From an uncultured Actinomycetes bacterium (lineage in GTDB: Bacteria; Actinomycetota; Thermoleophilia; UBA2241): 64,000 nucleotides of DNA. Where the stretch lies: positions 60,961-124,960 of the forward strand of contig CAVPVX010000003.1 in NCBI GenBank assembly GCA_963709345.1, read 5' to 3'. The translations under genes and the position numbers were made by a program. Each line of letters opens with the position of its first letter. Within the stretch, counting starts at the first letter, position 1. A model generated the notes under the pieces. That model saw only the letters and a program-made list of their open reading frames with translations. It was not told where the DNA came from and ran no database searches. Below are positions 1-64,000 of the stretch, in pieces.

Positions 1-684
1 GACGAGCTCGGCAAGCCCCCCGGTGGCGATGACGCGGGCGCGTACGCCGAGCTCGTCCCAGATCGCGTGCACGATTCCCTCGAGCTCGCCGGCGAATCCG
101 TACACGGCGCCCGACTGCAGCGCCTCGGTCGTCGACTTGCCGATGGCGTGCTCCGGCTCGACGAGGTCGATCTTGATGAGCTTCGCGGCACGCGTCGTCA
201 GCGCCTCCAGCGAGACCTCGATTCCGGGGGCGATGGCGCCGCCGAGGTACTCACCCTCTGCCGAGATCACGTCGAAGGTCGTGGCCGTGCCGTAGTCGGC
301 GACGATGCACGGCCCGCCGTACGTAGCGAATGCGGCGACCGCGTTGGCGACGCGGTCGGCGCCGACCTCGGCGGGGTTCTTCATGGCGATGCGCATGCCC
401 GTGCGCGCGCCGGGACCCACGACGAAGGCGTCCAGCCCAAGGTGCTTGGCGCACATCTCGACCCACTGCCGGGTCAGGCGCGGCACCACGGACGCAACGC
501 CGACCTCGTCGACCGACTCCCGCAGCCGCAGACCCTGGAGCGAGAAGAAGCCCTGCAGCAGACCTGCGATCTCGTCGCTGGTGCGGTGCCGTACGGTGGC
601 GAGACGCCACTCGTCGACCACGGCGCCGGCGTCGATGAGCCCGAGGTGCGTCTGCGTGTTCCCGACGTCGACGACGAGCAGCAC
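1..684 (-). CDS. coaX: Type III pantothenate kinase (runs off window edge)
   Basis: Not in ORF track. Manual minus-strand translation from GTG at 684 gives MLLVVDVGNTQT...; GADRVANA and VADYGTATTFD motifs follow; lies downstream of nadC. Confidence 0.92.
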   Translation of the reverse strand, partial: MLLVVDVGNTQTHLGLIDAGAVVDEWRLATVRHRTSDEIAGLLQGFFSLQGLRLRESVDEVGVASVVPRLTRQWVEMCAKHLGLDAFVVGPGARTGMRIAMKNPAEVGADRVANAVAAFATYGGPCIVADYGTATTFDVISAEGEYLGGAIAPGIEVSLEALTTRAAKLIKIDLVEPEHAIGKSTTEALQSGAVYGFAGELEGIVHAIWDELGVRARVIATGGLAELV

Positions 685-686
685 CG

Positions 687-1526
687 TCAGACCTCCAGAT
701 CCAGCGCCAGGTCGACCCAGACCGACCGCGTCGTGAGAGCGCCGGCCGAGATCACGTCAACCCCGGCCTCGGCGAGCTCCCGCACGCGCTCGAGCCGGAC
801 CCCGCCGGAGACCTCGACAAGCGCCCGGCCGGCGACACGGCGCACAGCCTCGCGCACGGACTCCGTGTCCATGTTGTCGAGCAGGACGATGGTGGCGCCG
901 CAGGCGAGCGCCTCATCCAACTGCTCGAGTGTGTCGACCTCGACCTCGAGCGCGTGCAGGTGCGCCGCTCCGGCGCGCACCAGCGAAACGGCGGCGGCGA
1001 CGCCGCCGGCCGCCGCCACGTGGTTGTCCTTGATCATCGCGCCGTCGAACAGGCCGAAGCGGTGCGGCGTGCCGCCGCCGTGCACGACGGCCTGCTTCTC
1101 GAGAGCGCGGAGCCCCGGCGTCGTCTTTCGCGTCGCGGCGATGCGGGCGCTCGTCCCCGCCGTCTCCGCGACGTACTGGGCGGTCAGCGTGGCCACACCG
1201 CTCAGCCGACAGAGGAAGTTGAGAGCCGTCCGCTCGGCGGCGAGGATGGCAGCCAAAGGGCCATCCAGCGCGGCGACGGCATCTCCCGCGGCGAAAGGTT
1301 CACCGTCGCGGACGAGCACGCCCACGGTGAGCCCCGGGTCGACGAGAGCTGCGGTCGCCTCGAGCGCGGCCACCCCGGAGAGCACGCCTTCCTCGCGCGC
1401 AACGACCTGTGCGGCGGCGCTGCCGGAGAAGACCGAGCCGGTGAGGTCGCCGTAGCCGGCAAGGTCTTCGGCCAGGGCTCGCCGCGCCGCCTCACGAGCC
1501 GCTTCACTGTAGCTGCGTTCGCTCAT
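687..1526 (-). CDS. nadC: Nicotinate-nucleotide diphosphorylase (carboxylating)
   Basis: ERTALNFL, TRKTTPGLR, HRFGL, IKDNH, EVEV, LLDNM motifs. Confidence 0.97.
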   Translation of the reverse strand: MSERSYSEAAREAARRALAEDLAGYGDLTGSVFSGSAAAQVVAREEGVLSGVAALEATAALVDPGLTVGVLVRDGEPFAAGDAVAALDGPLAAILAAERTALNFLCRLSGVATLTAQYVAETAGTSARIAATRKTTPGLRALEKQAVVHGGGTPHRFGLFDGAMIKDNHVAAAGGVAAAVSLVRAGAAHLHALEVEVDTLEQLDEALACGATIVLLDNMDTESVREAVRRVAGRALVEVSGGVRLERVRELAEAGVDVISAGALTTRSVWVDLALDLEV

Positions 1527-1544
1527 CGTCCGTCGCGGTGCGGC

Positions 1545-3167
1545 TCAGCCGGCCGCATCTCGCTCCGCCGGCGGGAGGCGAAGGGTGATGTGCCGGCGCC
1601 AGTGTTCGTCGTCCGCGTTCGGGTAGTCGTCGCGGAGTTGCACGCCGCGCGACTCCTCGCGCAGCAGAGCGCACTTGGCGATCTGCGTGCCCAGCGTGAG
1701 CATGTTGAGGACCTCGTACTCGGCCTCCCCCATCGGTCCGAACCGAAGCCCCGAGGTGAGGTCGTTCAGTTCGCCGAGCGCCGCGGTCAGGTCGTCGGCG
1801 CGGCGCAGCACGCCCACCTTGTGGCGCATGACGTCGGTCAGGCGGCGGCGCGCGGCCGCCGCGTCTCTGTCGTCACCTGCCGACGCCGCCTCCGGCAGGT
1901 CGAAGCGGAGGCGACGGACATCCTCGCCGAGCCTCCCGATGTAGCGGTCGAGATCGCGCACCACGCGGTCGGAGAAGACGAGCCCCTCGAGCAGTGAATT
2001 GCTGGCGAGCCGGTTGGCGCCGTGGACGCCGGTGCTCGCCACTTCACCGCTCGCGTAGAGGCCGGGGACCGTGGTGCGTCCCCACTGATCCGTGACGACA
2101 CCACCGATGAAGTAGTGGCAGACTGGAGCCACCGGCACGAGCTGCGTCGCGAGATCGAGGCCGTGATCGGCAAGACCGGCGCTCACGACGGGGAACCGCT
2201 CCCGCAGCCAGGCGGCATCGAGGTGCGTCGCGTCGAGGTAGACGTGCTCTGAACGCTCGACCCGCATCTCGGCGACCATGGCGCGGACGACGACGTCCCT
2301 CGACGCCAGCTCCGCGCGCGGGTCGTACGCAGCCATGAAGCGCTCGCCGGCGGCATTGCGCAGGTAGGCTCCTTCGCCGCGCAACGCCTCGGTGATGAGC
2401 TGCACGGTCTCCTGCCCGGGGATCGCAAGGCCGGTCGGATGGAACTGCACGAACTCGAGATCGCGGATGGCGGCGCCGGCGCGATACGCCATGGCGATGC
2501 CGTCGCCGGTCGCGACCCGGGGATTGGTGGTCCGCCCGTACACCTGCCCGGCGCCGCCGGTCGCGAGAATGGTGACCATGGCGACGTTGAGGGTGAGGCC
2601 GCCGTCCGCCAGATTGAGCGTGAGCGCACCCACGCAGCGGCCGCCGACGGTGAGCAGGTCGATGACGAACTCATCCTCGTAGAGCTGCACGCGGCTGCCG
2701 ACGCGGGCCGCTTCGGCCAGGGCGCTCGAGACTTCGCTGCCGGTCGCGTCGCCGCCGGCATGCACGACTCGCGGCACCGAGTGAGCTCCCTCACGGCCGA
2801 GGACGATCTGCCCGTCGACCTTGTCGAAGCGCGGGCAGATCTCCATGAGCTCCCGCACCCGGTCGGGTCCCTCGTTCACGAGTACGCGGACGGTCTCTTC
2901 GTCACACAGGCCGGCCCCGGCCTTGACGGTGTCCTCGAAGTGGAGCTCGGGAGAGTCGCTCGGCCCGAGGGCCGCGGCGATGCCTCCCTGCGCAAGGAAG
3001 GTGGTCGTGTCGTCGAACGTCGACTTGGTGAGCAGGCCGACCCGCCAGCGGCGCGCGGCGCCGATGGCGGCCGTGAGGCCGGCGATGCCACCACCCAGCA
3101 CGAGCACGTCGAACGTGCGCCGGTGCAGCGCCTCTTCGGAGCGTGAGGCGACGTACGGACGCGTCAT
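1545..3167 (-). CDS. nadB: L-aspartate oxidase
   Basis: GGGIAG FAD motif, AQGGIAA, EGAHS, EFVQFHPT, HGANRLASNSLLE; adjacent to nadC. Confidence 0.95.
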   Translation of the reverse strand: MTRPYVASRSEEALHRRTFDVLVLGGGIAGLTAAIGAARRWRVGLLTKSTFDDTTTFLAQGGIAAALGPSDSPELHFEDTVKAGAGLCDEETVRVLVNEGPDRVRELMEICPRFDKVDGQIVLGREGAHSVPRVVHAGGDATGSEVSSALAEAARVGSRVQLYEDEFVIDLLTVGGRCVGALTLNLADGGLTLNVAMVTILATGGAGQVYGRTTNPRVATGDGIAMAYRAGAAIRDLEFVQFHPTGLAIPGQETVQLITEALRGEGAYLRNAAGERFMAAYDPRAELASRDVVVRAMVAEMRVERSEHVYLDATHLDAAWLRERFPVVSAGLADHGLDLATQLVPVAPVCHYFIGGVVTDQWGRTTVPGLYASGEVASTGVHGANRLASNSLLEGLVFSDRVVRDLDRYIGRLGEDVRRLRFDLPEAASAGDDRDAAAARRRLTDVMRHKVGVLRRADDLTAALGELNDLTSGLRFGPMGEAEYEVLNMLTLGTQIAKCALLREESRGVQLRDDYPNADDEHWRRHITLRLPPAERDAAG

Positions 3168-3207
3168 GAGGCTCCCGTCGGCGCGAGTTCGTCGCTGGTC
3201 AACCGGC

Positions 3208-3717
3208 TCACCCTTCCATGACGTCGAAAAGCATCACCTGCTGGCTGCGAGTGGTGGTTCGGGCCAGCCCCGCCACGTCGAGCTCGGGCATGCCCTTCGC
3301 GTGTCCCCACACCTCGAGCAACGGCACAAGCACGAATGCGCGCTTGACCATGCGCGGGTGCGGGAGCGTGAGCTCAGGATCCTCGGACTCGACGTCCTGG
3401 AAGAGCAGTATATCGATATCGAGCGTGCGCGGCCCAAAGCGGATCTCGTGCGTCCTGCCGTGTTCGTGCTCTATGCGCTGGCACTCGACGAGAAGGTCGT
3501 GCGGCTCGAGGCCGGTGTCAAGGCACACCACCTGGTTGAGGAAGGCGTCCTGATCGAGGTGCCCTTGCGGCGCCGTCTTGTAGACCCGGGACACGGCGAC
3601 GATCCGGGTCGCGGGGAGCGCCGCAAGCGCTTCGCCGGCGGCGGCCAGGTACGCGCTGCAGTCGCCGACGTTCGAGCCGAGCGAGAGGAACACGCGTCTT
3701 CCGCTCGCTCCGCTCAC
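3208..3717 (-). CDS. folK: 2-amino-4-hydroxy-6-hydroxymethyldihydropteridine diphosphokinase
   Basis: LSLGSNVG, FLNQV, GPRTLDIDILL, LPHPR. Confidence 0.96.
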   Translation of the reverse strand: MSGASGRRVFLSLGSNVGDCSAYLAAAGEALAALPATRIVAVSRVYKTAPQGHLDQDAFLNQVVCLDTGLEPHDLLVECQRIEHEHGRTHEIRFGPRTLDIDILLFQDVESEDPELTLPHPRMVKRAFVLVPLLEVWGHAKGMPELDVAGLARTTTRSQQVMLFDVMEG

Positions 3718-4079
3718 GAGGTGCGCACCACTTCCACGCGGGCGGCCGCGACGGGGATCGCCACCGGCGGAGACGGCTTCGTCACCGCGACCTCCAGGAG
3801 CTCCGGCTCGAACTCGTCCCAGATCGCGTCGGTGATGACGGTGGCGAGCCGCTCCAGCAGGCGGAACTCGCCCCCTTCGACGAGAGTGCGCACGATGGTG
3901 ACGATACGCCCGTAGTCGACGGTGTCGGCGAGATCGTCGCTGAGGGCCGCGCCTCTCGCGGCCGGCTCGAGACGCACGTCGACGACGAGCGTCTGGCCCA
4001 CGGCGCGTTCCTCCGGCGTGACGCCGCAGCGCCCGCGCAACTCGATCCCCTCGACGGTGATGGACAGGCTCCGGGTCAT
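3714..4079 (-). CDS. folB: Dihydroneopterin aldolase
   Basis: GVTPEER..GQ, DDLADTVDY, LLERLA; in fol operon. Confidence 0.94.
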   Translation of the reverse strand: MTRSLSITVEGIELRGRCGVTPEERAVGQTLVVDVRLEPAARGAALSDDLADTVDYGRIVTIVRTLVEGGEFRLLERLATVITDAIWDEFEPELLEVAVTKPSPPVAIPVAAARVEVVRTS

Positions 4080-4124
4080 GGTGTGGCCTCCCTGAAAGGC
4101 GCCGGCCCTACCGCCGGCGAACGC

Positions 4125-4967
4125 TCACGAGGTCGCGACGCCCTCGCGGACCGCCAGCGCGACGCGCATGGCCTCGAAGTTGGGTTTGACGTCGTGAACG
4201 CGGAAGATGTGGGCGCCTGACAGGAGGCCGATCACGGTGGTCGCCACGGTGCCGGTGACGCGCTCGCCCGGCTCGGCTCCGAGGATCGCCCCGAGGAACC
4301 GCTTGCGCGAGGCCCCGAGCACCACGGGGCGACCGAGCGCCGCGAAGCGGCCGAGCCCGGCCAGCAGCGCCAGATTGTGGGCCACCGTCTTGCCGAATCC
4401 GATGCCCGGGTCCAGCAGCAGTTGGTCCTCGCGCACGCCGCGGGCCAGAGCGAACGCCATGCGCCCCTCGAGGAAGCCCATCACTTCGTCGACGACGTCG
4501 TCGTAGCACGGATCGTCCTGCATCGTCTTGGGCTGTCCCTTCATGTGCATGAGGCAGACGGGACACCCCACCTCGGCAACGACCTCGACCATGCCCTCGT
4601 CGTAGCGCAGCGCGCTGACGTCGTTGATGATCGTGGCGCCGGCTTCCAGCGCCTGCCGGGCGACCCCGGCCTTCATCGTGTCGACGGAGATCGGCACGCC
4701 GACACTGCCGGCGAGCGCCTCGATCACCGGGAGGATGCGGGCGAGCTCCCGGTGGGCCGGCACCGGGTCGGAGCCCGGCCGCGTCGACTCGCCGCCGATG
4801 TCGACGATGGCCGCGCCCTCGCGCACGAGCGTGAGAGCCTGGCTCAATGCGTCGTCGGCGGCCAGGAAGCGGCCGCCGTCGGAGAACGAGTCGGGCGTGA
4901 CGTTCACCACGCCCATGATGCACGGGAGCGAGAGATCCAGCGAGAACGTGGGCGCAGCCGACGTCAC
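4125..4967 (-). CDS. folP: Dihydropteroate synthase
   Basis: MGVVNVTPDSFSDGG, DIGGESTRPG, DPGIGFGK, SRKRF, RVHDV. Confidence 0.97.
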   Translation of the reverse strand: MTSAAPTFSLDLSLPCIMGVVNVTPDSFSDGGRFLAADDALSQALTLVREGAAIVDIGGESTRPGSDPVPAHRELARILPVIEALAGSVGVPISVDTMKAGVARQALEAGATIINDVSALRYDEGMVEVVAEVGCPVCLMHMKGQPKTMQDDPCYDDVVDEVMGFLEGRMAFALARGVREDQLLLDPGIGFGKTVAHNLALLAGLGRFAALGRPVVLGASRKRFLGAILGAEPGERVTGTVATTVIGLLSGAHIFRVHDVKPNFEAMRVALAVREGVATS

Positions 4968-4976
4968 GGCGCTGGT

Positions 4977-5546
4977 TCAGTGTGGCGCGTTGATGAGGGC
5001 GAACACCTCGGCGCGCGTCGCCTCGTTGCTCTGGATCAGGCCGCGCACCGCGCTGGTCACCGTCTTGGCGCCCGGCGTACGCACCCCGCGCATGCTCATG
5101 CACATATGCTCGGCCTCGATGAGCACCAGCGAGCCGAGAGGCTCCAGGGCCTTCTGGATCGCGTCCGCCACCTCGCTCGTGATGCGCTCCTGCAACTGCG
5201 GCCTGGCCGCCACCTGGCGCACGACGCGAGCGAGCTTGCTGAGGCCGGCGATGTGCCCGTGCTCGCTCGGGATGTAGGCGACGTGTGCGCGCCCGTGGAA
5301 CGGCAGGAGGTGATGCTCGCAGATGGAGTAGAAGTCGATGTCCTTGATGAGCACCATCTCACGATGATGGTCGCCCGGTATCGTGGTCAGAAGCTCCGCC
5401 GGATCGGGGGCTCCGATGCCGAAGAAGATGTCCTCGTACATGTCGGCCACCCGGCGCGGCGTCTCCCGGATGCCGGCTCGCTCCGCGTCCTCGCCGATTC
5501 CCTCGAGGATCAGCCGCACCCCTGTGGTGATCTTGTCGCGATCCAT
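4977..5546 (-). CDS. folE: GTP cyclohydrolase I
   Basis: ETPRRVA, CEHHLLPF, GLSKLAR, QERIT, HMCMSMRG. Confidence 0.97.
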   Translation of the reverse strand: MDRDKITTGVRLILEGIGEDAERAGIRETPRRVADMYEDIFFGIGAPDPAELLTTIPGDHHREMVLIKDIDFYSICEHHLLPFHGRAHVAYIPSEHGHIAGLSKLARVVRQVAARPQLQERITSEVADAIQKALEPLGSLVLIEAEHMCMSMRGVRTPGAKTVTSAVRGLIQSNEATRAEVFALINAPH

Positions 5547-5564
5547 GCCGTCGCCCTCCCGCAC

Positions 5565-7757
5565 TCAGGTCGTTTCGGGGTTGACGGGGTTCACGTGCGC
5601 CGGCTTGGGCACCGGCGGCTGCTTGGCGCGCTCCCGCTTCTCCGTCTCGGGCGGCTTCGCTCGACGGCGCGCCTCCTTCTCGTCGCGCTCGCGGAACACC
5701 TCGTCCTCGTGCACGCCGTCGACCAGCGCCTGGAACTCCGACGCCTCGATCGTCTCCCTCACGATCAGGATGCCGCTGATGCGGTCGAGCATGTCGCGCT
5801 TCTCGACCAGCAGGTCCTTGGCGCGCTGGTGGGCCTCTTCGATGATGCGCCGGATCTCGTCGTCGATCTGCTTGGCGATCTCCTCCGAGTAGTCGGCCTG
5901 CTGCTGGAACTCGCGGCCGAGGAACGGCATCGACTGGTCGTGCCCGAGCGTGCGAGGTCCCAGCTCCTCGCTCATGCCGTAGCGCATGATCATCTGCTTG
6001 GCGGTGGCCGTCGCCTTCTCGAGATCGTTGGCGGCGCCGGTCGTGATCTCGCTGAAGACGACCTCTTCCGCGGCGCGACCGCCGAGCGTCATGGACAGCG
6101 TGTCCATGAGCTCCTGCTTCGTGGTCAGGAACTTGTCCTCGATGGGCAGGGAGATGGTGAAGCCGAGAGCCTGCCCGCGGCTCACGACGGAGATCTTGTG
6201 CACCGGGTCGGTATACTCGAGGAAGTGGCCGACCAGGGCGTGACCCATCTCGTGGTAGGCGGTGATCGCCTTCTCCTTCTCGCTGATGATGCGGGTCTTC
6301 TTCTCGGGGCCGGCAAGCACGCGCATGATGCCCTCTTCGAGCTCGGCCATGCCGATGAGCTTGCTGCCGTGACGCGCGGCGAGGAGGGCCGCCTCGTTGA
6401 CGAGGTTGGCCAGATCGGCGCCGGTGAAGCCCGGCGTCTGCGCCGCGAGGGCGTCGAGGTCGATGTCTTTGTCGAGCGGCTTGCCCTTGGAGTGGACCTC
6501 GAGGATCATCTTGCGCCCCGGCCGGTCTGGCCTGTCGACGACGATCTGGCGGTCGAAGCGGCCCGGACGCAGCAGAGCCGGGTCGAGGATGTCGGGTCGG
6601 TTGGTGGCGGCGATGAGGATGATGTTGTCCTTCATCTCGAAGCCGTCCATCTCGACGAGCAGCTGGTTGAGCGTCTGCTCGCGTTCGTCGTGGCCGCCGC
6701 CCATGCCGGCGCCCCGGTGGCGGCCGACGGCGTCGATCTCGTCAACGAAGATGATGCACGGTGAGTTCTGCTTCGCCTGCTCGAACAGGTCGCGCACGCG
6801 CGAGGCCCCGACGCCGACGAACATCTCGACGAAGTCCGAGCCGCTGATGCTGAAGAACGGGACGCCCGCCTCGCCGGCGACGGCACGCGCGAGCAGCGTC
6901 TTGCCGGTGCCGGGCGGGCCGTACAGCAGCACGCCCTTGGGGATGCGGGCGCCGAGCTGCTGGAACTTCTTCGGGTTCTCGAGGAACTCCTTGATCTCGT
7001 GCAGTTCCTCGACCGCCTCCTCGGCGCCGGCCACGTCCTTGAAGGTGACCTTCGGGGAGTCGGCGCTCACGCGCTTGGCCTTGCTCTTGCCGAAACTCAT
7101 GACCTTGGAACCGCCACCCTGCATCCGGTTCATGATGAAGAACCAGAAGCCGACGATCAGCAGGATCGGCAGGATGAACGTGATGGCGCTCGTCCACCAG
7201 GGAGACTTGGGGTTCTTGGCCTCGACGGCCACGTTGTAGGCCGTGAGCAACTGGCTGGTCGACGCGGGGTCGGTGTACGTGACCTCGTACACCGTGGGCT
7301 TCTCCTTCTCGGTGCCGTCGTTCAGGGTGACCTGCAGGAGCTGGTCCTTGACGTTCATGACCACCGAATCGACACGCCCGTTGATGAGGTCGTTGGTGAA
7401 GCTCTTCGTGTCCTTGGACGGCTTTTCGACGGTACCTTCGGCGACGAGGACGTCGGGGTGCTCGGCCGCCACCGTCTCGGCAAGAGCGGCCGCGCCGTCT
7501 ATCTCGGTCACGTACTGCAACCCGTCGACGTCTGTGACGTCCGCAAGCCCGCTCTGCGGGTCGATGATGATCCTCCGGACCATGCCCGTCTTGAACTGGT
7601 CGTCGAGAACGGCCTGCGTCGCCATGCCCGGCGCGGAGTAGACAGGCTTCGCGATCTCGTTGTCCTTGTCGTTGCCGGAGATGACCCATTCGATGAACAG
7701 CGCCACGACGATGACGATGAGGATGGGGAACAGCGCGCTGCGGATGAATCTACTCAC
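5565..7757 (-). CDS. ftsH: ATP-dependent zinc metalloprotease FtsH
   Basis: Two TM segments, GPPGTGKT Walker [24 protein letters not shown] zinc motif. Confidence 0.98.
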
Positions 7758-7853
7758 AGTGACCCTTCATGAAGGAGGTAGGCCCGAAGACCGGCATAAT
7801 GGCTCTTTCTGCCTGCAAATCACAGGTTCGACGAGGGTAGCATACCCTTCCGG

Positions 7854-8420
7854 CTACAGCAAAGAACCCGAAGTGTCGACGATGTCGGCGGCCGCCTCGG
7901 GTGTGAGCACGCCGATGAAGTCGAGGGTGCGGAAGTGGTCGGCAAGGTCGAGGCCATACCCGACGACGAACTTGTCGGGGATCTCGAAGCCGACATACCG
8001 GCAGGGGGTCTCCACACGACGGCGCGACGGCTTGGTGAGCAGCGCGCAGATCTCGAGCGAGGCCGGCTTGCGGCTGCGCAGGTTCTTGAGCAGGTAGCTC
8101 AGCGTGAGGCCCGAGTCGATGATGTCCTCGATGATGAGGACGTCGCGGCCGGCTATCTCCAGGTCGAGGTCCTTGAGGATGCGCACGACGCCGGACGAAT
8201 CCGTCGACGACCCGTAGCTCGAGACGGCCATGAAGTCGAGGGCGACCGGCAGGTCGATGCGGCGCGCAAGGTCGGCCATGAAGAAGACGGCGCCTTTGAG
8301 CACGCCGACGAGGAGCAGTTCTCTGCCGGCGTAGTCGCGCGTGATCTGGACGGCAAGCTCGTCGACGCGAGCCGCGAGGGCGTCACGGTCGACGAGCACT
8401 TCGGCGATGGGAGCGTTCAC
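7854..8420 (-). CDS. hpt: Hypoxanthine phosphoribosyltransferase
   Basis: GVLKGA, VLIIEDIIDSGLTL, FVVGYGLD; tilS-hpt-ftsH synteny. Confidence 0.96.
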   Translation of the reverse strand: MNAPIAEVLVDRDALAARVDELAVQITRDYAGRELLLVGVLKGAVFFMADLARRIDLPVALDFMAVSSYGSSTDSSGVVRILKDLDLEIAGRDVLIIEDIIDSGLTLSYLLKNLRSRKPASLEICALLTKPSRRRVETPCRYVGFEIPDKFVVGYGLDLADHFRTLDFIGVLTPEAAADIVDTSGSLL

Positions 8421-9967
8421 GTACCCTCCTGGGAGACGTGCAGGATCCTGCTATTACTCTGGGCCACCCGGAAGCTCTGCGCAACCCTGGCCGGCGCGGA
8501 TCCGGCGCCGGTGGCGTGCCCGACCCACGCCACGCGCCCGTCGACGGCGACGACGGTCGCGAACGGCCGCGCGGGCGCGGGAACGCGCGCGGCGGCGAGA
8601 TAGCGGGCCACGGTCGTCTCGCCGTCCAGCCCGAGCGGCGCGAAGCGATCACCCCGCGCCGGATGGCGCAGCATCACCTCGCCAGGCGGCGATTCGAGAC
8701 CGATGAAGGCCTGCCCGGACGCCGCCGCAGCACGATCGAAGGCGGCCACGGGCAGCAGGCGCGCGCGCAGGACGCGGCCGCAGAAGCCGAGGGCGACGCC
8801 CTCGTCGGCGGCAGCCGCCAGAGCCGCGCCGCTCACCGCGACCGGTGTGCAGCGGTGCGGCGGCCGGACCGTCCGGATCTCCAGCCGGCCGCCGCCGCGA
8901 ACCGCCTCGAGCCCTCGTCCGAGGTCGAGCCGGCCGGCGTCATCGGTGCGCGCCGCGAGGCGGAGCACCGCCTCGACGAGGCGTCGTTCGACGAGCGCCG
9001 AGCCGCCCATCGCCTCCCGCAGGATCTCGTGCGCCAGCAGCGCCCTCACGGCTGGAGGCTCGTCGGCGAGCGCGGCCACGGCGATGAGCGTGCCCACCGG
9101 CCCGGCCGGAGCAGCGGCCGCGTCGGCGCGCCCGGCCGAGGGTGCGATCACGGCACCGGGTGTGAGCACGACCCGGGCGCGCGCTGCGGCGGTGGCTGCG
9201 GCGAGCACGTCCGCCTCCGCCGCCGCCTGCAGCGACGATGCGCTCAGCGTCTCGGCGAGGCGCGGGTTGAGCTCCGCCAGCAGCGGCAGCACGTCGTGCC
9301 GCAACCGGTTCCTCGCGTAGACGGCCTCCGCGTTGGTCGCGTCGTCGCCGTAGTCGACGGCGCCGGCGCGGCAGTACTCCCGGATCTCGGCGGCGCCGAG
9401 GCAGAGCAGCGGGCGCGCCAGATCGCCGTCGCGCGGGCGCATGCCGATCAGCCCGCGCGGCGACGCGTACTTGACCAGCCGGTAGAGGATCGTCTCGGCC
9501 TGATCGTCCCGGTTGTGCGCCGTGACGATCGCGTCGAGGCCGTGCTCCGCAGCCAGTTCCCGCGCGCGGCCGTAGCGCGCGTCGCGCGCACGGGCCTGGA
9601 AGTCGCCGCCGGACGGCCGCCGCAGGCGCAGCACGTACAGCGGCATCCCGGCGGCCGCGCAGGCGCGCTCCACGATCGCCTGGTCGCGGTCGGAGTCGGC
9701 CCCGCGAGTCCCGTAGTGCACGTGCAGCGCGGTCGCCTCCAGCCCCAGACCCAGGCGCCGGTCGACCCGCGGCAGCATCGCGAGCAGCGCCATGGAGTCG
9801 GCGCCGCCAGAGAGCATGAGGAGCACGCGCTCATTCGCACGCAGCACTCGATGCTCAACGACATGGGCCGCGACACGGCGCTCGAGGCGCAGGTTGTCCG
9901 GGCCTAAGCGTCCCACGATGCCGTCAGACCGTGGCGGCCGGGCCACTGCATGCCGTCGCGGCGGCAA
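8417..9967 (-). CDS. tilS: tRNA(Ile)-lysidine synthetase (start uncertain)
   Basis: SGGADS PP-loop, AHNRDDQAET, RPLL, RNRLRH. Confidence 0.92.
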   Translation of the reverse strand: MPPRRHAVARPPRSDGIVGRLGPDNLRLERRVAAHVVEHRVLRANERVLLMLSGGADSMALLAMLPRVDRRLGLGLEATALHVHYGTRGADSDRDQAIVERACAAAGMPLYVLRLRRPSGGDFQARARDARYGRARELAAEHGLDAIVTAHNRDDQAETILYRLVKYASPRGLIGMRPRDGDLARPLLCLGAAEIREYCRAGAVDYGDDATNAEAVYARNRLRHDVLPLLAELNPRLAETLSASSLQAAAEADVLAAATAAARARVVLTPGAVIAPSAGRADAAAAPAGPVGTLIAVAALADEPPAVRALLAHEILREAMGGSALVERRLVEAVLRLAARTDDAGRLDLGRGLEAVRGGGRLEIRTVRPPHRCTPVAVSGAALAAAADEGVALGFCGRVLRARLLPVAAFDRAAAASGQAFIGLESPPGEVMLRHPARGDRFAPLGLDGETTVARYLAAARVPAPARPFATVVAVDGRVAWVGHATGAGSAPARVAQSFRVAQSNSRILHVSQEGT

Positions 9968-10145
9968 GACCGGAGGGGACGGTGTTCACGACGAGCAGCA
10001 CTGACACGCGACCTCCCGGGCGAACGCCGGCACGACTGGTCTCAGGGATCACTTCGAGCATAGCAGACGAGCCTCGCCGCGCGGATCGACGTGCCGGCAA
10101 GGCGGCGAGAGTCCGGGCGCGGGCGCCGCCGGCGCCGCCCGCAGG

Positions 10146-10886
10146 TCACTCGGTCGCTTCGCCCGGGCCCTCGACCTTGTCACGCTCGGCCGCGGGGACC
10201 TCGAGGAGATACCTGTAGACCAGGCCGCCGATCGCGCCGCCGACGATCGGGAAGACGATGAAGACCCAGAGCTGGCTGAGCGCCCAGCCACCGACGAACA
10301 GAGCCGGGGCGATGCTCCGCGCCGGATTCACGGAGGTGTTGGTCACCGGGATGCTGACCAAGTGGATCAGCGTGAGCGCGAGGCCGATGGCCAGAGGCGC
10401 GAGACCGGCCGGGGCGCGCCTGTCGGTGACGCCGTGGATCACGAGAAGGAAGAAGAACGTCATGACGAGTTCGATGACGATGGCCGCTGCCAGGCTGTAG
10501 CCGGCCGGCGAGTGCTCGCCGAATCCGTTGGCGGCGAAGCCGTCGGCAAGCGTGAAGCCCGCCTTCCCGGTGGCGATCACGTAGAGCACCGAGGACGCCG
10601 CGATACCGCCCACCACCTGCGCGACAAGGTACACGGGGATCTTGCCGGCTGGGAAGCGGCCGCCGATCCAGAGCCCGATGGTCACGGCCGGGTTGAGGTG
10701 CCCGCCGGAGATGTGGCCGACGGCATACGCCATCGTGACCACCGTGAGGCCGAACGCAAGCGAGACGCCGACGAGGCCGATGCCGCCGGCGCCAAGTGAA
10801 GCCGCCAGCACGGCCGCCCCGGTGCCGCCGAACACGAGCCAGAAGGTGCCGAAGAACTCGGCGACGGCTGCTTTACCTGTACTCAT
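10146..10886 (-). CDS. aqpZ: Aquaporin Z
   Basis: [24 protein letters not shown] and NTSVNPARS (two NPA motifs). Confidence 0.95.
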
Positions 10887-10992
10887 TGGGGCCCCCTGCC
10901 TGCTGTGGTCTCGGTCGCGGCCGTGCGAAGAGACAGCGTGGCGATCCTCGCACGGCTTGCGCGAAGTCTCTCATACCGGAGGTGGCGAGGCC

Positions 10993-11020
10993 AGAAAGAA
11001 AAGGCGCCCGAACGGGCGCC
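10993..11020 (-). terminator. Intrinsic terminator after tRNA-fMet
   Basis: ggcgcccg-N2-cgggcgcc hairpin followed by TTTTCTTTCT on minus strand. Confidence 0.75.
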
Positions 11021-11030
11021 CAGGAAGGCT

Positions 11031-11107
<77 letters not shown>

Positions 11108-11122
11108 ACGTATGGACTGCAG

Positions 11123-11152
11123 ATTGTACACACTTCGCCCCGCGATTGTAAA
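11123..11152 (-). promoter_or_regulatory. Sigma-A-like promoter of tRNA-fMet
   Basis: TTTACA-N18-TACAAT upstream of the tRNA. Confidence 0.65.
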
Positions 11153-11220
11153 GCCCCGTGCGAGGACTGCGCCCTCGCACGACGTAAAGGGCAGGCGGGA
11201 TGTTCCGATACAGTTCAGTG

Positions 11221-12327
11221 ATGATGGGGCAACACGAGAAGACAGGCAGGCGAGGACGTCCGGCCGCCTTGGCGGTCATGGTGGCGTTCGCGCTCACCAC
11301 GGCGCTGGGCGCGATGGGGGTGGCTCTCCTGCCCGCCGCCGCGGTCGCCACCCCGGGCGACAGCATCACCGACCTGCAGGCCGAGGCGTCCCGGGTGCGA
11401 CGCGAGGTGGCGCGGCTCGACCGCCGCGCCGTCGTCGCGACGGAGAAGTACAACCTCGCGAGAGCCGAGCTCGACACGCTGAACATCAGGCTCCAGGAGG
11501 CTCGCCGCCACTTGGGACGCAGGCAGGCCGAGCTCGACGCCGCGCAGGCGCAGCGGGGCGAGCGCCTGTCAAGCATGTACAAGAGCGAGAACCCCAGCCT
11601 GCTCGACGTCCTCCTCGACCTCGGCGACTTCGGCGAGGTCGGCACGCAGTTCGGCTACTTCGAGTCCATCAACGAGGCCGACGAAGCCACGGTCACCAGG
11701 ATCGACGCGATAGAGAGGGCGGTGACCGCACTTGCGGCGCAGATCGAGCGGGACCGCGCGGACGCCCTTGATGCGGAGATGAAGTTGCGCGACCGGCAGG
11801 CCGGCGTCGAGGACGAGCTCGCCCGCCGCGAGTCGCTCCTCAGCGACCTCGACGCGCGCGTCAAGAAGCTGCTCGCCCAGCAGTCTCGCCTCGACGCCGC
11901 CGCTTCACGGCGCCTGGCGCGAGAGGCCGGCGTCGACCTGGCGACCATCAGCGGCACGCCGGTGCAGATCGCGGTCGTCAAGGAGACCATGAAGTACCTC
12001 GGCATCCCGTACGTATGGGGCGGCGCCTCGCCCTCCGGGGGGTTCGACTGCTCCGGCCTCGTGATGTACGTCTACGCCAAGTTCGGCGTGCGCTTCCTCC
12101 ACGGCGCCACGCTCCAAGCCAGGGCGGGCGATCCCATACCGCTCTCGCGGATGCAGCCGGCCGACCTCGTGTTCTTCGGCGACGTCACGTTCTACCAGCA
12201 CGTCGGCATCTACATCGGCAACGGCCTGTTCATTGAGGCGCCCCGCACGGGCGAGTTGGTCAAGGTCAGCCGGCTCGCCGACCGAGGGTGCGCGCTCGCC
12301 TGCCGCTACCCGATCAGGCTGCCCTGA
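11221..12327 (+). CDS. Secreted NlpC/P60 peptidoglycan endopeptidase with N-terminal coiled coil (RipA/CwlO-like)
   Basis: Signal peptide, coiled coil, PYVWGG..GFDCSGL, HVGIYIG. Confidence 0.9.
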   Translation: MMGQHEKTGRRGRPAALAVMVAFALTTALGAMGVALLPAAAVATPGDSITDLQAEASRVRREVARLDRRAVVATEKYNLARAELDTLNIRLQEARRHLGRRQAELDAAQAQRGERLSSMYKSENPSLLDVLLDLGDFGEVGTQFGYFESINEADEATVTRIDAIERAVTALAAQIERDRADALDAEMKLRDRQAGVEDELARRESLLSDLDARVKKLLAQQSRLDAAASRRLAREAGVDLATISGTPVQIAVVKETMKYLGIPYVWGGASPSGGFDCSGLVMYVYAKFGVRFLHGATLQARAGDPIPLSRMQPADLVFFGDVTFYQHVGIYIGNGLFIEAPRTGELVKVSRLADRGCALACRYPIRLP

Positions 12328-12392
12328 GCGGCTCCCGGCCGCGTCCGGCGCCCCCACTGTCGCGGCTCCCCTCGGCGAGATAGACTGGACGC

Positions 12393-12716
12393 ATGGACTG
12401 GATCGTGCTCCTCATCATCGGTTTGGCCAGCCTCGCGCTCATCATCGCCGGGTTCGCGTACGTCGGCCTCAAGGCGTGGCGCCTGCTGAAACGCGGCATG
12501 AGCATCTCGCGGGGCGTCGCGCCGCTGGCCGACGGCCTCAGCCGCCAGGCCGCGGTCCTCTCGGCCAACGCCGACCGGCTGTCCGCGAACGCCGAGCAGC
12601 TCACCGCGAACCTCGGGCGGCTCCAGGCATCGGTCGCCCGGCTGCAGGTGGTCGCCGACGCCCTCTCGGACGCTGCATCACCGTACCGGCGCGTCCGCAA
12701 GTACCTGGGCAGGTAG
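12393..12716 (+). CDS. Small membrane-anchored coiled-coil hypothetical protein
   Basis: N-terminal TM helix, heptad pattern, TAGACT -10 six nt before ATG. Confidence 0.7.
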   Translation: MDWIVLLIIGLASLALIIAGFAYVGLKAWRLLKRGMSISRGVAPLADGLSRQAAVLSANADRLSANAEQLTANLGRLQASVARLQVVADALSDAASPYRRVRKYLGR

Positions 12717-12758
12717 AGCAAGAGCGGAGGCGCTGCGCCCCCGCCCCCTCACGCACGG

Positions 12759-12793
12759 CGGGCCCGGAGCGCTCGCGAAGCGCTCCGGGCCCG
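12759..12793. terminator. Bidirectional hairpin between convergent genes
   Basis: 15-bp perfect stem cgggcccggagcgct/agcgctccgggcccg. Confidence 0.7.
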
Positions 12794-12820
12794 TTCGCGT
12801 GAGCCGCCCGATCGTCGCCC

Positions 12821-14560
12821 CTAGTCGGGCAGCTTCCCCCACCCGCGGATGCGGTAGTAGTCGGCGAGCATGTAGTCCATCTCGCTCTGAGGGAACGTGA
12901 GCGCCCCCTCGTCCTCCATCGGCTTTTCGCTGACCCAGTCGGGCAGCCGCTCGGACTCGCGCCCGATGCCCCGCGCCGCGTTGAAGTCGTGCGACATCGT
13001 GATGATGCGGTTGGCCACACGGTGCAGGTCTTCCTCGGTGTAGTCGGTGCCGATGGCGGCGTTGACCACCGAGGTGATGTACGGCCAAGGCACGAGATCC
13101 CGGTAGAAGCGGCAGTAGAGCAGCGTGTCCATGATCGTGAGGCGGTCCTCCCAGTCGCAGTAGACCGCCGCCTTGCCCTCGATGGCCTGGGGGTCGAGGA
13201 CCCCGGAGAGCTCGGCCTTGTAGATCGTCGCCCTCAGGTGGCAGGCGCCGCGCGTCGTCGTCGCGAAGCCCAGGCCCATGCCCTTCATCGCCCGCGGGTC
13301 GTAGCCGGCGGGCTCCATGCCCTTGACATGCACGGCGATCCCCTCAAGCCCGTACTCCTTCTCGACCCGGAGGACGCCCTCGGCCCAGATGTCGCCGATG
13401 CCCTCGCGCAGGCACATCTTGGTGAGAAACTCGCCGACGCAGTCCGGGTCGCCGAACTCCATCTTCTCGTCGATCAGGCCGCGTTGCGACGCCTCGATGG
13501 CGAGCGCGCAGAGGTTACCGGCCGTCATGCTGTCGACGCCGAGTCGGTCGCAGAGGTCGTTGAGCCACATGACCTCGGAGAGGTCGTCGATCTCGCACAG
13601 CCCGCCGAAGACATACGCGGTCTCGTATTCGGGCCCCTCGATCTCGAGACCCTTGTGCCTCCCCTCGAACACGTGGTTGTGCTTGACGCACTTCATGACG
13701 CAGGGGGGGCACGACTCGTTGGTGGTGCCGTGCTCGGCGAGCATGGTCTCGACGGTGAGCCGCTCGAACGTCTCGAGCGAGCCCTTGCGCCAGTAGCGCG
13801 TGGGGAAGGCGTTGGCGCCGTTCATGATGCGCACCATGTTCATGGTGCCGCCACGTTGGTAGGCGGCCACGCCGGGGTTGTCCTTGGTGCTCGCCGCCAT
13901 CTCCTTGACGACGGCCTTGTAGTCGGCGGGGCGAGCGACCTCGACGGGCTTGTCGCCGTGCCACACGACGCCCTTGAGATTCTTGCTGCCGAACACGGCT
14001 CCGGGGCCGCCGCGGCCGAGCTGGTGCCACTTGTTGTTGTTGACGCAGGCGAAGCGTACGAGATTCTCGCCGGCCTGGCCGATCACGCAGGCCGCGGCCT
14101 TCTTGTGGTCGGTCCGCGCGACGATCTCGTCCTCCGCCCGGTAGGCGTCGGCGCCCCACAGGTCGGCGGCGTCGTGGAACAGCAGCGCCGCTCTCGCTGA
14201 CCTCGACGTAGACGGGTCCCGTCGGCCTTGCCCTCCACGATGACGACCTTGTAGCCCGTCTTGCGCGAACTGCGGCGTGAGGTTACCGCCCGAGTAGCAC
14301 TCACAATAGGCGTTGGTGAGCGGCGAGAGGAAGTAGAGGCCGTAGCGGTTGCTGCCCATCATGCTCGTGCCGGCCATGGGGCCGATCGCAAAGACCAGCT
14401 TGTTCTGCGGGCTCAGCGGGTCGACTTCGGGACCGACCTCCTCGCACAGGTAGTGCGTACCGATGCCCTTGGCGCCGATGAACTCCTCGATGAGCCGTCG
14501 CGGCACCGTCTCTTCTGCGAACGTGCGGGTAGTGAGGTCGATACGAAGAAGGTCGCCCAT
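12821..14560 (-). CDS. Aldehyde:ferredoxin oxidoreductase family (W/Mo-pterin) protein
   Basis: SPLT, GRGGPGAVFGSKNLK, CPPC..KC, EGPEYET, CDRLGVD, RGACHL; three compensating +1 insertions at ~14185-14265. Confidence 0.9.
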   Translation of the reverse strand: MGDLLRIDLTTRTFAEETVPRRLIEEFIGAKGIGTHYLCEEVGPEVDPLSPQNKLVFAIGPMAGTSMMGSNRYGLYFLSPLTNAYCECYSGGNLTPQFAQDGLQGRHRGGQGRRDPSTSRSARAALLFHDAADLWGADAYRAEDEIVARTDHKKAAACVIGQAGENLVRFACVNNNKWHQLGRGGPGAVFGSKNLKGVVWHGDKPVEVARPADYKAVVKEMAASTKDNPGVAAYQRGGTMNMVRIMNGANAFPTRYWRKGSLETFERLTVETMLAEHGTTNESCPPCVMKCVKHNHVFEGRHKGLEIEGPEYETAYVFGGLCEIDDLSEVMWLNDLCDRLGVDSMTAGNLCALAIEASQRGLIDEKMEFGDPDCVGEFLTKMCLREGIGDIWAEGVLRVEKEYGLEGIAVHVKGMEPAGYDPRAMKGMGLGFATTTRGACHLRATIYKAELSGVLDPQAIEGKAAVYCDWEDRLTIMDTLLYCRFYRDLVPWPYITSVVNAAIGTDYTEEDLHRVANRIITMSHDFNAARGIGRESERLPDWVSEKPMEDEGALTFPQSEMDYMLADYYRIRGWGKLPD

Positions 14561-14754
14561 TCATACTCCTTTGCCGTGCGCATCCGCGGCGCTCCCTCCG
14601 CCCGGCGGGCCGCCACGGACGGCCGACCCAGCCGGCACCGCGCGTCGCGTCCCGGAACAGAAGGAGCCGCGCCCGGACTGACGTCCGCGCGCGGCTCCAT
14701 TCAATCAGCTACGTCTCGCCGCGGCCAGTGGCCGGGGCGGAGTCGAAACGGCTG

Positions 14755-15876
14755 TTACACCAGCACTTTGTCCAACGGCGTGTACTTCATCTTGTGGGCC
14801 TCGGCCACGGCCGGCGTGGTGAGCTTGCCGCGGTAGACGTTCACGCCGAGAGCGAGAGCCGGATCGTCCTTGACGGCCTGCTCGAAGCCCTTGGTGGCGA
14901 TCGCCAGACCGTACGGCAGCGTGCGGCCGGTCAGAGCCAGCGTCGAGGTGCGGGCCACGGCGCCGGGCATGTTGGCGACGCAGTAGTGGATGACGCCGTC
15001 GACCACATAGGTGGGGTCGGTGTGCGTCGTGGGCTTGGAGGTCTCGAAGCAGCCGCCCTGGTCGATGGCGACGTCGACGAGAACCGAACCGGGGTACATG
15101 CTCTTCAGCATGGAGCGCTTGACGAGGTGCGGAGCCTGGGCGCCGCCCGGGAGCAGCACGGCGCCGATCACGAGGTCGGCGTCGGCGATCTGCTCCTCGA
15201 TCGCGGCCTCGGTCGAGAGCACGGTCTCGGCGCTGCCGCCAAAGATGTCGTCGAGGTAGGCGAGACGGTCGGCGCTGTTGTCGAGGATGACGGTACGGGC
15301 GCGCATGCCGACCGCCATCTTGGCAGCGTTGATGCCGACCGTGCCGCCGCCGATGACGACGACCTTGGCGGGAGACACACCGGTGACGCCGCCGAGAAGC
15401 ACTCCGCGGCCGCCGTTGTCCTTCTGGAGATGGGTGGCGCCGGCCTGGATGGCCAGACGGCCGGCGACCTCACTCATGGGGAAGAGGAGCGGGTGAGCGC
15501 CGTTCGGCAGCTCCACGGTCTCGTAGGCGATACCGCGGATGTCGGCTTTGAGCATCCCCTTGGTGAGATCCTTGGCGTACGCCGCGCCGAGGTGCAGGTA
15601 CGTGTAGAGGATCTGGCCCTTCTTGAACAGCGGCCACTCCTGCGGGAGCGGCTCCTTGACCTTGACGATCATGTCGGACTTGGCGAAGACGTCCTCGACC
15701 TTGGCCAGCGACGCGCCGGCCGCCTTGTACGCGGCGTCATCGAAGCCGCTGCCTACACCGGCGCCCTTCTCCACGATCACGGTGTGACCGGCGCGCACGA
15801 ACTCCTTCACGCCGTTCGGCGTGACGGCTACGCGGTACTCCTCGTTCTTGATCTCCTTGGGGACACCGACGACCAT
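14755..15876 (-). CDS. ald: Alanine dehydrogenase
   Basis: GVPKEIK.EYRVA, VKVKEP, PMSEVAGR, DVAIDQGGCFETS, HYCVANMPGAV; AGGAG RBS. Confidence 0.97.
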   Translation of the reverse strand: MVVGVPKEIKNEEYRVAVTPNGVKEFVRAGHTVIVEKGAGVGSGFDDAAYKAAGASLAKVEDVFAKSDMIVKVKEPLPQEWPLFKKGQILYTYLHLGAAYAKDLTKGMLKADIRGIAYETVELPNGAHPLLFPMSEVAGRLAIQAGATHLQKDNGGRGVLLGGVTGVSPAKVVVIGGGTVGINAAKMAVGMRARTVILDNSADRLAYLDDIFGGSAETVLSTEAAIEEQIADADLVIGAVLLPGGAQAPHLVKRSMLKSMYPGSVLVDVAIDQGGCFETSKPTTHTDPTYVVDGVIHYCVANMPGAVARTSTLALTGRTLPYGLAIATKGFEQAVKDDPALALGVNVYRGKLTTPAVAEAHKMKYTPLDKVLV

Positions 15877-16209
15877 GACTCCTCCTCGCTCCTCATCCTG
15901 CACTTGGACTCAAGGCTTGGTGTGCGCACAGTCGCGCACGATTGGTCAGTCTAGCACAAGAGAGCGCCCAGAAAAGACCAAAACAACAAAGAACCGCGCA
16001 CTACTGAACGACATCGTGGGGGATACGCCGAGACTCGCCTTCCGAGATGTAGCTGGCGGAGATCTGGCACCGGACGGTTTGTCCAGCACGAGGCGGCGCC
16101 CTCGGCCGTCACGGGCGCACACCGGCCGGCCCGGGCGTGTGCCCTCCCTTCCTGGCTCGGGCGACACGCCTCGTATATCGTAGCCAGAAGCCAAGGAAGG
16201 AGTCACGGC

Positions 16210-17220
16210 GTGACCGGCACGGCCAATATCGAGGGGAGCATCACCGCCATCGCCGCCGAGCTGGGGGGCGTCGTCGGTGTCGCAGCGCGAAATCTCGCCA
16301 GCAAAGCCGGTGTCCACATCCACGCCGACGAGCTCTTTCCCATGGCCAGCTGCTTCAAGGTCCCGGTCATGGTCGAGGTCATGCGCCGGGTCGACGCCGG
16401 GGAGGTGCGGCTCGACGACCGCCTCACGCTCACCGAAGGCGACAAGAGCCCCGGGGGCACGCTGATCCACTGCCACGAGGGGCTTTGCCCCAGTGTGCGC
16501 GACCTGCTCTACCTCATGATCACCCTCAGCGACAACACCGCCACCGACATGCTGTGGCGGCTGGTCGGGCTCAAGACGGTCAACGCGACCATGCGCAGCC
16601 TCGGGCTCGAGACGATCGACTGCTCCATGCCGAATCGCGAGTACTTCCTCATCGAGTCTGGGGCCGGCGACGAGTGGCGGGGGCTGAGCGGCGCCGAGAT
16701 CCTCGGCCGCTGGGGGGAGATCGAGGCGCGCGGAGAGCGCGAGGCGGCGCTCCGCCGCCTACTCGACGAGAACGCGCGCCTCGACGGCGCCGGCTTCCTG
16801 CATCTGTACGAGCGCCGATGGGGCCGGGACGAATCGCTCGGCTACGAGGACTCCTTCGTCGTGGACCAGGCGCTCGACAACAAGTGCTCGCCGCGCGACA
16901 TGGCCGGCCTTCTTGCGATGATCGCGGAGGATCGCTGCGCCACAGGCCCGTCGTGCCGGCTCATGCTGCAGATCATGAGCCACCAGGAGTGGCGTGAGAA
17001 GCTGCCCGCCGGCCTGCCGGACGAGCTGTTCGTGGCCAACAAGACGGGCGGCGTCAGCGGCACCAGCAACGACGCCGCCATCGTCTACACGCCCTCGGGC
17101 GCGCCGATCGTCATGGTCGTCTACTGGAAGGGCCTGGAATACGAGGCCAAGCTGCGCGCCGACAGGGCCATCGCCGCCATCGCCACCGTCGTGTACGACC
17201 ACCTCGGAGAGCCGTCGTGA
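16210..17220 (+). CDS. Class A beta-lactamase-fold serine hydrolase, cytoplasmic
   Basis: SCFK (SxxK), SDN, KTG motifs; no signal peptide; AAGGAAGGAG RBS. Confidence 0.85.
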   Translation: MTGTANIEGSITAIAAELGGVVGVAARNLASKAGVHIHADELFPMASCFKVPVMVEVMRRVDAGEVRLDDRLTLTEGDKSPGGTLIHCHEGLCPSVRDLLYLMITLSDNTATDMLWRLVGLKTVNATMRSLGLETIDCSMPNREYFLIESGAGDEWRGLSGAEILGRWGEIEARGEREAALRRLLDENARLDGAGFLHLYERRWGRDESLGYEDSFVVDQALDNKCSPRDMAGLLAMIAEDRCATGPSCRLMLQIMSHQEWREKLPAGLPDELFVANKTGGVSGTSNDAAIVYTPSGAPIVMVVYWKGLEYEAKLRADRAIAAIATVVYDHLGEPS

Positions 17221-17975
17221 ACGTCGGCGGCGCGCGCATCCTCGTCATCGGCGGCGTCCGCCGGCTCGGCGGGACGGTGGCCCGGGACCTCGCCGATCTG
17301 GGCGCCGCCGTCTGCGTGACGACGCGGACACCGGACGCCGAGGCCGACGCGCAGGTCGAAGCGCTGCGCGCCGCCGGCGCCGCCGCAGCCGCCGTCGTTT
17401 TCGGAGACGCGAGCTCGGCGCCCGGCGCCTCCCGCCTGGTCCACGACGGATCCGGCGCCCTCGGTGGACTGGACGCGCTCGTGTTCGCCGCCAGCGGTCC
17501 ATTTGCGCCCGCAGCTCCACACACCGTCTCCGAGACCACGTGGGACGCTTCGTTCGACACCGTCGCCAAGGGCTTCTTCTTCGCCGCGGCGGCGGCGCGC
17601 GGGCACCTGCTCGCCGTCAGGTCGCCAGGGGAACGGCCCGGAGGCGTGATCGTCGCCGTCACCGATCTGCTGGGGCTTCGGCCCTGGCCCGCGTTCGCCG
17701 CTCACAGCGCCGCGAAGGCGGCCCAGATCAACCTGGTCGGAGGGCTGGCGGGCGCGTGGGCGGACGACGGCATCCGCGTCTGCGGCGTGGCGCCGGGGCC
17801 CGTCGATCTCGAGGACGACGAACACCGTGACGCGACGCTTCGCGCGGCGCGTGGCGAGGTCGGGCGGCTCGTGCAGCCGCAGGACGTCGCCGCCGCGGTG
17901 CGCTTCTGCCTGGAAGATGAGGGCGTCACCGGTGTCAACATCCCTGTGGACAACGGGTCGCTGCTCGGCCGCTGA
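17217..17975 (+). CDS. SDR oxidoreductase, pteridine reductase/FolM-like
   Basis: IGGVRRLG Rossmann motif, HSAAK at YxxxK position, VAPG, VTG.NIPVDNG; GTGA overlap with upstream gene. Confidence 0.8.
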   Translation: MNVGGARILVIGGVRRLGGTVARDLADLGAAVCVTTRTPDAEADAQVEALRAAGAAAAAVVFGDASSAPGASRLVHDGSGALGGLDALVFAASGPFAPAAPHTVSETTWDASFDTVAKGFFFAAAAARGHLLAVRSPGERPGGVIVAVTDLLGLRPWPAFAAHSAAKAAQINLVGGLAGAWADDGIRVCGVAPGPVDLEDDEHRDATLRAARGEVGRLVQPQDVAAAVRFCLEDEGVTGVNIPVDNGSLLGR

Positions 17976-17983
17976 GATCAAGC

Positions 17984-18007
17984 GGGGCGGGCCCGCGAGC
18001 CCGCCCC
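17984..18007. terminator. Bidirectional hairpin
   Basis: ggggcgggc-N6-gcccgcccc between convergent genes. Confidence 0.6.
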
Positions 18008-18017
18008 AGGACCGACG

Positions 18018-19673
18018 TCAGCTCGAGGCGAGCTTGCCCTTCGTGGCCCGGTCGATGAGCTCCTTCGCCCTGAGCGCGAGCCAGAACTCCATGCGATCCT
18101 GCGAGCGGTTGAGGTCGCGGCCGGTGATCTCCTCCACACGCTTCATGCGGTACCGCAGCGTGTGACGGTGCACGTAGAGCTTCTCGGCCGCGTCGCCCCA
18201 GTGGCCGTTCGCCTCGAGGAAGCAAGCAAGGCTGCGCACGAGGTCGCTGGAGTTCTGCTCGTCGTACTCCTGAAGCCTGCCGAGGACGCTGTCGTAGAAC
18301 ACCTCGAGCGACAGCGTGTCCTGCAGGCCCAGCAGCAGCCCGTACGACCCCAGGTCATCGAAGCTGGCGATGACACCGGGCTCGCCCTTGAGCTTGCGGA
18401 TCTTGATCGCGTAACTGGCCTCGTAGTAGCTCTGACGGAGGTCGGTGAGCTGACGGTGAGGCCGGCCGATGCCGATCGAGACGGAGATCTCCGGGAGCAT
18501 CTCGCCGATCACGCCCTGCAGCTCGCCGGCGAGAGCGATCAGCGCCGGAGCGTCAAGCGCGCCGGGCTGGACGAGTACCACGACGGAGTCGCTGCGCGAC
18601 GCACTGATGAACAGGGTCTCGCGCTTCGCCATGAACTCGTCGACCGCCCAGTGCAGGCGCTCTTTGACGTCCTGGACGACGACCTCGGTGCGGTCCGGAA
18701 CGGCGTCGGGCTCCTCGTCCAGCCCGTCGATGCCCACGAGGATGATGAGGTGCGGCGACTGCGGCTCGAGCCCGAAGAAGGCTAGCCGCCTCGCTATCTC
18801 CTCCTCGTACAGGTCGCTGGCGATGAGCTCGTCGAAGAAATCGCCGGCGAGGCGCTTCTCGGTCTCGGCGACCGCCTTCTTCTTCACCAGTTCCAGCGCG
18901 GTCACGGTGACGACGTTGTGCAGGATGATGCGGTCGTACTCGCTGAAGTCGCCGCTGTCCTTGACCGCCGCGAGGAAGGCGCCGATGCGGTGCGACGCGA
19001 CCACCGGATAGACCTGCACGCCCGATCCGACGCCCTCCATGCTGAGAGCGAAGTTCTGGCGGTCGGCGCGCCGGTCGCTGATCTGGCGCCACAGGTCGGC
19101 GATGTGCTCGCCGCCCACGTGACGCCGGTAGGCGGCCTCGCAGAGGACGACGCCGTGGAAGTCGAAGAGCACGGCCGAGCAGCCGACCAGGGCCGAGAGC
19201 GTGGAGAGGATGGCCTCGAGCCCCTTCTCCTCGAGGACGATCTTGGTGAGCTTCTCGTGCACCGCGAGGCTCCGCTGCAGGAGCGAGTACTGCTCGTTCA
19301 CGATCTTCGAGGCGACCGCCTCGGTGATGGCGATGAACGGTATGTGGTACGGCACCTCGAACAGCGGGAAGTCGTACTCCTCGGCCACTCTGACCAGCGC
19401 CGGCGGGACCTTGTCGAAGCTGAAGCCGGTGCCGAAACCAAGACCGGAGATGTTGTGGTCGATCAGTTGCTTGAGCTGCTCGACCTGCTGCTCCTCCTCC
19501 CCGACGAAACCGTACCCGGTGGTCAGCAGGAGCTCACCGCCCTTGAGCCACTTGGTCGCGTCCGGGATCTCGGTGATGTGCACCCAGCGCACGGGGTTGC
19601 TGGTCGACGAGTGCCCGGCCAGCAGGCGCAGGTTGAGCTCGGAGATCTCGAGGATGTCCTGGACGGTGATCAT
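18018..19673 (-). CDS. PucR/CdaR family transcriptional regulator
   Basis: VRWVHITE, WLKGGELLLTTG N-domain; C-terminal HTH AAEKLYVHRHTLRYR. Confidence 0.93.
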   Translation of the reverse strand: MITVQDILEISELNLRLLAGHSSTSNPVRWVHITEIPDATKWLKGGELLLTTGYGFVGEEEQQVEQLKQLIDHNISGLGFGTGFSFDKVPPALVRVAEEYDFPLFEVPYHIPFIAITEAVASKIVNEQYSLLQRSLAVHEKLTKIVLEEKGLEAILSTLSALVGCSAVLFDFHGVVLCEAAYRRHVGGEHIADLWRQISDRRADRQNFALSMEGVGSGVQVYPVVASHRIGAFLAAVKDSGDFSEYDRIILHNVVTVTALELVKKKAVAETEKRLAGDFFDELIASDLYEEEIARRLAFFGLEPQSPHLIILVGIDGLDEEPDAVPDRTEVVVQDVKERLHWAVDEFMAKRETLFISASRSDSVVVLVQPGALDAPALIALAGELQGVIGEMLPEISVSIGIGRPHRQLTDLRQSYYEASYAIKIRKLKGEPGVIASFDDLGSYGLLLGLQDTLSLEVFYDSVLGRLQEYDEQNSSDLVRSLACFLEANGHWGDAAEKLYVHRHTLRYRMKRVEEITGRDLNRSQDRMEFWLALRAKELIDRATKGKLASS

Positions 19674-19777
19674 GCCGGAGATTCTACACGATGTCCTAGT
19701 ACAGCGCGAGGGTCACGGCCGGGAAACGCCGCCGGCCTTTGTACGTTCTGGCAGAGAGCAGAGGCGGCCGCGCGCCG

Positions 19778-21424
19778 TCAACGCCGCTGGAGGACGCGGC
19801 CCGGCAGGCTGCCGGTGTGCTCCCCGTCGGCGATCACGGGGTCCCCGTTGACGAACACCCAGTCGATGCCCTCAGGTGACCGGTGCGGGACATTCTCGAA
19901 GGGGAAACGATGTGGAGACGGATTGGTCGCGCGATCGCGCACGCGGTCGAGGTCGAACACGGCGATGTCGGCCTTGAGCCCCGGGCGCAGCACGCCGCGA
20001 TCGTACAGCCTGAAGCGCTGCGCGGGGAAGGACGTCATCTTGCGGATCGCTTCTTCCAGACGCAGGACGGGCTCGTCGCGCACGTAGCGCTCGAGGATCC
20101 CCGGGTACTCGCCGTAACTGCACGGCCAGTAGAGCCCGGGGTCGTCGAGTTCCTCGGGCGGCGCCATGACCAGGCCGTCGGAGCACACCATCGCCACAGG
20201 GCTCTGCAGCAGCGCCCGGATGTTGCTCTCTTCGATGTACTCGAAGATGCCGACGATCTGATCGTCTTCTTCGACGATGAGGTCGAGATAGGTATCGAAA
20301 GCGTCGGCTCCCCGCTCGGCGGCGATGTCGGCGACCGAGCGCCCTCGATACTCCGGATGGCGGCCGGCGTGGAGGATGACGATACGGTCGAAGCGGCCGT
20401 GGCGGACCACACCCGTGTAGCCGGCGCCGGGCAACTGGTCCTCGAGGACGGCGCGGCGCAGGTTCGGCCGCTCGCGCCGCTCGGCGAGCAGGGCGAGCAG
20501 GGCGTCGTGACCGAGGTCGAGGATGGGTTGCGGGAGCGCCCTCGAGAGTCTTGGCGCGAGCTCCGTGTGGACGTCGTTGTCGGTCGTGACGTCCATGCCC
20601 TCGCGCCGCGCGGCCTCGATGAGCGCCAGATTGGCGGATGCGTCCTCGGGGGCGCCCCACTTGGGCGCGTTGTGCGAGACCTCGACGGCGATCCCGGCGC
20701 GGCGGCCGATGTCGATCGCCTCGGCGACCGATGCGAGGATCGTCTCGCGTTCGCCGCGCACGTGCGACGCGTAGATGCCGTCGTAGCGGGAGACGACCCG
20801 GCACAGACGGACGATCTCCTCGGTGCCCGCGAAGCACCCCGGCGGGTACACGAGGCCGGTCGACAGACCGTGGGCGCCGGCGCGCATCGCCGCGTCGACG
20901 TGCCGCTCCATGCGCTCCAACTCACGCTCCGTGGCAGGGCGCTCGGCGAGGCCCATGACCGCGAGCCGCACCGCGCCGTGGCCGAGGAGCGGCGCGATGT
21001 TGATCGCGCCCCCCGCCCGCCCGAGCGCCGCGAGATACTGGCGGAAGCTCTTCCAGTCCCAGTCGACGCCGGAGATGTCCCAGTAGTGCCCCCAGTTGTG
21101 CAGCGCCGCCTCGCGGTGGGCGGCGCTCAGCGGAGCCGCGGACATGCCGCAGTTGCCTGTGACGTGCGTGGTGACGCCCTGCCTCACCGCCGTCTCGGCG
21201 CGCGGATGCTGCAGGATCGAGATGTCCGAGTGCGTGTGCGGGTCGACGAACCCGGGCGTCACGTAGCGGCCGTCGGCGTCGATCACCTGCCGGCCACGCA
21301 GCGACCCCGCCGCGCCGATCGCCGCGACACGGTCCCCGCGCACCCCCACGTCGGCGAAGTACCAGGGATTGCCGCAGCCGTCGACGACGCGCCCTCCCGC
21401 AATGACCACATCGTGCATGCTCAC
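19778..21424 (-). CDS. N-acyl-D-amino-acid deacylase family amidohydrolase
   Basis: VVDGCG, PGFVDPHTHSD, QGVTT.VTGNCG, GLSTGLVYPPG, SHVRGE, AIRKMTSFPA. Confidence 0.9.
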   Translation of the reverse strand: MSMHDVVIAGGRVVDGCGNPWYFADVGVRGDRVAAIGAAGSLRGRQVIDADGRYVTPGFVDPHTHSDISILQHPRAETAVRQGVTTHVTGNCGMSAAPLSAAHREAALHNWGHYWDISGVDWDWKSFRQYLAALGRAGGAINIAPLLGHGAVRLAVMGLAERPATERELERMERHVDAAMRAGAHGLSTGLVYPPGCFAGTEEIVRLCRVVSRYDGIYASHVRGERETILASVAEAIDIGRRAGIAVEVSHNAPKWGAPEDASANLALIEAARREGMDVTTDNDVHTELAPRLSRALPQPILDLGHDALLALLAERRERPNLRRAVLEDQLPGAGYTGVVRHGRFDRIVILHAGRHPEYRGRSVADIAAERGADAFDTYLDLIVEEDDQIVGIFEYIEESNIRALLQSPVAMVCSDGLVMAPPEELDDPGLYWPCSYGEYPGILERYVRDEPVLRLEEAIRKMTSFPAQRFRLYDRGVLRPGLKADIAVFDLDRVRDRATNPSPHRFPFENVPHRSPEGIDWVFVNGDPVIADGEHTGSLPGRVLQRR

Positions 21425-21438
21425 GGCTCGCCCCAGTC

Positions 21439-22548
21439 CTACATCTGGAAGATCTGGTACGAGTTCTCGCACGGCGCGCCCGCGCAGGCGTACAGGCGAC
21501 GCTCGTCGAGGTCGCAGATCATGCTGCCGACCGTCATGCCCTGCTCGGCCGGCGGCTCGCTCTCGTCCGGGTGGCCGCAGATCGCCATCTCTGGTGAGGG
21601 CTCGTGACAGCGCAGCACGCCGGCGGCGAGCGCGACGGGGTCGTCGCCGGCGGCGATGCCCTCGGCGAGCATGCGCTCCGCCGTGGCCAGGCGCACGACC
21701 GACTCCTCGTGCGCGGCTCCCTCGAAGGGCGTCATGGCCGGCGCGACGTAGTGATTGGTGTGAGCCATGAAGCCCGCCGGACTGTGGTCCATGAAGGCGT
21801 GACTCGTGGCGGAGGTCTCGACGTCCCACAGCCTCCCGCACGTGTCGGCGAGGAAGTGATTGGTGCCCCGGGCGCGGGCCGCCAGCAACCCGCGCGCCCG
21901 CGCCTCCTCGAGAGTCGGCGCATCCAGGGTCGCCCGGCGCACGAAGGCGTTGGGCACGCCGACGCGATTGTCCTTGGAGTGCACCGAGTTGCTCACGCTG
22001 GCGACGCCGTGTGAGTTCATCCCCAGCATGAGGAGATAGGGGGCGCCGGCCAGGCCCATGACACGGGTGCCGTCCGGCCCTGTGAGGTCGAACAGGACGT
22101 TGTTGACGGCGTCGATCACGTACCAGTCCATGTTGTGGCCGACGATGTGACGGCCGCCGCTGACGACCGCCACGGCCGTGCAGTGGTCGCCGCCGCGAAG
22201 CGAGCCGGGCGAGAGCGCCCGGCCGTCACCGACGGGCTCGTCGGAGGTGAACTCCTCGCCGCAGTTCGGCACGAGAACGTGGCCCAGCGGCAGGCCGGCG
22301 CCCTCGGCGAGACCCTCGAGTTCGTCCATCTGCCGCGGCAGCCGGCGGCCGGCGGCCTTGGCGTACGCAAGAGCCTCGCGCTCCGCGTCGGCGAAGGTGA
22401 GCCGTCCGCGCGTCATCGCCTCGAAGTGGTCGCGAAAAAAGGTGACCGAGGCGCGCACCTGCTCCCGTGCCGCTTCACCGACGGCGCGTCCGAGTTCCCG
22501 GTGGGAGCCTCGGGCCTGCACGTGGACGAAGGGGATGGGCGTCGTCAT
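21439..22548 (-). CDS. C45 family Ntn-hydrolase (acyl-CoA:6-APA acyltransferase-like)
   Basis: Cys nucleophile in HCTAV, GHNMD, GMNSHGV, HTNHY. Confidence 0.85.
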   Translation of the reverse strand: MTTPIPFVHVQARGSHRELGRAVGEAAREQVRASVTFFRDHFEAMTRGRLTFADAEREALAYAKAAGRRLPRQMDELEGLAEGAGLPLGHVLVPNCGEEFTSDEPVGDGRALSPGSLRGGDHCTAVAVVSGGRHIVGHNMDWYVIDAVNNVLFDLTGPDGTRVMGLAGAPYLLMLGMNSHGVASVSNSVHSKDNRVGVPNAFVRRATLDAPTLEEARARGLLAARARGTNHFLADTCGRLWDVETSATSHAFMDHSPAGFMAHTNHYVAPAMTPFEGAAHEESVVRLATAERMLAEGIAAGDDPVALAAGVLRCHEPSPEMAICGHPDESEPPAEQGMTVGSMICDLDERRLYACAGAPCENSYQIFQM

Positions 22549-22551
22549 GGC

Positions 22552-24027
22552 CTACAGCCCGAGCATTCGGCGTGGATCGGGATACTCTGCGACGCCCATG
22601 TCCGCGGCGCAACAGCCGATCAGCTCGCAGAGCGCGGCGAGCACGTCGTCGGGCAATCCCACCGGCTCGCGGTCGAGTAGCTCGGCCACTTTGTCGGAGG
22701 CGAGGTCGACCAGGCCGATACGCCCCGACGCGACCCAGTCGTTCAGACCTCCGCGGTAACTCAGCAGCGGGCTCACGAACTCGCTCCGGATGTAGCGCCG
22801 CGTGTGCTTCGTGCCGAGGAACCCGCGGCCGGACAGCACGCCGTCGACCATCGCGTCCACATCCAGCGCATCGACATCCCAAGGCCGCTGGGAGAGCGCG
22901 TACAGTGCGTTGTTCAAGACCTCGTCGTCGACGACCAGCACCTCCAGACAGCTGGCGACCCCTGCCTGGATCTCGCCGATGCCGGACAGGAGGCGCGGCC
23001 TGGCCGACAGCCCGAGCAGAGCGTTGACGATGCGCTCGTAGCCGAACTGCGCGTCGATGACCTTGCTGTCGCTGCACGGTCCGTAGCAGTCGCAAGCGAG
23101 ACCGTAGCGGCGCGCCAGCAGAACGGCGGCAACGGAGGCGACGCCGGTCTCCGGCGTGCCGCTGACGACGACGCCGCTGCGTGGGTCGACGGCGCTGAGC
23201 CGCGGACCGTAGTAGACCGGGGTGCCCGGCGCCGCGGCCTGCGCCAGCACCACGCCGGCGAGGACCTCGGCGTTCTGCTGGGCGATCGCCGCGGAGAGGG
23301 CGCCCGGCGCCGTCGTCGCGGCGGCGGGACACGGCAGGATCTCGACGGCCACGCCGCCGCGCCGCACCTGCTCGACGAGCGCGTCGGAGACGTCGCCGCC
23401 GAGGATCAGGGGGCTGACGGGGGAGAAGGCCAGGTCGATGGGATACGTGCCGCCCGAGCCGTCGGCGCCGGTGACGGCCTGCGCCATCTCCTGCAGGTAC
23501 AGCGCCTGCAGCGGATACGAGATCCCGGGCCCGCCGATCGCCTTGTCGGTCTCGTACGAGAGGACGAGATACGAATACAGCGGCTCGAGCAGGTCGGGCA
23601 CGTCCTCCGGTTGCCAGAGGGAGGTCACCTGCTGCTGATGCTGCAGGTGGTGCATGATCCGGGTGGCCAGCACCTGGTCGCGCATGGTCGCCCGGCGGCC
23701 GACGCCGGTGCGCGGGTCCGCCACATCGCGGGCGCCGCCGAGGTTGTGCACGTAGGTCGCGCCGGGATCGGGGTCCATCGCCAGCGAACGCGCGCCGTCG
23801 CGCGCCGCGAGAGTGTAGGCGCGAGGGCAGGCGGCAACGGCCTCCTCGACGACCTCCCGCGGGATGCTCAGACGGTCCGATCCGGCCGGCGTGCAGCCGG
23901 CCGCCGCCAATACCCCGGCGGCGACCGGCGACTCGACGCGCACCCCGGCTCGCTCCAACAGCGCGAGCGACGCCAGGTGCATGGCCTCGATGGCCTCCTC
24001 CGGCCAGATCCCGATGGGATCATCCAT
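22552..24027 (-). CDS. Trimethylamine methyltransferase (MttB) superfamily, non-pyrrolysine
   Basis: H.ASL.LLE..GV, SPL, ATTAPG, QQNAEVLAG, PGTPVYYG, GTPE, SDSKVIDAQ.GYE, LVVDDE, FLGTKHT; no in-frame TAG. Confidence 0.88.
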   Translation of the reverse strand: MDDPIGIWPEEAIEAMHLASLALLERAGVRVESPVAAGVLAAAGCTPAGSDRLSIPREVVEEAVAACPRAYTLAARDGARSLAMDPDPGATYVHNLGGARDVADPRTGVGRRATMRDQVLATRIMHHLQHQQQVTSLWQPEDVPDLLEPLYSYLVLSYETDKAIGGPGISYPLQALYLQEMAQAVTGADGSGGTYPIDLAFSPVSPLILGGDVSDALVEQVRRGGVAVEILPCPAAATTAPGALSAAIAQQNAEVLAGVVLAQAAAPGTPVYYGPRLSAVDPRSGVVVSGTPETGVASVAAVLLARRYGLACDCYGPCSDSKVIDAQFGYERIVNALLGLSARPRLLSGIGEIQAGVASCLEVLVVDDEVLNNALYALSQRPWDVDALDVDAMVDGVLSGRGFLGTKHTRRYIRSEFVSPLLSYRGGLNDWVASGRIGLVDLASDKVAELLDREPVGLPDDVLAALCELIGCCAADMGVAEYPDPRRMLGL

Positions 24028-24059
24028 GCGCCATCATCCCCCCCGCTGCGTGCCGGCCG

Positions 24060-25850
24060 TCATTCGTCTTCGACGGCTTTCGGCCGACGCCTGATCAGGA
24101 CGAAGGCGATGACGGCGACGACAACGACGGCGAGGACGAGGATCCAGATCCAGGTCGAACTACCGGCCGCCTCGGTCTCCGCAACCTCGGCGGGTGTCAG
24201 GTCGATGTACGTCGACCGCATGTAGTTCCAGAACGGCGCGCCGTCCGCGCCGGGGACCTGGTGGTAGCCGGTCCACTTGTCGGTGCGGAACGCCTGCAGG
24301 TTCACGTTGTACCAGAGGACGATATACGGGTTGTCCCGGTACAGGATCTTCTGCATCTCGTCGGTGACGACCTTGCGCATCGTCGGATCGTCCGGCTCCG
24401 CCGGATCCACGGCCTCGGCCTGCTCCACGTAGAGCGCGTCGTACTCGGGGTTCGAGTACTGGCTGTCGCCCCAGTTGAGGATCTGCTTGGTGGTGAAGGT
24501 GCTGAGCATGAACCCGGGGTCGATGTCGCCGCCCCAGCTCCAGATGAACATGTCGTAGTCGGCGTTGTCGTAGACCTCGTCGCCGAACGCGCCCTCGTCC
24601 TTCTGCTCCAGCTTGAGCTTGATGCCGACGTCGTCGCACCAACTGACGATCATCTTGCCGGCCGCCTGGTCCTCCGGATACTCGTTGAGCACCACGAAGC
24701 GGAACTCGAGCTTGTCGCCCTTCGCGTTCTCGCGCACGCCGTCGCCGTCGGTGTCGGTGTAGCCGGCGTCCTCGAGGATCTGCTTGGCCTTCTCGGGATC
24801 GTAGCTGTACTGCTCGGCCTCGGGGACCTCCCAGTGCCAGTCGCCCTGTGCGGGAGAGATCACCGAAGTGCCGGGGACGGCCTGGCCGGCCATCGAGGTC
24901 GCGTTCAGCGACTCCTTGTCGATCGCCCAATGCACCGCCTGGCGGATGGCGACGTCGCGCAGCAGGGGGTTACCCTTGCTCTTCGCGCTGTCCCAGCAGT
25001 TGAAGGCGAGCTCGTGGAAGCCGACCGCCGAAGACGCGACGGCTGTGGTGCCCGGAAGCTCCGCGAGGATCTTCTCGTACGTCGCCGGGAACTCGACGAT
25101 CGCGTCGAGGTTGCCGGCCTTGTAGTCCTCGATCATCGAGTCGGTGTTCTGGCTGATGATGTAGTAGATCTCCGCGATGGTCGGCGCCCCGCCGAGCTCA
25201 GCCGGGTAGTCCGGGTTCGCCTCGAGCTTCACCCACTTGCTCTTCTTGAGCTCGGCGACCTTGAAGGGCCCGGAGCCGACGAACGGCGAGTTCTTGAAGT
25301 TGTCGAGGTTCTCGGGGTCGGCCTTCTTCCAGATGTGCTCGGGGAGGATCGGGATGTAGAGAGCGAGCATGCCCGCATTGGGCTTGCGCGTCTCGATCAC
25401 GAGCGTCGTCGCATCGGGAGCCGTCACGCTGGTGACGCCGGTGAGGTACTGGATGTAGGCCCAGTGCTCGGTGTCCAGGATCAGGTTGTAAGTGAAGGCG
25501 ATGTCGGCGGCGGTGAGCGGCTTGCCGTCGTGCCAGGTCATGCCCTCACGGATGGTGAACGTCCAGGTCAGACCGTCGGGCGACGTCTCCCAACTTGTGG
25601 CGAGATCGGGCGTCGGCAGGTAGTCCTCGTCATACCAGGTGAGGAAGTTGTAGCCGAGCCGGAAGGACTCCCAGGAGATGCTGCTCCACGAGCTGAAGGG
25701 GCTCATCCCGTCGTAGTCCTGGTTGATGCCGATCCTGTAGGTGAGCGGTTCGGCGGCCGGTGACGGTGACGCGGCGGCCGGCCCCGCGGCAAGCGCGAAC
25801 AGGCACAGCGCCGCAGCGCTGATCTTCGCCGTGGTGAACCAGCGTCTCAT
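24060..25850 (-). CDS. Peptide ABC transporter substrate-binding protein (family 5) with C-terminal TM anchor
   Basis: PDLATSWE.S.DGLTWTF.IR.G..WHDG, GSGPF, DTDGDGVRE; C-terminal hydrophobic helix plus RRRPK. Confidence 0.92.
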   Translation of the reverse strand: MRRWFTTAKISAAALCLFALAAGPAAASPSPAAEPLTYRIGINQDYDGMSPFSSWSSISWESFRLGYNFLTWYDEDYLPTPDLATSWETSPDGLTWTFTIREGMTWHDGKPLTAADIAFTYNLILDTEHWAYIQYLTGVTSVTAPDATTLVIETRKPNAGMLALYIPILPEHIWKKADPENLDNFKNSPFVGSGPFKVAELKKSKWVKLEANPDYPAELGGAPTIAEIYYIISQNTDSMIEDYKAGNLDAIVEFPATYEKILAELPGTTAVASSAVGFHELAFNCWDSAKSKGNPLLRDVAIRQAVHWAIDKESLNATSMAGQAVPGTSVISPAQGDWHWEVPEAEQYSYDPEKAKQILEDAGYTDTDGDGVRENAKGDKLEFRFVVLNEYPEDQAAGKMIVSWCDDVGIKLKLEQKDEGAFGDEVYDNADYDMFIWSWGGDIDPGFMLSTFTTKQILNWGDSQYSNPEYDALYVEQAEAVDPAEPDDPTMRKVVTDEMQKILYRDNPYIVLWYNVNLQAFRTDKWTGYHQVPGADGAPFWNYMRSTYIDLTPAEVAETEAAGSSTWIWILVLAVVVVAVIAFVLIRRRPKAVEDE

Positions 25851-25897
25851 GTGGGGCTCCTTGTCATGTGCTCCACGCCCGCTCCCCGCGGGCGTCC

Positions 25898-26983
25898 CTA
25901 CTTGATCCGGATGCAGGCGGCGTAGTGGTCGCCGCCGATGTGCACGTCCGGTGGGTCGATCTCCTTGCAGGCGTCGATCGCCTCGGGGCACCGCGGGTGA
26001 AAGCGGCAGCCGGAGGGGATGTCCACCGGGTTCGGGGTCTCGCCCTTAAGGATCACGTGCTCGCGCTTCGCGAGCGGGTCCGGCACCGGGATCACGCTGA
26101 TCAGGGCCTTCGTGTACGGGTGCCGGGGGTTGGCCACGACCTCCTCGGTCTCGCCGATCTCGACGATGCGGCCCAGGTACATGACCGCGATGCGGTCGCT
26201 GATCACCCAGGCCAGCGAGAGGTCGTGGGTGATGAAGATGTAGGTGACGCCGAGCTTCTCCTTCTCCTCGACCATCAGCTTGAGGATGTCGTTACGGATC
26301 GAGACGTCGAGGCTGGCGACCGGCTCGTCGGCGACGATCATGTCCGGCTCGAGCACCGTGGCGCCGGCGATGCAGACACGCTGCCTCTGGCCGCCGGAGA
26401 GCTCGTGCGGGTAGCGATAGAGGTACTCCGTGGCCGGCCGCAGCCCGGCCTCGCTGATGGCCTTGACGACGCGCTCTTCCTTCTCGCGTTCGCTCGAGCA
26501 GACGTTGTTGACTTCGAGCGGCTCGGCGACGATGTCGAAGATCGTCTGCTTGGGATTGATCGAGTTGTAGGGGTCCTGGAAGATGATCTGCGCCTTCTTG
26601 CGGTACGCGCGCAGCGTGCGGGAGCCGAATCTCTCGACCGGCAGCCCCTTGTAGAGGATGTGGCCGCCGGTCGCCTCTTCGAGGCGCAGGAGCGCGCGAC
26701 CGGTGGTCGTCTTGCCGCAGCCCGATTCGCCGACCAGGGCGAGGATCTCGCCCTGCAGGACCTGGAAGCTGATGTGGTCGACCGCCTTGACGTACTTCTT
26801 CTCTGTCGCGACCATGCTCTTGAAGAAGCCCCGCTGGATCGGGAAGTAGACCTCGAGGTCCTTGACGTCGTACAGGACGCCGTCGGTGGTCGTCGCCGAC
26901 GCCAGGTCGCCGCTGTCGACGCTGCCCTTGACGTAGGTGTCCTTGGGGTCGGCGCTGGTCGCCGGGTCGGTGGCCATCGTCAC
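25898..26983 (-). CDS. Oligopeptide ABC transporter ATPase (OppF-like)
   Basis: [32 protein letters not shown]. Confidence 0.93.
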
Positions 26984-28011
26984 ACCCCCTTCCCGGCGTG
27001 GACGCAGCGAACGAAATGACCGCGCTCGACCTCGACGAGGCCGGGGTGGTCGGTCTCGCAGCTGGCGACCTTGTCGTCGCAGCGCGGGCAGAAGCCGCAG
27101 CCCGCCGGCGGATCCACGAGGTTCGGCGGGTCGCCCTTGATCGAGCTGACCATCTCCCGCTTCTCGTGGATATTGGGGAACGCCTTGATGAGCTGGCGTG
27201 TGTACGGGTGCGTGGCGTGGTTGAAGATGTCGGCGGTGCTGCCGCTCTCGACCACCTCGCCGGCATACATGACGACGCCCTTGTCGCAGGTCTCGGCCAT
27301 CACCGAGAGATCGTGGCTGATGAGGATGAACGAGAGGTCGAGCTCTTTGCGCAGACGCGCGATGAGCTCGAGGATCTGCGCCTGCACCATGACGTCGAGC
27401 GCGGTCGTCGGCTCGTCGCCGATGATCAGCTTGGGGTTGCAGGCCAGCGCCATGGCGATCATGGCGCGCTGGCGCATCCCGCCCGAGAGCTGGTGTGGGA
27501 AGTCCATGACGCGCTTCTGGCTGATGCCGACGAGGTCGTACAGTTCCTTGACGCGGACCATCGCCTTGCCCTCGGAGAGGCCCTCGTGCAGCTGGATGGG
27601 CTCGGCGATCTGCTTGCCGGTCTCCGTGACCGGGTTGAGCGCGTTCATCGCCCCCTGGAAGATGATGCTGATCTCCTTCCAGCGGATCTTGCTCATGCCG
27701 TACTCGGTGCGCTTGGCGAGGTTCTTGCCGTCGAACAGGACGTCGCCGGAGACGATGCGCCCGTTCTCGGGCAGCAGCTTGAGGATCGAGAGGGCCGCGG
27801 TCGTCTTGCCGCAGCCGGACTCGCCGGCGAGGCCGAGGCTCTCACCCGGAGCGAGCGTGAAGCTCACGTCCTGCACCGCCTTGACGTCGCCCACGCCGAG
27901 CCTGAAGTAGGTCGTGAGACCGCGCACGTCGAGCAAGCCCTCGTGCTCGATGCGCTCGATGGTCGTCTTCTCGGGGGCGGCGCTGGCCTTCTTGGTGGCC
28001 GTCCTGCTCAT
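26980..28011 (-). CDS. Oligopeptide ABC transporter ATPase (OppD-like)
   Basis: C-terminal part of listed ORF from ATG 28011; [28 protein letters not shown]. Confidence 0.93.
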   Translation of the reverse strand: MSRTATKKASAAPEKTTIERIEHEGLLDVRGLTTYFRLGVGDVKAVQDVSFTLAPGESLGLAGESGCGKTTAALSILKLLPENGRIVSGDVLFDGKNLAKRTEYGMSKIRWKEISIIFQGAMNALNPVTETGKQIAEPIQLHEGLSEGKAMVRVKELYDLVGISQKRVMDFPHQLSGGMRQRAMIAMALACNPKLIIGDEPTTALDVMVQAQILELIARLRKELDLSFILISHDLSVMAETCDKGVVMYAGEVVESGSTADIFNHATHPYTRQLIKAFPNIHEKREMVSSIKGDPPNLVDPPAGCGFCPRCDDKVASCETDHPGLVEVERGHFVRCVHAGKGV

Positions 28012-29600
28012 CACTCGCCCCTTTTCTCGTCGTCTTCGAACCTGCCGCCGACCCAGCCGCCGCTCTCCGGACTGCCGATAGAGCCGCCCGCAGGCTTGTT
28101 GAAGTCGGGCATGGCGTCGTCTGTCTGCTGGCCCGGCGTGAAGACGCCGGCGCCGCCGCCCAAACCGGCACCGCCGGCGACTGCTACGACCGGCTCGCCG
28201 CCTGAGGTGAAACGACTCTCGGAGACGCTGTCCTCGCGCTTGCGCAGCTTGGGATCGAGCACCTCGTCGTACGCCGTCCCGATGAAGGTGAAGGCGAGCA
28301 CGACGAAGATGATCGCGATGCCGGGCGGAAGCAGGTACCACCAGGCCGGCAGGCCGGCGGCGCCGTTGACCCAGGCGTAGTGGAGCATCGTGCCCCAGCT
28401 GAAGTTGAGAGGATCGCCGAGACCGAGGAACGAGAGCGTGGTCTCGGAGAGGATGGCGATGGCCACCACCAGAACGAGGTTGGCGAAGATCAGCGGCATC
28501 ACATTGGGCAGGACGTGCTTGCCCATGATGTGACGGTTGCTCGAGCCGATCGCCTTGGCGCGCTCGATGAACTGCAACTCGCGCACGCGCAGCACGTCGG
28601 AGCGGACCACGCGGGCAGTACCGGGCCAGCTGGTGATGCCGATGATGAGGATGATCATCCAGTAGTTCTGGCCCCAAGCGGCGGCCAGCACCATGGCCAG
28701 CGGCAACCACGGGATGACGAGGAAGGCGTCGGTGAGCCGCATCCAGCCTTCGCCCTGCCAGCCCCCATAGAAGCCTGCGGCGATGCCGATGCCGGCGCCG
28801 AGGACGGTGGACATGAAGGCCGCCAGGAGACCGACCATAAGCGAGATGCGCGCGCTCCATATGAACTGGGCGAGGACGCTCTGCCCCACCTGGTCGGTGC
28901 CGAACCAGTTGTAGTAGTCCCAGGTGGGTGGGTGGTAGGCGAGCAACAGCTCGCCTGTGTCGGGGTCGCTGATCTGCGCGTTGGGGTCGAGCAGCGCGTG
29001 GTCGGCGAGGAAAGGCGCCAGCAACGCGATCGCGAGGAAGACGATGAGGATCCCCAAACCGACCATCCCCTGCCAGTTGCGCCGGTAGAGGGTCCAGACC
29101 TGATGAGTGTTCCAGGTGGTCAGCGCCGCACGCTCGGGATTGCCCGCCGCCCAGTACCAGGCGCAGGCGCCGCCGAGAAGGACCGCCACTGTCTGCACGA
29201 GCCAGTTGTACGAGAACCCGTTGGCGCCCGCCGACCAGCCGTCGACGCCGCGGCCCGCGAGGAATGCCCAGAGGAAGAGCACGACCGACTCCACCACGAG
29301 CAGCAGGTTGAAGATCTTGGCCTTGGTCCGGCGCACGAGCCCGGCGACGCCGGCGGCGAGGCAGATGATGCCGAGCAGCACCATGACCCACGCGGGATAC
29401 GCCCCGACCGTGGGCGAGAAGAACGCGCCCACGACCTCCGAGAAGCCGGACGTGATGGGAACGTCCTTCGGGTAGGTGAGCAGCTCGAGGACGATCCACG
29501 CGACGGCCGTCCAGAAAAGGATCCAGTTCCTGAAGCGACGGGGCACGAGGGGTGCTGCTGTGGTGCCCCGCTCGATGGCGTTGGTACCGGGGGCGTTCAT
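28011..29600 (-). CDS. Oligopeptide ABC permease (OppC-like) with N-terminal membrane extension
   Basis: FGTDQVG, ARISL, ERAKAIG (EAA loop), HVLPN, LSFLGLG, SWG.ML. Confidence 0.9.
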   Translation of the reverse strand: MNAPGTNAIERGTTAAPLVPRRFRNWILFWTAVAWIVLELLTYPKDVPITSGFSEVVGAFFSPTVGAYPAWVMVLLGIICLAAGVAGLVRRTKAKIFNLLLVVESVVLFLWAFLAGRGVDGWSAGANGFSYNWLVQTVAVLLGGACAWYWAAGNPERAALTTWNTHQVWTLYRRNWQGMVGLGILIVFLAIALLAPFLADHALLDPNAQISDPDTGELLLAYHPPTWDYYNWFGTDQVGQSVLAQFIWSARISLMVGLLAAFMSTVLGAGIGIAAGFYGGWQGEGWMRLTDAFLVIPWLPLAMVLAAAWGQNYWMIILIIGITSWPGTARVVRSDVLRVRELQFIERAKAIGSSNRHIMGKHVLPNVMPLIFANLVLVVAIAILSETTLSFLGLGDPLNFSWGTMLHYAWVNGAAGLPAWWYLLPPGIAIIFVVLAFTFIGTAYDEVLDPKLRKREDSVSESRFTSGGEPVVAVAGGAGLGGGAGVFTPGQQTDDAMPDFNKPAGGSIGSPESGGWVGGRFEDDEKRGE

Positions 29601-30583
29601 GCGTGCACCCGTGGGTCGAGGTAGTAGTACGTGATGTCGGCGATGAGATTGGCGACGATCACCGCGATGCTCGCGATCAGGAACACGGCCTGCATGACTG
29701 GGTAGTCGCGCTTCTGCATCGAGTCGAAGGAGAGCAGCCCAAGCCCGGGCCAGTTGAACACACTCTCCGCGAGGATGGCCCCGGACATCACGAAGCCGAG
29801 GTTCATCATCACGATGGTGACCGTGGGCAGCATCGCGTTGGGCACCACGTGGCGCCACAGCACCTTGTTCTCGCTCAGCCCTTTGGCCCGCGCCGTGAGA
29901 GTGAAGTCCTCCTTCATCACGCCGGTGATGGAGCTGCGCATGATGAGGTGGTACTCACCGACATACGCGATCGCGAAGGTGAACGCCGGGAGGAAGAGGT
30001 GCTTGAGCAGCGACTGGATGTACGCGAACCCGCTCAGTTCGACGCCGGGCTCCTCCATGCGCCCCGTCGGGAACCAGCGCAGCTTGGTGGCGAAGAGCAT
30101 GATCATGAGAAGGCCGAACCAGAAGGTGGGCATGGCGTAGAGCACCATCCCTAAGTTCGTGGTCACGACGTCGTAGGTGCCGTTTCTTCGCCATCCGGCG
30201 AAGACGCCCGTGATCATGCCCACCACGGTAGCGAAGATGGTCCCGACCCCGACCAGAAGCACCGTGGGCCAGATGCGCTCAGCCACCACCTCGGTGACGG
30301 GGCGCTTCTCGGAGAAGGACATGCCGAACTCGCCCTTCGCCGTGTCGCGCCAGTAGTAGATGAACTGCTGCCACATGGGCTTGTCGAGGTTGAACGTCTT
30401 GCGCTGCTTCTCGATCACCGAGGGGTCCGTCTTCCCCTTGGGGAGGAGGAGCCGGGCCGGGTCGCCCGGGAGGATCCGGAAGAGCGCGAAGTTGAACGAC
30501 GCCACGAGGATGATCGTCAGAACCGCGTTCGCGATCTTTCGCAGGAAGTACCGTCGTTTGTCCACTGCACTGCGGACCGCCAC
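29597..30583 (-). CDS. Oligopeptide ABC permease (OppB-like)
   Basis: LPGDPA, LDKP..QQF, PTFW, TARAKGL, ESVFNWPGLG, RDYPV, LDPRV. Confidence 0.93.
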   Translation of the reverse strand: MAVRSAVDKRRYFLRKIANAVLTIILVASFNFALFRILPGDPARLLLPKGKTDPSVIEKQRKTFNLDKPMWQQFIYYWRDTAKGEFGMSFSEKRPVTEVVAERIWPTVLLVGVGTIFATVVGMITGVFAGWRRNGTYDVVTTNLGMVLYAMPTFWFGLLMIMLFATKLRWFPTGRMEEPGVELSGFAYIQSLLKHLFLPAFTFAIAYVGEYHLIMRSSITGVMKEDFTLTARAKGLSENKVLWRHVVPNAMLPTVTIVMMNLGFVMSGAILAESVFNWPGLGLLSFDSMQKRDYPVMQAVFLIASIAVIVANLIADITYYYLDPRVHA

Positions 30584-30913
30584 GCGCCCGGCCCCGAGCG
30601 GCGACAGGTCCTTGCCTCCTTCTCACTTCCGCGTTTGCCGAACCCCGGACACGTGCTGTTCCGCCTCACACGATGACGTGGAGGGCGTCATCGAGGTTAG
30701 ACGCAGCCGGAGTGCCGATCCGTCGGCGGTACGGCCGCACCGTCGGCGGACGTGCCGCCGGACGAGTACTACGCCGGCGTCGAGCCTCCCTCGGCGCACC
30801 GGCCCCCCTCCACTACACCCCGGCCGGCGCCGCAATCGTAATCGCCATCAGCGAGGGCGGCAAGGGAGACGAAGCTCTCGGAGACCCGAGCGCGGATAGG
30901 ACCGGCGCCGGAG

Positions 30914-32030
30914 CTATGCCCCGCCGGGCAGCCGCGCGTCGCGGCCGTACCGGCGCAGGGTCTCGACCAAGCGGTCGATCGGCAGAGCGTAGGCCACGTT
31001 ACCGTCGCGACCTACGGTCGTGTGCGCGGCGGTAAGCGCGTTGAACACACTCTCGGCGGTGGCGTCGACGGCGGCCTCGAAGAGCTCGTGCATCTGGTCG
31101 TTGGCGACCGTCGTGATCTCCAGCGGAGCGTCGGCGACACGGGGCACGCGATGAGCCGTCGTGAAGGCGACCATGATCTCACCGCTGCCGTCGGAGGCGT
31201 AGGAGCCGGTCACCGCGAGTCCCAGCGCGCACCGCTTCGCCATGCGCTCGCACTGGCGCGCGCTCAGCGGCGCATCCGTCGCCAGCACGACGATGCAGGA
31301 TCCTTCGCGATGGTCGACCGGCATCAGGTCGGCGATCTCGACGCCGACGGGGACGCCCGCCACCGACAAACGATGCCGCGTCCCGAAGTTCGTGAGTGCG
31401 AGGACACCGACCGTGTACGACGCGCCGTGCGCGACGGCGGCGCGCGACGAGGTGCCGATGCCCGCCTTGAAGTCGAAGCACGACATGCCGGTACCGGCCC
31501 CGACGCAGCCTTCGGCGACGGGGCCGGCGGCGGCTCGCGTCCAGAGCGGCCCGCACATGCTCCTCACCGACGTGCATGCCGCGCAGATCGTTGAGCAGGC
31601 CGTCGTCGCATTCCCCGACCACCGGCATGACGGCGTCCTCGATGCCGGCCCGCGGCTCGCGGTCCATCATCCAGCGGACCGCGCCGTCGTAGACCGCGCC
31701 GGCGCTCTGCGAGTTCGTGAGCAGCACCGGCGTCTCGATGACGCCCCACTCGCGAATGGCGCTGATGCCGATGACCTCGCCGACGCCGTTGGCGGCGAAG
31801 GCTCCTGCGACGACGCGCTCCTGCCAGAGGTCACCGGAGTGCGGGAAGACGGCGGTGACGCCTGTGCGGGCGGGCCCGCTGCCGTGCGGCAGATCGGGCG
31901 CGCCCCACGAGACGGTACACTGTCCGACGCGCACACCGGGCACGTCGGTGATGGCGTTCAGCGGGCCGGCCGGCAAAATGCCGATCGTGACGCCGAGGTC
32001 ACGGAGACGACAACGCGCCGGCTCGCCCAT
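30914..32030 (-). CDS. DmpA/P1 family aminopeptidase (L-aminopeptidase/D-esterase), one apparent +1 frameshift near 31536
   Basis: NAITDVPGVRVG, PVVGECDDG.LND in one frame; EGCVGAGTGM, FKAGIGTSSR, GSCIVVLATDAPL in the next. Confidence 0.88.
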
Positions 32031-32034
32031 GCGC

Positions 32035-32844
32035 CTACTCGAGGATTCCGTCGCGGTGCGCCTTCAGGTAGGCGCCGCAGAAGTTGTCCTCGCCGCGCAG
32101 CGCTTCGGTCGACTTGATCGTGGCCATCATCTGCTTGTTGCGCACGTCGACGATGAGCCCGTCGAGGCCGAGGCCGGCGCACATGGCGACGAAGGTGCGG
32201 TTGAGCAGGGCGCGGTTCGGCAGGCCGAAGCTGACGTTGCTGAGACCGCCGGTGGTACGCACGGACAGACGCTCCTTGACCAGCTTGAGCGTATCCATGG
32301 TGACCATGGGCGCGCACGGGTCGGCGGACACGGCCATGACCAGTGGGTCGACCCAGAGATCCTCGGTCGGCAGGCCGGCGCCGGTGAAGAGGTCGTAGAT
32401 CTGCTGCGCGACCTCGAAACGGTCCTCTGCCGTCGGCGGGATGCCGTCGTCGTTCATGCAGAGGCCGACGACGGGGCACTTGTACTTCTCGACCTGCGGG
32501 ATGACGGCGTCGATGCGCGCCTGCTCGCTGCTGATCGAGTTGATGAACGGCACCTTGCCGCCGTCCTGTGATGCACGCCTCGACGCCCACGGTCGAGCGC
32601 GTCGGGCTGGCGGAGTCGACCATGAGCTGCGTGTCGGTGACGCCGCATGACCATCATCGATGAGCCAGACGATGTCGTCGTCCTCGTCGCCGCCGGCGAC
32701 GCCGCCGTTGACGTCGAGGATGCCTGGCGCCGGCCTCGACCTGCTCCGGTAGCGAGAGCCTTGATGAACTCGGCATCGCGCGTTCTGGATCGCCTCTCCG
32801 ACCTGCTTGCGCGTCCCGTTGATCGATTCACCCATCAACAACAT
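32035..32844 (-). CDS. Methyltetrahydrofolate:corrinoid methyltransferase (AcsE/MtgA-like pterin-binding protein); several apparent single-base insertions
   Basis: MGESINGTRK, LDVNGG, INSIS, VDPLV, GLSNVSFGLPNR..LN; GGAGGT RBS. Confidence 0.85.
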   Translation of the reverse strand: MLLMGESINGTRKQVGEAIQNARCRVHQGSRYRSRSRPAPGILDVNGGVAGGDEDDDIVWLIDDGHAASPTRSSWSTPPARRARPWASRRASQDGGKVPFINSISSEQARIDAVIPQVEKYKCPVVGLCMNDDGIPPTAEDRFEVAQQIYDLFTGAGLPTEDLWVDPLVMAVSADPCAPMVTMDTLKLVKERLSVRTTGGLSNVSFGLPNRALLNRTFVAMCAGLGLDGLIVDVRNKQMMATIKSTEALRGEDNFCGAYLKAHRDGILE

Positions 32845-32959
32845 TGAACCACCTCCACGAGGCATGACCCGGGACGGCGTCAGGTAGGAGTGATATGCGA
32901 TGGCGTCGCGCCGAAGAAACGGCGCAGGCTCGAGGAGCCAGCCGCGGGTCGGCGCCGGA

Positions 32960-33198
32960 TCAGCGCTCGGAGGGAACACCCAGTCGGGACGCTCCCGACG
33001 CCGGTCCCCGGACGGCGCTCGTCGTTGCCGAGGCCGGCGGCCGCACGACGACGCTCGCCGACCCGCCGATCCTTGACGACCTGCACGTCGCTCCGACCGG
33101 AGAACAGCGCGCGAGAACGCTCGTACAGACCGGTCGCGTCACGGCCCGGTGACGATCAGGAGGTGAGTCCGCGGCGTTGTCGCCTTCGAAGTCATCAT
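32960..33198 (-). CDS. Small Arg-rich hypothetical protein (DRR/ERR repeats), frameshifted in this assembly
   Basis: Stitched translation MMTSKATTPRTHLLIVT..RDATGLYE..ALFSGRSDVQVVKDRRVGERRR...DERRPG.RRRERPDWVFPPSA*; TACAGT -10 six nt before ATG. Confidence 0.55.
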
Positions 33199-33285
33199 GC
33201 TCGGACTGTACCCGACAACGCGGTGTCTGCTGCAGACACTCGTCTGCTCCGTCCGCCGCTGCGGCGCGTCAGTGCACCGAGAGAA

Positions 33286-33317
33286 GCGGCGGGCGGGCCT
33301 TGAGGCCCGCCCGCCGC
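33286..33317 (-). terminator. groESL terminator
   Basis: 15-bp stem gcggcgggcgggcct/aggcccgcccgccgc followed by TTCTCT on minus strand. Confidence 0.75.
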
Positions 33318-33362
33318 CGACGCGACAGAGTCTCGCTCCTTCGTAGCTCTAGCTCTGGTGGA

Positions 33363-35006
<1,644 letters not shown>

Positions 35007-35018
35007 TCAGCCTCCTCT

Positions 35019-35315
35019 CTACTTTGTGACTACGGCCAGGATCTCACTGGCGCGCAGAATCAGGAGCTCATCGCCATCGGACGTCTTGTACTCGGTGCCC
35101 GCGTACTTGCCGTAGATGACCTTGTCGCCCTTCTTGACGTCGACCGGGACGCGCTTCTTGCCGTCCTCGTCCCACTTGCCGTCGCCCACAGCGACGACCT
35201 CGCCCATCATCGGCTTCTCTTTCGCCGTGTCGGGCAGCACGATGCCGCTGGCCGTCTTCTCTTCTTCAGCAACGGCCTTGATGATCACGCGGTCTTCAAG
35301 CGGCTTGAGCTTCAT
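35019..35315 (-). CDS. groS: Co-chaperonin GroES
   Basis: [29 protein letters not shown]. Confidence 0.98.
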
Positions 35316-35364
35316 GCAGCAACCCTCCTTGGTGTCTCACTTGCGGTCTGTGACAGGAACACTT

Positions 35365-35391
35365 CTGGCACTCTCCGGGGTAGAGTGCTAT
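35365..35391. promoter_or_regulatory. CIRCE element (HrcA operator)
   Basis: ctGGCACTC-N9-GAGTGCTAt, close to TTAGCACTC-N9-GAGTGCTAA, upstream of groES. Confidence 0.9.
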
Positions 35392-35406
35392 GCGTTGAGC
35401 GTCGTT

Positions 35407-35435
35407 ATGGTATGACCGGCTCCGGGAGATGTCAA
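35407..35435 (-). promoter_or_regulatory. Sigma-A promoter of groESL
   Basis: TTGACA-N17-TACCAT on minus strand just upstream of CIRCE. Confidence 0.8.
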
Positions 35436-35630
35436 ACCCGCCACCCGAGCCGTCCGACCGGAGAGTGATGGCGTCGCCCAACTCATCTTCTTGCAGGTGT
35501 TTTCACACCACCACTCGCTTCGCCAAGCGTTGTCAGTCGAGGTGGTCGAGTGCTTCACCACCTGGCTCCCGGAGATCGCCGCCGCTAGGATGGTGACGAG
35601 ACTCGGAGGGACGACGAGAGGGGCGACGAT

Positions 35631-36068
35631 ATGCGGGTACTGCTCCAGCGCGTGGCCGGAGCCGCCGTCTCCGTGGACGGTGAGACCGTCGGCCGGACCA
35701 GCCGCGGATTCCTTGCCCTCGTGGGGGTCTGCCATGGTGACGACCCAGCCGCGGCCGGCAAGCTCGCCGCGAAGACGGCGAGGCTCCGCGTGTTCGCCGA
35801 CGACGCCGGCCTCATGAACCTGGCGCTCGGCGACGTCGGTGGAGCTGTCCTCGCCGTCTCCCAGTTCACGCTGTACGCGGACACGCGCCGCGGCAACCGG
35901 CCGGGCTTCAGCGACGCCGCCCGGCCGGAAGTGGCGGAGGCCGTCTACGAGGCCTACGTTGCAGCTCTCCGCGCCGAGGGCGTCCCCGTGGAGACCGGCG
36001 TGTTCGGCGCGCACATGCGGGTAGAGCTGGTCAACGACGGGCCGGTGACGATCCTCCTGGAGACGTGA
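35631..36068 (+). CDS. dtd: D-aminoacyl-tRNA deacylase
   Basis: [30 protein letters not shown]. Confidence 0.96.
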
Positions 36069-36111
36069 CGAGCGCCGGGACCCACTCTCGGCGGGTCCCG
36101 GCGCTCGTCAC
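36065..36111. terminator. 19-bp perfect inverted repeat between convergent genes
   Basis: gtgacgagcgccgggaccc-N9-gggtcccggcgctcgtcac overlapping the dtd stop. Confidence 0.75.
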
Positions 36112-36132
36112 CCTTTGGAGCCGGCGGCCGAC

Positions 36133-36570
36133 TTACGCGGAGTGGCCCTCCGCATGCCGCGCGTCGGCCAGCTTCTCGTCGCTCTGCGGCACGTTCTTGT
36201 AGGCGGCGTACCCGGCGAAGATACCGGCGATCCAGGCGAGGAGCCACGGGCCCCACCAGTAGTACACCATCGGCGACCAGCGGTATTGGCCCCTATCGTA
36301 GGTGTAGACGAGGCCTATCATGGCGGCGCTGCACACGATCACGCCGCCGATGCTCGGCCACTTGAAGCTGATCAGGCCCCCGAGGACCATGATGGCGCCG
36401 ATACCGACGAGCACATGGACGCCGGAAAGGTACTCGGAGTAGATGCCGAAGAACTGCGGGATGCCGAACACGGGCTCTACCGAACGCGCGTACAGCCCGC
36501 CGCCGATCGCGACCGCACCGCCAAGGATGCCGGCGACCGCCGCGTAGTTGGCCATCTTCTGCCCCTTCAT
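36133..36570 (-). CDS. Hypothetical 4-TM membrane protein
   Basis: Four hydrophobic segments; ATGA overlap with APC permease stop. Confidence 0.75.
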   Translation of the reverse strand: MKGQKMANYAAVAGILGGAVAIGGGLYARSVEPVFGIPQFFGIYSEYLSGVHVLVGIGAIMVLGGLISFKWPSIGGVIVCSAAMIGLVYTYDRGQYRWSPMVYYWWGPWLLAWIAGIFAGYAAYKNVPQSDEKLADARHAEGHSA

Positions 36571-37991
36571 GCTTCGACTCCTTCCACTGCGGCGCCGAAG
36601 TCGGTGAGCTCGCCCCGCGACGTGACGACGGATCCCTCGAGAGCGTCATCGGTGGTGCCCTTGTACAGGTTCTTGAAGACGAGGTACGCGATGGGGCCGG
36701 TGAGGATGCCGGCGAGACCGCCGATCATCCAGTCGACGCCGTTGACGAACAGGGCGATGACGGCGATGGCGATCGGGATCGCGACCCACACGCCCAGGAG
36801 CCAGGTGGGCATCGGCACCCGGAACGGGCGCGGCGCGTCCGGCTCCTTGACCCTGAGGATCATCACCGTGAGGAAGATCAGCACGTACGGGAACATGAGC
36901 AGGAAGACATCGATCGTGATCAGCGCGCTGAAGTTGAAGTTGATCAGGACCGCGTTGACGGCAGCCATGAGCAGGATGGCCGCCCACGGCGTGCCCCAGC
37001 TCTTGTGAGTGAGGCCGAGGAACCTGGGCAGGAGACGGTCGCGCGACATCTGGAACTGCGGTCGCGCGCCGGTCGCGAGGTACCCCGCGTAGAGACCGAC
37101 GTTGGAAAGGATCGCCGACAGGAGCATGAGGTAGGCGAGCACGCCTCCGCCGAGGATCTGCGCGGCCTCGACGAAGTCGACGCCGCCGCCGCCCGTCCAC
37201 ATGTTGAGCCAGTTGTCGGCACCGTCGAGGCGAGCCACCCGGATCGCGGCCCAGACCGAGAAGAAGTAGGTGGCGATGACCAGCGGCGTGCCGATCATCA
37301 GCGCTTTGGGAATGACCTTCTGCGGATTCTCGATCTCGCCCGCCAGGGTGGATATCGACTCCCACCCCGAGTACATCCACATCATGATCGCCAACCCGAG
37401 CTGCATCGAGCTCAGGAAGCTCTCACCCTCCGGCATCACCGGTGAGAACGGGTTCCCCGAGCCGGCGATGATGCCCCACACGCTGAAGATCACGAGCGGC
37501 ACCATGACGCCGATCTGGATGATCGTCAGCGCCCAGCCGGTAAGATCCAGGCCGCGGATGTTGATGAACGTGAAGATGGCGATGATGGCGACCCCGATGA
37601 TCGCCCTGGTGCCTCCGCTGAAGCCCCACCTCGCCTCCATGTAGTCGAGAGCCAGGGCCACGTAGACGGCCGAGTCGACGTACAGGGAGAGGGTCCACCA
37701 CCAGCCGGCCTGGAAGCTCCAGTACTCCCCCATGCCGCGGCGGATCCAGCGGTACAGACCGCCGGCCTCGGGGACCATGGAGCCGAGCTCCGAGGCGACA
37801 AACGCCATCGGCACGCTCCAGAGGAAGGGCAGGATGAGAATCATGAGGAGCGTGAGCCCCGGCCCGGAGGACGAGACGACATCCTCCATGCCGAACGCGC
37901 CGGAGCACGTAAGGGTGAAGACGAAGACGACGGCGGTGATCAGCCGCATCCGTACGCGCTTCAGCCCCTCGTTGCGCAGCATCTCTGTCAT
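36567..37991 (-). CDS. APC family amino acid/polyamine permease
   Basis: About 12 TM; SELGSMVPEAGGLYRW, YSGWES..LAGEIENP, TPWAAIL, RPFRVP. Confidence 0.9.
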   Translation of the reverse strand: MTEMLRNEGLKRVRMRLITAVVFVFTLTCSGAFGMEDVVSSSGPGLTLLMILILPFLWSVPMAFVASELGSMVPEAGGLYRWIRRGMGEYWSFQAGWWWTLSLYVDSAVYVALALDYMEARWGFSGGTRAIIGVAIIAIFTFINIRGLDLTGWALTIIQIGVMVPLVIFSVWGIIAGSGNPFSPVMPEGESFLSSMQLGLAIMMWMYSGWESISTLAGEIENPQKVIPKALMIGTPLVIATYFFSVWAAIRVARLDGADNWLNMWTGGGGVDFVEAAQILGGGVLAYLMLLSAILSNVGLYAGYLATGARPQFQMSRDRLLPRFLGLTHKSWGTPWAAILLMAAVNAVLINFNFSALITIDVFLLMFPYVLIFLTVMILRVKEPDAPRPFRVPMPTWLLGVWVAIPIAIAVIALFVNGVDWMIGGLAGILTGPIAYLVFKNLYKGTTDDALEGSVVTSRGELTDFGAAVEGVEA

Positions 37992-38021
37992 GCGGACCCC
38001 CCGCCTACGTTTGTGTACCTT

Positions 38022-39725
38022 TCAGGCCAGCGCCTCGGGTGCGAGTTGCCACAAATCGACCGACAGCTTCGCATTTTCGGCGTAGTCTATCGGAATATCG
38101 ACCACGACGGGACCCGGATGTGCCAGCGCCTGCGCGAGGAGAGGTTTGACGTCGCCGGCCTTCGTGGCGCGAAGACCCTCCACTCCGAACGAACGCGCCA
38201 GCGCCACGAGGTCGGGGTTGTCGAAGCGCGTGCCGGCGATGCGGCCGTACCGGCGCCGCTGGTGCATCTCGATGAGGCCGAATCCCCCGTCGCTCCACAC
38301 GAGGATGACGAAGGGCAGCGCAAGCCGGCGCGCCGTTTCGAGTTCCTGCACGTTCATGAGAAAGCCGCCGTCGCCGCTGATGCACACGACCTTGTGACGG
38401 CCGCGCGTCGCGAGCGCCGCCGCGATCGCCGCCGGCAGCCCGAAGCCCATGGCCGCAAACCCGTTGCTGATGAGCACGGTGTTGGGCTCGCGCGCCTCCC
38501 AGAAGCGTGCCACCCAGAGCTTGTGCGCGCCGACATCGCTGATGAGGATGTCGTCGGCGGCCAGCAGCGAGCGCAGATCGCGCAGAACGCGCTGCGGCTT
38601 CACCGGGAAGTCGGCGTCGGTGCCCGAGTCGAGGACGTTGTGCATGGCCCGCCGGTAGGGTCGCGTCTCGAGCCGGTGCACGGTCTTGCCCTCCAGCAGC
38701 CCGACGAGCTGGAACAGGATGGCGCTCAGGTCGCCGATCAGCTCCACCTCGGGGACGAAATTCGCGTCGATCTCCGGCGGCACCGTGTCGATGCAGACGA
38801 TGCGCTGGCGGCCGTCCGGATTCCAGGCGGAGGGAGGCCACTCGATCATGTCGTAGCCGATGCACACGACGAGGTCGGCCTTGCCGAGCAGACCCTGAGG
38901 GTAGTCCTGACTCCGCAACCCCGCAGTGAACAGGAAGTGTGGATCGGCGGCGTCGAGGACGCCCTTGCCCATGAACGTCGTGATCGCGCGCAGCCCCGTC
39001 TGCTCGCAGAGCGTGCGCAGGGCCTGCGACGCGCCCTGCCGCACGACGCCGTTGCCGACCAGCAGCACCGGCCGCGCGGCCGCTTCCAGGAGCTCAGTCG
39101 TCCGCAGCAGGCCGACAGGGTCGGCCGGGACGAAGGGCTCCGGGCCGCGCGGCATCGGCCGGCCGTCCACCGGGACTTCCATCACGTCGGCCGGGAGCTC
39201 GAGATGCGTGGCCCCCGGCTTCTCCGCCGCCGCGATGCTGAACGCCTTGCGCACTGCCTCCGCGACCATGCGCGGGTGGTGCAGACGCGTGTTCCACTTG
39301 GTCATCGGCGCCAGCATGTCCACCGTGTCGATGAATTGGTGCGTGGTCTCTTTGTGCATGCCGGCCAGCCCCGTCTGACCGGTGAGGGCCACCAGAGGCG
39401 CGTGATCGAGGTTGGCGTCGCCGACACCCGTGGCGAGGTTCGTGGCCCCGGGGCCCAGCGTGGCGAGGCACACGCCCGGCTGCCCGGTAAGCCGGCCGTA
39501 GGCGTCGGCCATGAACGCGGCGCCCTGTTCGTGGCGCGTGGGGACGAACGTGATCTGCCGGGAGTGGTCGAGAGCCTCGCTCAGGTCGAGCGTCTCTTCT
39601 CCGGGGATGCCGAAGACGAACTCGACCTCTTCGTTCTCCAGACACTCGACGAAGAGGTCGGCGGCCAGCCGCGGCTTGTCGCCGGCGCCTGCGGATGGGA
39701 AGACGGGGTGTGGTCTGCGGCCCAT
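38022..39725 (-). CDS. Acetolactate synthase large subunit-like ThDP enzyme
   Basis: FGIPGEE, RHEQGAAFMADAYGR, TLGPGATN, GDGGFLMN. Confidence 0.88.
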   Translation of the reverse strand: MGRRPHPVFPSAGAGDKPRLAADLFVECLENEEVEFVFGIPGEETLDLSEALDHSRQITFVPTRHEQGAAFMADAYGRLTGQPGVCLATLGPGATNLATGVGDANLDHAPLVALTGQTGLAGMHKETTHQFIDTVDMLAPMTKWNTRLHHPRMVAEAVRKAFSIAAAEKPGATHLELPADVMEVPVDGRPMPRGPEPFVPADPVGLLRTTELLEAAARPVLLVGNGVVRQGASQALRTLCEQTGLRAITTFMGKGVLDAADPHFLFTAGLRSQDYPQGLLGKADLVVCIGYDMIEWPPSAWNPDGRQRIVCIDTVPPEIDANFVPEVELIGDLSAILFQLVGLLEGKTVHRLETRPYRRAMHNVLDSGTDADFPVKPQRVLRDLRSLLAADDILISDVGAHKLWVARFWEAREPNTVLISNGFAAMGFGLPAAIAAALATRGRHKVVCISGDGGFLMNVQELETARRLALPFVILVWSDGGFGLIEMHQRRRYGRIAGTRFDNPDLVALARSFGVEGLRATKAGDVKPLLAQALAHPGPVVVDIPIDYAENAKLSVDLWQLAPEALA

Positions 39726-39830
39726 GCTTGTTCCGAGTGTAGCACCGGGAAGCGCACGATCACGCTGCGAGATGGACGACCGCGGCGGCAGCGCACGTAC
39801 AGGATGTCGGGGCTCGGCGCGGCCGACCGA

Positions 39831-40919
39831 CTACACAGAGCGGGCGGTCCGCCCGCGGCCTTTGCGCGGCCGCGCCGCCTTGGCCTCGGCGTCGCTCGCG
39901 AAGGCGTCGAGGCCGAGGTAGTCCGGGCACGCAAGCGCCGGCAGGAAGCCGGCCGCCAGGCCGATCATGCCGGCGTTGTCGGTGCAGAGACCGAGCGGAG
40001 GCAGCGAGAGCTGCAGCCCCTCCTCCTCGCAAGCGTCGGTCAGCGCCCGGCGCAGCCCCGAGTTGGCGGCCACACCGCCGGCGACGGCCACACGCCTCAA
40101 GCCTTCGGCCCTTGCGCCGGCGATCGTCTTGTCGACCAGCTGGTTCACGATCGCCGCCTGGTAAGCCGCCGCGATGTCGGCGCGATGCGCCTCGACCTCG
40201 GCTACCCCACGGTCGCGGAGGTCGTAGAGCAGGGCGGTCTTCAGGCCGCTGAAGCTGAAGCCGCGACCGCGAGGCACGGCGCGCGGAAAGCGGGCGAAGC
40301 CCGGGTCGCCGCGCGCCGCCAGCGCGTCGAGCTCCCTGCCGCCCGGGTACCCGAGACCGAGCAGCCGGGCGCCCTTGTCGAACGCCTCGCCGGCCGCGTC
40401 GTCCATCGTCTTGGCCGCGACGCGGTACCGGACGCCCTCTTCCACGACGGCCAGCAGTGTGTGTCCACCGCTGGCGACCAGGCACACGAACGGCGCCTCG
40501 ATCCCGAGGGCGTAGTTGGCGGCGATGTGGCCCTGCAGGTGATTGACCGGGACCAGCGGCAGTCGAAGACGGTAGGCGATCGCCTTCGCCGCCGCCAACC
40601 CGACGAGCAGCGCGCCGATCAGACCCGGGCCCTGCGTGACCGCGACCGCGCCGAGCTCGTCCCAGCCGACACCCGCGTCGGCCAGCGCCTCCGCGACGAC
40701 GTCACCCACGAGCTCGGTGTGGCGGCGCGACGCGACTTCGGGCACCACCCCGCCGAACCGGGCGTGGAGCTCGTTCTGCGACGACACGATCGACGACACC
40801 ACCTCGCGGCCGTGCACGACCGCCGCACTCGTGTCGTCGCACGAGGTCTCGACGGCGAGGATGGGGCCGGCGGCCGCAGCCTGCCCGGCCGCAGCGACCG
40901 CCCGGGGGCCGGCGGTCAC
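39831..40919 (-). CDS. tsaD: t6A37 threonylcarbamoyltransferase TsaD
   Basis: ETSCDDT, GGVVPEVASRRH, GPGL, HLQGH, SGGHT, DDAAGEAFDK, CTDNA. Confidence 0.96.
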   Translation of the reverse strand: MTAGPRAVAAAGQAAAAGPILAVETSCDDTSAAVVHGREVVSSIVSSQNELHARFGGVVPEVASRRHTELVGDVVAEALADAGVGWDELGAVAVTQGPGLIGALLVGLAAAKAIAYRLRLPLVPVNHLQGHIAANYALGIEAPFVCLVASGGHTLLAVVEEGVRYRVAAKTMDDAAGEAFDKGARLLGLGYPGGRELDALAARGDPGFARFPRAVPRGRGFSFSGLKTALLYDLRDRGVAEVEAHRADIAAAYQAAIVNQLVDKTIAGARAEGLRRVAVAGGVAANSGLRRALTDACEEEGLQLSLPPLGLCTDNAGMIGLAAGFLPALACPDYLGLDAFASDAEAKAARPRKGRGRTARSV

Positions 40920-41404
40920 GCGCTGTCCCCTTCCCAGTCCTTCCACATGATGACGGCGTCCTCGCGGTCGTCGCTGTAGTAGCCGGGGCGGACGCCCGTG
41001 GCGACGAAGCCGAAGCTGCGGTACAGCTCGACGGCCGACGCGTTCGAGACGCGGACCTCGAGCGTGTGACCGCGATGCCCGCGGCGCTCGGTGATCGCGA
41101 AGTACGCCTCGAGGAGCCGTGACGCCAGGTGCTGGCGGCGGAGCGACTCCTCGACGCAGAGGTTCATGAGGTGCCAGACGTCGACGAACATGTCGGCGAT
41201 GAGGTACGCGACGAGGCGGCCGTCGTCCTCACACACCAGGCAGATTCCGCTCTCGCGCGCGAGCTGCCCGCTGAAGACGGCGAGCGACCACGGCAGGGTG
41301 AAGCAGCGAGCCTCGAGTGCGGCGACGGACTGGAGGTCGGTGAACTGCATCGGCCGCACGACGCGCTCGTGCCGCTGGGGGTCCGGAACGACCTGGAGGC
41401 TCAC
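40916..41404 (-). CDS. rimI: Ribosomal protein S18 alanine N-acetyltransferase
   Basis: PWS, LEVRVSN, LYRSFGF, RPGYY..EDA; between tsaB and tsaD. Confidence 0.9.
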   Translation of the reverse strand: MSLQVVPDPQRHERVVRPMQFTDLQSVAALEARCFTLPWSLAVFSGQLARESGICLVCEDDGRLVAYLIADMFVDVWHLMNLCVEESLRRQHLASRLLEAYFAITERRGHRGHTLEVRVSNASAVELYRSFGFVATGVRPGYYSDDREDAVIMWKDWEGDSA

Positions 41405-42156
41405 GACGGATCCCTTACGGACGATGCCGGGGCCGGCGTACCGCCGGCCGGCGGCGTGCCGGCCGGCCGCGGCACGGCGTCCGGCGAGCGGCCGTAGATG
41501 GGGAGCACCGCTTGGGGGCCCCAGACGACGCCGGGCGCACCGCAGGCGACCGCCCGCCCGACCATGGCGGCAGTCGGAGCATCGCTGCCGGGGGCCCTCC
41601 GCGCCGTCTCCGGCAGAAGCTCAGCGTAGAGCGCGGCGCCGTCGCCCCCCACGACGACGTCGCCGTGCGCGCCGAGCCAGGCGGTCAGCTCGCCGGCGGC
41701 GACCACCTCGAGTCCGTCCACCAGCCGCACGACACCGGTCGCGGCGCGCTCGTACACGGCGGCGAACACCTCGCGGCGGCGGCCGTCGATGAGCGGCACC
41801 AGCTGCGCCGCGGGCGCCTGCGGGGACGGCGGCGACGCTCCCGCCAAGGCGACGGCCAGCGCGGCGAGCGTGGGTGCTCCGGCCAGACGCACGCCGGCGC
41901 CGGCCTGCGCCAGCGCCCGGGCGGTGGCCACGCCGATGCGCAGGCCGGTGAAGGCGCCGGGGCCGAGGCCGACGGCGATCGTGTCGACGTCGGCCCACGC
42001 CGCCCCGGACTCCGTGAGGATCTCGTCCACGTACGGCAGCAGACGCCGCGAGTGCGCCGGACCGTCCAGCGACAGACGCTCGGCGACGACAGAGCCGTCT
42101 GCGGCGCACAGCGCCGCGGAGCAGGCCGCCGTCGCGGTCTCAAGCGCGAGGATCAC
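41401..42156 (-). CDS. tsaB: t6A biosynthesis protein TsaB
   Basis: ILALETAT, GPGAFTGLRIG, DGRRREVF. Confidence 0.93.
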   Translation of the reverse strand: MILALETATAACSAALCAADGSVVAERLSLDGPAHSRRLLPYVDEILTESGAAWADVDTIAVGLGPGAFTGLRIGVATARALAQAGAGVRLAGAPTLAALAVALAGASPPSPQAPAAQLVPLIDGRRREVFAAVYERAATGVVRLVDGLEVVAAGELTAWLGAHGDVVVGGDGAALYAELLPETARRAPGSDAPTAAMVGRAVACGAPGVVWGPQAVLPIYGRSPDAVPRPAGTPPAGGTPAPASSVRDPS

Positions 42157-42647
42157 CGGCGATCCCCGCGGCTTTCGGCGATCGCCTCCGCGGACATCGC
42201 GGCTTCGATTGCCGCCTCGAGGCTCGCGGGTCCACCGACACTCACGACGCGGCTGCGCGGCGTGCGGTGCTCGAGCTCAACGCGGACGTCGGCCGGCGGC
42301 AGAGCGTTGCCGCCGACGGCGGGCCACTCCACGAAGGTGAGCGCCGAAGGGCCCAGGTAGTCGTCCCACGCGAACAGCTCGGCGTCGGCGCCGCGGCTCA
42401 ACCGGTAGAGATCCAGGTGATGCAACTCCTCCCCGCCACGCCCGCGGTAGCTCTGGGCCAGCGTGAACGACGGGCTGGTGACGGTCCCACGAACACCGCG
42501 GGCGCGCAGTATCGCGCGAATGAGGGTCGTCTTGCCTGTTCCCAGCTCGCCCTCGACGGTCACGAGCGCCGGCGGTCGCAGCAGACTCGCCAGCTCACGG
42601 CCGAGCTTCCTGGTCTGCGCCGGCGCCGCGAGGGTGAGCGTCACCAT
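42153..42647 (-). CDS. tsaE: t6A biosynthesis ATPase TsaE
   Basis: GELGTGKTT, VTSPSFTL, HLDLYRL, VEW. Confidence 0.94.
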   Translation of the reverse strand: MVTLTLAAPAQTRKLGRELASLLRPPALVTVEGELGTGKTTLIRAILRARGVRGTVTSPSFTLAQSYRGRGGEELHHLDLYRLSRGADAELFAWDDYLGPSALTFVEWPAVGGNALPPADVRVELEHRTPRSRVVSVGGPASLEAAIEAAMSAEAIAESRGDRR

Positions 42648-43448
42648 CTAGAAGAGGCCGAGCTGCTCCGGTCCGGCCGGCGCGACGTGCCCATCCGGCT
42701 CGGGTCCGGCAGGGGGCGTATCGGCGTCAGCGGAGCCGGAGGAGGAACCCTCCTGCTGCCGCGTGGCCGGCGGCGCGACAGAAGACCTGAGGCGTTCGGG
42801 CGGCTGCCACGCCGGCCGCTCCACGGCCGGCGGCGCGGCTGCCTCCGCGCACTCCGCAGGAGCCGCCTGAGCCAGCAGGTCGGGGAGCCGCCGGAAGTCC
42901 TCTTCCAGCGTCGTGAGCGTCGCCGATGTGTACAGCGCCGCGGCGGGGTGGAAGATCGGGTACAGATACACGCGGTGCCCCCCGATCTCGACGACCCGGG
43001 GCTGCCCGTGGACGCGCGTGATGCCGGTGGGGTCGCCGCTCAGGAGCTTCGTGGCGAAGTTGCCCAGCGTGCACACCACCCTCGGCTCTATGAGCGCGAT
43101 CTGCCGCAAGAGATGCGGGCGGCAGGCGGCGATCTCCTCCGGCCGCGGGTCGCGGTTGTTCGGCGGGCGGCATTTCAGGACGTTGGCGATGAACACATCG
43201 TCCCGCGACAACCGTATGCCACCGAGCAGCTTGTCGAGGAGCTTGCCGGCCTGGCCGACGAACGGCCGGCCCTGCTGGTCCTCGTGATAGCCGGGCGCCT
43301 CGCCGACGAACAGGAGCCCGGCGCCAGGGTCGCCGTCGCCGGCAACGCTGCGTGTGCGCGTCGCGTGAAGGTCGCACAGCGTGCAGGCCTCGACCTCGGC
43401 GCGAAGGGAGTCCAGCTCCGCTACGACGTCGTCAGTGGCAGGTGTCAC
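42648..43448 (-). CDS. Uracil-DNA glycosylase family 4 (4Fe-4S)
   Basis: CTLC, GEAPG..ED.QG.PFVG, NVLKCRPP.NR, HPAA. Confidence 0.93.
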   Translation of the reverse strand: MTPATDDVVAELDSLRAEVEACTLCDLHATRTRSVAGDGDPGAGLLFVGEAPGYHEDQQGRPFVGQAGKLLDKLLGGIRLSRDDVFIANVLKCRPPNNRDPRPEEIAACRPHLLRQIALIEPRVVCTLGNFATKLLSGDPTGITRVHGQPRVVEIGGHRVYLYPIFHPAAALYTSATLTTLEEDFRRLPDLLAQAAPAECAEAAAPPAVERPAWQPPERLRSSVAPPATRQQEGSSSGSADADTPPAGPEPDGHVAPAGPEQLGLF

Positions 43449-43650
43449 AGGAGGAAGCGGCGCAACTGGAGCAGCTCTTGGTCGCTCCCTTGCCGCCGAG
43501 GTTCGCGGACGACGAGTGCACGGCGAACGCCGACAGCAGTCGGCAGACGTCGCCGGAGTGACACGCGGGACACTCGGGCTTGACCCCGTTGCGGACCAGC
43601 TCCTCGAACGCGGTTCCGCAATGGTTGCAGCAGAATTCATAGATCGGCAT
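43432..43650 (-). CDS. FmdB family zinc-ribbon protein
   Basis: MPIYEFCC..CG..FE, CPAC, C-terminal CxxCxxxxCxxC. Confidence 0.88.
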   Translation of the reverse strand: MPIYEFCCNHCGTAFEELVRNGVKPECPACHSGDVCRLLSAFAVHSSSANLGGKGATKSCSSCAASSCDTCH

Positions 43651-43819
43651 GGCGCCAGTGTACCATCCGTCAATTGACGTCGCGCGCGCGAGGCACTACG
43701 CTCACCAAGGCCCGGAGCCGAGCCTCGGCAGGCGACCGGGACACCGCCTGTACTGCACAGGCCGCGGCAGGCGCGGTACCTCCCCGAGCGGGCGGACCGC
43801 AGCCGGAGAGGTCGTGGGC

Positions 43820-44704
43820 TTGACCGTCGATGCGTACCGCTTCTGCGTGATCGGCCCCGGACGGCTGGGGTCGACGCTGCTCGCCGGCCTTCTGGAGGCC
43901 GAGCTCACCGTGAGCGCCGTCGGCGTCCACGCCGACGACGCCACCTCGCTCTTCGACTCGATTCCTCACGTACGCGTGCGCGACGCCGCACTCGAGGCCG
44001 ACGCCTGGTGGCTGGCGGTCCCGGACGACGAGATCCATGGCGTGGCCGGGCGGCTGGCTGAGGCTCTGCCCGGGGCCCGCCTCCCTGGAGCGCCGCAGCC
44101 GCTCGCCGTCCACTCGAGCGGCCTGGGCTCGATCCATCTGCTGAAGCCGCTCGTCGACCAGGGCGTGCGCGTGCTCTGCCTCCACCCCCTGCAGACGTTC
44201 GCCGGCGAGCCGAGCGCCGAGCTGCTGCGGGGCGTGCCGTGCGCCGTCACGGCGCACGAGGAGCGCGACCTGCTGCTCGGCGAGGAGCTCGCCGGCCGGC
44301 TCGGCATGCGTCCCTTCCGGCTCGCCGACGGGCAGAAGACCTTGTATCACCTGGCCGCGGTCGTCGGCTGCAACCTGCTCGTCGCTCTCGAAAGCGAGGC
44401 CAAGCGCCTCATGGACGAAGCCACCGGCGAGAGCCGGGGGCTCGACCACCTGAGCGTGCTCGTGCAGACGACGGTTCGGAACCTCGTCGCCGCGGACGAC
44501 CCGGCGCACGCGCTCACCGGGCCGGTGGCGCGCGGCGACGCAGGCACCGTACGCGCCCACCTGCGCCTCCTCGACCGCGAGAGCCCGCGCCTCGCGCGCA
44601 CTTACCGGGCGCTCTCGCTCGAGGCGCTGGCGCTCGCCGCGCCGCGCCTCGTCGACGAGCAGGTCCGGTCTCTCAGAGATCTGCTGGAAGGCGGCGCGGC
44701 GTGA
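43820..44704 (+). CDS. Rossmann-like + DUF2520 oxidoreductase (PanG-like ketopantoate reductase)
   Basis: IGPGRLG, AVPDD, HSSG, HPLQTF, YHLAA, LTGPVARGD.GTV..H; upstream of panC. Confidence 0.85.
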   Translation: MTVDAYRFCVIGPGRLGSTLLAGLLEAELTVSAVGVHADDATSLFDSIPHVRVRDAALEADAWWLAVPDDEIHGVAGRLAEALPGARLPGAPQPLAVHSSGLGSIHLLKPLVDQGVRVLCLHPLQTFAGEPSAELLRGVPCAVTAHEERDLLLGEELAGRLGMRPFRLADGQKTLYHLAAVVGCNLLVALESEAKRLMDEATGESRGLDHLSVLVQTTVRNLVAADDPAHALTGPVARGDAGTVRAHLRLLDRESPRLARTYRALSLEALALAAPRLVDEQVRSLRDLLEGGAA

Positions 44705-45672
44705 TCGTCGCGCGCACCATCGCCGAGGCGCGGGCCTCGCTGCGCAGGCTGCCGCGGCCCCTCGGCTTCACGCCGACGATGGGTGCGCTGCACGCCGGCC
44801 ACCTCAGCCTCGTCGAGGCGGCGAAGGACCGCTGCGCGAGCGTCGCCGCCTCCCTCTTCGTCAACCCGACGCAGTTCGGGCGCGGTGAGGACCTCGCCGC
44901 CTACCCGCGCAACGAGGCCCGCGACCTCGCGCTGTTCGAGCAGGCGGGCGTCGAGGTCGTGTTCGTGCCGCCCGCAGACGAGATGTACCCCGGCGGCTTC
45001 GCGACGTCGATCCACCTCGGGGGACCGCTCACGGCGTCCTACGAAGGCCGGGAGCGGCCCGGCCACTTCGACGGGGTCTGCACAGTGGTGGCGAAGCTGC
45101 TCGCGATCGTGACTCCCGACATCCTCTTTCTCGGCGAGAAGGACGCTCAGCAGTTGGCCGTGCTCCGGCGCATGGTGCGCGACCTCGACCTGCCGGTCGA
45201 AGTCGCCGGCGCGCCGACCGTGCGCGAGCCGGACGGCCTGGCCATGAGCTCGCGCAACGTCTACCTCACACCGGCGCAGCGCGCCGTCGCGCCCGACCTC
45301 TACCGAGCGCTGCTCGCAGGTGCGACGGCGGCCCGCAGGCCGGGCAGCGGGCCCAAGGATGCGGTCGTCGCCGCCGCGATGCTGTTGGCGGCGCCCGATG
45401 CGGGACTCAGGAACGAGGACGACCGCCTGCGTGAGCTGAAGGGCCGGGCGCCGGCAGGCCTGCCGCACTTCGACATCGACTACATCGCCGTCGTCGACGC
45501 CGAGACGTTCGCCCAGGAGTCGGTCGTCGGGCCGCGCTCACTCTTCATCGGCGCGGCCCGACTCGGCCCCACCCGCCTCATCGACAACGTCTCGGTCGCC
45601 GTGCGTTCGGCGGACGAGCGGGCCACGACGACACCAGCCGGCGCGTACCCCGACCAGGACGCGACCGCATGA
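44701..45672 (+). CDS. panC: Pantoate-beta-alanine ligase
   Basis: PTMGALHAGH, FVNPTQF, RPGHFDGV, GEKDAQQ, AMSSRN, RLIDN. Confidence 0.96.
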   Translation: MIVARTIAEARASLRRLPRPLGFTPTMGALHAGHLSLVEAAKDRCASVAASLFVNPTQFGRGEDLAAYPRNEARDLALFEQAGVEVVFVPPADEMYPGGFATSIHLGGPLTASYEGRERPGHFDGVCTVVAKLLAIVTPDILFLGEKDAQQLAVLRRMVRDLDLPVEVAGAPTVREPDGLAMSSRNVYLTPAQRAVAPDLYRALLAGATAARRPGSGPKDAVVAAAMLLAAPDAGLRNEDDRLRELKGRAPAGLPHFDIDYIAVVDAETFAQESVVGPRSLFIGAARLGPTRLIDNVSVAVRSADERATTTPAGAYPDQDATA

Positions 45673-46160
45673 GAGGAAGGACCATCGTGAGCAGTGTCAT
45701 CAACACCGATCAGAAGGAGCATCAGGTGCGCGAAGGCCTCGCCCGCGTCGTCACCGGCGCCATCGAGTTCTCCAGCCGCGGCGACTCCGACATCAAACGC
45801 ATCACCGACGAGGTGCGCGACGCGGTGCGCCGCAGCGAGCTCCACGACGGCACGGTCACCGTGTTCGCGCCGGGAGCGACCGGCGCGATCACGACCATCG
45901 AGTACGAACCCGGCGTGGTCCAGGACCTGCAGTCCGTTCTCGACGCCATCGTCCCGAGCGACCGCGCCTGGCAGCACAACATCAACAACGGCGACGGCAA
46001 CGGTCACTCGCACGTGCGCGCCGGCCTGCTGGGACCGTCGCTCGTGATCCCCTTCGTGGACGGTGCCCTCACCCTGGGCCGCTGGCAGGAGATCGTCTTC
46101 TGCGACTTCGACGCGCGCCCGCGCGAACGCAGCCTCGTGGTGCAGGTGATGGGAGTATGA
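45669..46160 (+). CDS. YjbQ/UPF0047 family protein
   Basis: GATGAITTIEYEPG, NGHSH, LGRWQEI, DFD.RPR. Confidence 0.9.
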   Translation: MRGRTIVSSVINTDQKEHQVREGLARVVTGAIEFSSRGDSDIKRITDEVRDAVRRSELHDGTVTVFAPGATGAITTIEYEPGVVQDLQSVLDAIVPSDRAWQHNINNGDGNGHSHVRAGLLGPSLVIPFVDGALTLGRWQEIVFCDFDARPRERSLVVQVMGV

Positions 46161-47524
46161 GCGCCGCCGATGCCACCCGCCCCGCGCCAGAGAGGGGCAC
46201 GCCCGCGTCCGGCGCGGACTGCGACCCCTCCCGGCCGCGCCCGATCGTCCAGGTCGCGCTTGACTTCGTCGACCTGCCGCGCGCGCTCGAGGTCGCGCAC
46301 GAGGCCGTCGCCGGCGGCGCCGACTGGGTCGAGGCCGGCACACCGCTGATCAAGGCCGAGGGCCTGGCCGCCGTGCGCGCCCTGAAGGCAGAGTTCCCCG
46401 ACAGGACGATCGTCGCCGACATGAAGACGATGGACGCCGGCCGCACCGAGGTGGAGTACGCGGCCAAGGCCGGCGCCGGCGTCGTCGGCGTGCTCGGCGC
46501 CGCGTCCGACAGCACCATCAAGGAGTGCGCCGAGGCGGCGCGCAACTACGGCTGCAAGCTCATCGTCGACATGATCGAAGTCACCGACCCGGTCGCGCGG
46601 GCCAAGCGTGCCCAGGAGCTCGGCGCCGACTACATCGGCATCCACACGGCGATCGACCAGCAGATGCGCGGCGAAGCGCCGTTCGAGACGCTGCGCGCCG
46701 TGGCCCAGGCGGTCGTCATCCCCGTCTCCGTCGCCGGCGGCATCAACAGCGAGACGGCCGCCGCCGCCGCCGACGCCGGCGCGGCGATCATCGTGGTCGG
46801 CGGAGCCATCATCAAATCGGCCGACGCGGCGGCGGCCACCGCCGAGATCCGCCGCGCCGTGGACGAGCGCGTCTGCATCGAGACGACGCTCTACAAGCGC
46901 GCCGGCGCGGCCGACATCCGCACCGTACTCGAGCAGGTCTCGACCGCGAACGTGAGCGACGCCTGGCACCGGCAGCCGAGCCTGCCGGGCATCCGGCCGC
47001 TGCTGCCGGGCGCCCACCTGTGCGGCCCGGCGGTCACGGTGCGCACCTACGCCGGCGACTGGGCCAAGCCCGTCGAGGCGATCGACGTGTGCAAGCCGGG
47101 CGACGTGCTCGTCGTCGACGCCTGCGACGCGACGCCCGCGATGTGGGGCGAGTTGGCCACCCACAGCGCCATGGTCAAGGGCATCGCCGGCCTTGTGGTG
47201 TGGGGCGCGATCCGCGACACACCGGAGATCGCGCGCCTCGGCTTCCCCGCCTTCAGCAGCAAAGTCTGCGCCAACGCCGGCGAGCCCAAGGGCTTCGGCG
47301 AGATCAACGTGCCGATCACGATCGCCGGGCAGACGGTGCGCCCCGGCGACTGGATCGTCGGCGACGACGACGGCGTGATGGTCCTGTCCCGGGAGCAAGC
47401 CGTGGAGCTCGCCAACCGCGCCATGGACGTGCTCGAGAAGGAGAACCGCCTGCGCGGCGAGATCGACGCCGGCAAGACGCTCGCCGAGGTCGCCTACCTT
47501 CGGAAGTGGGAGAAGGCGCGCTAG
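46157..47524 (+). CDS. 3-hexulose-6-phosphate synthase fused to an RraA/HMG-aldolase-like domain
   Basis: N-domain VQVALD, EAGTPLIK.EG, ADMKTMDAG, VAGGI, VGGAI; C-domain STANVSDA, GPAVTV, WGEL, GAIRD, PGD.IVGDDDGV. Confidence 0.88.
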   Translation: MSAADATRPAPERGTPASGADCDPSRPRPIVQVALDFVDLPRALEVAHEAVAGGADWVEAGTPLIKAEGLAAVRALKAEFPDRTIVADMKTMDAGRTEVEYAAKAGAGVVGVLGAASDSTIKECAEAARNYGCKLIVDMIEVTDPVARAKRAQELGADYIGIHTAIDQQMRGEAPFETLRAVAQAVVIPVSVAGGINSETAAAAADAGAAIIVVGGAIIKSADAAAATAEIRRAVDERVCIETTLYKRAGAADIRTVLEQVSTANVSDAWHRQPSLPGIRPLLPGAHLCGPAVTVRTYAGDWAKPVEAIDVCKPGDVLVVDACDATPAMWGELATHSAMVKGIAGLVVWGAIRDTPEIARLGFPAFSSKVCANAGEPKGFGEINVPITIAGQTVRPGDWIVGDDDGVMVLSREQAVELANRAMDVLEKENRLRGEIDAGKTLAEVAYLRKWEKAR

Positions 47525-47534
47525 ACGAAGCCGC

Positions 47535-47645
47535 TCAGCGCGCGCGGCGGGCGTACCAGGTGAACTGCAGGCTCGCGCCCGCCGCCTGGAAGCGGTCGTC
47601 CACCGCCGGCCCACCCTCGGGGAAGAGGGCGGTGAACGGGTACAT
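47535..47645 (-). pseudogene. Possible C-terminal remnant of a CalY/TasA-like secreted protein
   Basis: YPFTALFPEGGPAVDDRFQAAGASLQFTWYA resembles, from memory, the C-terminal pattern of such proteins; no upstream part. Confidence 0.3.
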
Positions 47646-47703
47646 GCACTTCTCTCTAGCTAGGTATCGGCCGGGAACGGCGCGGGTTTGGTAGGACGGA
47701 GGA

Positions 47704-48204
47704 TCAGGAGGAGGCGAGGCGGGGGGCGAAGCCCCGTACCGCCCCGCGCGCTGGGGCGCCGGCGGCGTGCGCCGCGACAGCAAGGTCGCGACGCAACGGC
47801 CGGCGCCCGAACCGCACCAGGTGGCCGACGCAGCGGCAGTCGCCGGCGCCGAAGCGGGGCGGGCGGCGCTCCGCGCCGGGCAGCCCCGCCAAAGCGCCGG
47901 CGAGCGCACATTCGCCGGTCGCGCCGTCCACGAGCCAGGCCCGCCGCGCCGGGAAGACCGCGAAGAGGTAGTCGGCGTGCCAGCGCAGCGGTTTCTCGAG
48001 CGCGAGATGGCGCGCAACGCGCGCCCTGCGCCCCCGCGCGGCGCTACCCACGTAGGCGTACCAGCCGCGCTCCAGCGTCACGGCTCCGAGCGACCCGATG
48101 CGCACCGAAGACCGGCGCGGCACGTACGTGAGAGAGATGTACAGCCGGGCGGCGGCGGTCGGTGGGCTCGTCCCGCCCGCCCGGCCGATCCCCGCGGCGG
48201 GCAC
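47704..48204 (-). CDS. DUF123 / GIY-YIG-like nuclease (start uncertain)
   Basis: IGSLG, GWYAYVGSA, RVARH, RWHADYL, EC, FGAGDC.C.GHL. Confidence 0.8.
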   Translation of the reverse strand: MPAAGIGRAGGTSPPTAAARLYISLTYVPRRSSVRIGSLGAVTLERGWYAYVGSAARGRRARVARHLALEKPLRWHADYLFAVFPARRAWLVDGATGECALAGALAGLPGAERRPPRFGAGDCRCVGHLVRFGRRPLRRDLAVAAHAAGAPARGAVRGFAPRLASS

Positions 48205-48242
48205 GCCGCTCTCCCCGTCCCCTCGGCCCACCAATGAACCGC

Positions 48243-49223
48243 TCACCTGCCGGGAGGCTCCCAGTCGGCCGCCTTGGCGCTTCGTGGAGGGTCGGCGGTG
48301 CCGCGACGCCGGCGCGAGCCCGGCGCCATACCCCCGCGGCGCGGCTGGCAGCGCGGACAGTAGTGCGTACCGCGGCCGCCGACCACGACGCGTTCGATGG
48401 AGACTCCGCAGACCCGGCACTCCTCGCCGGTACGCTGGTACACGCTCAGGATCTCCTGAAAGCTGCCGCGCTCCCCGGCCGGGTCGATGAAACTCTCGAT
48501 GCTGGAGCCCTCGTGATCGATACCGGCCTGGAGCGTCTCGAGAAGGGCCGCGTGCAGGCGCCGCGCTTCACGCGGCCCAACGCTCCCGGCCGCTCGCAGC
48601 GGGTGAAGACGCGCCCGGAAGAGTGCCTCGTCAGCGTAGATGTTCCCGACCCCGGCCAAGCGGCGCTGGTCGAGCAGGAACGCCTTCAGCGGCGCCTGCC
48701 TGTCCTTCAGCGCGCCGCGCAGATACTCCAGGGTGAACTCCGGGCCGAAGGGCTCCGGCCCCATGCCCCGCGAGGCGAAGAACGCATCCTCGTTCGCCGC
48801 ATCGAGGACCCACAAGCGGCCGAACCGGCGCACGTCCTGGAAGTGGAGCTCCGTGTCCGGATCGAGATGCCAGATGAACCGGGCCGGACGCTCGCCGGAC
48901 TCGGGCCTGAATACGAGCTGCCCGGTCATCCGCAGGTGGATCACAGCGACACTCGCGCCGGCGCCCGCAGGTGGTCCGGCATCGGAGCGACCCGTCACGG
49001 ACGCCGGCCGGCCGGAGGACCCAGGCCACTCGAGGTCGACGAGCAGGTACTTGCCGCGCCGGCGCAGACCGGCCACGCGGCGCCCGGCGAGCAGCCGCCT
49101 CAATTGCGCCTCATCCTGCTCGCTCACAGATGCGTCGTTCACCGTAAGGCCGCTCACCACGAGACCGGGGAGACACGTGAGCAGCCGGCGACGGATCGTC
49201 TCGACCTCGGGGAGCTCGGGCAT
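48243..49223 (-). CDS. mutM: Formamidopyrimidine-DNA glycosylase
   Basis: MPELPEVE, RRGKYL, HLRMTG, D.RRFG, GVGNIYADE, C-terminal zinc finger. Confidence 0.96.
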   Translation of the reverse strand: MPELPEVETIRRRLLTCLPGLVVSGLTVNDASVSEQDEAQLRRLLAGRRVAGLRRRGKYLLVDLEWPGSSGRPASVTGRSDAGPPAGAGASVAVIHLRMTGQLVFRPESGERPARFIWHLDPDTELHFQDVRRFGRLWVLDAANEDAFFASRGMGPEPFGPEFTLEYLRGALKDRQAPLKAFLLDQRRLAGVGNIYADEALFRARLHPLRAAGSVGPREARRLHAALLETLQAGIDHEGSSIESFIDPAGERGSFQEILSVYQRTGEECRVCGVSIERVVVGGRGTHYCPRCQPRRGGMAPGSRRRRGTADPPRSAKAADWEPPGR

Positions 49224-50719
49224 CAGCCGTGCTCGGGCTCGGACGAGGGGTCGGCCCCTGCCTGTGCTCCTGCGTCGCGGTCCCACCAGCGGGCCAGGAA
49301 CCCCCGCGCCTCCCGGGCGTCCGTCACCAGGCCCGCCTCGACCTCTTCCTCCAGGGCGTCCAGCGCCTGACCGACGGCGGGTCCCGGCTCGAGACCGAGC
49401 AATTCCATGACGTCTTCGCCGCTGAGCAGCCGTGGGACCGGCGCCTTACTCACCGACGACCATACGGAGCGCGCCAGCCGGTAGTGGCGGGCGACCGAGG
49501 TGAGTGAGGTCTTCTCGCCGCGCGTCGCCAGCCGGTCGCAGAGCGAGACGACCACGGACTCGAACACCCAAGGGCTCACGTCGCGGCGGTAGCGGGCCAG
49601 GGCGCGACGCGTGAGGGGCTGCTCGCGCACGAGAAAGCCGAGCCGCAGATGCTGTCTGACCAGCGTGCCGAGATACTCGATGAAGCGCCGGCTGAGGTTC
49701 AGGCGCTCGCCGATGCCGGACACCATCCGTCGACCCACCTCGTCGTGGCGCCAGAAGATGATGCGGCCCCGGTCGTCCACGGTGCGCACGACGGGCTTGC
49801 CGATGTCGTGCAGCAGCACCGCCCACGACACCGGCACCTGAGGGTCGACGCCGGGGAGCCCGGCTTCGTCGGGCGGCGTGAGGTGGCTGCGGCCGCCGAG
49901 CTGGACGATCACCCCGCACACGTAGGTCAGCGCCTCGAGTGTGTGCTCGAACACGTCGAGATGATGGTACGGATTCTGCTCGACGCCGCGCAGACGGTCC
50001 AGCTCGGGCAGCACCTCCGCCAGTGCCCCCCAGACGGCCAAGTCGCGCAGAGCGAGGGAGGCGCCGCGCGTCGCGAGCAGCGCCGACAGCTCGTCACGCA
50101 CCCGCTCGCCGCTGGCGCCGGAGAGCCCGGGAGCGGCGCGGAACGCCGCTTCCGTCGCCGCGGCGTCGGGCACGAGCTCGAACGTGCGTGCCAGCCGAGC
50201 GAGCCGCATCACGCGCAACGGGTCGTCGGCGAGAGCAGTGGGCGAGCACAGCCGCAGGCGTCCGGCGGCGAGGTCGTCGATGCCCCTGAGCGGATCGACG
50301 AGTGCTTCTCCGTCGAGAGGCCGGGCCAGCGCGTCGACGGTCACGTCGCGGGCGCGCAGGTCGGCCTCGAGCCGCACGGCGCGCGTGGCGGCGTCGGGCG
50401 GCGCGCCGGGAGGTCCGGCGCGCAACGGCGTGACGTCGACGTGCAGGTCGCCGACGATGACACGCCAGTGCCCGAAGACCTCGGAGGTGGCGAACACGGC
50501 GCCGCCGAAGCGGTCGGCCAGCGCACGCGCCAGCGGCTCGGCGGACCCGTCGAGGGCGATGTCGATGTCGCGTACCCGCCGCCCCAGCAACTCGTCGCGC
50601 AAGCAGCCGCCGACCAGCCACCCGGCCTCGCCCGGACGGAGAGCGGCGTGCGCCGCGCGGGTCACCTCGTCCGAGGACGGCGGCGCGGTGGAGTAGCGGG
50701 AGGCGGGCACGGCCGTCAC
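49223..50719 (-). CDS. tRNA nucleotidyltransferase/poly(A) polymerase family with HD domain
   Basis: VGGCLRD..LG...DID, RDVTVDA, DDPLR, HHLDVFEHT, LLHDIGKP. Confidence 0.85.
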   Translation of the reverse strand: MTAVPASRYSTAPPSSDEVTRAAHAALRPGEAGWLVGGCLRDELLGRRVRDIDIALDGSAEPLARALADRFGGAVFATSEVFGHWRVIVGDLHVDVTPLRAGPPGAPPDAATRAVRLEADLRARDVTVDALARPLDGEALVDPLRGIDDLAAGRLRLCSPTALADDPLRVMRLARLARTFELVPDAAATEAAFRAAPGLSGASGERVRDELSALLATRGASLALRDLAVWGALAEVLPELDRLRGVEQNPYHHLDVFEHTLEALTYVCGVIVQLGGRSHLTPPDEAGLPGVDPQVPVSWAVLLHDIGKPVVRTVDDRGRIIFWRHDEVGRRMVSGIGERLNLSRRFIEYLGTLVRQHLRLGFLVREQPLTRRALARYRRDVSPWVFESVVVSLCDRLATRGEKTSLTSVARHYRLARSVWSSVSKAPVPRLLSGEDVMELLGLEPGPAVGQALDALEEEVEAGLVTDAREARGFLARWWDRDAGAQAGADPSSEPEHG

Positions 50720-51894
50720 AGCGCGGGAGCGGCGCCGCGATAGCGGCGCACCACCCGCGGCGCCACGTCACACGCGACCTCGTAGTTGATCGTGCCGAGC
50801 AGCCGCGCCACTTCTTCGCAGAGGATGCGCGGCGCGTCCGGAGCGTCCGGGAGCGCCTCGTGGGGAGGACTCCAGTAGACGTTGCCGCCATCCGCGCGCC
50901 CGCCCCCCGCGGCGCCGAAGAAGACGACCTCGTCGCCGGGCCTGCCGTGGTCGTCCGGCAGGCGTACGGTGAGCTGGTCCATGCTGATGGTGCCGACCAT
51001 CGGGCAGCGGCGCCCGGCGACCAGCACTTCTCCCCGGTTGCCCAACGCCCGACGAACCCCGTCCGCATAGCCGACGGGCACGATGCCGATGCGGGTCGCC
51101 TCGGCGGCACGGAACGTGCGGCCGTACCCGACCGAGTCGCCGGGCTTCGCCACCCGCACACCGGCGACGTACGACAGCACCTTCATCGCCGGGCGAAGGC
51201 CGTCCTCGAAGGGGTCGTCGTTCGCAGGCGAGAGACCGTACATGGCGATACCGGTGCGCACCATGTCGAAGTGGGCCCGCGGCCCCCGCAGCGTGGCCGC
51301 GCTGTTCGCCGTGTGACACAGGAGCGCCGGATACCGGACCTTGAGTTCGGCCGCGAGCTCCGCGAACCGGCCGAGTTGGAGCTCGTAGAACGCCGTGGCC
51401 GCCTCGTCCGCCGTGGCGAAGTGGCTCATGAGACCGACGAGCGCGCCGCCGGCCGCCGCGCGCTCGCAGAGGCCGACCGTCTCGTCGCGTGTGACCCCGA
51501 GGCGGCCCATGCCGGTGTCGTACTTGACGTGCACCCGTGCCCCGAGCCGGCACGCCTCCGCGAGAAACGGCGCCGACCAGGCGACGACATCGGCGCCGGC
51601 CGCCACGGCGCGCGCGAGCCCCGATCCCGTGAGCGGCCCGAAGATGATGATGGGGGGCGTCAGGCCGGCGGCGCGCAGCTCCTCGGCCTCGGGGGCCGTG
51701 GCGACGCCCAGCCACGCGGAGCCCGCCTCGAGCGCGGCGCGCGCTACGGGCACGGCACCGTGACCGTAGCCGTTCGCCTTGACGACGGCGCAATGGACGG
51801 CGCCCTGCGGGAGGTCCCGCATGAGGCGCCGGACGTTGTGACGGATGGATTCGAGGTCGACCTCCGCCACCGCGCGGTGACGACCGGCCAGCAC
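50716..51894 (-). CDS. alr: Alanine racemase
   Basis: AVVKANGYGHG, DTGMGRLG, SHFATAD, VRTGIAMYG, GYADG, SMDQ. Confidence 0.96.
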   Translation of the reverse strand: MLAGRHRAVAEVDLESIRHNVRRLMRDLPQGAVHCAVVKANGYGHGAVPVARAALEAGSAWLGVATAPEAEELRAAGLTPPIIIFGPLTGSGLARAVAAGADVVAWSAPFLAEACRLGARVHVKYDTGMGRLGVTRDETVGLCERAAAGGALVGLMSHFATADEAATAFYELQLGRFAELAAELKVRYPALLCHTANSAATLRGPRAHFDMVRTGIAMYGLSPANDDPFEDGLRPAMKVLSYVAGVRVAKPGDSVGYGRTFRAAEATRIGIVPVGYADGVRRALGNRGEVLVAGRRCPMVGTISMDQLTVRLPDDHGRPGDEVVFFGAAGGGRADGGNVYWSPPHEALPDAPDAPRILCEEVARLLGTINYEVACDVAPRVVRRYRGAAPAL

Positions 51895-51895
51895 C

Positions 51896-52375
51896 TCAGA
51901 GCCCCAGGATCTTCATGATGTCGTGGCGGGAAATGACGCCCACCACCTTGCCATCCTCCTCCACCGGGACCCTGTCGAATCTGTGCTTCGACATCAGACG
52001 AGCGGCGGCGTGCGCCGGGTCGTCGGGCCTCACGGTCAGCGGAGCCGGCGTCATGAGGTCGGCGACGGTCGCCGCCGCGGCCTTCTGGAGCTGCTCCTTG
52101 AACTTCTTCTGGCTGCCCAGGTAGATGATGCTGTCGAAAAGCTCGAAGTAGTGCGGCATCTTGACGTCGGCGTTCATCGCCATGAGGTCGCCCTCCGTGA
52201 CGATGCCGACGAGGAAACCCTGGGCATCGACGACGGGAACGCCGCCGACCTTGTACTCGCGGAACAACGCGACGAGGTCCTTCACCGTGACGTCGGGCGT
52301 CACCGTGACGGCCGGTGTCGTCATGATGTCGCGGGCGAGGGGCTCGCCTTCAGCGGGGGTGTCAGTCGTGGTCAT
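51896..52375 (-). CDS. CBS-domain pair protein
   Basis: ARDIMT, GVPVVD, GIVTEGD, ADLMT, GVISRHD. Confidence 0.9.
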   Translation of the reverse strand: MTTTDTPAEGEPLARDIMTTPAVTVTPDVTVKDLVALFREYKVGGVPVVDAQGFLVGIVTEGDLMAMNADVKMPHYFELFDSIIYLGSQKKFKEQLQKAAAATVADLMTPAPLTVRPDDPAHAAARLMSKHRFDRVPVEEDGKVVGVISRHDIMKILGL

Positions 52376-53942
52376 GGCTGTCCTCCTGAGGACCGGCTTT
52401 GAGCCGCTCCACAGCGGCGGGCAGGTAGTGGAACAGGTCTGTGGCGACCATGCAGTCCGTGCCCACCGCCTCCTCAGCCGCCAGATCGGCGGCGAGGCCG
52501 TGCAGGTAGGCGCCCAGACAGGCGGCGTCGGTGGCCGGCAGGCCCTTGGCGAGCTGGGCGACGACGACACCGGTCAGCACATCGCCGGTGCCGGGCGTGG
52601 CGAGGCCGGGGTTGCCGGTCGGGACGAGGTAGGCCCTTCCCGACGGGTCGGCGACGATGGTCGCCTCGCCCTTGAGGACGACGGTGACGTCGCCCCGCTG
52701 CGCGGCGGCGCGGGCGCAGTCGAGGCGCTGGGCCGCCACCTCGACGGCCGGGCGGCCGAGCAGGCGGCCCAGCTCGCCCTCGTGCGGCGTGAGCACCGTC
52801 GGCGCCGTGCGCCCGGCGAGCAGTTCGGGCCGGTCGCCGAGCGCGAACAAGCCGTCGGCGTCGAGCACGAGCGGCCGGTCGAGGCCCACGAGCTCCTTGA
52901 CGAGGAGCTGCGCCTCGTCCGTCCGGCCGAAGCCGGGGCCGACCGCGACGGCCTTGAGCTGTTCGGCCTGTTCGAAGACGGCGCCGCGCGCCGCCATGCC
53001 GAACCGGCCGTCGTCGCCCGGCGCCGTGATGGTGATGACCTCGGCGAACGGCTTGCCCGCGCCGGCCCCGCTGGGCAGCAGGCAGTGCACGAGCCCGGCG
53101 CCGCTCCGCAGGGCCGCGAACGCGGCCATGTGGGCCGCACCCTCCATCCCCTTCGAGCCACCGACGACGAGCACGGTGCCGACCGAGCGCTTGTGGTCGA
53201 GCGCGCTCTTGGGCACGATGAGATCGCCCATCGCGTCGTCGGTGAGCAGCCAGGCGTCGGGGCCATGATCGCAGAGCACCGGGATGCCGATGGGCACGAT
53301 CACGACCTCCCCCGAGAACGCGCCCCCCGGCGTGACGAAGTGGCCGATCTTGGCGGCGTGCAGCGCCACCGTGAGATCGGCGAACACCGCGGGGCCATGC
53401 ACGGCGCCGGAGTCCGCACCGACGCCGCTGGAGATGTCGACACTTACGACGTCGCCGGGCGCCTCGTTCATGAGCTGGATGACCGCGGCGGCCGGGCCTT
53501 CAGCCGCCCCGGTGAGCCCGATGCCGAAGACGGCGTCGACGACGACGTCGGCCATCTCGGTGAGCAGCATCGCGTCTTCGGCGAGCACACCGTCGTCGTC
53601 GGTCGCCGGTCGGATGTCCACGCCGAGCGCGCCGAGGATGTCGAGGTTCAGCTTGGCGTCGCCCCTGTAGTCCGCAGCCGGCGCGAGCGTGAAGACGGTG
53701 ACCTCGACACCCGCGTCGTAGAGCTCGCGCGCGATGACGAACCCGTCGCCGCCGTTGTTGCCCTTGCCGGCGAACACGACCGCCTCTTCGGGCGCGAAGC
53801 GCTCGAGGATCTCGGTGGCCACGGCCAGGCCGGCACGCTCCATCAGGTGTCCCCCAGGGATGCCGATGCCCTGGATTGCGGTGCCGTCGACCTTCTGCAT
53901 ACCGCTCGCCGTGTACAGACCCAGCAGCAGGGACTCATCCAT
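52362..53942 (-). CDS. nnr: Bifunctional NAD(P)HX epimerase/dehydratase
   Basis: LMERAG, GKGNNGGDG, GAGLV, DADGL, TPHEGE, GTGDVLTG. Confidence 0.93.
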   Translation of the reverse strand: MDESLLLGLYTASGMQKVDGTAIQGIGIPGGHLMERAGLAVATEILERFAPEEAVVFAGKGNNGGDGFVIARELYDAGVEVTVFTLAPAADYRGDAKLNLDILGALGVDIRPATDDDGVLAEDAMLLTEMADVVVDAVFGIGLTGAAEGPAAAVIQLMNEAPGDVVSVDISSGVGADSGAVHGPAVFADLTVALHAAKIGHFVTPGGAFSGEVVIVPIGIPVLCDHGPDAWLLTDDAMGDLIVPKSALDHKRSVGTVLVVGGSKGMEGAAHMAAFAALRSGAGLVHCLLPSGAGAGKPFAEVITITAPGDDGRFGMAARGAVFEQAEQLKAVAVGPGFGRTDEAQLLVKELVGLDRPLVLDADGLFALGDRPELLAGRTAPTVLTPHEGELGRLLGRPAVEVAAQRLDCARAAAQRGDVTVVLKGEATIVADPSGRAYLVPTGNPGLATPGTGDVLTGVVVAQLAKGLPATDAACLGAYLHGLAADLAAEEAVGTDCMVATDLFHYLPAAVERLKAGPQEDSHDHD

Positions 53943-54351
53943 CCTCGTCCTCCTTCAATGCGGCAGCGACGGCGTAGGCCAGGCCGCCGGTGTGACTCAG
54001 TGACACCTCGACCCTCGTCACGCCGAAGCGACGAGCGATGTCGGCGACGCCGCCGTGCAGCGCGATCAAGGGCTTGCCTCCGGAGAGTACCTCGATGTCG
54101 CGCCACACGAACCCGATGATACCGATTCCGAGCGCCTTGCCCACAGCCTCTTTGGCCGCGAACCGGGCGGCATAGCGCAGCCATGGATCGGCGAAGCCAT
54201 CGCAGTAGGACCGCTCCTGCTCGCTGAAGAGCCGCTCGTACGCGCGCGGCTGCCGCTCGAGCAGGCGGCGGATACGGGACGCCTCGGTCACGTCGATGCC
54301 AATGCCGAAGACGAGGCCGCCGGACGGGATCGCGGGGAGCCCGCCCGTCAT
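53935..54351 (-). CDS. acpS: Holo-ACP synthase
   Basis: GIGID, ARFAAKEAVGKALG, GKP, SLSH. Confidence 0.93.
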   Translation of the reverse strand: MTGGLPAIPSGGLVFGIGIDVTEASRIRRLLERQPRAYERLFSEQERSYCDGFADPWLRYAARFAAKEAVGKALGIGIIGFVWRDIEVLSGGKPLIALHGGVADIARRFGVTRVEVSLSHTGGLAYAVAAALKEDEDG

Positions 54352-54392
54352 GCCGTCCGGCCGCTCTGTCGTCGCCGGTTCACAGTGACGCG

Positions 54393-56219
54393 CTACTCGA
54401 CCGTCACCGTCTTGGCGAGATTGCGCGGCTGGTCGACGTTGAGGCCCTTCATCCCGGCGATGTGATAGGCAAGCAGCTGCAGCGGGATGACGGTCAAGAT
54501 CGGCGACAGGTGATGGTCGGTCTTCGGAACCCAGAGCACGTCGCGCGAGAGCTCGACGATCGCCTCGTTTCCGTCTGTCGCGACGGCGATCACGTCGGCG
54601 CCGCGGGCGCGGACCTCCTCGATGTTGCTCACCAGCTTGGGGAACACCGGGCCATCGTCGGCGACGACCACGACAGGCGATTCCGTGTCGAGCAGCGCGA
54701 TCGGCCCGTGCTTCATCTCGCCGGCCGCGTAGGCCTCGGTGGGGATGTAACTGATCTCCTTGAGTTTGAGCGCGCCCTCGAGGCAGACCGCGTAGCCCAT
54801 CCCGCGCCCCAGATAGAGGAAGAACCGCTCACCGTGATAGCGGCCGGCGATCTCCTCGATGGCGCTGGGGCGGGCGAGGAGCTGCTCGGCGAGCTCGGGA
54901 ACGGTGCGCAGTTCGTGGCCGAGCCGCTTGAGCTCGTCCTCGCTCTGCGCGCCGCGAGCCCAAGCGAGCCGCAGGGCGATGAGCAGGAGCGCGGCAACCT
55001 GCGCGGTGTGCGTCTTGGTCGCCGCCACCCCGACCTCGAGGCCGGCGCGTGTGAAGAGCACGTAGTCGGCATCGCGCGTCGCTTGGCTGCCCATGATATT
55101 GGTGAGCGCGAGCACCGGCGAGCCGGCCTCTCGCGCGAGGCGCATCGCCGCGAGCGTGTCGGCCGTCTCGCCCGACTGCGTGATGCCGATGACCAGGGTG
55201 TCAGGGTCGATCACCGGCTGGCGGTAGCGGAACTCGCTGGCGACGTCGATCTGCACCGGCACGCGCGCCAGCTGCTCGATGGCGTAGCTGACGATCAGGC
55301 CGGCGTGGTAGCTGGTGCCGCAGGCGACGATGAAGATGCGCCGCACACGGCGCAGGAACTCGTCGCCCATCCCCACCTCGGAGAGGTCGACGCAGCCGTC
55401 CTCGCACAGCCGGCCGGCGAGCGTGTCGCGAAGCGCTGCCGGCTGCTCGTGGATCTCCTTCAGCATGAAGGTCTCGTAACCGCCCTTCTCGGCGGCGTCA
55501 TCGTCGCCAGGGAACTCGATCTCCTCGCGAACGATGGGAACGCCGGCGACGTCGGTGTACTCCGCGCCCTCGGCGCGGAGGGTGACGACGTCGCCGTCCT
55601 CGAGCACGACGACCCGTCGCGTGTGTGCGAGGAAGGCCGGAATAGCGGACGCGAAGAACATCTCGCCGTCTCCGACCCCGACGACCAGCGGGCACTCGTG
55701 GCGCGTGCCCACCACGACGTCCGGCTCGTCGGCGGAGATGGCGCAGAAGGCATAGTGACCGTCCAGCTCGGGCAGCGTGGCGCGCACGGCCGCCGTGAGC
55801 CCCTCGCCGGCGTTCTCCTCGATGAGATGAGCCACGACCTCTGCGTCGGTCTCACTGGTGAATCCGTGGCCGCGCTCCGTGAGCCGGGCGCGCAGGTCCT
55901 TGTGATTCTCGATGATCCCGTTGAGCACGATGGAGATGCGGCCGCTGCAGTCGACGTGCGGATGGGCGTTCGCCTCGTTCGGGCGGCCGTGGGTGGCCCA
56001 GCGGGTGTGCCCGAGACCGACGGTAGCGCTCGAGCCGTTCGTGCCGGCGGCGGCGAACAGAGCGTCCAGATTACCGACGGCGCGCACCACCTCGATACCT
56101 CCGGGCTCAATCAGAGCGAGCCCCGCCGAGTCGTAGCCGCGGTACTCCAGACGCTTGAGCCCGTCGAGGATGATCAGCTTGCCGGCGCGGCCGCCGGCGT
56201 AGCCTACGATGCCGCACAT
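54393..56219 (-). CDS. glmS: Glutamine-fructose-6-phosphate transaminase
   Basis: MCGIVG, LEYRGYDSAG, GHTRWATHG, QSGETADT, PRNLAKTVTVE. Confidence 0.98.
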   Translation of the reverse strand: MCGIVGYAGGRAGKLIILDGLKRLEYRGYDSAGLALIEPGGIEVVRAVGNLDALFAAAGTNGSSATVGLGHTRWATHGRPNEANAHPHVDCSGRISIVLNGIIENHKDLRARLTERGHGFTSETDAEVVAHLIEENAGEGLTAAVRATLPELDGHYAFCAISADEPDVVVGTRHECPLVVGVGDGEMFFASAIPAFLAHTRRVVVLEDGDVVTLRAEGAEYTDVAGVPIVREEIEFPGDDDAAEKGGYETFMLKEIHEQPAALRDTLAGRLCEDGCVDLSEVGMGDEFLRRVRRIFIVACGTSYHAGLIVSYAIEQLARVPVQIDVASEFRYRQPVIDPDTLVIGITQSGETADTLAAMRLAREAGSPVLALTNIMGSQATRDADYVLFTRAGLEVGVAATKTHTAQVAALLLIALRLAWARGAQSEDELKRLGHELRTVPELAEQLLARPSAIEEIAGRYHGERFFLYLGRGMGYAVCLEGALKLKEISYIPTEAYAAGEMKHGPIALLDTESPVVVVADDGPVFPKLVSNIEEVRARGADVIAVATDGNEAIVELSRDVLWVPKTDHHLSPILTVIPLQLLAYHIAGMKGLNVDQPRNLAKTVTVE

Positions 56220-56269
56220 GCGTGCTCCCTTCCTTTGGTCAGGGCGCAGATGAGCAGGCTGCGGACGGC

Positions 56270-56430
56270 ACCTTCGGGCCGCGTTGTTCCGCCGTCGCCG
56301 GCGGGTTTTGACGACTCGATATCGACCGTGCCGGGCCGGGAGGCATCCGCCGAATCTTTCGATGAACCTCCACCTCGTCACCCGCGCGGGGCGCCCCTTC
56401 GGGGTTCCGCACGCGGGCCAGGCGCTCAGG
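56270..56430 (-). ncRNA. glmS ribozyme (GlcN6P-activated self-cleaving riboswitch)
   Basis: Minus strand AGCGCCUGG...GACGAGGUGGAGGUUCAUCGAAAGAUUCGGCGGAUGCCUCCCGG matches the conserved core; lies in the glmS 5' UTR; TAGAAT -10 at 56475-56480. Confidence 0.93.
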
Positions 56431-56513
56431 TTGCTGACGGGTGTCCGCGCCGCCGGTCTGCGTATGTGACGGCCATTCTACCCCGTCGCCGGAGACGGCG
56501 CGTTAGCGGCGTG

Positions 56514-57851
56514 CTACGCGAGCTGCTCCTCGACGACGGCGACGATGCGCGAGCAGGCGCCCTCGACGTCTTCGTGGGTGGGCGCCTCGGCCATCACGCG
56601 CACCAGAGGCTCGGTGCCGGAGGGGCGCACGAGCACGCGGCCGCTGCCGTCCAGCCGGCGGGTCTCTTCGTCGACCGCCGCCCACACGGCAGCAGCCCCA
56701 TCGAGCGCCGCCAGATCACGGACGCGTACGTTGACGAGCTTCTGCGGCAGGCGCGTCATCACCCTGGCAGCCTCGGCCAGCGACATGTCCATGTCACGCA
56801 AGGCCTGCAGGAGCAGGAGCGCCGTCGCGAGACCGTCGCCGGTCGTGCTCACATCGCGGTTGATGATGTGGCCGGACTGCTCCCCGCCGAGCAGGTAGTC
56901 ACCCGCGAGCATCTCCGCGACCACGTAGCGGTCGCCGACCGAGGTGACGATCACCTCGATGCCCTCGCGCTGCATCGCCAGATGAAAGCCGAGGTTGGTC
57001 ATCACCGTGGTGACGACCGTCTCGCGCCGGAGCCGTCCCTGCGCCTTCAGATGCCTGGCGAGGATGGCGATGATGAAGTCGCCGTCCACCAGTTCGCCAA
57101 GGGAGTCCACGGCGAGCACGCGGTCACCGTCGCCGTCAAAGGCGAGGCCGAGGTCGAAGCCGTCGTCGGCCACCGCCCTCTGGAGCGCACCCATGTGCGT
57201 ACTGCCGCACCCGCCGTTGATGTTGGTGCCGTCGGGCTGGTCGAAGAACACGGTCACCTCCGCCCCCGACTCGGCCAGAGCCAGAGGCGCAGCGCGGGAC
57301 ATGGCGCCGTTGGCGCAGTCGATTGCGATCTTCATGCCGCCGAGGTCGAGTGGGATGCGCTTGACCACGTCCCAGACGTAGCCTTCCACAGCACCCTCAA
57401 GCTGCTCAGCGCTGCCGAAGTCGGCCCCGGCCAGCGACCGCAGGTCGTGCTGGGCGATGTGCGCTTCGATCTCGGCCTCTTCCTCGTCGCTCAGCTTGAT
57501 GCCGGCGTCCGAGAAGAACTTGATGCCGTTGTCGTTGTAGGGATTGTGCGAGGCGCTGATGACAACGCCGGCGTCGGCGTCGCGCTGGTGGACCAGCGCG
57601 GCTAGCCCTGGCGTGGGAATCACGCCGGCGATCTCGACGCGGGCGCCGCCGCTCGTGAGGCCGGCCGTGAGCGCCGCCTCGAGCATCGGTCCTGAGAGAC
57701 GCGTGTCGCGGCCGATCACAAAGAGCGGGTGCGGGCCACCCTTCTGCGCGAGCACAACGGCCGCCGCGCGGCCGACCTGCACGGCGAACTCCGGAGTGAG
57801 CAGTTCGCCGGCGACGCCGCGGATGCCGTCAGTCCCGAAGTACATGCTCAT
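56514..57851 (-). CDS. glmM: Phosphoglucosamine mutase
   Basis: YFGTDGIRG, GRDTRLSG, ISASHNP, DGDGDR, GGEQSGH, RPSGTEP. Confidence 0.97.
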   Translation of the reverse strand: MSMYFGTDGIRGVAGELLTPEFAVQVGRAAAVVLAQKGGPHPLFVIGRDTRLSGPMLEAALTAGLTSGGARVEIAGVIPTPGLAALVHQRDADAGVVISASHNPYNDNGIKFFSDAGIKLSDEEEAEIEAHIAQHDLRSLAGADFGSAEQLEGAVEGYVWDVVKRIPLDLGGMKIAIDCANGAMSRAAPLALAESGAEVTVFFDQPDGTNINGGCGSTHMGALQRAVADDGFDLGLAFDGDGDRVLAVDSLGELVDGDFIIAILARHLKAQGRLRRETVVTTVMTNLGFHLAMQREGIEVIVTSVGDRYVVAEMLAGDYLLGGEQSGHIINRDVSTTGDGLATALLLLQALRDMDMSLAEAARVMTRLPQKLVNVRVRDLAALDGAAAVWAAVDEETRRLDGSGRVLVRPSGTEPLVRVMAEAPTHEDVEGACSRIVAVVEEQLA

Positions 57852-58125
57852 GCTGCGACCGCTCTCCGTTCTCGTGGGGTCGAGGGGCTCCCGCGCCCGT
57901 TGTGAACGACACGCCGACGCCGATGCTCAAGCCATGCTACGCGCGTCGTGCGAGGGTCGCAAACTTCGTCTCGGGGCCGCTGTCGGCACCCGGCACTCGG
58001 CCCGCTGGTCCCAGCTGCGGAAGTTCAGATGCACACCGAGGAGTCTCGCCATCAGCCGGACGGCCGCCCAGCCACGACACGAACCACGGAGACGGACATC
58101 ACCCGTCCCGGCACCCGGAGGATAC

Positions 58126-58242
58126 TCACGACCGCTTGCTTGCGTCCACGCCCTTCAGGATCTTGAGGTTGAGGGCGATGAAGCGCAGGATCTGGTAGAG
58201 CTTGTTGTTCATCCAGAAGCGATCACGCTCGGTGAACTGCAT
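58126..58242 (-). CDS. 38-aa small protein downstream of SQR
   Basis: MQFTERDRFWMNNKLYQILRFIALNLKILKGVDASKRS; AGAGAGG RBS overlapping SQR stop; GC3-rich codons. Confidence 0.7.
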   Translation of the reverse strand: MQFTERDRFWMNNKLYQILRFIALNLKILKGVDASKRS

Positions 58243-58253
58243 GGCGCGCCTCT

Positions 58254-59690
58254 CTACTCCGGGATGAGCCGCCAGCCTATACGGCCGCGGAGCTTGTACA
58301 TGAACGTGGTGTGGATCAACCGCTTCATCCACGCCCCGGCCAGCCCCATCTCCATATTGGTCACGAACAGGTCGCGTCCCTCTTCTCCGGGGTAGCGGGA
58401 ATGATCCGGGACGACGGGGTAGATCATGATGACCGCAGCGGATCCGTCCCACAGCGAGTCGCCCATCGAAGCGATACACGCCGCGTACATCTCTGTCATG
58501 CGCTCGCTGTGCGTCATCCGGCCCGTCTCGACGAGGGCCGCGATGTTCAGCGCGACAAGCCGGCCGATGACGCCGCAGACCATGCCAGTGCGCGGTGGCG
58601 CCGAAGAGATGTTGGTGCCATTCGGCGTTACGTGCGGAACGGAGATCGGCCCCGGCGGGGCAAAGGCGATCCCGGCAGCAAAGATCTGCGGATACGCCGG
58701 GTTCTGATACACGGCGGGCCACGCCTCGGGGTCCTTCGACAACTCGTCGTACGACAAGCCGTACTTGGCGTCCACCTTGACAAGCCCCGTGGAGGCGACG
58801 ACGTCCGCGGAAGCGTCGTTGCCATCCTTGTCGAGATACGCGAGCGGCTGCCCCAGAAAGCGGGGGATCAGCATGCTGAAATCGAAGTGCGTCTCGCCGC
58901 TCTCGCCCTCGAAGTCCTCCCAGAAGATCGTGCCTTCGTCCAGCCCCTGCACGCCCGTCTGAACCTGCCAGCGGATGCCGAACTCCTTGAAGATCGCCTC
59001 GATGAACTCGTCGCTCGAGAGGGTGCGCCCGTGACGGTGCACGCTCACGCCCCGGACTCCGAAATCCCCGAGGGCCTGCTCGTTCGAGAGCCAGAACAGG
59101 TCGGCGTTCTCCCGCACCCCACGCCGCACGAGATCCTTGTGGATGTTGGTGATGTACTCGAAGGCCGCACCCTGACAGGTGGACTCGGCATGCCCGGTGC
59201 CGATGACGAAGCGACGGCGCTCCCCCCTTGCGAGGCGCTCCACCTCATCAAGGTAACGGCCGCAAGCATGCTCGGCGTGCGGTCCGGTGCAGATCGACTC
59301 GCTGAATCCCGCGTCGGGACCGAGCCCGGGTGTCCCCGTGAAATCGAGCTTCGGTCCCGTGGCGATCACCAGATAATCGTAGTCGAGACGCGTCGTGCCC
59401 GCCGGGCCGTCGCCGTTCTCCACGACGACGAAGCGCTCGTCGGGGTGGACCTCGGTTGCGCGGCCTTGGACGAAATTCACGCCGAACTTCTTGTAGACGG
59501 GCCGCAGCAGAAAGCGGGTCTTCTGCGGGGCCATGCGCCCGATACCGACCCACACCCAGGATGGGATGAACGAGAAGTACTCCTGCCGGTTGACCACGGT
59601 GATCTCGTGGTCCCGGCTCAGGTCATGCCCCAGATGAAGCGCGGCGGTGTGACCCGCGAAACCAGCACCGATGATCACTACTCTGGCCAT
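58254..59690 (-). CDS. sqr: Sulfide:quinone oxidoreductase
   Basis: GAGFAG, FIPS, YDYLVIATG, SICT, TCQGAAFEY, PRTG, CIASMG. Confidence 0.85.
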   Translation of the reverse strand: MARVVIIGAGFAGHTAALHLGHDLSRDHEITVVNRQEYFSFIPSWVWVGIGRMAPQKTRFLLRPVYKKFGVNFVQGRATEVHPDERFVVVENGDGPAGTTRLDYDYLVIATGPKLDFTGTPGLGPDAGFSESICTGPHAEHACGRYLDEVERLARGERRRFVIGTGHAESTCQGAAFEYITNIHKDLVRRGVRENADLFWLSNEQALGDFGVRGVSVHRHGRTLSSDEFIEAIFKEFGIRWQVQTGVQGLDEGTIFWEDFEGESGETHFDFSMLIPRFLGQPLAYLDKDGNDASADVVASTGLVKVDAKYGLSYDELSKDPEAWPAVYQNPAYPQIFAAGIAFAPPGPISVPHVTPNGTNISSAPPRTGMVCGVIGRLVALNIAALVETGRMTHSERMTEMYAACIASMGDSLWDGSAAVIMIYPVVPDHSRYPGEEGRDLFVTNMEMGLAGAWMKRLIHTTFMYKLRGRIGWRLIPE

Positions 59691-59844
59691 CGTACCCGCC
59701 CTCGCTGTGGTCGAGCGTCACAGACAGGCTGCATCTTCTCACACCCCAGCGGAGCTGCCTAACGAACCCGAACCGCATCGGTTGGAACGGCGACGGGCCG
59801 CCGTAGGGCAGCCCGTCGGATTCGCTGGTGTGGCGGTGAACGCT

Positions 59845-60240
59845 CTAGCGCTTGCTGAACTGCGGCCGCTTGCGCGCCTTGTGGAAGCCGGCCTTCTTGC
59901 GCTCGACCTGACGGTCGTCGCGCGTCAAGAACCCGGCCCGCTTGAGCGGGGTGCGCAGGCTCTCGTCGGCCTCGCAGAGCGCGCGGGCGATGCCGTGACG
60001 CACGGCGCCGGCCTGCGCGGAGATGCCGCCGCCGTACACGTTGGCGGCCACGTCGAACTTGCCGTTCGTCCGCGTGGTCTCGAAGGGCATGAGGGCGATG
60101 GTCTCGAGGACCTTGCGCCCGAAGTAGGTGTCGATCTCGCGGCCGTTGATGGCCACCTTGCCCACGCCCGGGGTGAGGATCACGCGGGCGACGCTGGTCT
60201 TGCGCTTCCCGGTCGCGCGGTAGGTCACTGCATCAGCCAC
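59845..60240 (-). CDS. rpsI: 30S ribosomal protein S9
   Basis: [30 protein letters not shown]. Confidence 0.98.
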
Positions 60241-60243
60241 GCC

Positions 60244-60678
60244 TTACTCCTTGATCTCGAGCGCTTCGGGGTTCTGCGCCTCGTGGGGGTGCTCCGCTCC
60301 GGCGTAGACCTTGAGCTTGCGGAGCTGGGCGCGCCCGAGCTTGGTGTGAGGAAGCATGCCACGCACCGCGTGTCGGATGATCTCCTCGGGGCGGCGGGCG
60401 TGGAGCGAGGCGTAGGACTCGCTCTTGATGCCGCCGGGATAGCCCGAGTGATGGTAGTACATCTTCTGTTCGGGCTTGTGGCCCGTCACGACGATCTGCT
60501 CGGCGTTGATGATGACGACGAAATCGCCGGTGTCGATGGTGGGCGTGTAGATGGCCTTGCGCTTGCCGCGCAGACAGTCGGCGACGACGGTCGCGAGGCG
60601 GCCCAGGGTGTGACCCTTGGCGTCGACGACGTACCACTTCTTCTCGATCGTGGAAGGCTTGGCGACGTAAGTCTTCAT
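60244..60678 (-). CDS. rplM: 50S ribosomal protein L13
   Basis: WYVVDA, LGRLA, DTGDFV, HSGYPGG, RGMLP. Confidence 0.98.
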
Positions 60679-60836
60679 GCGCTCACTCGTTCGGTAGCAG
60701 GATGCGCGCCCGACGTGGACGCGCGAAGGGGAACTATAGCGAATCGTGGCGTGACGCGCAACACGCGCCGCGGCCGGGCGCTCCCGGCGGGCGACGGCGC
60801 GCTCTGACGAGGCGAGCGGCGGAGCCGCGACCGTTG

Positions 60837-61643
60837 TCAGCCGCGGCGCCGCAACCGCACCTCGTCGCCGGCGTCAAGGCCGAGTACCCCAGCCGCGGAA
60901 CCGGCGTTGACGGCCACCGACGCCTGGCCGTAGCTGTCGATCAGCACGACGATGTCGCTGGGCCGCACCGAGGCGAACGTGCGCGCGACCCGGGCAAGGT
61001 ACCTCTCGCCGCCGGTGACGAGCTCGACGTCCCCGGTGAGCTTCGCCTTCTCGAGGTCGTGGGCGCGCAGGTTGAGGGCGACGTTGCCGAAACGGTCGAC
61101 GAGCACAGCGATGGCGGTGAGCCCATCACGATGACGCTGGGGCTCGGGCACGTCGATGCGGTCGAGAGCCTCGGGATCAGCGACGACGCCGACGGTCTCG
61201 AGCGTCAGACCCTTGGCCAGGCGGGCCGCGACCGGGGCGAAGACGTCGCGACCGTGGAAGGTCGCCGAGAGCGGGCTGAGCCAGAGCTCGTCGTTGGTGA
61301 GGAATCGTGCCTCGCGCACGCCGCCGTCGGCGTCCACGGCCTGCATCAGCAGGCCGTTGTCGGGACCCACGAACAATCGGTCGCCGGCGCTGCGCAGGGC
61401 GACCGGACGGCGCAAGCCGCCGACCCCGGGGTCGACGACGGCGAGGATCACCGCCTTGTCCGGCATGTACGGCAGCGTGTTGCGCAGCACGACGGCGCCG
61501 GCCAGCACGTCACGCTCGGGCAGGCCATGCGTGACGTCGATCACGCGCACGTCCGGCGCGACGCGCGCGATAACGGCCCGACAGGTGCCGGCGAAGTCGT
61601 CCGTGTAGCCGTAGTCGCTGAGGAAGCAAATCGGGCGGGTCAT
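60837..61643 (-). CDS. SAM hydroxide adenosyltransferase (DUF62; chlorinase/fluorinase family)
   Basis: [38 protein letters not shown]. Confidence 0.9.
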
Positions 61644-61689
61644 GCACCGAACCTACGACGAAGCGCGCCGCGGCGCAACAGGCGCGCCG

Positions 61690-62236
61690 TCTTGAGCGTG
61701 ACCGGGGCAGACGCTCGCAAGCTGAGTCGAGCCGCCCAGGGAGCAGCGCCGGTCAAGGAACTGCTCTACGCGAACCGGTTCCTCTCGCGCGGGTTCCTGC
61801 CGGACAACGCGTACGATGTCACGCGCACGAAGCCCATGTACTCCTTCAGCCGTCATATGGACCTGGACGCCACGCGGCTCCTCCCGAATCCCAGCTGGAC
61901 CGGCCCGCTCGAGACGCGGCGTTCGCAGACGTACTTCGAGACGACGATGCGCATCTACAACGACCACGACGTCATCCCCCTGGTCGTGATCGTGCCCTAC
62001 CAGCCGAAGGCACTCCGCGCCTTCCGGGCCGCCGGGTCCAGAAGCATCTCGACGTGCTGGCCTCGTGCCCCCGGGATGCGCGGACGCGCTGCGACGTCCG
62101 CGTGCTCGACCTCGTCGACATCGCATCGTTCGACGAGAGCCCGCGCGGCTTCTACGGCGGCGCTCACGTCACGCGAGAGAATACCCGCCGCATCGTCCGC
62201 CACGCGGTGGGTGCGGCTCCCGAGTGCTTCCGCTGA
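61690..62236 (+). pseudogene. Truncated, frameshifted remnant of an SGNH/DltD-like protein
   Basis: Protein-like frame (…YFETTMRIYNDHDVIPLVVIVPYQP…) shifts near 62040 into …VLDLVDIASF…FYGGAHVTRENTRRIV; no clear start. Confidence 0.45.
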
Positions 62237-62290
62237 GAAACCGAGGCGGGCGGTGCGTGGACGGGCGCGGGACCGCCCGGTCGGACCGGC

Positions 62291-63169
62291 TCAGCAGGCC
62301 GCGGCGATCGCCGCGGCGAGACCGGCGGCGGTGTACTCCCGGGCCTCGACGGCCACGACGAGCCCGAGCTCCCGCAGGGTCCCGCTGGTCACGGGGCCTA
62401 TCGAGCACAGGCGGACGCCGGAGAGCCGCTCCGAGAGCGGGCGGGCGGCGGATATCCCGGTCCCGGCAGCAGACCCGCCGCCGGCCTCTTCCATCAGAGC
62501 GGCGAACCGTCGTGCCGTGCTGCTCGAGGTGAAGGTGATGTAGTCGGCCGCCTCGATACGCTCCGCCGGCACGGCGAGCCGCTCAACGGCCACGGTGTCG
62601 TAGATGGGCAGCACGTCGACGAGCGCTCCCCGCGCGCGCAGCGTGTCGGGAAGGACGCTGCGCGCCTCCCGCGCACGGGGGATGAGCACGCGGGCACCGG
62701 CAGGAGCGACGCCGCGCCGCTCGACCGCGTCGAGCAGCCCCTCGGCGATGAAGTCGTCGGGCACGAGAGCGCAGGAGACGCCGTGCGCCTCAAGGGCGGC
62801 GGCCGTCGCCGGGCCGATGGCGGCCACGGCCGCGCCGGCAAGCGGCGAACCCGAGGGGCCCTCGGGACGCTGAGCGACGGCCTTCCCGGCTGCCGCCCGC
62901 TCCAGATAGCCGGCGAAGACGCGCACCGCGTTGGCGCTCGTGAACACGATGAGCCGGTAGTCCTTCAGGGAGCCGATCACGGCCGCGACCTCGTCATCGA
63001 AGGGTCGCGGCACGATGCGGATGGTCGGGACTTCCAGTACGGTGGCGCCGAGTTCCTCGAGCGGCCCCACCAGCGACGCCGCCTGCGCGCGCGGTCGCGT
63101 GACCACGACGGTCCGCCCGGCGAGCGGGCCGCGAGCCCCCGCGTGCGGTTGAGCGTCCGAGCCGCTCAC
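62291..63169 (-). CDS. hemD: Uroporphyrinogen-III synthase
   Basis: VVVTRP, FTSANAV, AIGPATA, AEGL, FTSSST, SIGPVT. Confidence 0.93.
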   Translation of the reverse strand: MSGSDAQPHAGARGPLAGRTVVVTRPRAQAASLVGPLEELGATVLEVPTIRIVPRPFDDEVAAVIGSLKDYRLIVFTSANAVRVFAGYLERAAAGKAVAQRPEGPSGSPLAGAAVAAIGPATAAALEAHGVSCALVPDDFIAEGLLDAVERRGVAPAGARVLIPRAREARSVLPDTLRARGALVDVLPIYDTVAVERLAVPAERIEAADYITFTSSSTARRFAALMEEAGGGSAAGTGISAARPLSERLSGVRLCSIGPVTSGTLRELGLVVAVEAREYTAAGLAAAIAAAC

Positions 63170-64000
63170 GGCGAGCGGATCTCGCTCAGGATGTCGCCGG
63201 CGCCGCGCTCGAGCAGCTCGGCGGCGAGAAGGGTGCCGAGGCCTTCCGGGTCGTCGGCCGGACGGACGCGTTCGCAGCGCACCATCCGGACGCCGTCGAG
63301 CGAGCCCACGCAGGCACGCAGCGCAAGGACGCCGGCAGCGCGCTCCCCCCCGACGCGCCAGTCGGCGTGTGCGGCGATCGGCACCTGGCAGCCGCCCTCG
63401 AGCGAGCCGAGCAGGGCGCGCTCGGCGGAGACCGCCAGCGCCGTCGGCCGGTGATCGAGCGCCGCGCGCAGTTCCGCCACGCGCGGGTGGTCGGGGCGCG
63501 CCTCGACGGCGAGCGCGCCCTGGCCGACGGCCGGCAGCATCTGGTCGAAGGTGAAGGCGAAGGCGGCGGCGTCCGCCCGCCCCAGGCGGGCCAGCCCCGC
63601 CGCCGCGAGGATAGTGCCGGCCATACCCTCGTCGACGACCTTGCGCAGCCGGGTCTCGACGTTGCCGCGGATGTCCACGACCTCGATGTCCGGACGCAGC
63701 GCCAGCAGCTGCGAGCGGCGCCGCAGACTCGAGCTGCCGACACGCGCGCCGCGCGGCACGTCTTCGAGCGTGAAGGCGGGGCCCGCGGCCGGATCCTTCC
63801 CGGCGCGGCCGGCCAGCAGTTCGGGGCTCGCGACGAACACGTCGTGGACGTCCTCCCGCTCGCTGAAGGCGATGATGGCGAGGCCGTCGGGGATCTGCGT
63901 CGGCATGTCCTTGGCCGAGTGCACGGCGAGGTCGACGCGACCCTCCAGCAGCGCCGTCTCCAGCTCCTTGACGAAGAGCCCCTTGTCACCGAGCTGGGCG
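63166..64000 (-). CDS. hemC: Hydroxymethylbilane synthase (5' end outside window)
   Basis: KGLFVKELE, VHSAKD, GSSSLRR, IRGNVETR, PAVGQGAL, LEGGCQVP. Confidence 0.96.
   Translation of the reverse strand, partial: AQLGDKGLFVKELETALLEGRVDLAVHSAKDMPTQIPDGLAIIAFSEREDVHDVFVASPELLAGRAGKDPAAGPAFTLEDVPRGARVGSSSLRRRSQLLALRPDIEVVDIRGNVETRLRKVVDEGMAGTILAAAGLARLGRADAAAFAFTFDQMLPAVGQGALAVEARPDHPRVAELRAALDHRPTALAVSAERALLGSLEGGCQVPIAAHADWRVGGERAAGVLALRACVGSLDGVRMVRCERVRPADDPEGLGTLLAAELLERGAGDILSEIRSP

Follow-up and report, generated by a model that had tools for sequence, protein, structure and literature searches.

The cluster analysed here occupies positions 18018–32844 of a 64,000-nucleotide stretch of DNA (the window) from an uncultured actinobacterium of the class Thermoleophilia. 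Gene calls from Pfam and NCBIfam profile searches placed every named gene on the minus strand, as listed below.

18018–19673, minus strand: PucR-family transcriptional regulator (PF07905, 122.9 bits, with GGDEF_2 and HTH_30)
19778–21424, minus strand: D-aminoacylase-type Amidohydro_3 deacylase of the N-acyl-D-amino-acid deacylase family (PDB 1M7J, E 3e-79; 3GIP, 1e-67)
21439–22548, minus strand: C45-family autoproteolytic Ntn acyltransferase/hydrolase (NF040521, 173.6 bits against a cut-off of 85; AAT, 61.8 bits)
22552–24027, minus strand: non-pyrrolysine MttB-superfamily methyltransferase, P0001 (PF06253, 207.9 bits; no in-frame stop)
24060–25850, minus strand: family-5 solute-binding protein (SBP) with signal peptide (SBP_bac_5, 281.5 bits)
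25898–26983, minus strand: oppF-type ATPase (ABC_tran and oligo_HPY; PRK11308, 344.7 bits)
26980–28011, minus strand: oppD-type ATPase (ABC_tran and oligo_HPY; PRK09473, 317.9 bits)
28011–29600, minus strand: oppC-type permease (OppC_N and BPD_transp_1)
29597–30583, minus strand: oppB-type permease (BPD_transp_1, 139.6 bits; Opp2B/Opp4B-like, under the equivalog cut-offs)
30584–30913, minus strand: intergenic region between DmpA and oppB (330 nt)
30914–32030, minus strand: DmpA-type aminopeptidase gene (Peptidase_S58 profile, in two frames)
32035–32844, minus strand: MeTr, methyl-corrinoid:tetrahydrofolate methyltransferase of the MtgA/MtqA/AcsE type (Pterin_bind, 35.9 bits; PRK07535, 214 bits, below the cut-off of 259)

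Measurement of the spacing revealed a single co-directional run from oppB to the deacylase gene, in which all neighbours overlap or lie within 47 nt of each other: the oppB, oppC, oppD and oppF genes overlap by 1–4 nt, and oppF/SBP, SBP/MttB and MttB/C45 are separated by 47, 32 and 3 nt, respectively. The C45/deacylase gap is 14 nt with a GTG start at 21424, or 20 nt with ATG at 21418, and 104 nt separate the deacylase from PucR. Together with the profile calls, these distances confirmed the original prediction of a co-oriented set with very short gaps. MeTr and DmpA, only 4 nt apart, are set off by 330 nt from the oppBCDF–SBP–MttB–C45–deacylase run and form a separate unit. Alignments of 33 and 26 relatives showed a conserved block of ~45 nt (~30605–30649) within this region, which probably serves the opp–deacylase unit as promoter, operator or ribosome-binding region; an Rfam search of the region gave no match, and the alignment of relatives gave no supported consensus fold. 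The translation and GC3 profile of oppC indicated that the protein is extended at its N-terminus by ~150 aa, with additional hydrophobic segments, and ends in a Gly-rich tail. A profile search found no corrinoid protein in the cluster or anywhere on the contig.

In this assembly, DmpA is split across two frames near 31534 (Peptidase_S58 profile positions 1–137 vs 133–306), whereas it forms one open frame in the six relatives tested (L008, L024, L025, L026, L032 and L038), and in L032 this frame runs on continuously into MeTr. The L024 orthologue matched PDB 2DRH at 1.6e-97 and DmpA (1B65) at 1.5e-70. Compared with four intact orthologues, MeTr of this assembly has a net gain of ~6 bases, which puts two stretches out of frame. 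The only PF00809 match in the genome besides MeTr was FolP, and a genome search found no MtrH. MeTr is the sole such gene found in a genome of 3.1 Mb with 64 MttB-family (PF06253) matches and is therefore a shared hub, not a dedicated part of this pathway. The remaining methyl-transfer machinery is present in trans, with 24 B12-binding matches and one RamA-type activase.

The cluster MttB belongs to the same fold family as the pyrrolysine-containing MttB of Methanosarcina barkeri (PDB 7XCL/7XCM/7XCN; profile E 8e-51, residues 6–474), but Cys318 occupies the position of Pyl334 and there is no in-frame TAG, in agreement with its earlier assignment as a non-pyrrolysine enzyme. The genome also encodes, at other sites, seven full-length paralogues that contain a TAG, and these group in a clade of their own. 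Residues Y97, R312, H348 and F356 of MtgB map to G98 or L96, D313, S348 and G356, and thus none of the four glycine-betaine ligands (0/4) is retained. According to the Discussion of PMC13080624, all characterised members share R312, and this arginine binds the acid group of the substrate; its position is occupied by Asp in the cluster MttB and by D, N or S in seven aligned sequences of a sister clade. An MttB paralogue of the same genome keeps R, H and F at the mapped positions, and the residue mapping therefore detects the motif where it is present. At the substrate-binding positions, these residues set the cluster MttB apart from every characterised member. Phylogenetic placement, which had been proposed as a check, assigned it to a separate, strongly supported clade with no characterised member, and our literature search found no paper on this clade or describing this cluster.

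Analysis of the hydrolases showed that the deacylase motifs DPHTH, TGNCG, SHVR, VSH and SDG align with their counterparts in 1M7J, from which the enzyme differs by an insert of ~65 residues; these motifs and the 1M7J match uphold the predicted label of D-aminoacylase. The C45 protein, although distant from the fungal enzyme (PDB 2X1D, E 9e-8), has a Cys aligned with the Gly-Cys cleavage site. Both enzymes look active, as judged from the metal-ligand motifs and the Cys nucleophile. The deacylase and DmpA are single-copy in the genome, and C45 has one further copy away from any MttB; in a phylum-wide sample of distant C45 loci, none (0/29) had an MttB within 1.5 kb. The cluster SBP is one of six genome paralogues, the other five being 36–41% identical to it, and other opp-like permeases in the genome reach at most 33% identity; the six SBPs thus appear to share a single Opp translocator of this type. 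At other sites of the same genome, the gene of a second MttB overlaps that of a second SBP5 (L047), and a third SBP5 has a corrinoid protein and a URO-D methyltransferase as neighbours (L048). The ligands of SBP_bac_5-type proteins in the PDB list also include nickel, opines, haem and sugars.

Conservation of the neighbourhood had been set beforehand as a test of the prediction, and the cluster recurred in 45 related Thermoleophilia loci. Counted among loci with room for the gene in question, C45 directly followed MttB in 42/43, the deacylase was present in 40/42, oppF in 38/39 and MeTr in all 31. PucR stood beside MttB in 37/37 loci, including L044, at only 48% identity, and a locus devoid of hydrolases, and is probably the activator of the cluster. 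The SBP was absent between oppF and MttB in 11/41 loci, and L017 and L023 carried a second SBP (39–41%) and MttB (52–53%) module inside the same cluster. The genome of one relative, G401, contained three extra, paralogous clusters: SBP–OppBCDF–deacylase (55% identity) divergent from an MttB, SBP–OppBCDF–MttB (28% identity), and SBP–C45–...–amidase–SBP–Amidohydro_3. In the L033 genome, MeTr–SBP–MttB–PucR occurred without Opp, DmpA, C45 or deacylase alongside, the nearest C45 (47%) and deacylase (57%) being located elsewhere; the deacylase query found no match at all in the L032 genome, and a same-genus genome of 1.8 Mb lacked MttB, C45 and deacylase. Flanking genes were also kept within the lineage (AlaDH in 27/34 and a beta-lactamase-like gene in 29/35), and the synteny there is therefore partly inertia.

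The sister MttB clade was sampled in 80 metagenome loci (GC 0.42–0.69; 34–40% identity to the cluster MttB), which are related to each other (61–90% to P0135) and of unassigned taxa, and do not therefore represent 80 independent events. The upstream same-strand neighbour of MttB was Peptidase_S9 in 35/54 loci, C45 in 3/54 and M24 in 1/54, and the downstream neighbour was Peptidase_M20 in 37/55 and SBP5 in 14/55. The M20 protein of L100 scored 343 bits with TIGR01891 "amidohydrolase" (cut-off 153.75), and its nearest structures were ILR1-like, YxeP and N-acyl-glutamine aminoacylase; this M20 is therefore an L-type analogue of the cluster's D-aminoacylase. For the S9 proteins, the best NCBIfam names were TolB-propeller and Dpp5, both under the cut-off. 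Where the flank measured 5 kb or more, Opp or SBP was found in 28/37 loci and MeTr in 13/37. L141 had the order AsnC–C45–MttB–SBP–OppBCDF, divergent from corrinoid protein–MttB–MttB–Amidohydro_3 (53%). On this comparative evidence, the partnership of MttB with hydrolases and an importer is more than chance, and the sister clade provides more independent support for the coupling than the Thermoleophilia loci. The idea that the cluster constitutes one pathway was thereby upheld in part: the coupling recurs, whereas MeTr as a shared hub, MeTr–DmpA as a separate unit with both genes disrupted in this assembly, the lack of a corrinoid protein in the cluster, and L033 with neither importer nor hydrolases depart from it in detail.

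Comparison with known systems revealed several partial parallels. Acylaminoacyl-peptidase (S9) followed by aminoacylase (M20) is the textbook route for N-terminally blocked peptides, and exactly these two families flank the sister MttB, the S9 proteins being placed here at family level; C45, D-aminoacylase and DmpA of the window may be their functional analogues, although the block proposed here is N-methylation removed by B12 chemistry. The MtpB, MtcB, MtyB and MthB enzymes of Eubacterium limosum reportedly share a single corrinoid protein and a single THF methyltransferase, a hub-and-spoke arrangement resembling that of the present genome with its many MttB-family and B12-domain matches, single MeTr and single activase. 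These quaternary-amine demethylases, as treated in section 7 of PMC13080624, act on free acidic quaternary amines via R312, whereas the clade of the cluster MttB has Asp, Asn or Ser there and peptidases at its flanks. The glycine betaine:tetrahydrofolate methyltransferase system MtgB–MtgC–MtgA of Desulfitobacterium hafniense (PDB 2QNE, 9YCE; PMC13080624) belongs to the same superfamily (phmmer E 3e-40, profile E 1e-50), is also non-pyrrolysine with a pterin-binding methyl-THF methyltransferase partner, and presumably shares the route by which methyl goes first to Co(I)-corrinoid and from there to THF. The cluster MttB differs from it in the four ligand positions, in its clade, in having no corrinoid protein next to it and in lying within an operon for a peptide-type importer and amide hydrolases. 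Clear family matches with catalytic motifs present link the hydrolases to D-aminoacylase of Alcaligenes faecalis DA1 (1M7J), S58 DmpA/BapA (1B65, 2DRH, 3N2W) and C45 isopenicillin-N acyltransferase (2X1D), all of which target amide bonds in N-acyl or N-terminal position, also where D- or beta-amino acids are involved; our literature search found no paper linking D-aminoacylase, S58 or C45 enzymes to a corrinoid methyltransferase.

Gene content, tight spacing, the recurring partnership and the divergent pocket residues were observed directly; in the following scheme, the kind of substrate, the sequence of reactions and all enzyme activities are inferred. The cluster probably serves the substrate-inducible catabolism of a small N-methylated compound whose methylated amine lies in an amide (peptide-like) linkage. 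The compound would be imported by the family-5 SBP and OppBCDF. Three enzymes, the C45 Ntn hydrolase, the deacylase of D-aminoacylase type and DmpA, the last from the adjoining unit, would cleave amides at N-acyl or N-terminal positions, which ordinary peptidases handle poorly. The N-methyl group would be transferred by MttB to a corrinoid protein whose gene lies at another genomic site and would reach tetrahydrofolate via the single MeTr, and PucR would switch the unit on.

It is unlikely that MttB instead uses a small, non-acidic compound in free form, a methylamine or a betaine-like molecule, imported as such via SBP5/Opp, the hydrolases serving another substrate of the same importer (e.g., D-amino-acid or cell-wall peptides) or only the demethylated product. 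SBP and MttB do travel as a pair (the overlap in L047, the second module in L017 and L023, and MeTr–SBP–MttB–PucR alone in L033), six SBPs seem to be served by one Opp translocator, SBP5 proteins accept many non-peptide ligands, and DmpA, D-aminoacylase and C45 by themselves would make a coherent salvage set for D-peptides or N-acyl-amino acids; however, this leaves unexplained why two MttB clades are directly flanked by unrelated amide-hydrolase families (C45 at 3 nt here, S9 and M20 in the sister clade) and why C45 is kept beside MttB in all but one of 43 loci. We consider it quite unlikely that the cluster comprises independent neighbouring modules, with the shared MeTr and Opp translocator as a "landing pad" that gathers MttB/SBP modules and unrelated peptidase genes. 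An MttB neighbour is unsurprising in a 3.1-Mb genome with 64 matches, MeTr is a single hub gene, the modules vary (SBP missing from 11/41 loci, extra SBPs and MttBs inserted, hydrolases lost in L033) and the flanking synteny is conserved as well; against this stand the operon-like spacing of 3, 14 and 32 nt, the near-uniqueness of the hydrolases to the cluster and the recurrence of the partnership on GC-diverse contigs, in other gene orders and with other peptidase families.

It seems very improbable that the MttB homologue is no catabolic N-demethylase at all and either methylates an imported or exported peptide-like product in biosynthesis or has lost methyl-transfer chemistry. The loss of all four MtgB substrate residues and of pyrrolysine, the lack of an adjacent corrinoid protein and a clade devoid of characterised members or literature would accord with this, but MeTr is linked to MttB in 31/31 loci here and in 13/37 long sister-clade loci, the divergent operon of L141 encodes a corrinoid protein, and the context is an importer, hydrolases and a PucR-type regulator, with no biosynthetic genes. 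PucR-type regulators are typically catabolic activators.

In the version of the catabolic, amide-linked reading that we prefer, MttB would act on the amide-linked form, in which no carboxylate adjoins the methylated nitrogen, and demethylation would unblock the N-terminus for hydrolysis. The occurrence of the partnership in two MttB branches points to an undescribed route of consuming methylated peptide-like compounds.

The run of minus-strand genes listed in the original prediction, from a methyl-corrinoid:tetrahydrofolate methyltransferase (MeTr) to a PucR regulator, was recovered in full with Pfam and NCBIfam, and the gaps it had given for MeTr/DmpA, binding protein/MttB, MttB/C45 and C45/deacylase (4, 32, 3 and 14 nt) were correct on measurement.

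Features of the window (position, strand, assignment; cluster genes assigned with Pfam and NCBIfam)
32844-32035, minus: MeTr
32030-30914, minus: DmpA-type S58 peptidase
30583-29597, minus: oppB
29600-28011, minus: oppC
28011-26980, minus: oppD
26983-25898, minus: oppF
25850-24060, minus: family-5 binding protein (SBP)
24027-22552, minus: MttB
22548-21439, minus: C45 (Ntn acyltransferase/hydrolase)
21424-19778, minus: Amidohydro_3 deacylase
19673-18018, minus: PucR regulator
3208-5564, minus: folE-folP-folB-folK folate biosynthesis operon

The opp genes overlapped one another by 1–4 nt, and a 330-nt gap (30584–30913), missed in the original prediction, separated MeTr and DmpA from the tight run extending from oppB to the deacylase gene; from this spacing, the cluster probably consists of two transcription units plus PucR. 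Within the gap, more than 20 relatives shared a block of about 45 nt (30605–30649, minus strand) almost unchanged; some 35 nt before the presumed GTG start of oppB, this block carried a strong Shine-Dalgarno-like motif, GAAGGAGG. This block may mark either a true oppB start or short leader that differs from the call, or an operator or promoter element. Rfam gave no match in the cluster in a whole-window search and none in the 330-nt gap at E values up to 1, and folding of 26 oppB leader sequences to a consensus (7 pairs, −4.6 kcal/mol, one compensatory pair) supported no structured RNA. Scanning of positions 17800–33500 in this high-GC window (65–75%) yielded no promoter-like sites and three terminator-like sites, which were not above the level in shuffled sequences and none of which was intergenic on the right strand in the cluster. 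A match to the glmS ribozyme/riboswitch was present at 56265–56437 (minus strand; 82.9 bits, gathering score 37).

The S58 profile of DmpA was split over two frames, with the change near 31534, and comparison with four intact orthologues revealed about six net inserted bases and two out-of-frame stretches in MeTr; relatives carry both genes in open frame. With its frame disrupted, the window MeTr scored 214 bits against NCBIfam PRK07535 (MtgA/MtqA/AcsE type; cut-off 259), and the analogous MeTr of L100, a locus of the sister clade of the window MttB, scored 291.5 bits. Elsewhere in the host genome (3.1 Mb, 11 contigs, 98% complete), MttB-family matches formed at least 12 sets in which neighboring ORFs covered adjoining parts of the profile, as at C2:330290-333210 and C10:13844-15245, which suggests either an indel-prone assembly or widespread decay of an expanded family. 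None of the public sequencing runs searched held the MeTr–DmpA stretch, the best containing 0.10 of the sampled words. We favor assembly error over real decay for the two disruptions, because the window MeTr is the only MeTr found in the genome. In a relative (L032, 3271–5175), MeTr and DmpA formed one continuous open frame of 635 residues, which may be a true fusion or an artefact of assembly.

The importer set of the Opp/Dpp type was complete, with two permeases, two ATPases with an oligo_HPY tail and the SBP; all components scored under the NCBIfam equivalog cut-offs, and peptides are thus candidate ligands. At its N-terminus, OppC (28011–29600) is extended by about 150 residues that include several additional hydrophobic segments, and at its C-terminus it ends in a Gly-rich tail of some 70 residues; both features are unusual among OppC permeases. 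Five further SBP paralogues (36–41% identity) were located elsewhere in the genome with no permeases beside them, and the other opp-like permeases shared only 33% identity or less with those of the cluster; a single Opp translocator may serve six binding proteins.

The deacylase, labelled a D-aminoacylase in the original prediction, proved to be a genuine relative of that family by sequence, since its HxH, Cys, His, His and Asp motifs aligned with those of solved D-aminoacylases (PDB 1M7J, E 3e-79; 3GIP, 1e-67); we take these residues to be metal ligands or catalytic. C45 scored 173.6 bits against NF040521 (cut-off 85) and kept the Cys nucleophile, with 'DH-CTA' aligned to 'DG-CTT' of PDB 2X1D, in which the aligned Cys is presumably the self-cleavage site of the family. 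Comparison of a DmpA orthologue with known structures gave matches to a Pyrococcus D-aminopeptidase (1.6e-97) and to DmpA proper (1.5e-70).

The window MttB matched PF06253 with 207.9 bits (cut-off 25) over profile positions 32–492 of 500. MttB of M. barkeri has pyrrolysine at the active-site position, whereas the window protein has Cys318, which aligned with the pyrrolysine of 7XCL in an open frame with no internal stop, in agreement with its earlier classification as a non-pyrrolysine MttB. Its score against TIGR02369, the equivalog of pyrrolysine-type trimethylamine methyltransferases, was 244.9 bits against a cut-off of 525. In MtgB, the glycine betaine methyltransferase of Desulfitobacterium hafniense, the substrate is bound by Y97 and F356 (cation-pi) and by R312 and H348 (carboxylate), and the accessible text of the source lists five non-pyrrolysine MttB enzymes as characterized, all on free acidic quaternary amines, with R312 conserved in all characterized members and probably salt-bridging acidic substrates (PMC13080624). 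None of these four ligands was kept in the window MttB in either pairwise or profile alignments: Y97 corresponded to G98 (profile) or L96 (pairwise), R312 to D313, H348 to S348 and F356 to G356. D313 was invariant in 29 orthologues, and the equivalent position was D, N or S in seven aligned sister-clade sequences, whereas MtgB, MtpB, MtcB, MtyB and MthB share the conserved Arg. As a control, a paralogue from the same genome (C10:60450) kept the R, H and F and scored 242 bits against MtgB, compared with 142 bits for the window MttB. The three small pocket residues together with Asp in place of Arg suggest a larger substrate that may lack a carboxylate. A putative metal site at C312/C314/C318 ('ACDCYGPC') was dropped as a candidate; orthologues keep these residues with little or no change, but they vary across the wider clade.

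A search of 1.84 billion representatives revealed nearest full-length relatives with 52, 50, 48, 48 and 45% identity, followed by proteins with 38% or less, and 4017 proteins matched at E 0.001 or better among 50%-identity representatives. In a 56-row tree, the window MttB fell in a clade of 10 (SH-aLRT 100) that contained none of the 33 other paralogues from its own genome and was separate from seven TAG-containing paralogues and from the MtgB-like pair. This clade was sister (support 96) to 13 representatives typified by the protein P0135.

The neighborhood of MttB, C45, deacylase and Opp, whose conservation the original prediction had proposed as a check, recurred across 45 loci of the lineage, 44 of them labelled Thermoleophilia, Actinomycetes or Actinomycetota and one a 3.3-kb contig labelled Deltaproteobacteria. 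Among loci with room for the gene in question, C45 was present in 42 of 43, the deacylase in 40 of 42, PucR in 37 of 37, oppF in 38 of 39, oppB in 35 of 36, DmpA in 31 of 32, MeTr in 31 of 31 and the SBP in 30 of 41. These counts are weak evidence for coupling on their own, because the flanking genes were also conserved: alanine dehydrogenase (AlaDH) in 27 of 34 loci and a beta-lactamase-like gene in 29 of 35. The latter is a class A beta-lactamase-like gene just past PucR on the opposite strand (16210–17220, plus; Beta-lactamase2 201.6 bits; bla_class_A 149.4 bits, under the cut-off of 200). An aldehyde:ferredoxin oxidoreductase gene (AFOR_N and AFOR_C) lies together with that for alanine dehydrogenase at 12821–15903 (minus strand), syntenic in most relatives, and would fit an anaerobic lifestyle.

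Some of the lineage loci were variants. L032 was devoid of the deacylase and SBP, and L033, in the genome G401, retained only MeTr-SBP-MttB-PucR. PucR is unlikely to regulate the nearby alanine dehydrogenase gene in the manner of AdeR, because in L033 PucR still adjoins MttB while ald sits 3.7 kb off, behind its own AsnC-type regulator. Two further loci (L017, 9027–13425; L023, 11638–15832) contained a second module inserted between the deacylase gene and PucR, consisting of a second SBP (39–41%) and a second MttB (52–53%) of the same clade with the motif GLACDCYGLATD, which suggests that SBP and MttB may diversify as a pair. G401 also contained an SBP-OppBCDF-deacylase (55%) cluster divergent from an MttB gene, an SBP-OppBCDF-MttB (28%) cluster and an SBP-C45-...-amidase-SBP-Amidohydro_3 cluster; importer, MttB paralogues and amidases have therefore been combined repeatedly. 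Distant C45 homologues (tblastn, 28–34% identity) occurred in 36 of 401 sampled genomes of the phylum, a tally that includes two unpublished ones (G088, with locus L069, and G120). None of 29 such loci, one of them from G088, had MttB within 1.5 kb and seven had an adjacent family-5 SBP, and therefore C45 alone is no predictor of MttB.

The most independent test of neighborhood coupling came from the sister clade, in which 80 mutually related metagenome loci with P0135-type MttBs (GC 0.42–0.69) were scanned from a four-sequence alignment. The upstream same-strand neighbor was Peptidase_S9 in 35 of 54 cases, and otherwise another MttB (4), C45 (3), SBP5 (2), M24 (1), OppF (1) or other families or unassigned genes (8). 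Downstream, Peptidase_M20 occupied 37 of 55 positions and SBP5 14, the remaining four including one AstE/aspartoacylase-type enzyme. Of the 37 loci with at least 5 kb of flank, 28 had Opp or SBP and 13 had MeTr; the usual layout was SBP-OppBCDF-S9-MttB-M20-MeTr. The combination of S9 with M20 resembles the textbook pathway by which peptides with blocked N-termini are broken down. The M20 protein of L100 was assigned to TIGR01891, a subfamily of N-acyl-amino-acid amidohydrolases (343 bits, cut-off 153.75); its nearest structures were ILR1-like, YxeP and N-acyl-glutamine aminoacylase, and it is a predicted L-type equivalent of the D-aminoacylase encoded in the window. Another locus, L141, had the order AsnC-C45-MttB-SBP-OppBCDF, opposite a corrinoid protein-MttB-MttB-Amidohydro_3 run. 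Despite the kinship of the loci, their varied gene orders, peptidase families and GC speak for functional coupling over inherited synteny.

Genome-wide analysis revealed that methyl-transfer machinery is present in trans to the cluster. The 64 matches to PF06253 included 34 long ones that were aligned and nine with an in-frame TAG. There were also 24 matches to the B12 domain (PF02310), several of them in open frames of 212–264 aa, and one RamA-type activase; no PF02310 match was found on C3, the contig that carries the cluster. The only Pterin_bind genes in the genome were MeTr and FolP, the latter inside the folate biosynthesis operon, and no MtrH was found in the genome; MeTr is the predicted genome-wide hub. 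At C1:108923-112245 (L047, 5936–9252), a GNAT acetyltransferase gene comes before an MttB paralogue of a different clade, which in turn runs into the start of a second family-5 SBP gene; the arrangement looks like a further SBP-MttB module with no permease of its own. At C7:220953-224730 (L048, 6953–10730), an orphan family-5 SBP gene is divergent from that of a B12-binding protein, followed by a URO-D (MtaA/MtbA-like) methyltransferase, with a DUF1638/PAS/GGDEF protein nearby.

From these data we infer a likely substrate class and route. The SBP and OppBCDF would import a small N-methylated compound in which the methylated amine is held in amide linkage, and C45, the deacylase and DmpA would cleave N-acyl or N-terminal amide bonds that are poorly handled by ordinary peptidases needing a free alpha-amine. 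MttB would pass the methyl group to a corrinoid protein encoded in trans, from which the single MeTr would carry it onward to tetrahydrofolate, and PucR would activate the unit. We tentatively propose, with more doubt than confidence, that the enzymes of both clades may be the first peptide- or amide-acting MttB enzymes, for which B12-dependent demethylation of amide-linked N-termini would unblock hydrolysis and deliver the methyl group to folate.

As an alternative, MttB could act on a free non-acidic methylamine while the hydrolases serve something else, an explanation that we consider unlikely; we prefer the version in which MttB would work on the amide-linked form, because the carboxylate-binding Arg has been lost across the whole peptidase-linked clade pair. 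It is distinctly improbable that the cluster consists of independent modules gathered around a common importer and MeTr, and a non-catabolic or non-methyl-transfer role of MttB seems very improbable indeed.

The corrinoid-dependent methylamine:tetrahydrofolate system is known; the clade and its context are new, and the substrate class is probably new. In the literature searched, no paper connected MttB with the import of peptides or with peptidases. The organisms seem to be abundant methylotrophs living anaerobically, and we take the lineage of the window to belong to the RBG-16-64-13 group. The accessible text of one study reports expression of pyrrolysine and non-pyrrolysine methyltransferase genes by Actinobacteriota and counts the actinobacteriotal genus RBG-16-64-13 among the bacterial methylotrophs with the highest activity in a mire on thawing permafrost, with no mention in that text of an MttB-Opp-hydrolase cluster (PMC10805028). 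A well-populated clade pair that is devoid of the carboxylate-binding Arg and systematically wired to peptide-type importers and N-acyl/N-terminal amide hydrolases defines a substrate class for B12-dependent demethylation that is new, concrete and open to test. If this is true, anaerobes could use N-methylated peptides or similar natural products as a source of one-carbon units and nitrogen, and wetland carbon cycling would draw methyl groups from methylated peptides in addition to betaines and methylamines.

Follow-up and report, generated by a model that had tools for sequence, protein, structure and literature searches.

A fusion of 3-hexulose-6-phosphate synthase with an RraA-like aldolase domain and PanB occur in complementary sets of genomes: a candidate route to ketopantoate

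A protein in which 3-hexulose-6-phosphate synthase (HPS) is fused to an RraA-like aldolase domain and the pantothenate enzyme PanB replace each other in microbial genomes, the sets of genomes carrying them being complementary. As the fusion is found almost only in microbes without PanB, it is probably another way to ketopantoate. The fusion studied here is encoded in a window of 64,000 nucleotides of DNA from an uncultured bacterium of the class Thermoleophilia. It is the last gene of an operon which, on balance, we take to encode a PanB-independent and folate-independent branch of pantothenate synthesis, with the fusion as the ketopantoate-forming enzyme.

The operon and its fusion protein

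Four open reading frames were identified from the ORF list and by profile searches (Table 1). Each start codon overlaps the preceding stop codon, as the junctions read from the sequence are GTGA at 44701, ATGA at 45669 and ATGA at 46157; the start codon of panC is GTG. The first gene starts with TTG, and a longer frame with an ATG start runs from 43649.

Table 1. Features of the operon at 43820-47524 of the window, with profile scores
Feature	Position	Strand	Evidence
DUF2520/Rossmann-like reductase (PanG-like), candidate ketopantoate reductase	43820..44704	+	PF10728 104.8 bits; PF10727 (Rossmann-like) 34.8 bits
panC, pantoate--beta-alanine ligase	44701..45672	+	TIGR00018 264.6 bits (equivalog cut-off 212.75); PF02569 302.8 bits
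YjbQ/UPF0047, fusion-linked subtype	45669..46160	+	TIGR00149 96.2 bits (cut-off 67.75)
HPS::RraA-like fusion, 455 aa, proposed bifunctional ketopantoate-forming enzyme	46157..47524	+	NF005442 592.1 bits (cut-off 593), end to end
HPS (3-hexulose-6-phosphate synthase) domain, residues ~28-235	46238..46861	+	TIGR03128 (HxlA) 217 bits over residues 31-234 (equivalog cut-off 200)
RraA-like class II aldolase domain, residues ~249-442	46901..47482	+	PF03737 162.5 bits over residues 263-409

The fusion matches positions 3-429 of the 430 positions of NF005442 and stays 0.9 bit below the cut-off of this model. In the genome search the source genome scored 592.0 bits; 16 of 61 relatives passed, and many others lay at 579-593 bits. 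The HPS domain matches two structures deposited as HPS (PDB 9lj9, 211.7 bits; 3ajx, 142.4 bits), and its residues D36, E59, D88, K90, D93 and H163 are invariant in our alignment A2. The aldolase domain matches the HMG/CHA aldolase LigK/GalC (PDB 3noj, 97.7 bits). R353/D354 align with Arg-123/Asp-124, G331 with Gly-101 and a Glu with Glu-199, residues whose functional roles are described in PMC5065237, while Asp-102 is replaced by Glu; R353, D354 and G331 are invariant in alignment A2. Judged by these residues, the domain is predicted to be a class II pyruvate aldolase of the RraA fold. An AlphaFold2 model of the fusion has a mean pLDDT of 86.3, with residues 1-24 below 50.

The equivalog models for individual RraA-fold enzymes are missed: the fusion scores 134.6 bits with NF006731 (CHA aldolase/oxaloacetate decarboxylase; cut-off 179) and 105.9 bits with TIGR02798 (cut-off 304.5). 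NCBIfam names the family NF005442 (PRK07028) 'bifunctional hexulose-6-phosphate synthase/ribonuclease regulator', and many members are named HPS/PHI by JGI. If the NCBIfam name were correct, the partner of HPS would be a regulator of RNase E of the RraA type, devoid of aldolase activity. This is hardly credible, as the RraA equivalogs also fail (NF006875, 59.8 bits versus 136; TIGR02998, 28.5 versus 241.25), neither the catalytic Arg nor the aldolase metal ligands vary within the family, and the family is present in archaea too. PF02548, the PanB profile, did not match the fusion at E-values up to 0.01; the proposal is that the fusion works like PanB, not that it is homologous to it.

The remaining pantothenate genes of the source genome were searched by profile. 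Both PanG-type domains are present in the DUF2520 protein, which gave no match in the NCBIfam profile search; DUF2520 proteins are homologues of Francisella PanG (PMC4572677). PanE/ApbA (TIGR00745) has no match anywhere in the source genome, which leaves the operon gene as its sole dedicated candidate for ketopantoate reductase.

The original prediction, a block of four overlapping genes ending in HPS joined to an RraA/HMG-aldolase-like domain, with neither panB nor panD in the window, agrees with these data. The only PanB match of the genome lies on another contig, and no PanD (PF02261) turned up in the 98% complete genome. The premise of an organism without PanB, by contrast, failed: contig C10 carries an intact-looking, canonical panB (54798-55562; PF02548, 343.8 bits, profile positions 5-259 of 259), a finding named beforehand as one that would refute the idea. 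Of the 36 congeners, 27 have PanB too, and the majority of these carry the fusion as well. On present evidence the fusion is therefore not needed in the source genome, where the proposed route would be redundant or condition-specific.

Distribution of the fusion and its gene neighbours

Among 24 high-quality genomes of Thermoleophilia, each at least 96% complete, eight have the fusion but no PanB over the cut-off, and 16 have PanB only; none has both and none has neither. The exchange can be seen within a single family, in which four members have the fusion without PanB and the fifth has PanB without the fusion. The 151 Planctomycetota genomes comprise 59 with the fusion only, 90 with PanB only, two with both and none with neither. 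In the Desulfobacterota order around genome G066 (101 genomes) the corresponding numbers are 5, 92, 1 and 3. Fisher P values for this complementarity overstate the case, because the sampled genomes are related and not independent; taxonomy within the Planctomycetota sample and the G066-order sample was hidden. Among 50 fusion carriers from other lineages, 42 have PanC and only two have PanB. Of the eight without PanC, two are archaea, three have genomes of 0.9-1.3 Mb, and three belong to neither group. Methanosarcina acetivorans, included as a control genome, has the fusion over the cut-off and no PanB match. Anticorrelation with panB, which had been proposed as a test, is thus strong in each of three separate lineages, in which PanC is kept.

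All of this evidence is correlative, PanC is missing in 8 of 50 carriers, and both genes coexist in 2/151 and 1/101 genomes. The fusion might thus yield another 2-oxo acid product, PanB being replaced by a different gene that co-varies with the fusion. We regard this as unlikely: it is the fusion itself that adjoins panC, DUF2520 or PanE, and its two activities would between them provide exactly what the PanB reaction needs, a C1 aldehyde and the enolate of a 2-oxo acid.

The yjbQ gene is located directly upstream of the fusion in all 12 Thermoleophilia loci, which come from three families; among 80 loci taken from species genomes, 28 show the same order. This arrangement exceeds chance. In the source genome the operon is flanked by rimI-tsaB-tsaE-udg on one side and by fpg and cca on the other. 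A block between such unrelated housekeeping genes, with stop/start overlaps of the kind common in compact high-GC genomes, might be an operon of convenience whose four genes share no function. The yjbQ-fusion pair is kept while its flanks change, in records labelled Omnitrophota and Planctomycetota and in genome G222, which makes such a chance assembly very improbable.

The linkage to panC, which the original prediction expected to be conserved, proved to be so only in part. In the 12 Thermoleophilia loci, panC lies upstream on the same strand in eight, on the other strand in two and nowhere within 12 kb in two. Within the set of 80 loci, panC is found in 22 and DUF2520 in 20; the twentieth DUF2520 locus lies in a Desulfobacterales record and has a match of 26%. 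The records in which panC and/or DUF2520 flank the yjbQ-fusion pair are labelled Actinomycetota, Actinomycetes or Thermoleophilia, and no panC was found at any of the 80 loci outside records so labelled. PanE/ApbA (TIGR00745, 248 bits versus a cut-off of 141) is encoded directly downstream of the fusion in four loci with differing phylum labels, one of them archaeal, and phi (TIGR03127, 171 bits versus 160) adjoins the fusion in 13 of 80; both kinds of neighbour occur in other phyla. Altogether a pantothenate gene is nearby in about 25 of the 80 loci; in the remaining loci the neighbours are unrelated, for example queD, mcsAB-clpC, tRNA synthetases or Wood-Ljungdahl genes.

A proposed route to ketopantoate

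The following scheme starts from what was observed: the order of the genes, the identity of the domains, the conservation of catalytic residues and the phyletic patterns. The HPS domain, which we infer to run in the direction of cleavage, would convert D-arabino-3-hexulose-6-phosphate to ribulose-5-phosphate and formaldehyde. Formaldehyde would pass, perhaps by channelling, to the fused RraA-like, metal-dependent aldolase domain, which would add it to the enolate of 2-ketoisovalerate, its presumed substrate, giving ketopantoate. The DUF2520 reductase would then form pantoate, to which PanC would ligate beta-alanine.

In most carriers, hexulose-6-phosphate would be made from fructose-6-phosphate by Phi. 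Searches for Phi had been suggested at the outset, and they gave two answers. In Planctomycetota Phi accompanies the fusion (55 of 61 fusion-positive versus 5 of 90 fusion-negative genomes). In the source genome the best match to TIGR03127 is 24.3 bits (cut-off 160), and none of ten further Thermoleophilia genomes with the yjbQ-fusion pair has Phi over the cut-off. HPS plus Phi, the pair that marks the ribulose monophosphate (RuMP) pathway, is therefore apparently incomplete in the source genome, and the only known source of hexulose-6-phosphate there is formaldehyde plus ribulose-5-phosphate. In this clade the co-transcribed YjbQ subtype is a candidate for the supply. It scores 252.9 bits on our A3 profile, compared with 84.9 and 41.7 bits for the two paralogues of the genome, and may be a stand-in for Phi that provides hexulose-6-phosphate or formaldehyde. 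The physiological function of the YjbQ/UPF0047 family is given as unknown in PMC3010111.

A HPS domain above the HxlA equivalog cut-off that is accompanied by Phi would also suit a RuMP-type handler of formaldehyde. Its aldolase domain would then use pyruvate as the acceptor that traps formaldehyde, yielding for instance 4-hydroxy-2-oxobutanoate, either to detoxify it or to make some other product, and the pantothenate genes would simply be syntenic neighbours. Characterised RraA-fold aldolases act on pyruvate or oxaloacetate, which counts against the use of ketoisovalerate, the closest solved aldolase is pyruvate-specific, and some 55 of the 80 loci have no adjacent pantothenate gene. Formaldehyde handling leaves unexplained the near-perfect exclusion of PanB with PanC kept, the absence of Planctomycetota genomes lacking both genes, and the recurrence of ketopantoate reductase-type neighbours from two different families. 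In addition, a transketolase gene is present in the source genome, so that a reverse RuMP route is not needed for pentoses. We consider formaldehyde handling improbable, though the least so of the alternatives. The best-supported reading of the family remains the one originally put forward, a formaldehyde-releasing HPS and an aldolase that together replace PanB, because of the anticorrelation, the PanE and phi neighbours, the co-occurrence of Phi and the intact aldolase residues; it is in the source genome that the route is redundant with PanB.

Related systems and significance

A literature search retrieved no report of such a fusion-based substitute for PanB. Like PanB (EC 2.1.2.11, PF02548), the fusion would form ketopantoate from 2-ketoisovalerate and a C1 unit via a metal-dependent 2-oxo acid enolate; PMC4814558 describes PanB as a metal-requiring class II aldolase whose substrate is ketoisovalerate. 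The two are unrelated in sequence, and the C1 unit would come from a sugar phosphate, via formaldehyde, instead of from the 5,10-methylene-tetrahydrofolate used by PanB. In Fae-Hps of methanogens (NF009833), HPS is likewise joined to an enzyme that consumes the released formaldehyde. There the acceptor domain is Fae, not an RraA-fold aldolase; the fusion scores only 127.8 bits with NF009833 (cut-off 274), Fae was not found in the source genome, and the proposed flux would be small and biosynthetic instead of supplying pentoses. The HPS-PHI fusion of Thermococcales (NF041755; PDB 9lj9) is the best solved match to the HPS half. The HPS::RraA protein lacks its SIS/Phi domain and matches NF041755 with the HPS half only (225.3 bits versus 500). 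LigK/GalC shares the fold family and acts in aromatic catabolism; the context of the fusion is vitamin synthesis, and its substrate is presumably different.

The second half-reaction proposed for the fusion is exactly that of ketopantoaldolase (EC 4.1.2.12), an old activity of crude E. coli preparations which forms ketopantoate from ketoisovalerate and free formaldehyde. We know of no gene assigned to this activity and of no link between it and the HPS::RraA family.

Synthesis of pantothenate and coenzyme A is essential, and to our knowledge PanB is treated as the universal first committed enzyme of bacterial pantothenate synthesis. More tentatively, and with clearly less confidence than for the fusion as ketopantoate former, one may envisage that Phi or YjbQ together with the fusion constitutes a widespread, self-contained C1 system for pantoate in which sugar phosphate replaces folate. 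The YjbQ subtype would then act as a non-homologous 6-phospho-3-hexuloisomerase, or supply hexulose-6-phosphate or formaldehyde in some other way. If true, about 40% of the sampled Planctomycetota, many candidate phyla and Methanosarcina would have this system in place of the missing PanB, and UPF0047 would gain its first physiological role; a concrete lead on the function of YjbQ is also provided. If the fusion replaces PanB, a hole in metabolic reconstruction would close for large and predominantly uncultured groups, among them anammox and other Planctomycetota, Omnitrophota, parts of Desulfobacterota and Thermoleophilia, and probably Methanosarcina. It would also assign the correct function to a family that currently bears the names 'HPS/ribonuclease regulator' or 'HPS/PHI', and reveal a folate-free biosynthetic use of formaldehyde derived from sugar phosphate.

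The operon and its fusion protein

The original prediction had described four overlapping ORFs; they lie on the forward strand, and all three stop/start overlaps as well as the domain identities were borne out. The last gene encodes a fusion of 3-hexulose-6-phosphate synthase (HPS) with an RraA-like domain. Its positions, together with those of related genes elsewhere in the genome, are listed in the following table.

Features of the operon and of related loci; coordinates are those of the window or of contigs C4, C7 and C10 of its genome (G000)
Feature	Position	Strand	Profile match
DUF2520/Rossmann-like gene (ORF1)	from 43820, TTG start	+	PF10728, 104.8 bits
panC (ORF2)	GTGA overlap at 44701	+	TIGR00018, 264.6 bits (cut-off 212.75)
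yjbQ/UPF0047 (ORF3)	ATGA overlap at 45669	+	TIGR00149, 96.2 (cut-off 67.75)
Fusion gene (ORF4), 455 residues	46157-47524, ATGA overlap at 46157	+	NF005442 end to end, 592.1 bits
N-terminal stretch of fusion, residues 1-27	46157-46237	
Canonical panB	G000:C10:54798-55562		343.8 bits, profile positions 5-259 of 259
Locus around panB (L001)	G000:C10:53298-57062		
PanB and aminotransferase frames in L001	1480-3367 (locus coordinates)		
yjbQ/UPF0047 paralogue	G000:C7:371843-372172		PF01894, 142.8 bits
yjbQ/UPF0047 paralogue	G000:C4:267316-267702		PF01894, 121.3 bits

The fusion lies 0.9 bit below the cut-off of NF005442 ('bifunctional hexulose-6-phosphate synthase/ribonuclease regulator'). Residues 31-234 pass the HPS equivalog-domain model TIGR03128 (217 versus 200) and residues 263-409 match the RraA-like domain PF03737 with 162.5 bits. 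The N-terminal 24-27 residues are rich in Ala, Pro and Arg, have a pLDDT below 50 and are absent from most homologues; the true start of the fusion may be downstream of the one that the ATGA overlap suggests. Both flanks carry housekeeping genes unrelated to the operon: a rimI-like GNAT gene, tsaB, tsaE and UDG upstream on the minus strand, fpg and a CCA/poly(A) polymerase-type gene downstream. An Rfam scan of window positions 40000-50000 gave only a sub-threshold snoRNA match, and a promoter and terminator scan revealed no signal exceeding that of shuffled sequences. Public sequencing runs matched the words of the window at a small share only (at most 0.19); three RNA-labelled runs and one DNA run yielded short contigs of relatives, none of which spans a gene junction by 31 letters.

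Alignment to the HMG/CHA aldolase 3noj places R353 and D354 of the fusion at Arg-123 and Asp-124, G331 at Gly-101 and a Glu at Glu-199, while the position of Asp-102 is occupied by Glu. In the aldolase, Arg-123 is essential for enolate stabilization, Asp-124 and Glu-199 are acidic metal-binding residues and Gly-101 lines the pyruvate pocket (PMC5065237). R353, D354 and G331 are invariant in a nine-member family alignment (A2), as are D36, E59, D88, K90, D93 and H163 of the HPS half. The fusion stays below the cut-offs of the RraA regulator models and of the CHA-aldolase equivalogs. With its catalytic residues kept and these models failed, the aldolase domain thus resembles an active class II aldolase that represents a separate subtype. 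The AlphaFold2 monomer model is confident (mean pLDDT 86.3) and silent on channelling.

The fusion belongs to a large family: at least 7998 of 8000 candidate proteins from a word-seeded search match it at E ≤1e-20, and a scan of species genomes confirmed at least 598 stretches. Close homologues come from sources labelled 'Thermoleophilia bacterium' or 'Actinobacteria/Actinomycetota bacterium'. Among the matches listed, the labels include Thermoleophilia, Geothermincolia, several Desulfobacterota groups, Omnitrophota, Elusimicrobia, Poribacteria, Planctomycetota including anammox genera, Altiarchaeales and Nitrososphaerota. JGI calls many family members 'HPS/PHI' despite the absence of a SIS domain. 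In a comparison with L023-L030 and L058-L077, the fusion of the window is equally similar to Desulfobacterota-labelled versions (61-67%) and to those of other Thermoleophilia families (64-69%), a hint that the gene may have moved laterally from one phylum to another. Five proteins of another family alignment, A1 (P0197, P0206, P0229, P0238, P0248), share the two-domain architecture and form a distant branch at 25-28% identity. In this branch the catalytic Arg of the aldolase is Thr or Ser, and two of the five proteins have Asn for the first HPS aspartate (D36 in window numbering); the branch probably serves another function or has none.

Occurrence of the fusion and of PanB

At 98% completeness, the genome of the window amounts to 3.11 Mb on 11 contigs. 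The original prediction, which had named a canonical panB elsewhere in the genome as evidence against itself, spoke of an operon without panB; this holds for the window but not for the organism, as PanB is encoded on contig C10 between genes for an Lrp/AsnC regulator and a class I/II aminotransferase. At this locus (L001), the PanB frame continues without a stop for about 200 codons beyond the end of the PanB profile and the aminotransferase is in frame only from profile position 58, a pattern suggestive of a frameshift, or of an indel introduced by assembly, between the two genes.

Coexistence of PanB and the fusion is common in the genus. PanB is present in 27 of 36 congeners, and the fusion, either near full length or fragmented, is missing only from G003 and G023. 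Three genomes that are 95-100% complete (G006, G009, G031) have only the fusion, and G003 has only PanB. In seven genomes of the genus (G010, G012, G014, G015, G017, G019, G021) the fusion is split into two or three adjacent pieces; assembly indels are a likelier cause than decay, because PanB is likewise broken up in G012, G013 and G019.

Anticorrelation of fusion and panB, which had been put forward as a check of the idea, was seen in the three samples tabulated below.

Numbers of genomes encoding the fusion, PanB, both or neither
Sample	Genomes	Fusion only	PanB only	Both	Neither
Thermoleophilia outside the genus, all at least 96% complete	24	8	16	0	0
Order around G066, a Desulfobacteraceae-labelled carrier	101	5	92	1 (G180)	3
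Planctomycetota (tally script-checked)	151	59	90	2	0

Thermoleophilia were scored as fusion-positive by a match at E <1e-170; two weak PanB matches in carriers of this class (20-21 bits) lie under the cut-off of 28.7. Fisher values of 3.7e-40, 4e-6 and 1.4e-6 are descriptive only, as related genomes are not independent and taxonomy is hidden within two samples. A switch is found within the Thermoleophilia family f4, where G054 has PanB without the fusion and four relatives have the fusion without PanB. Among fifty further carriers from other lineages, PanB is present in 2 and PanC in 42, and 40 combine pantoate ligase and fusion without PanB. Methanosarcina acetivorans, the only one of 14 control genomes with the fusion, has no PanB match. 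The pattern in three unrelated lineages, with the within-family switch and no genome of Planctomycetota, the best-sampled phylum, lacking both, looks like a non-orthologous replacement of an essential step.

Gene order and the possible supply of formaldehyde

At all twelve Thermoleophilia loci examined, from three families, yjbQ is located directly upstream of the fusion. All four genes are present at the four loci of the window's own genus; family f6 (four loci) has panC-yjbQ-fusion and lacks the DUF2520 gene; family f4 has DUF2520-yjbQ-fusion, and there panC is encoded about 1.5-2 kb downstream on the opposite strand in two loci and is not within 12 kb in two. Linkage to panC, upstream on the same strand in 8 of the 12 loci, is conserved only in part. 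Since yjbQ is constant and the pantothenate genes are shuffled around it, the constant core consists of yjbQ and the fusion.

In 80 loci from species genomes, taken from among the matches listed and searched by local tblastn with the proteins of the window (E ≤1e-6), yjbQ is directly upstream of the fusion in 28, panC is present in 22 and the DUF2520 gene in 20. Of the 28, 24 belong to records labelled Actinomycetota, Actinomycetes or Thermoleophilia, and the remaining four to Omnitrophota (L080, L083, L099) or Planctomycetia (L081). In these four, yjbQ-fusion follows Wood-Ljungdahl genes (RACo, CooC-like, CdhD and methyl-tetrahydrofolate:corrinoid methyltransferase) and precedes a gene resembling the N-terminal part of Pta (AAA_26/DRTGG).

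Neighbours outside Actinomycetota were assigned by clustering the ORFs of the 80 loci and profile-searching the cluster representatives. A bona fide 6-phospho-3-hexuloisomerase (Phi; TIGR03127, 171 versus 160) adjoins the fusion directly upstream in 11 loci and directly downstream in two. A PanE/ApbA gene (TIGR00745, 248 versus 141) is directly downstream in four, labelled Deltaproteobacteria, Ca. Zipacnadia, 'bacterium' and Nitrososphaerota archaeon. With DUF2520 and PanE each beside the fusion in different phyla, two distinct ketopantoate-tied reductase families recur there. Eight anammox-type Planctomycetota loci (L086, L091, L096, L102, L105, L110, L114, L116) have queD, for a QueD-type 6-carboxytetrahydropterin synthase, directly upstream, and in most of them mcsA, mcsB and clpC follow the fusion. 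The immediate neighbours are unrelated or unassigned at five loci with neither Phi nor yjbQ (L070, L071, L088, L117, L112).

Phi (E ≤1e-25) is encoded in 55 of 61 fusion-positive versus 5 of 90 fusion-negative Planctomycetota genomes. It was detected in 34 of the 50 mixed carriers at E ≤1e-15, with 28 exceeding the cut-off. This co-occurrence marks Phi and the fusion as a module, which is what one would expect of an HPS domain using hexulose-6-phosphate derived from fructose-6-phosphate. No Phi was found in the seven mixed carriers with yjbQ adjoining or near the fusion (in one, G063, yjbQ is 2.2 kb away on the other strand at L054), and none over the cut-off in 11 Thermoleophilia with yjbQ-fusion.

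A profile of 14 fusion-linked YjbQ sequences (A3; fusion-linked type at 150 bits or more) gives 252.9 bits for the YjbQ of the operon, and 84.9 and 41.7 for the two paralogues in the genome, which share only 42% and 29% identity with the operon copy over locally aligned stretches of 100 and 135 residues. The fusion-linked type was found in 7 of 9 further fusion-positive, Phi-negative genomes. Among Planctomycetota it occurs in 5 of 6 genomes with fusion and no Phi, 12 of 55 with both and 9 of 90 without fusion. Three of five Phi-positive carriers tested also have it. In G222, some 175 bases separate it from the fusion, which lies downstream on the same strand. These counts for Phi-positive carriers rule out strict mutual exclusion of YjbQ and Phi: the subtype is enriched where Phi is missing, not exclusive to such genomes. 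That YjbQ substitutes for Phi is a hypothesis which we consider less likely than not. The YjbQ family has no known physiological role; PMC3010111 reports for it only a thiamine phosphate synthase activity, which is weak, and the rescue of a pdxB mutant in multicopy. A complex prediction for fusion and YjbQ returned no answer (score 0.00) and carries no weight for or against.

A possible route to ketopantoate

PanD (PF02261, pyruvoyl aspartate decarboxylase) was not found in the 98% complete genome, though PanC is present. Searches of the same genome for Fae, for PanE/ApbA and for Phi were also negative (top Phi match 24.3 bits against a cut-off of 160). The DUF2520 gene of the operon is the sole dedicated candidate for ketopantoate reductase, because PanE/ApbA is missing; DUF2520 proteins have been described as homologues of the Francisella reductase PanG (PMC4572677). 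A full transketolase is encoded; with this enzyme and no Phi, a reverse RuMP pathway for pentose supply is discarded for this genome.

Each half of the proposed reaction finds support in established biochemistry. HPS is reversible and works in the formaldehyde-releasing direction in archaea without a pentose phosphate pathway. In design, the Fae-Hps fusion comes closest: there, too, the second domain uses up formaldehyde derived from HPS. The fusion would convert hexulose-6-phosphate and 2-ketoisovalerate to ribulose-5-phosphate and ketopantoate, on which the DUF2520 reductase and then PanC would act. PanB itself is a metal-dependent aldolase-type enzyme on ketoisovalerate (PMC4814558). Given the transketolase, flux through the fusion would need to match vitamin demand only.

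Counted against replacement of PanB are the PanB of this organism and its lack of Phi, the many fusion loci without a pantothenate neighbour, and the absence of PanC from 8 of the 50 carriers, two of them archaea. Archaeal carriers without PanC may use the archaeal route. A literature search covering few subscription journals found no paper tying HPS-RraA fusions to PanB or pantoate; 'ketopantoaldolase' and EC 4.1.2.12 gave number matches in chemistry papers only.

The premise of an organism lacking panB is wrong. For the family, the idea of PanB substitution is favoured by PanB exclusion, neighbouring genes and conserved residues. With moderate confidence, we regard formation of ketopantoate in place of PanB as the best explanation of the fusion family.
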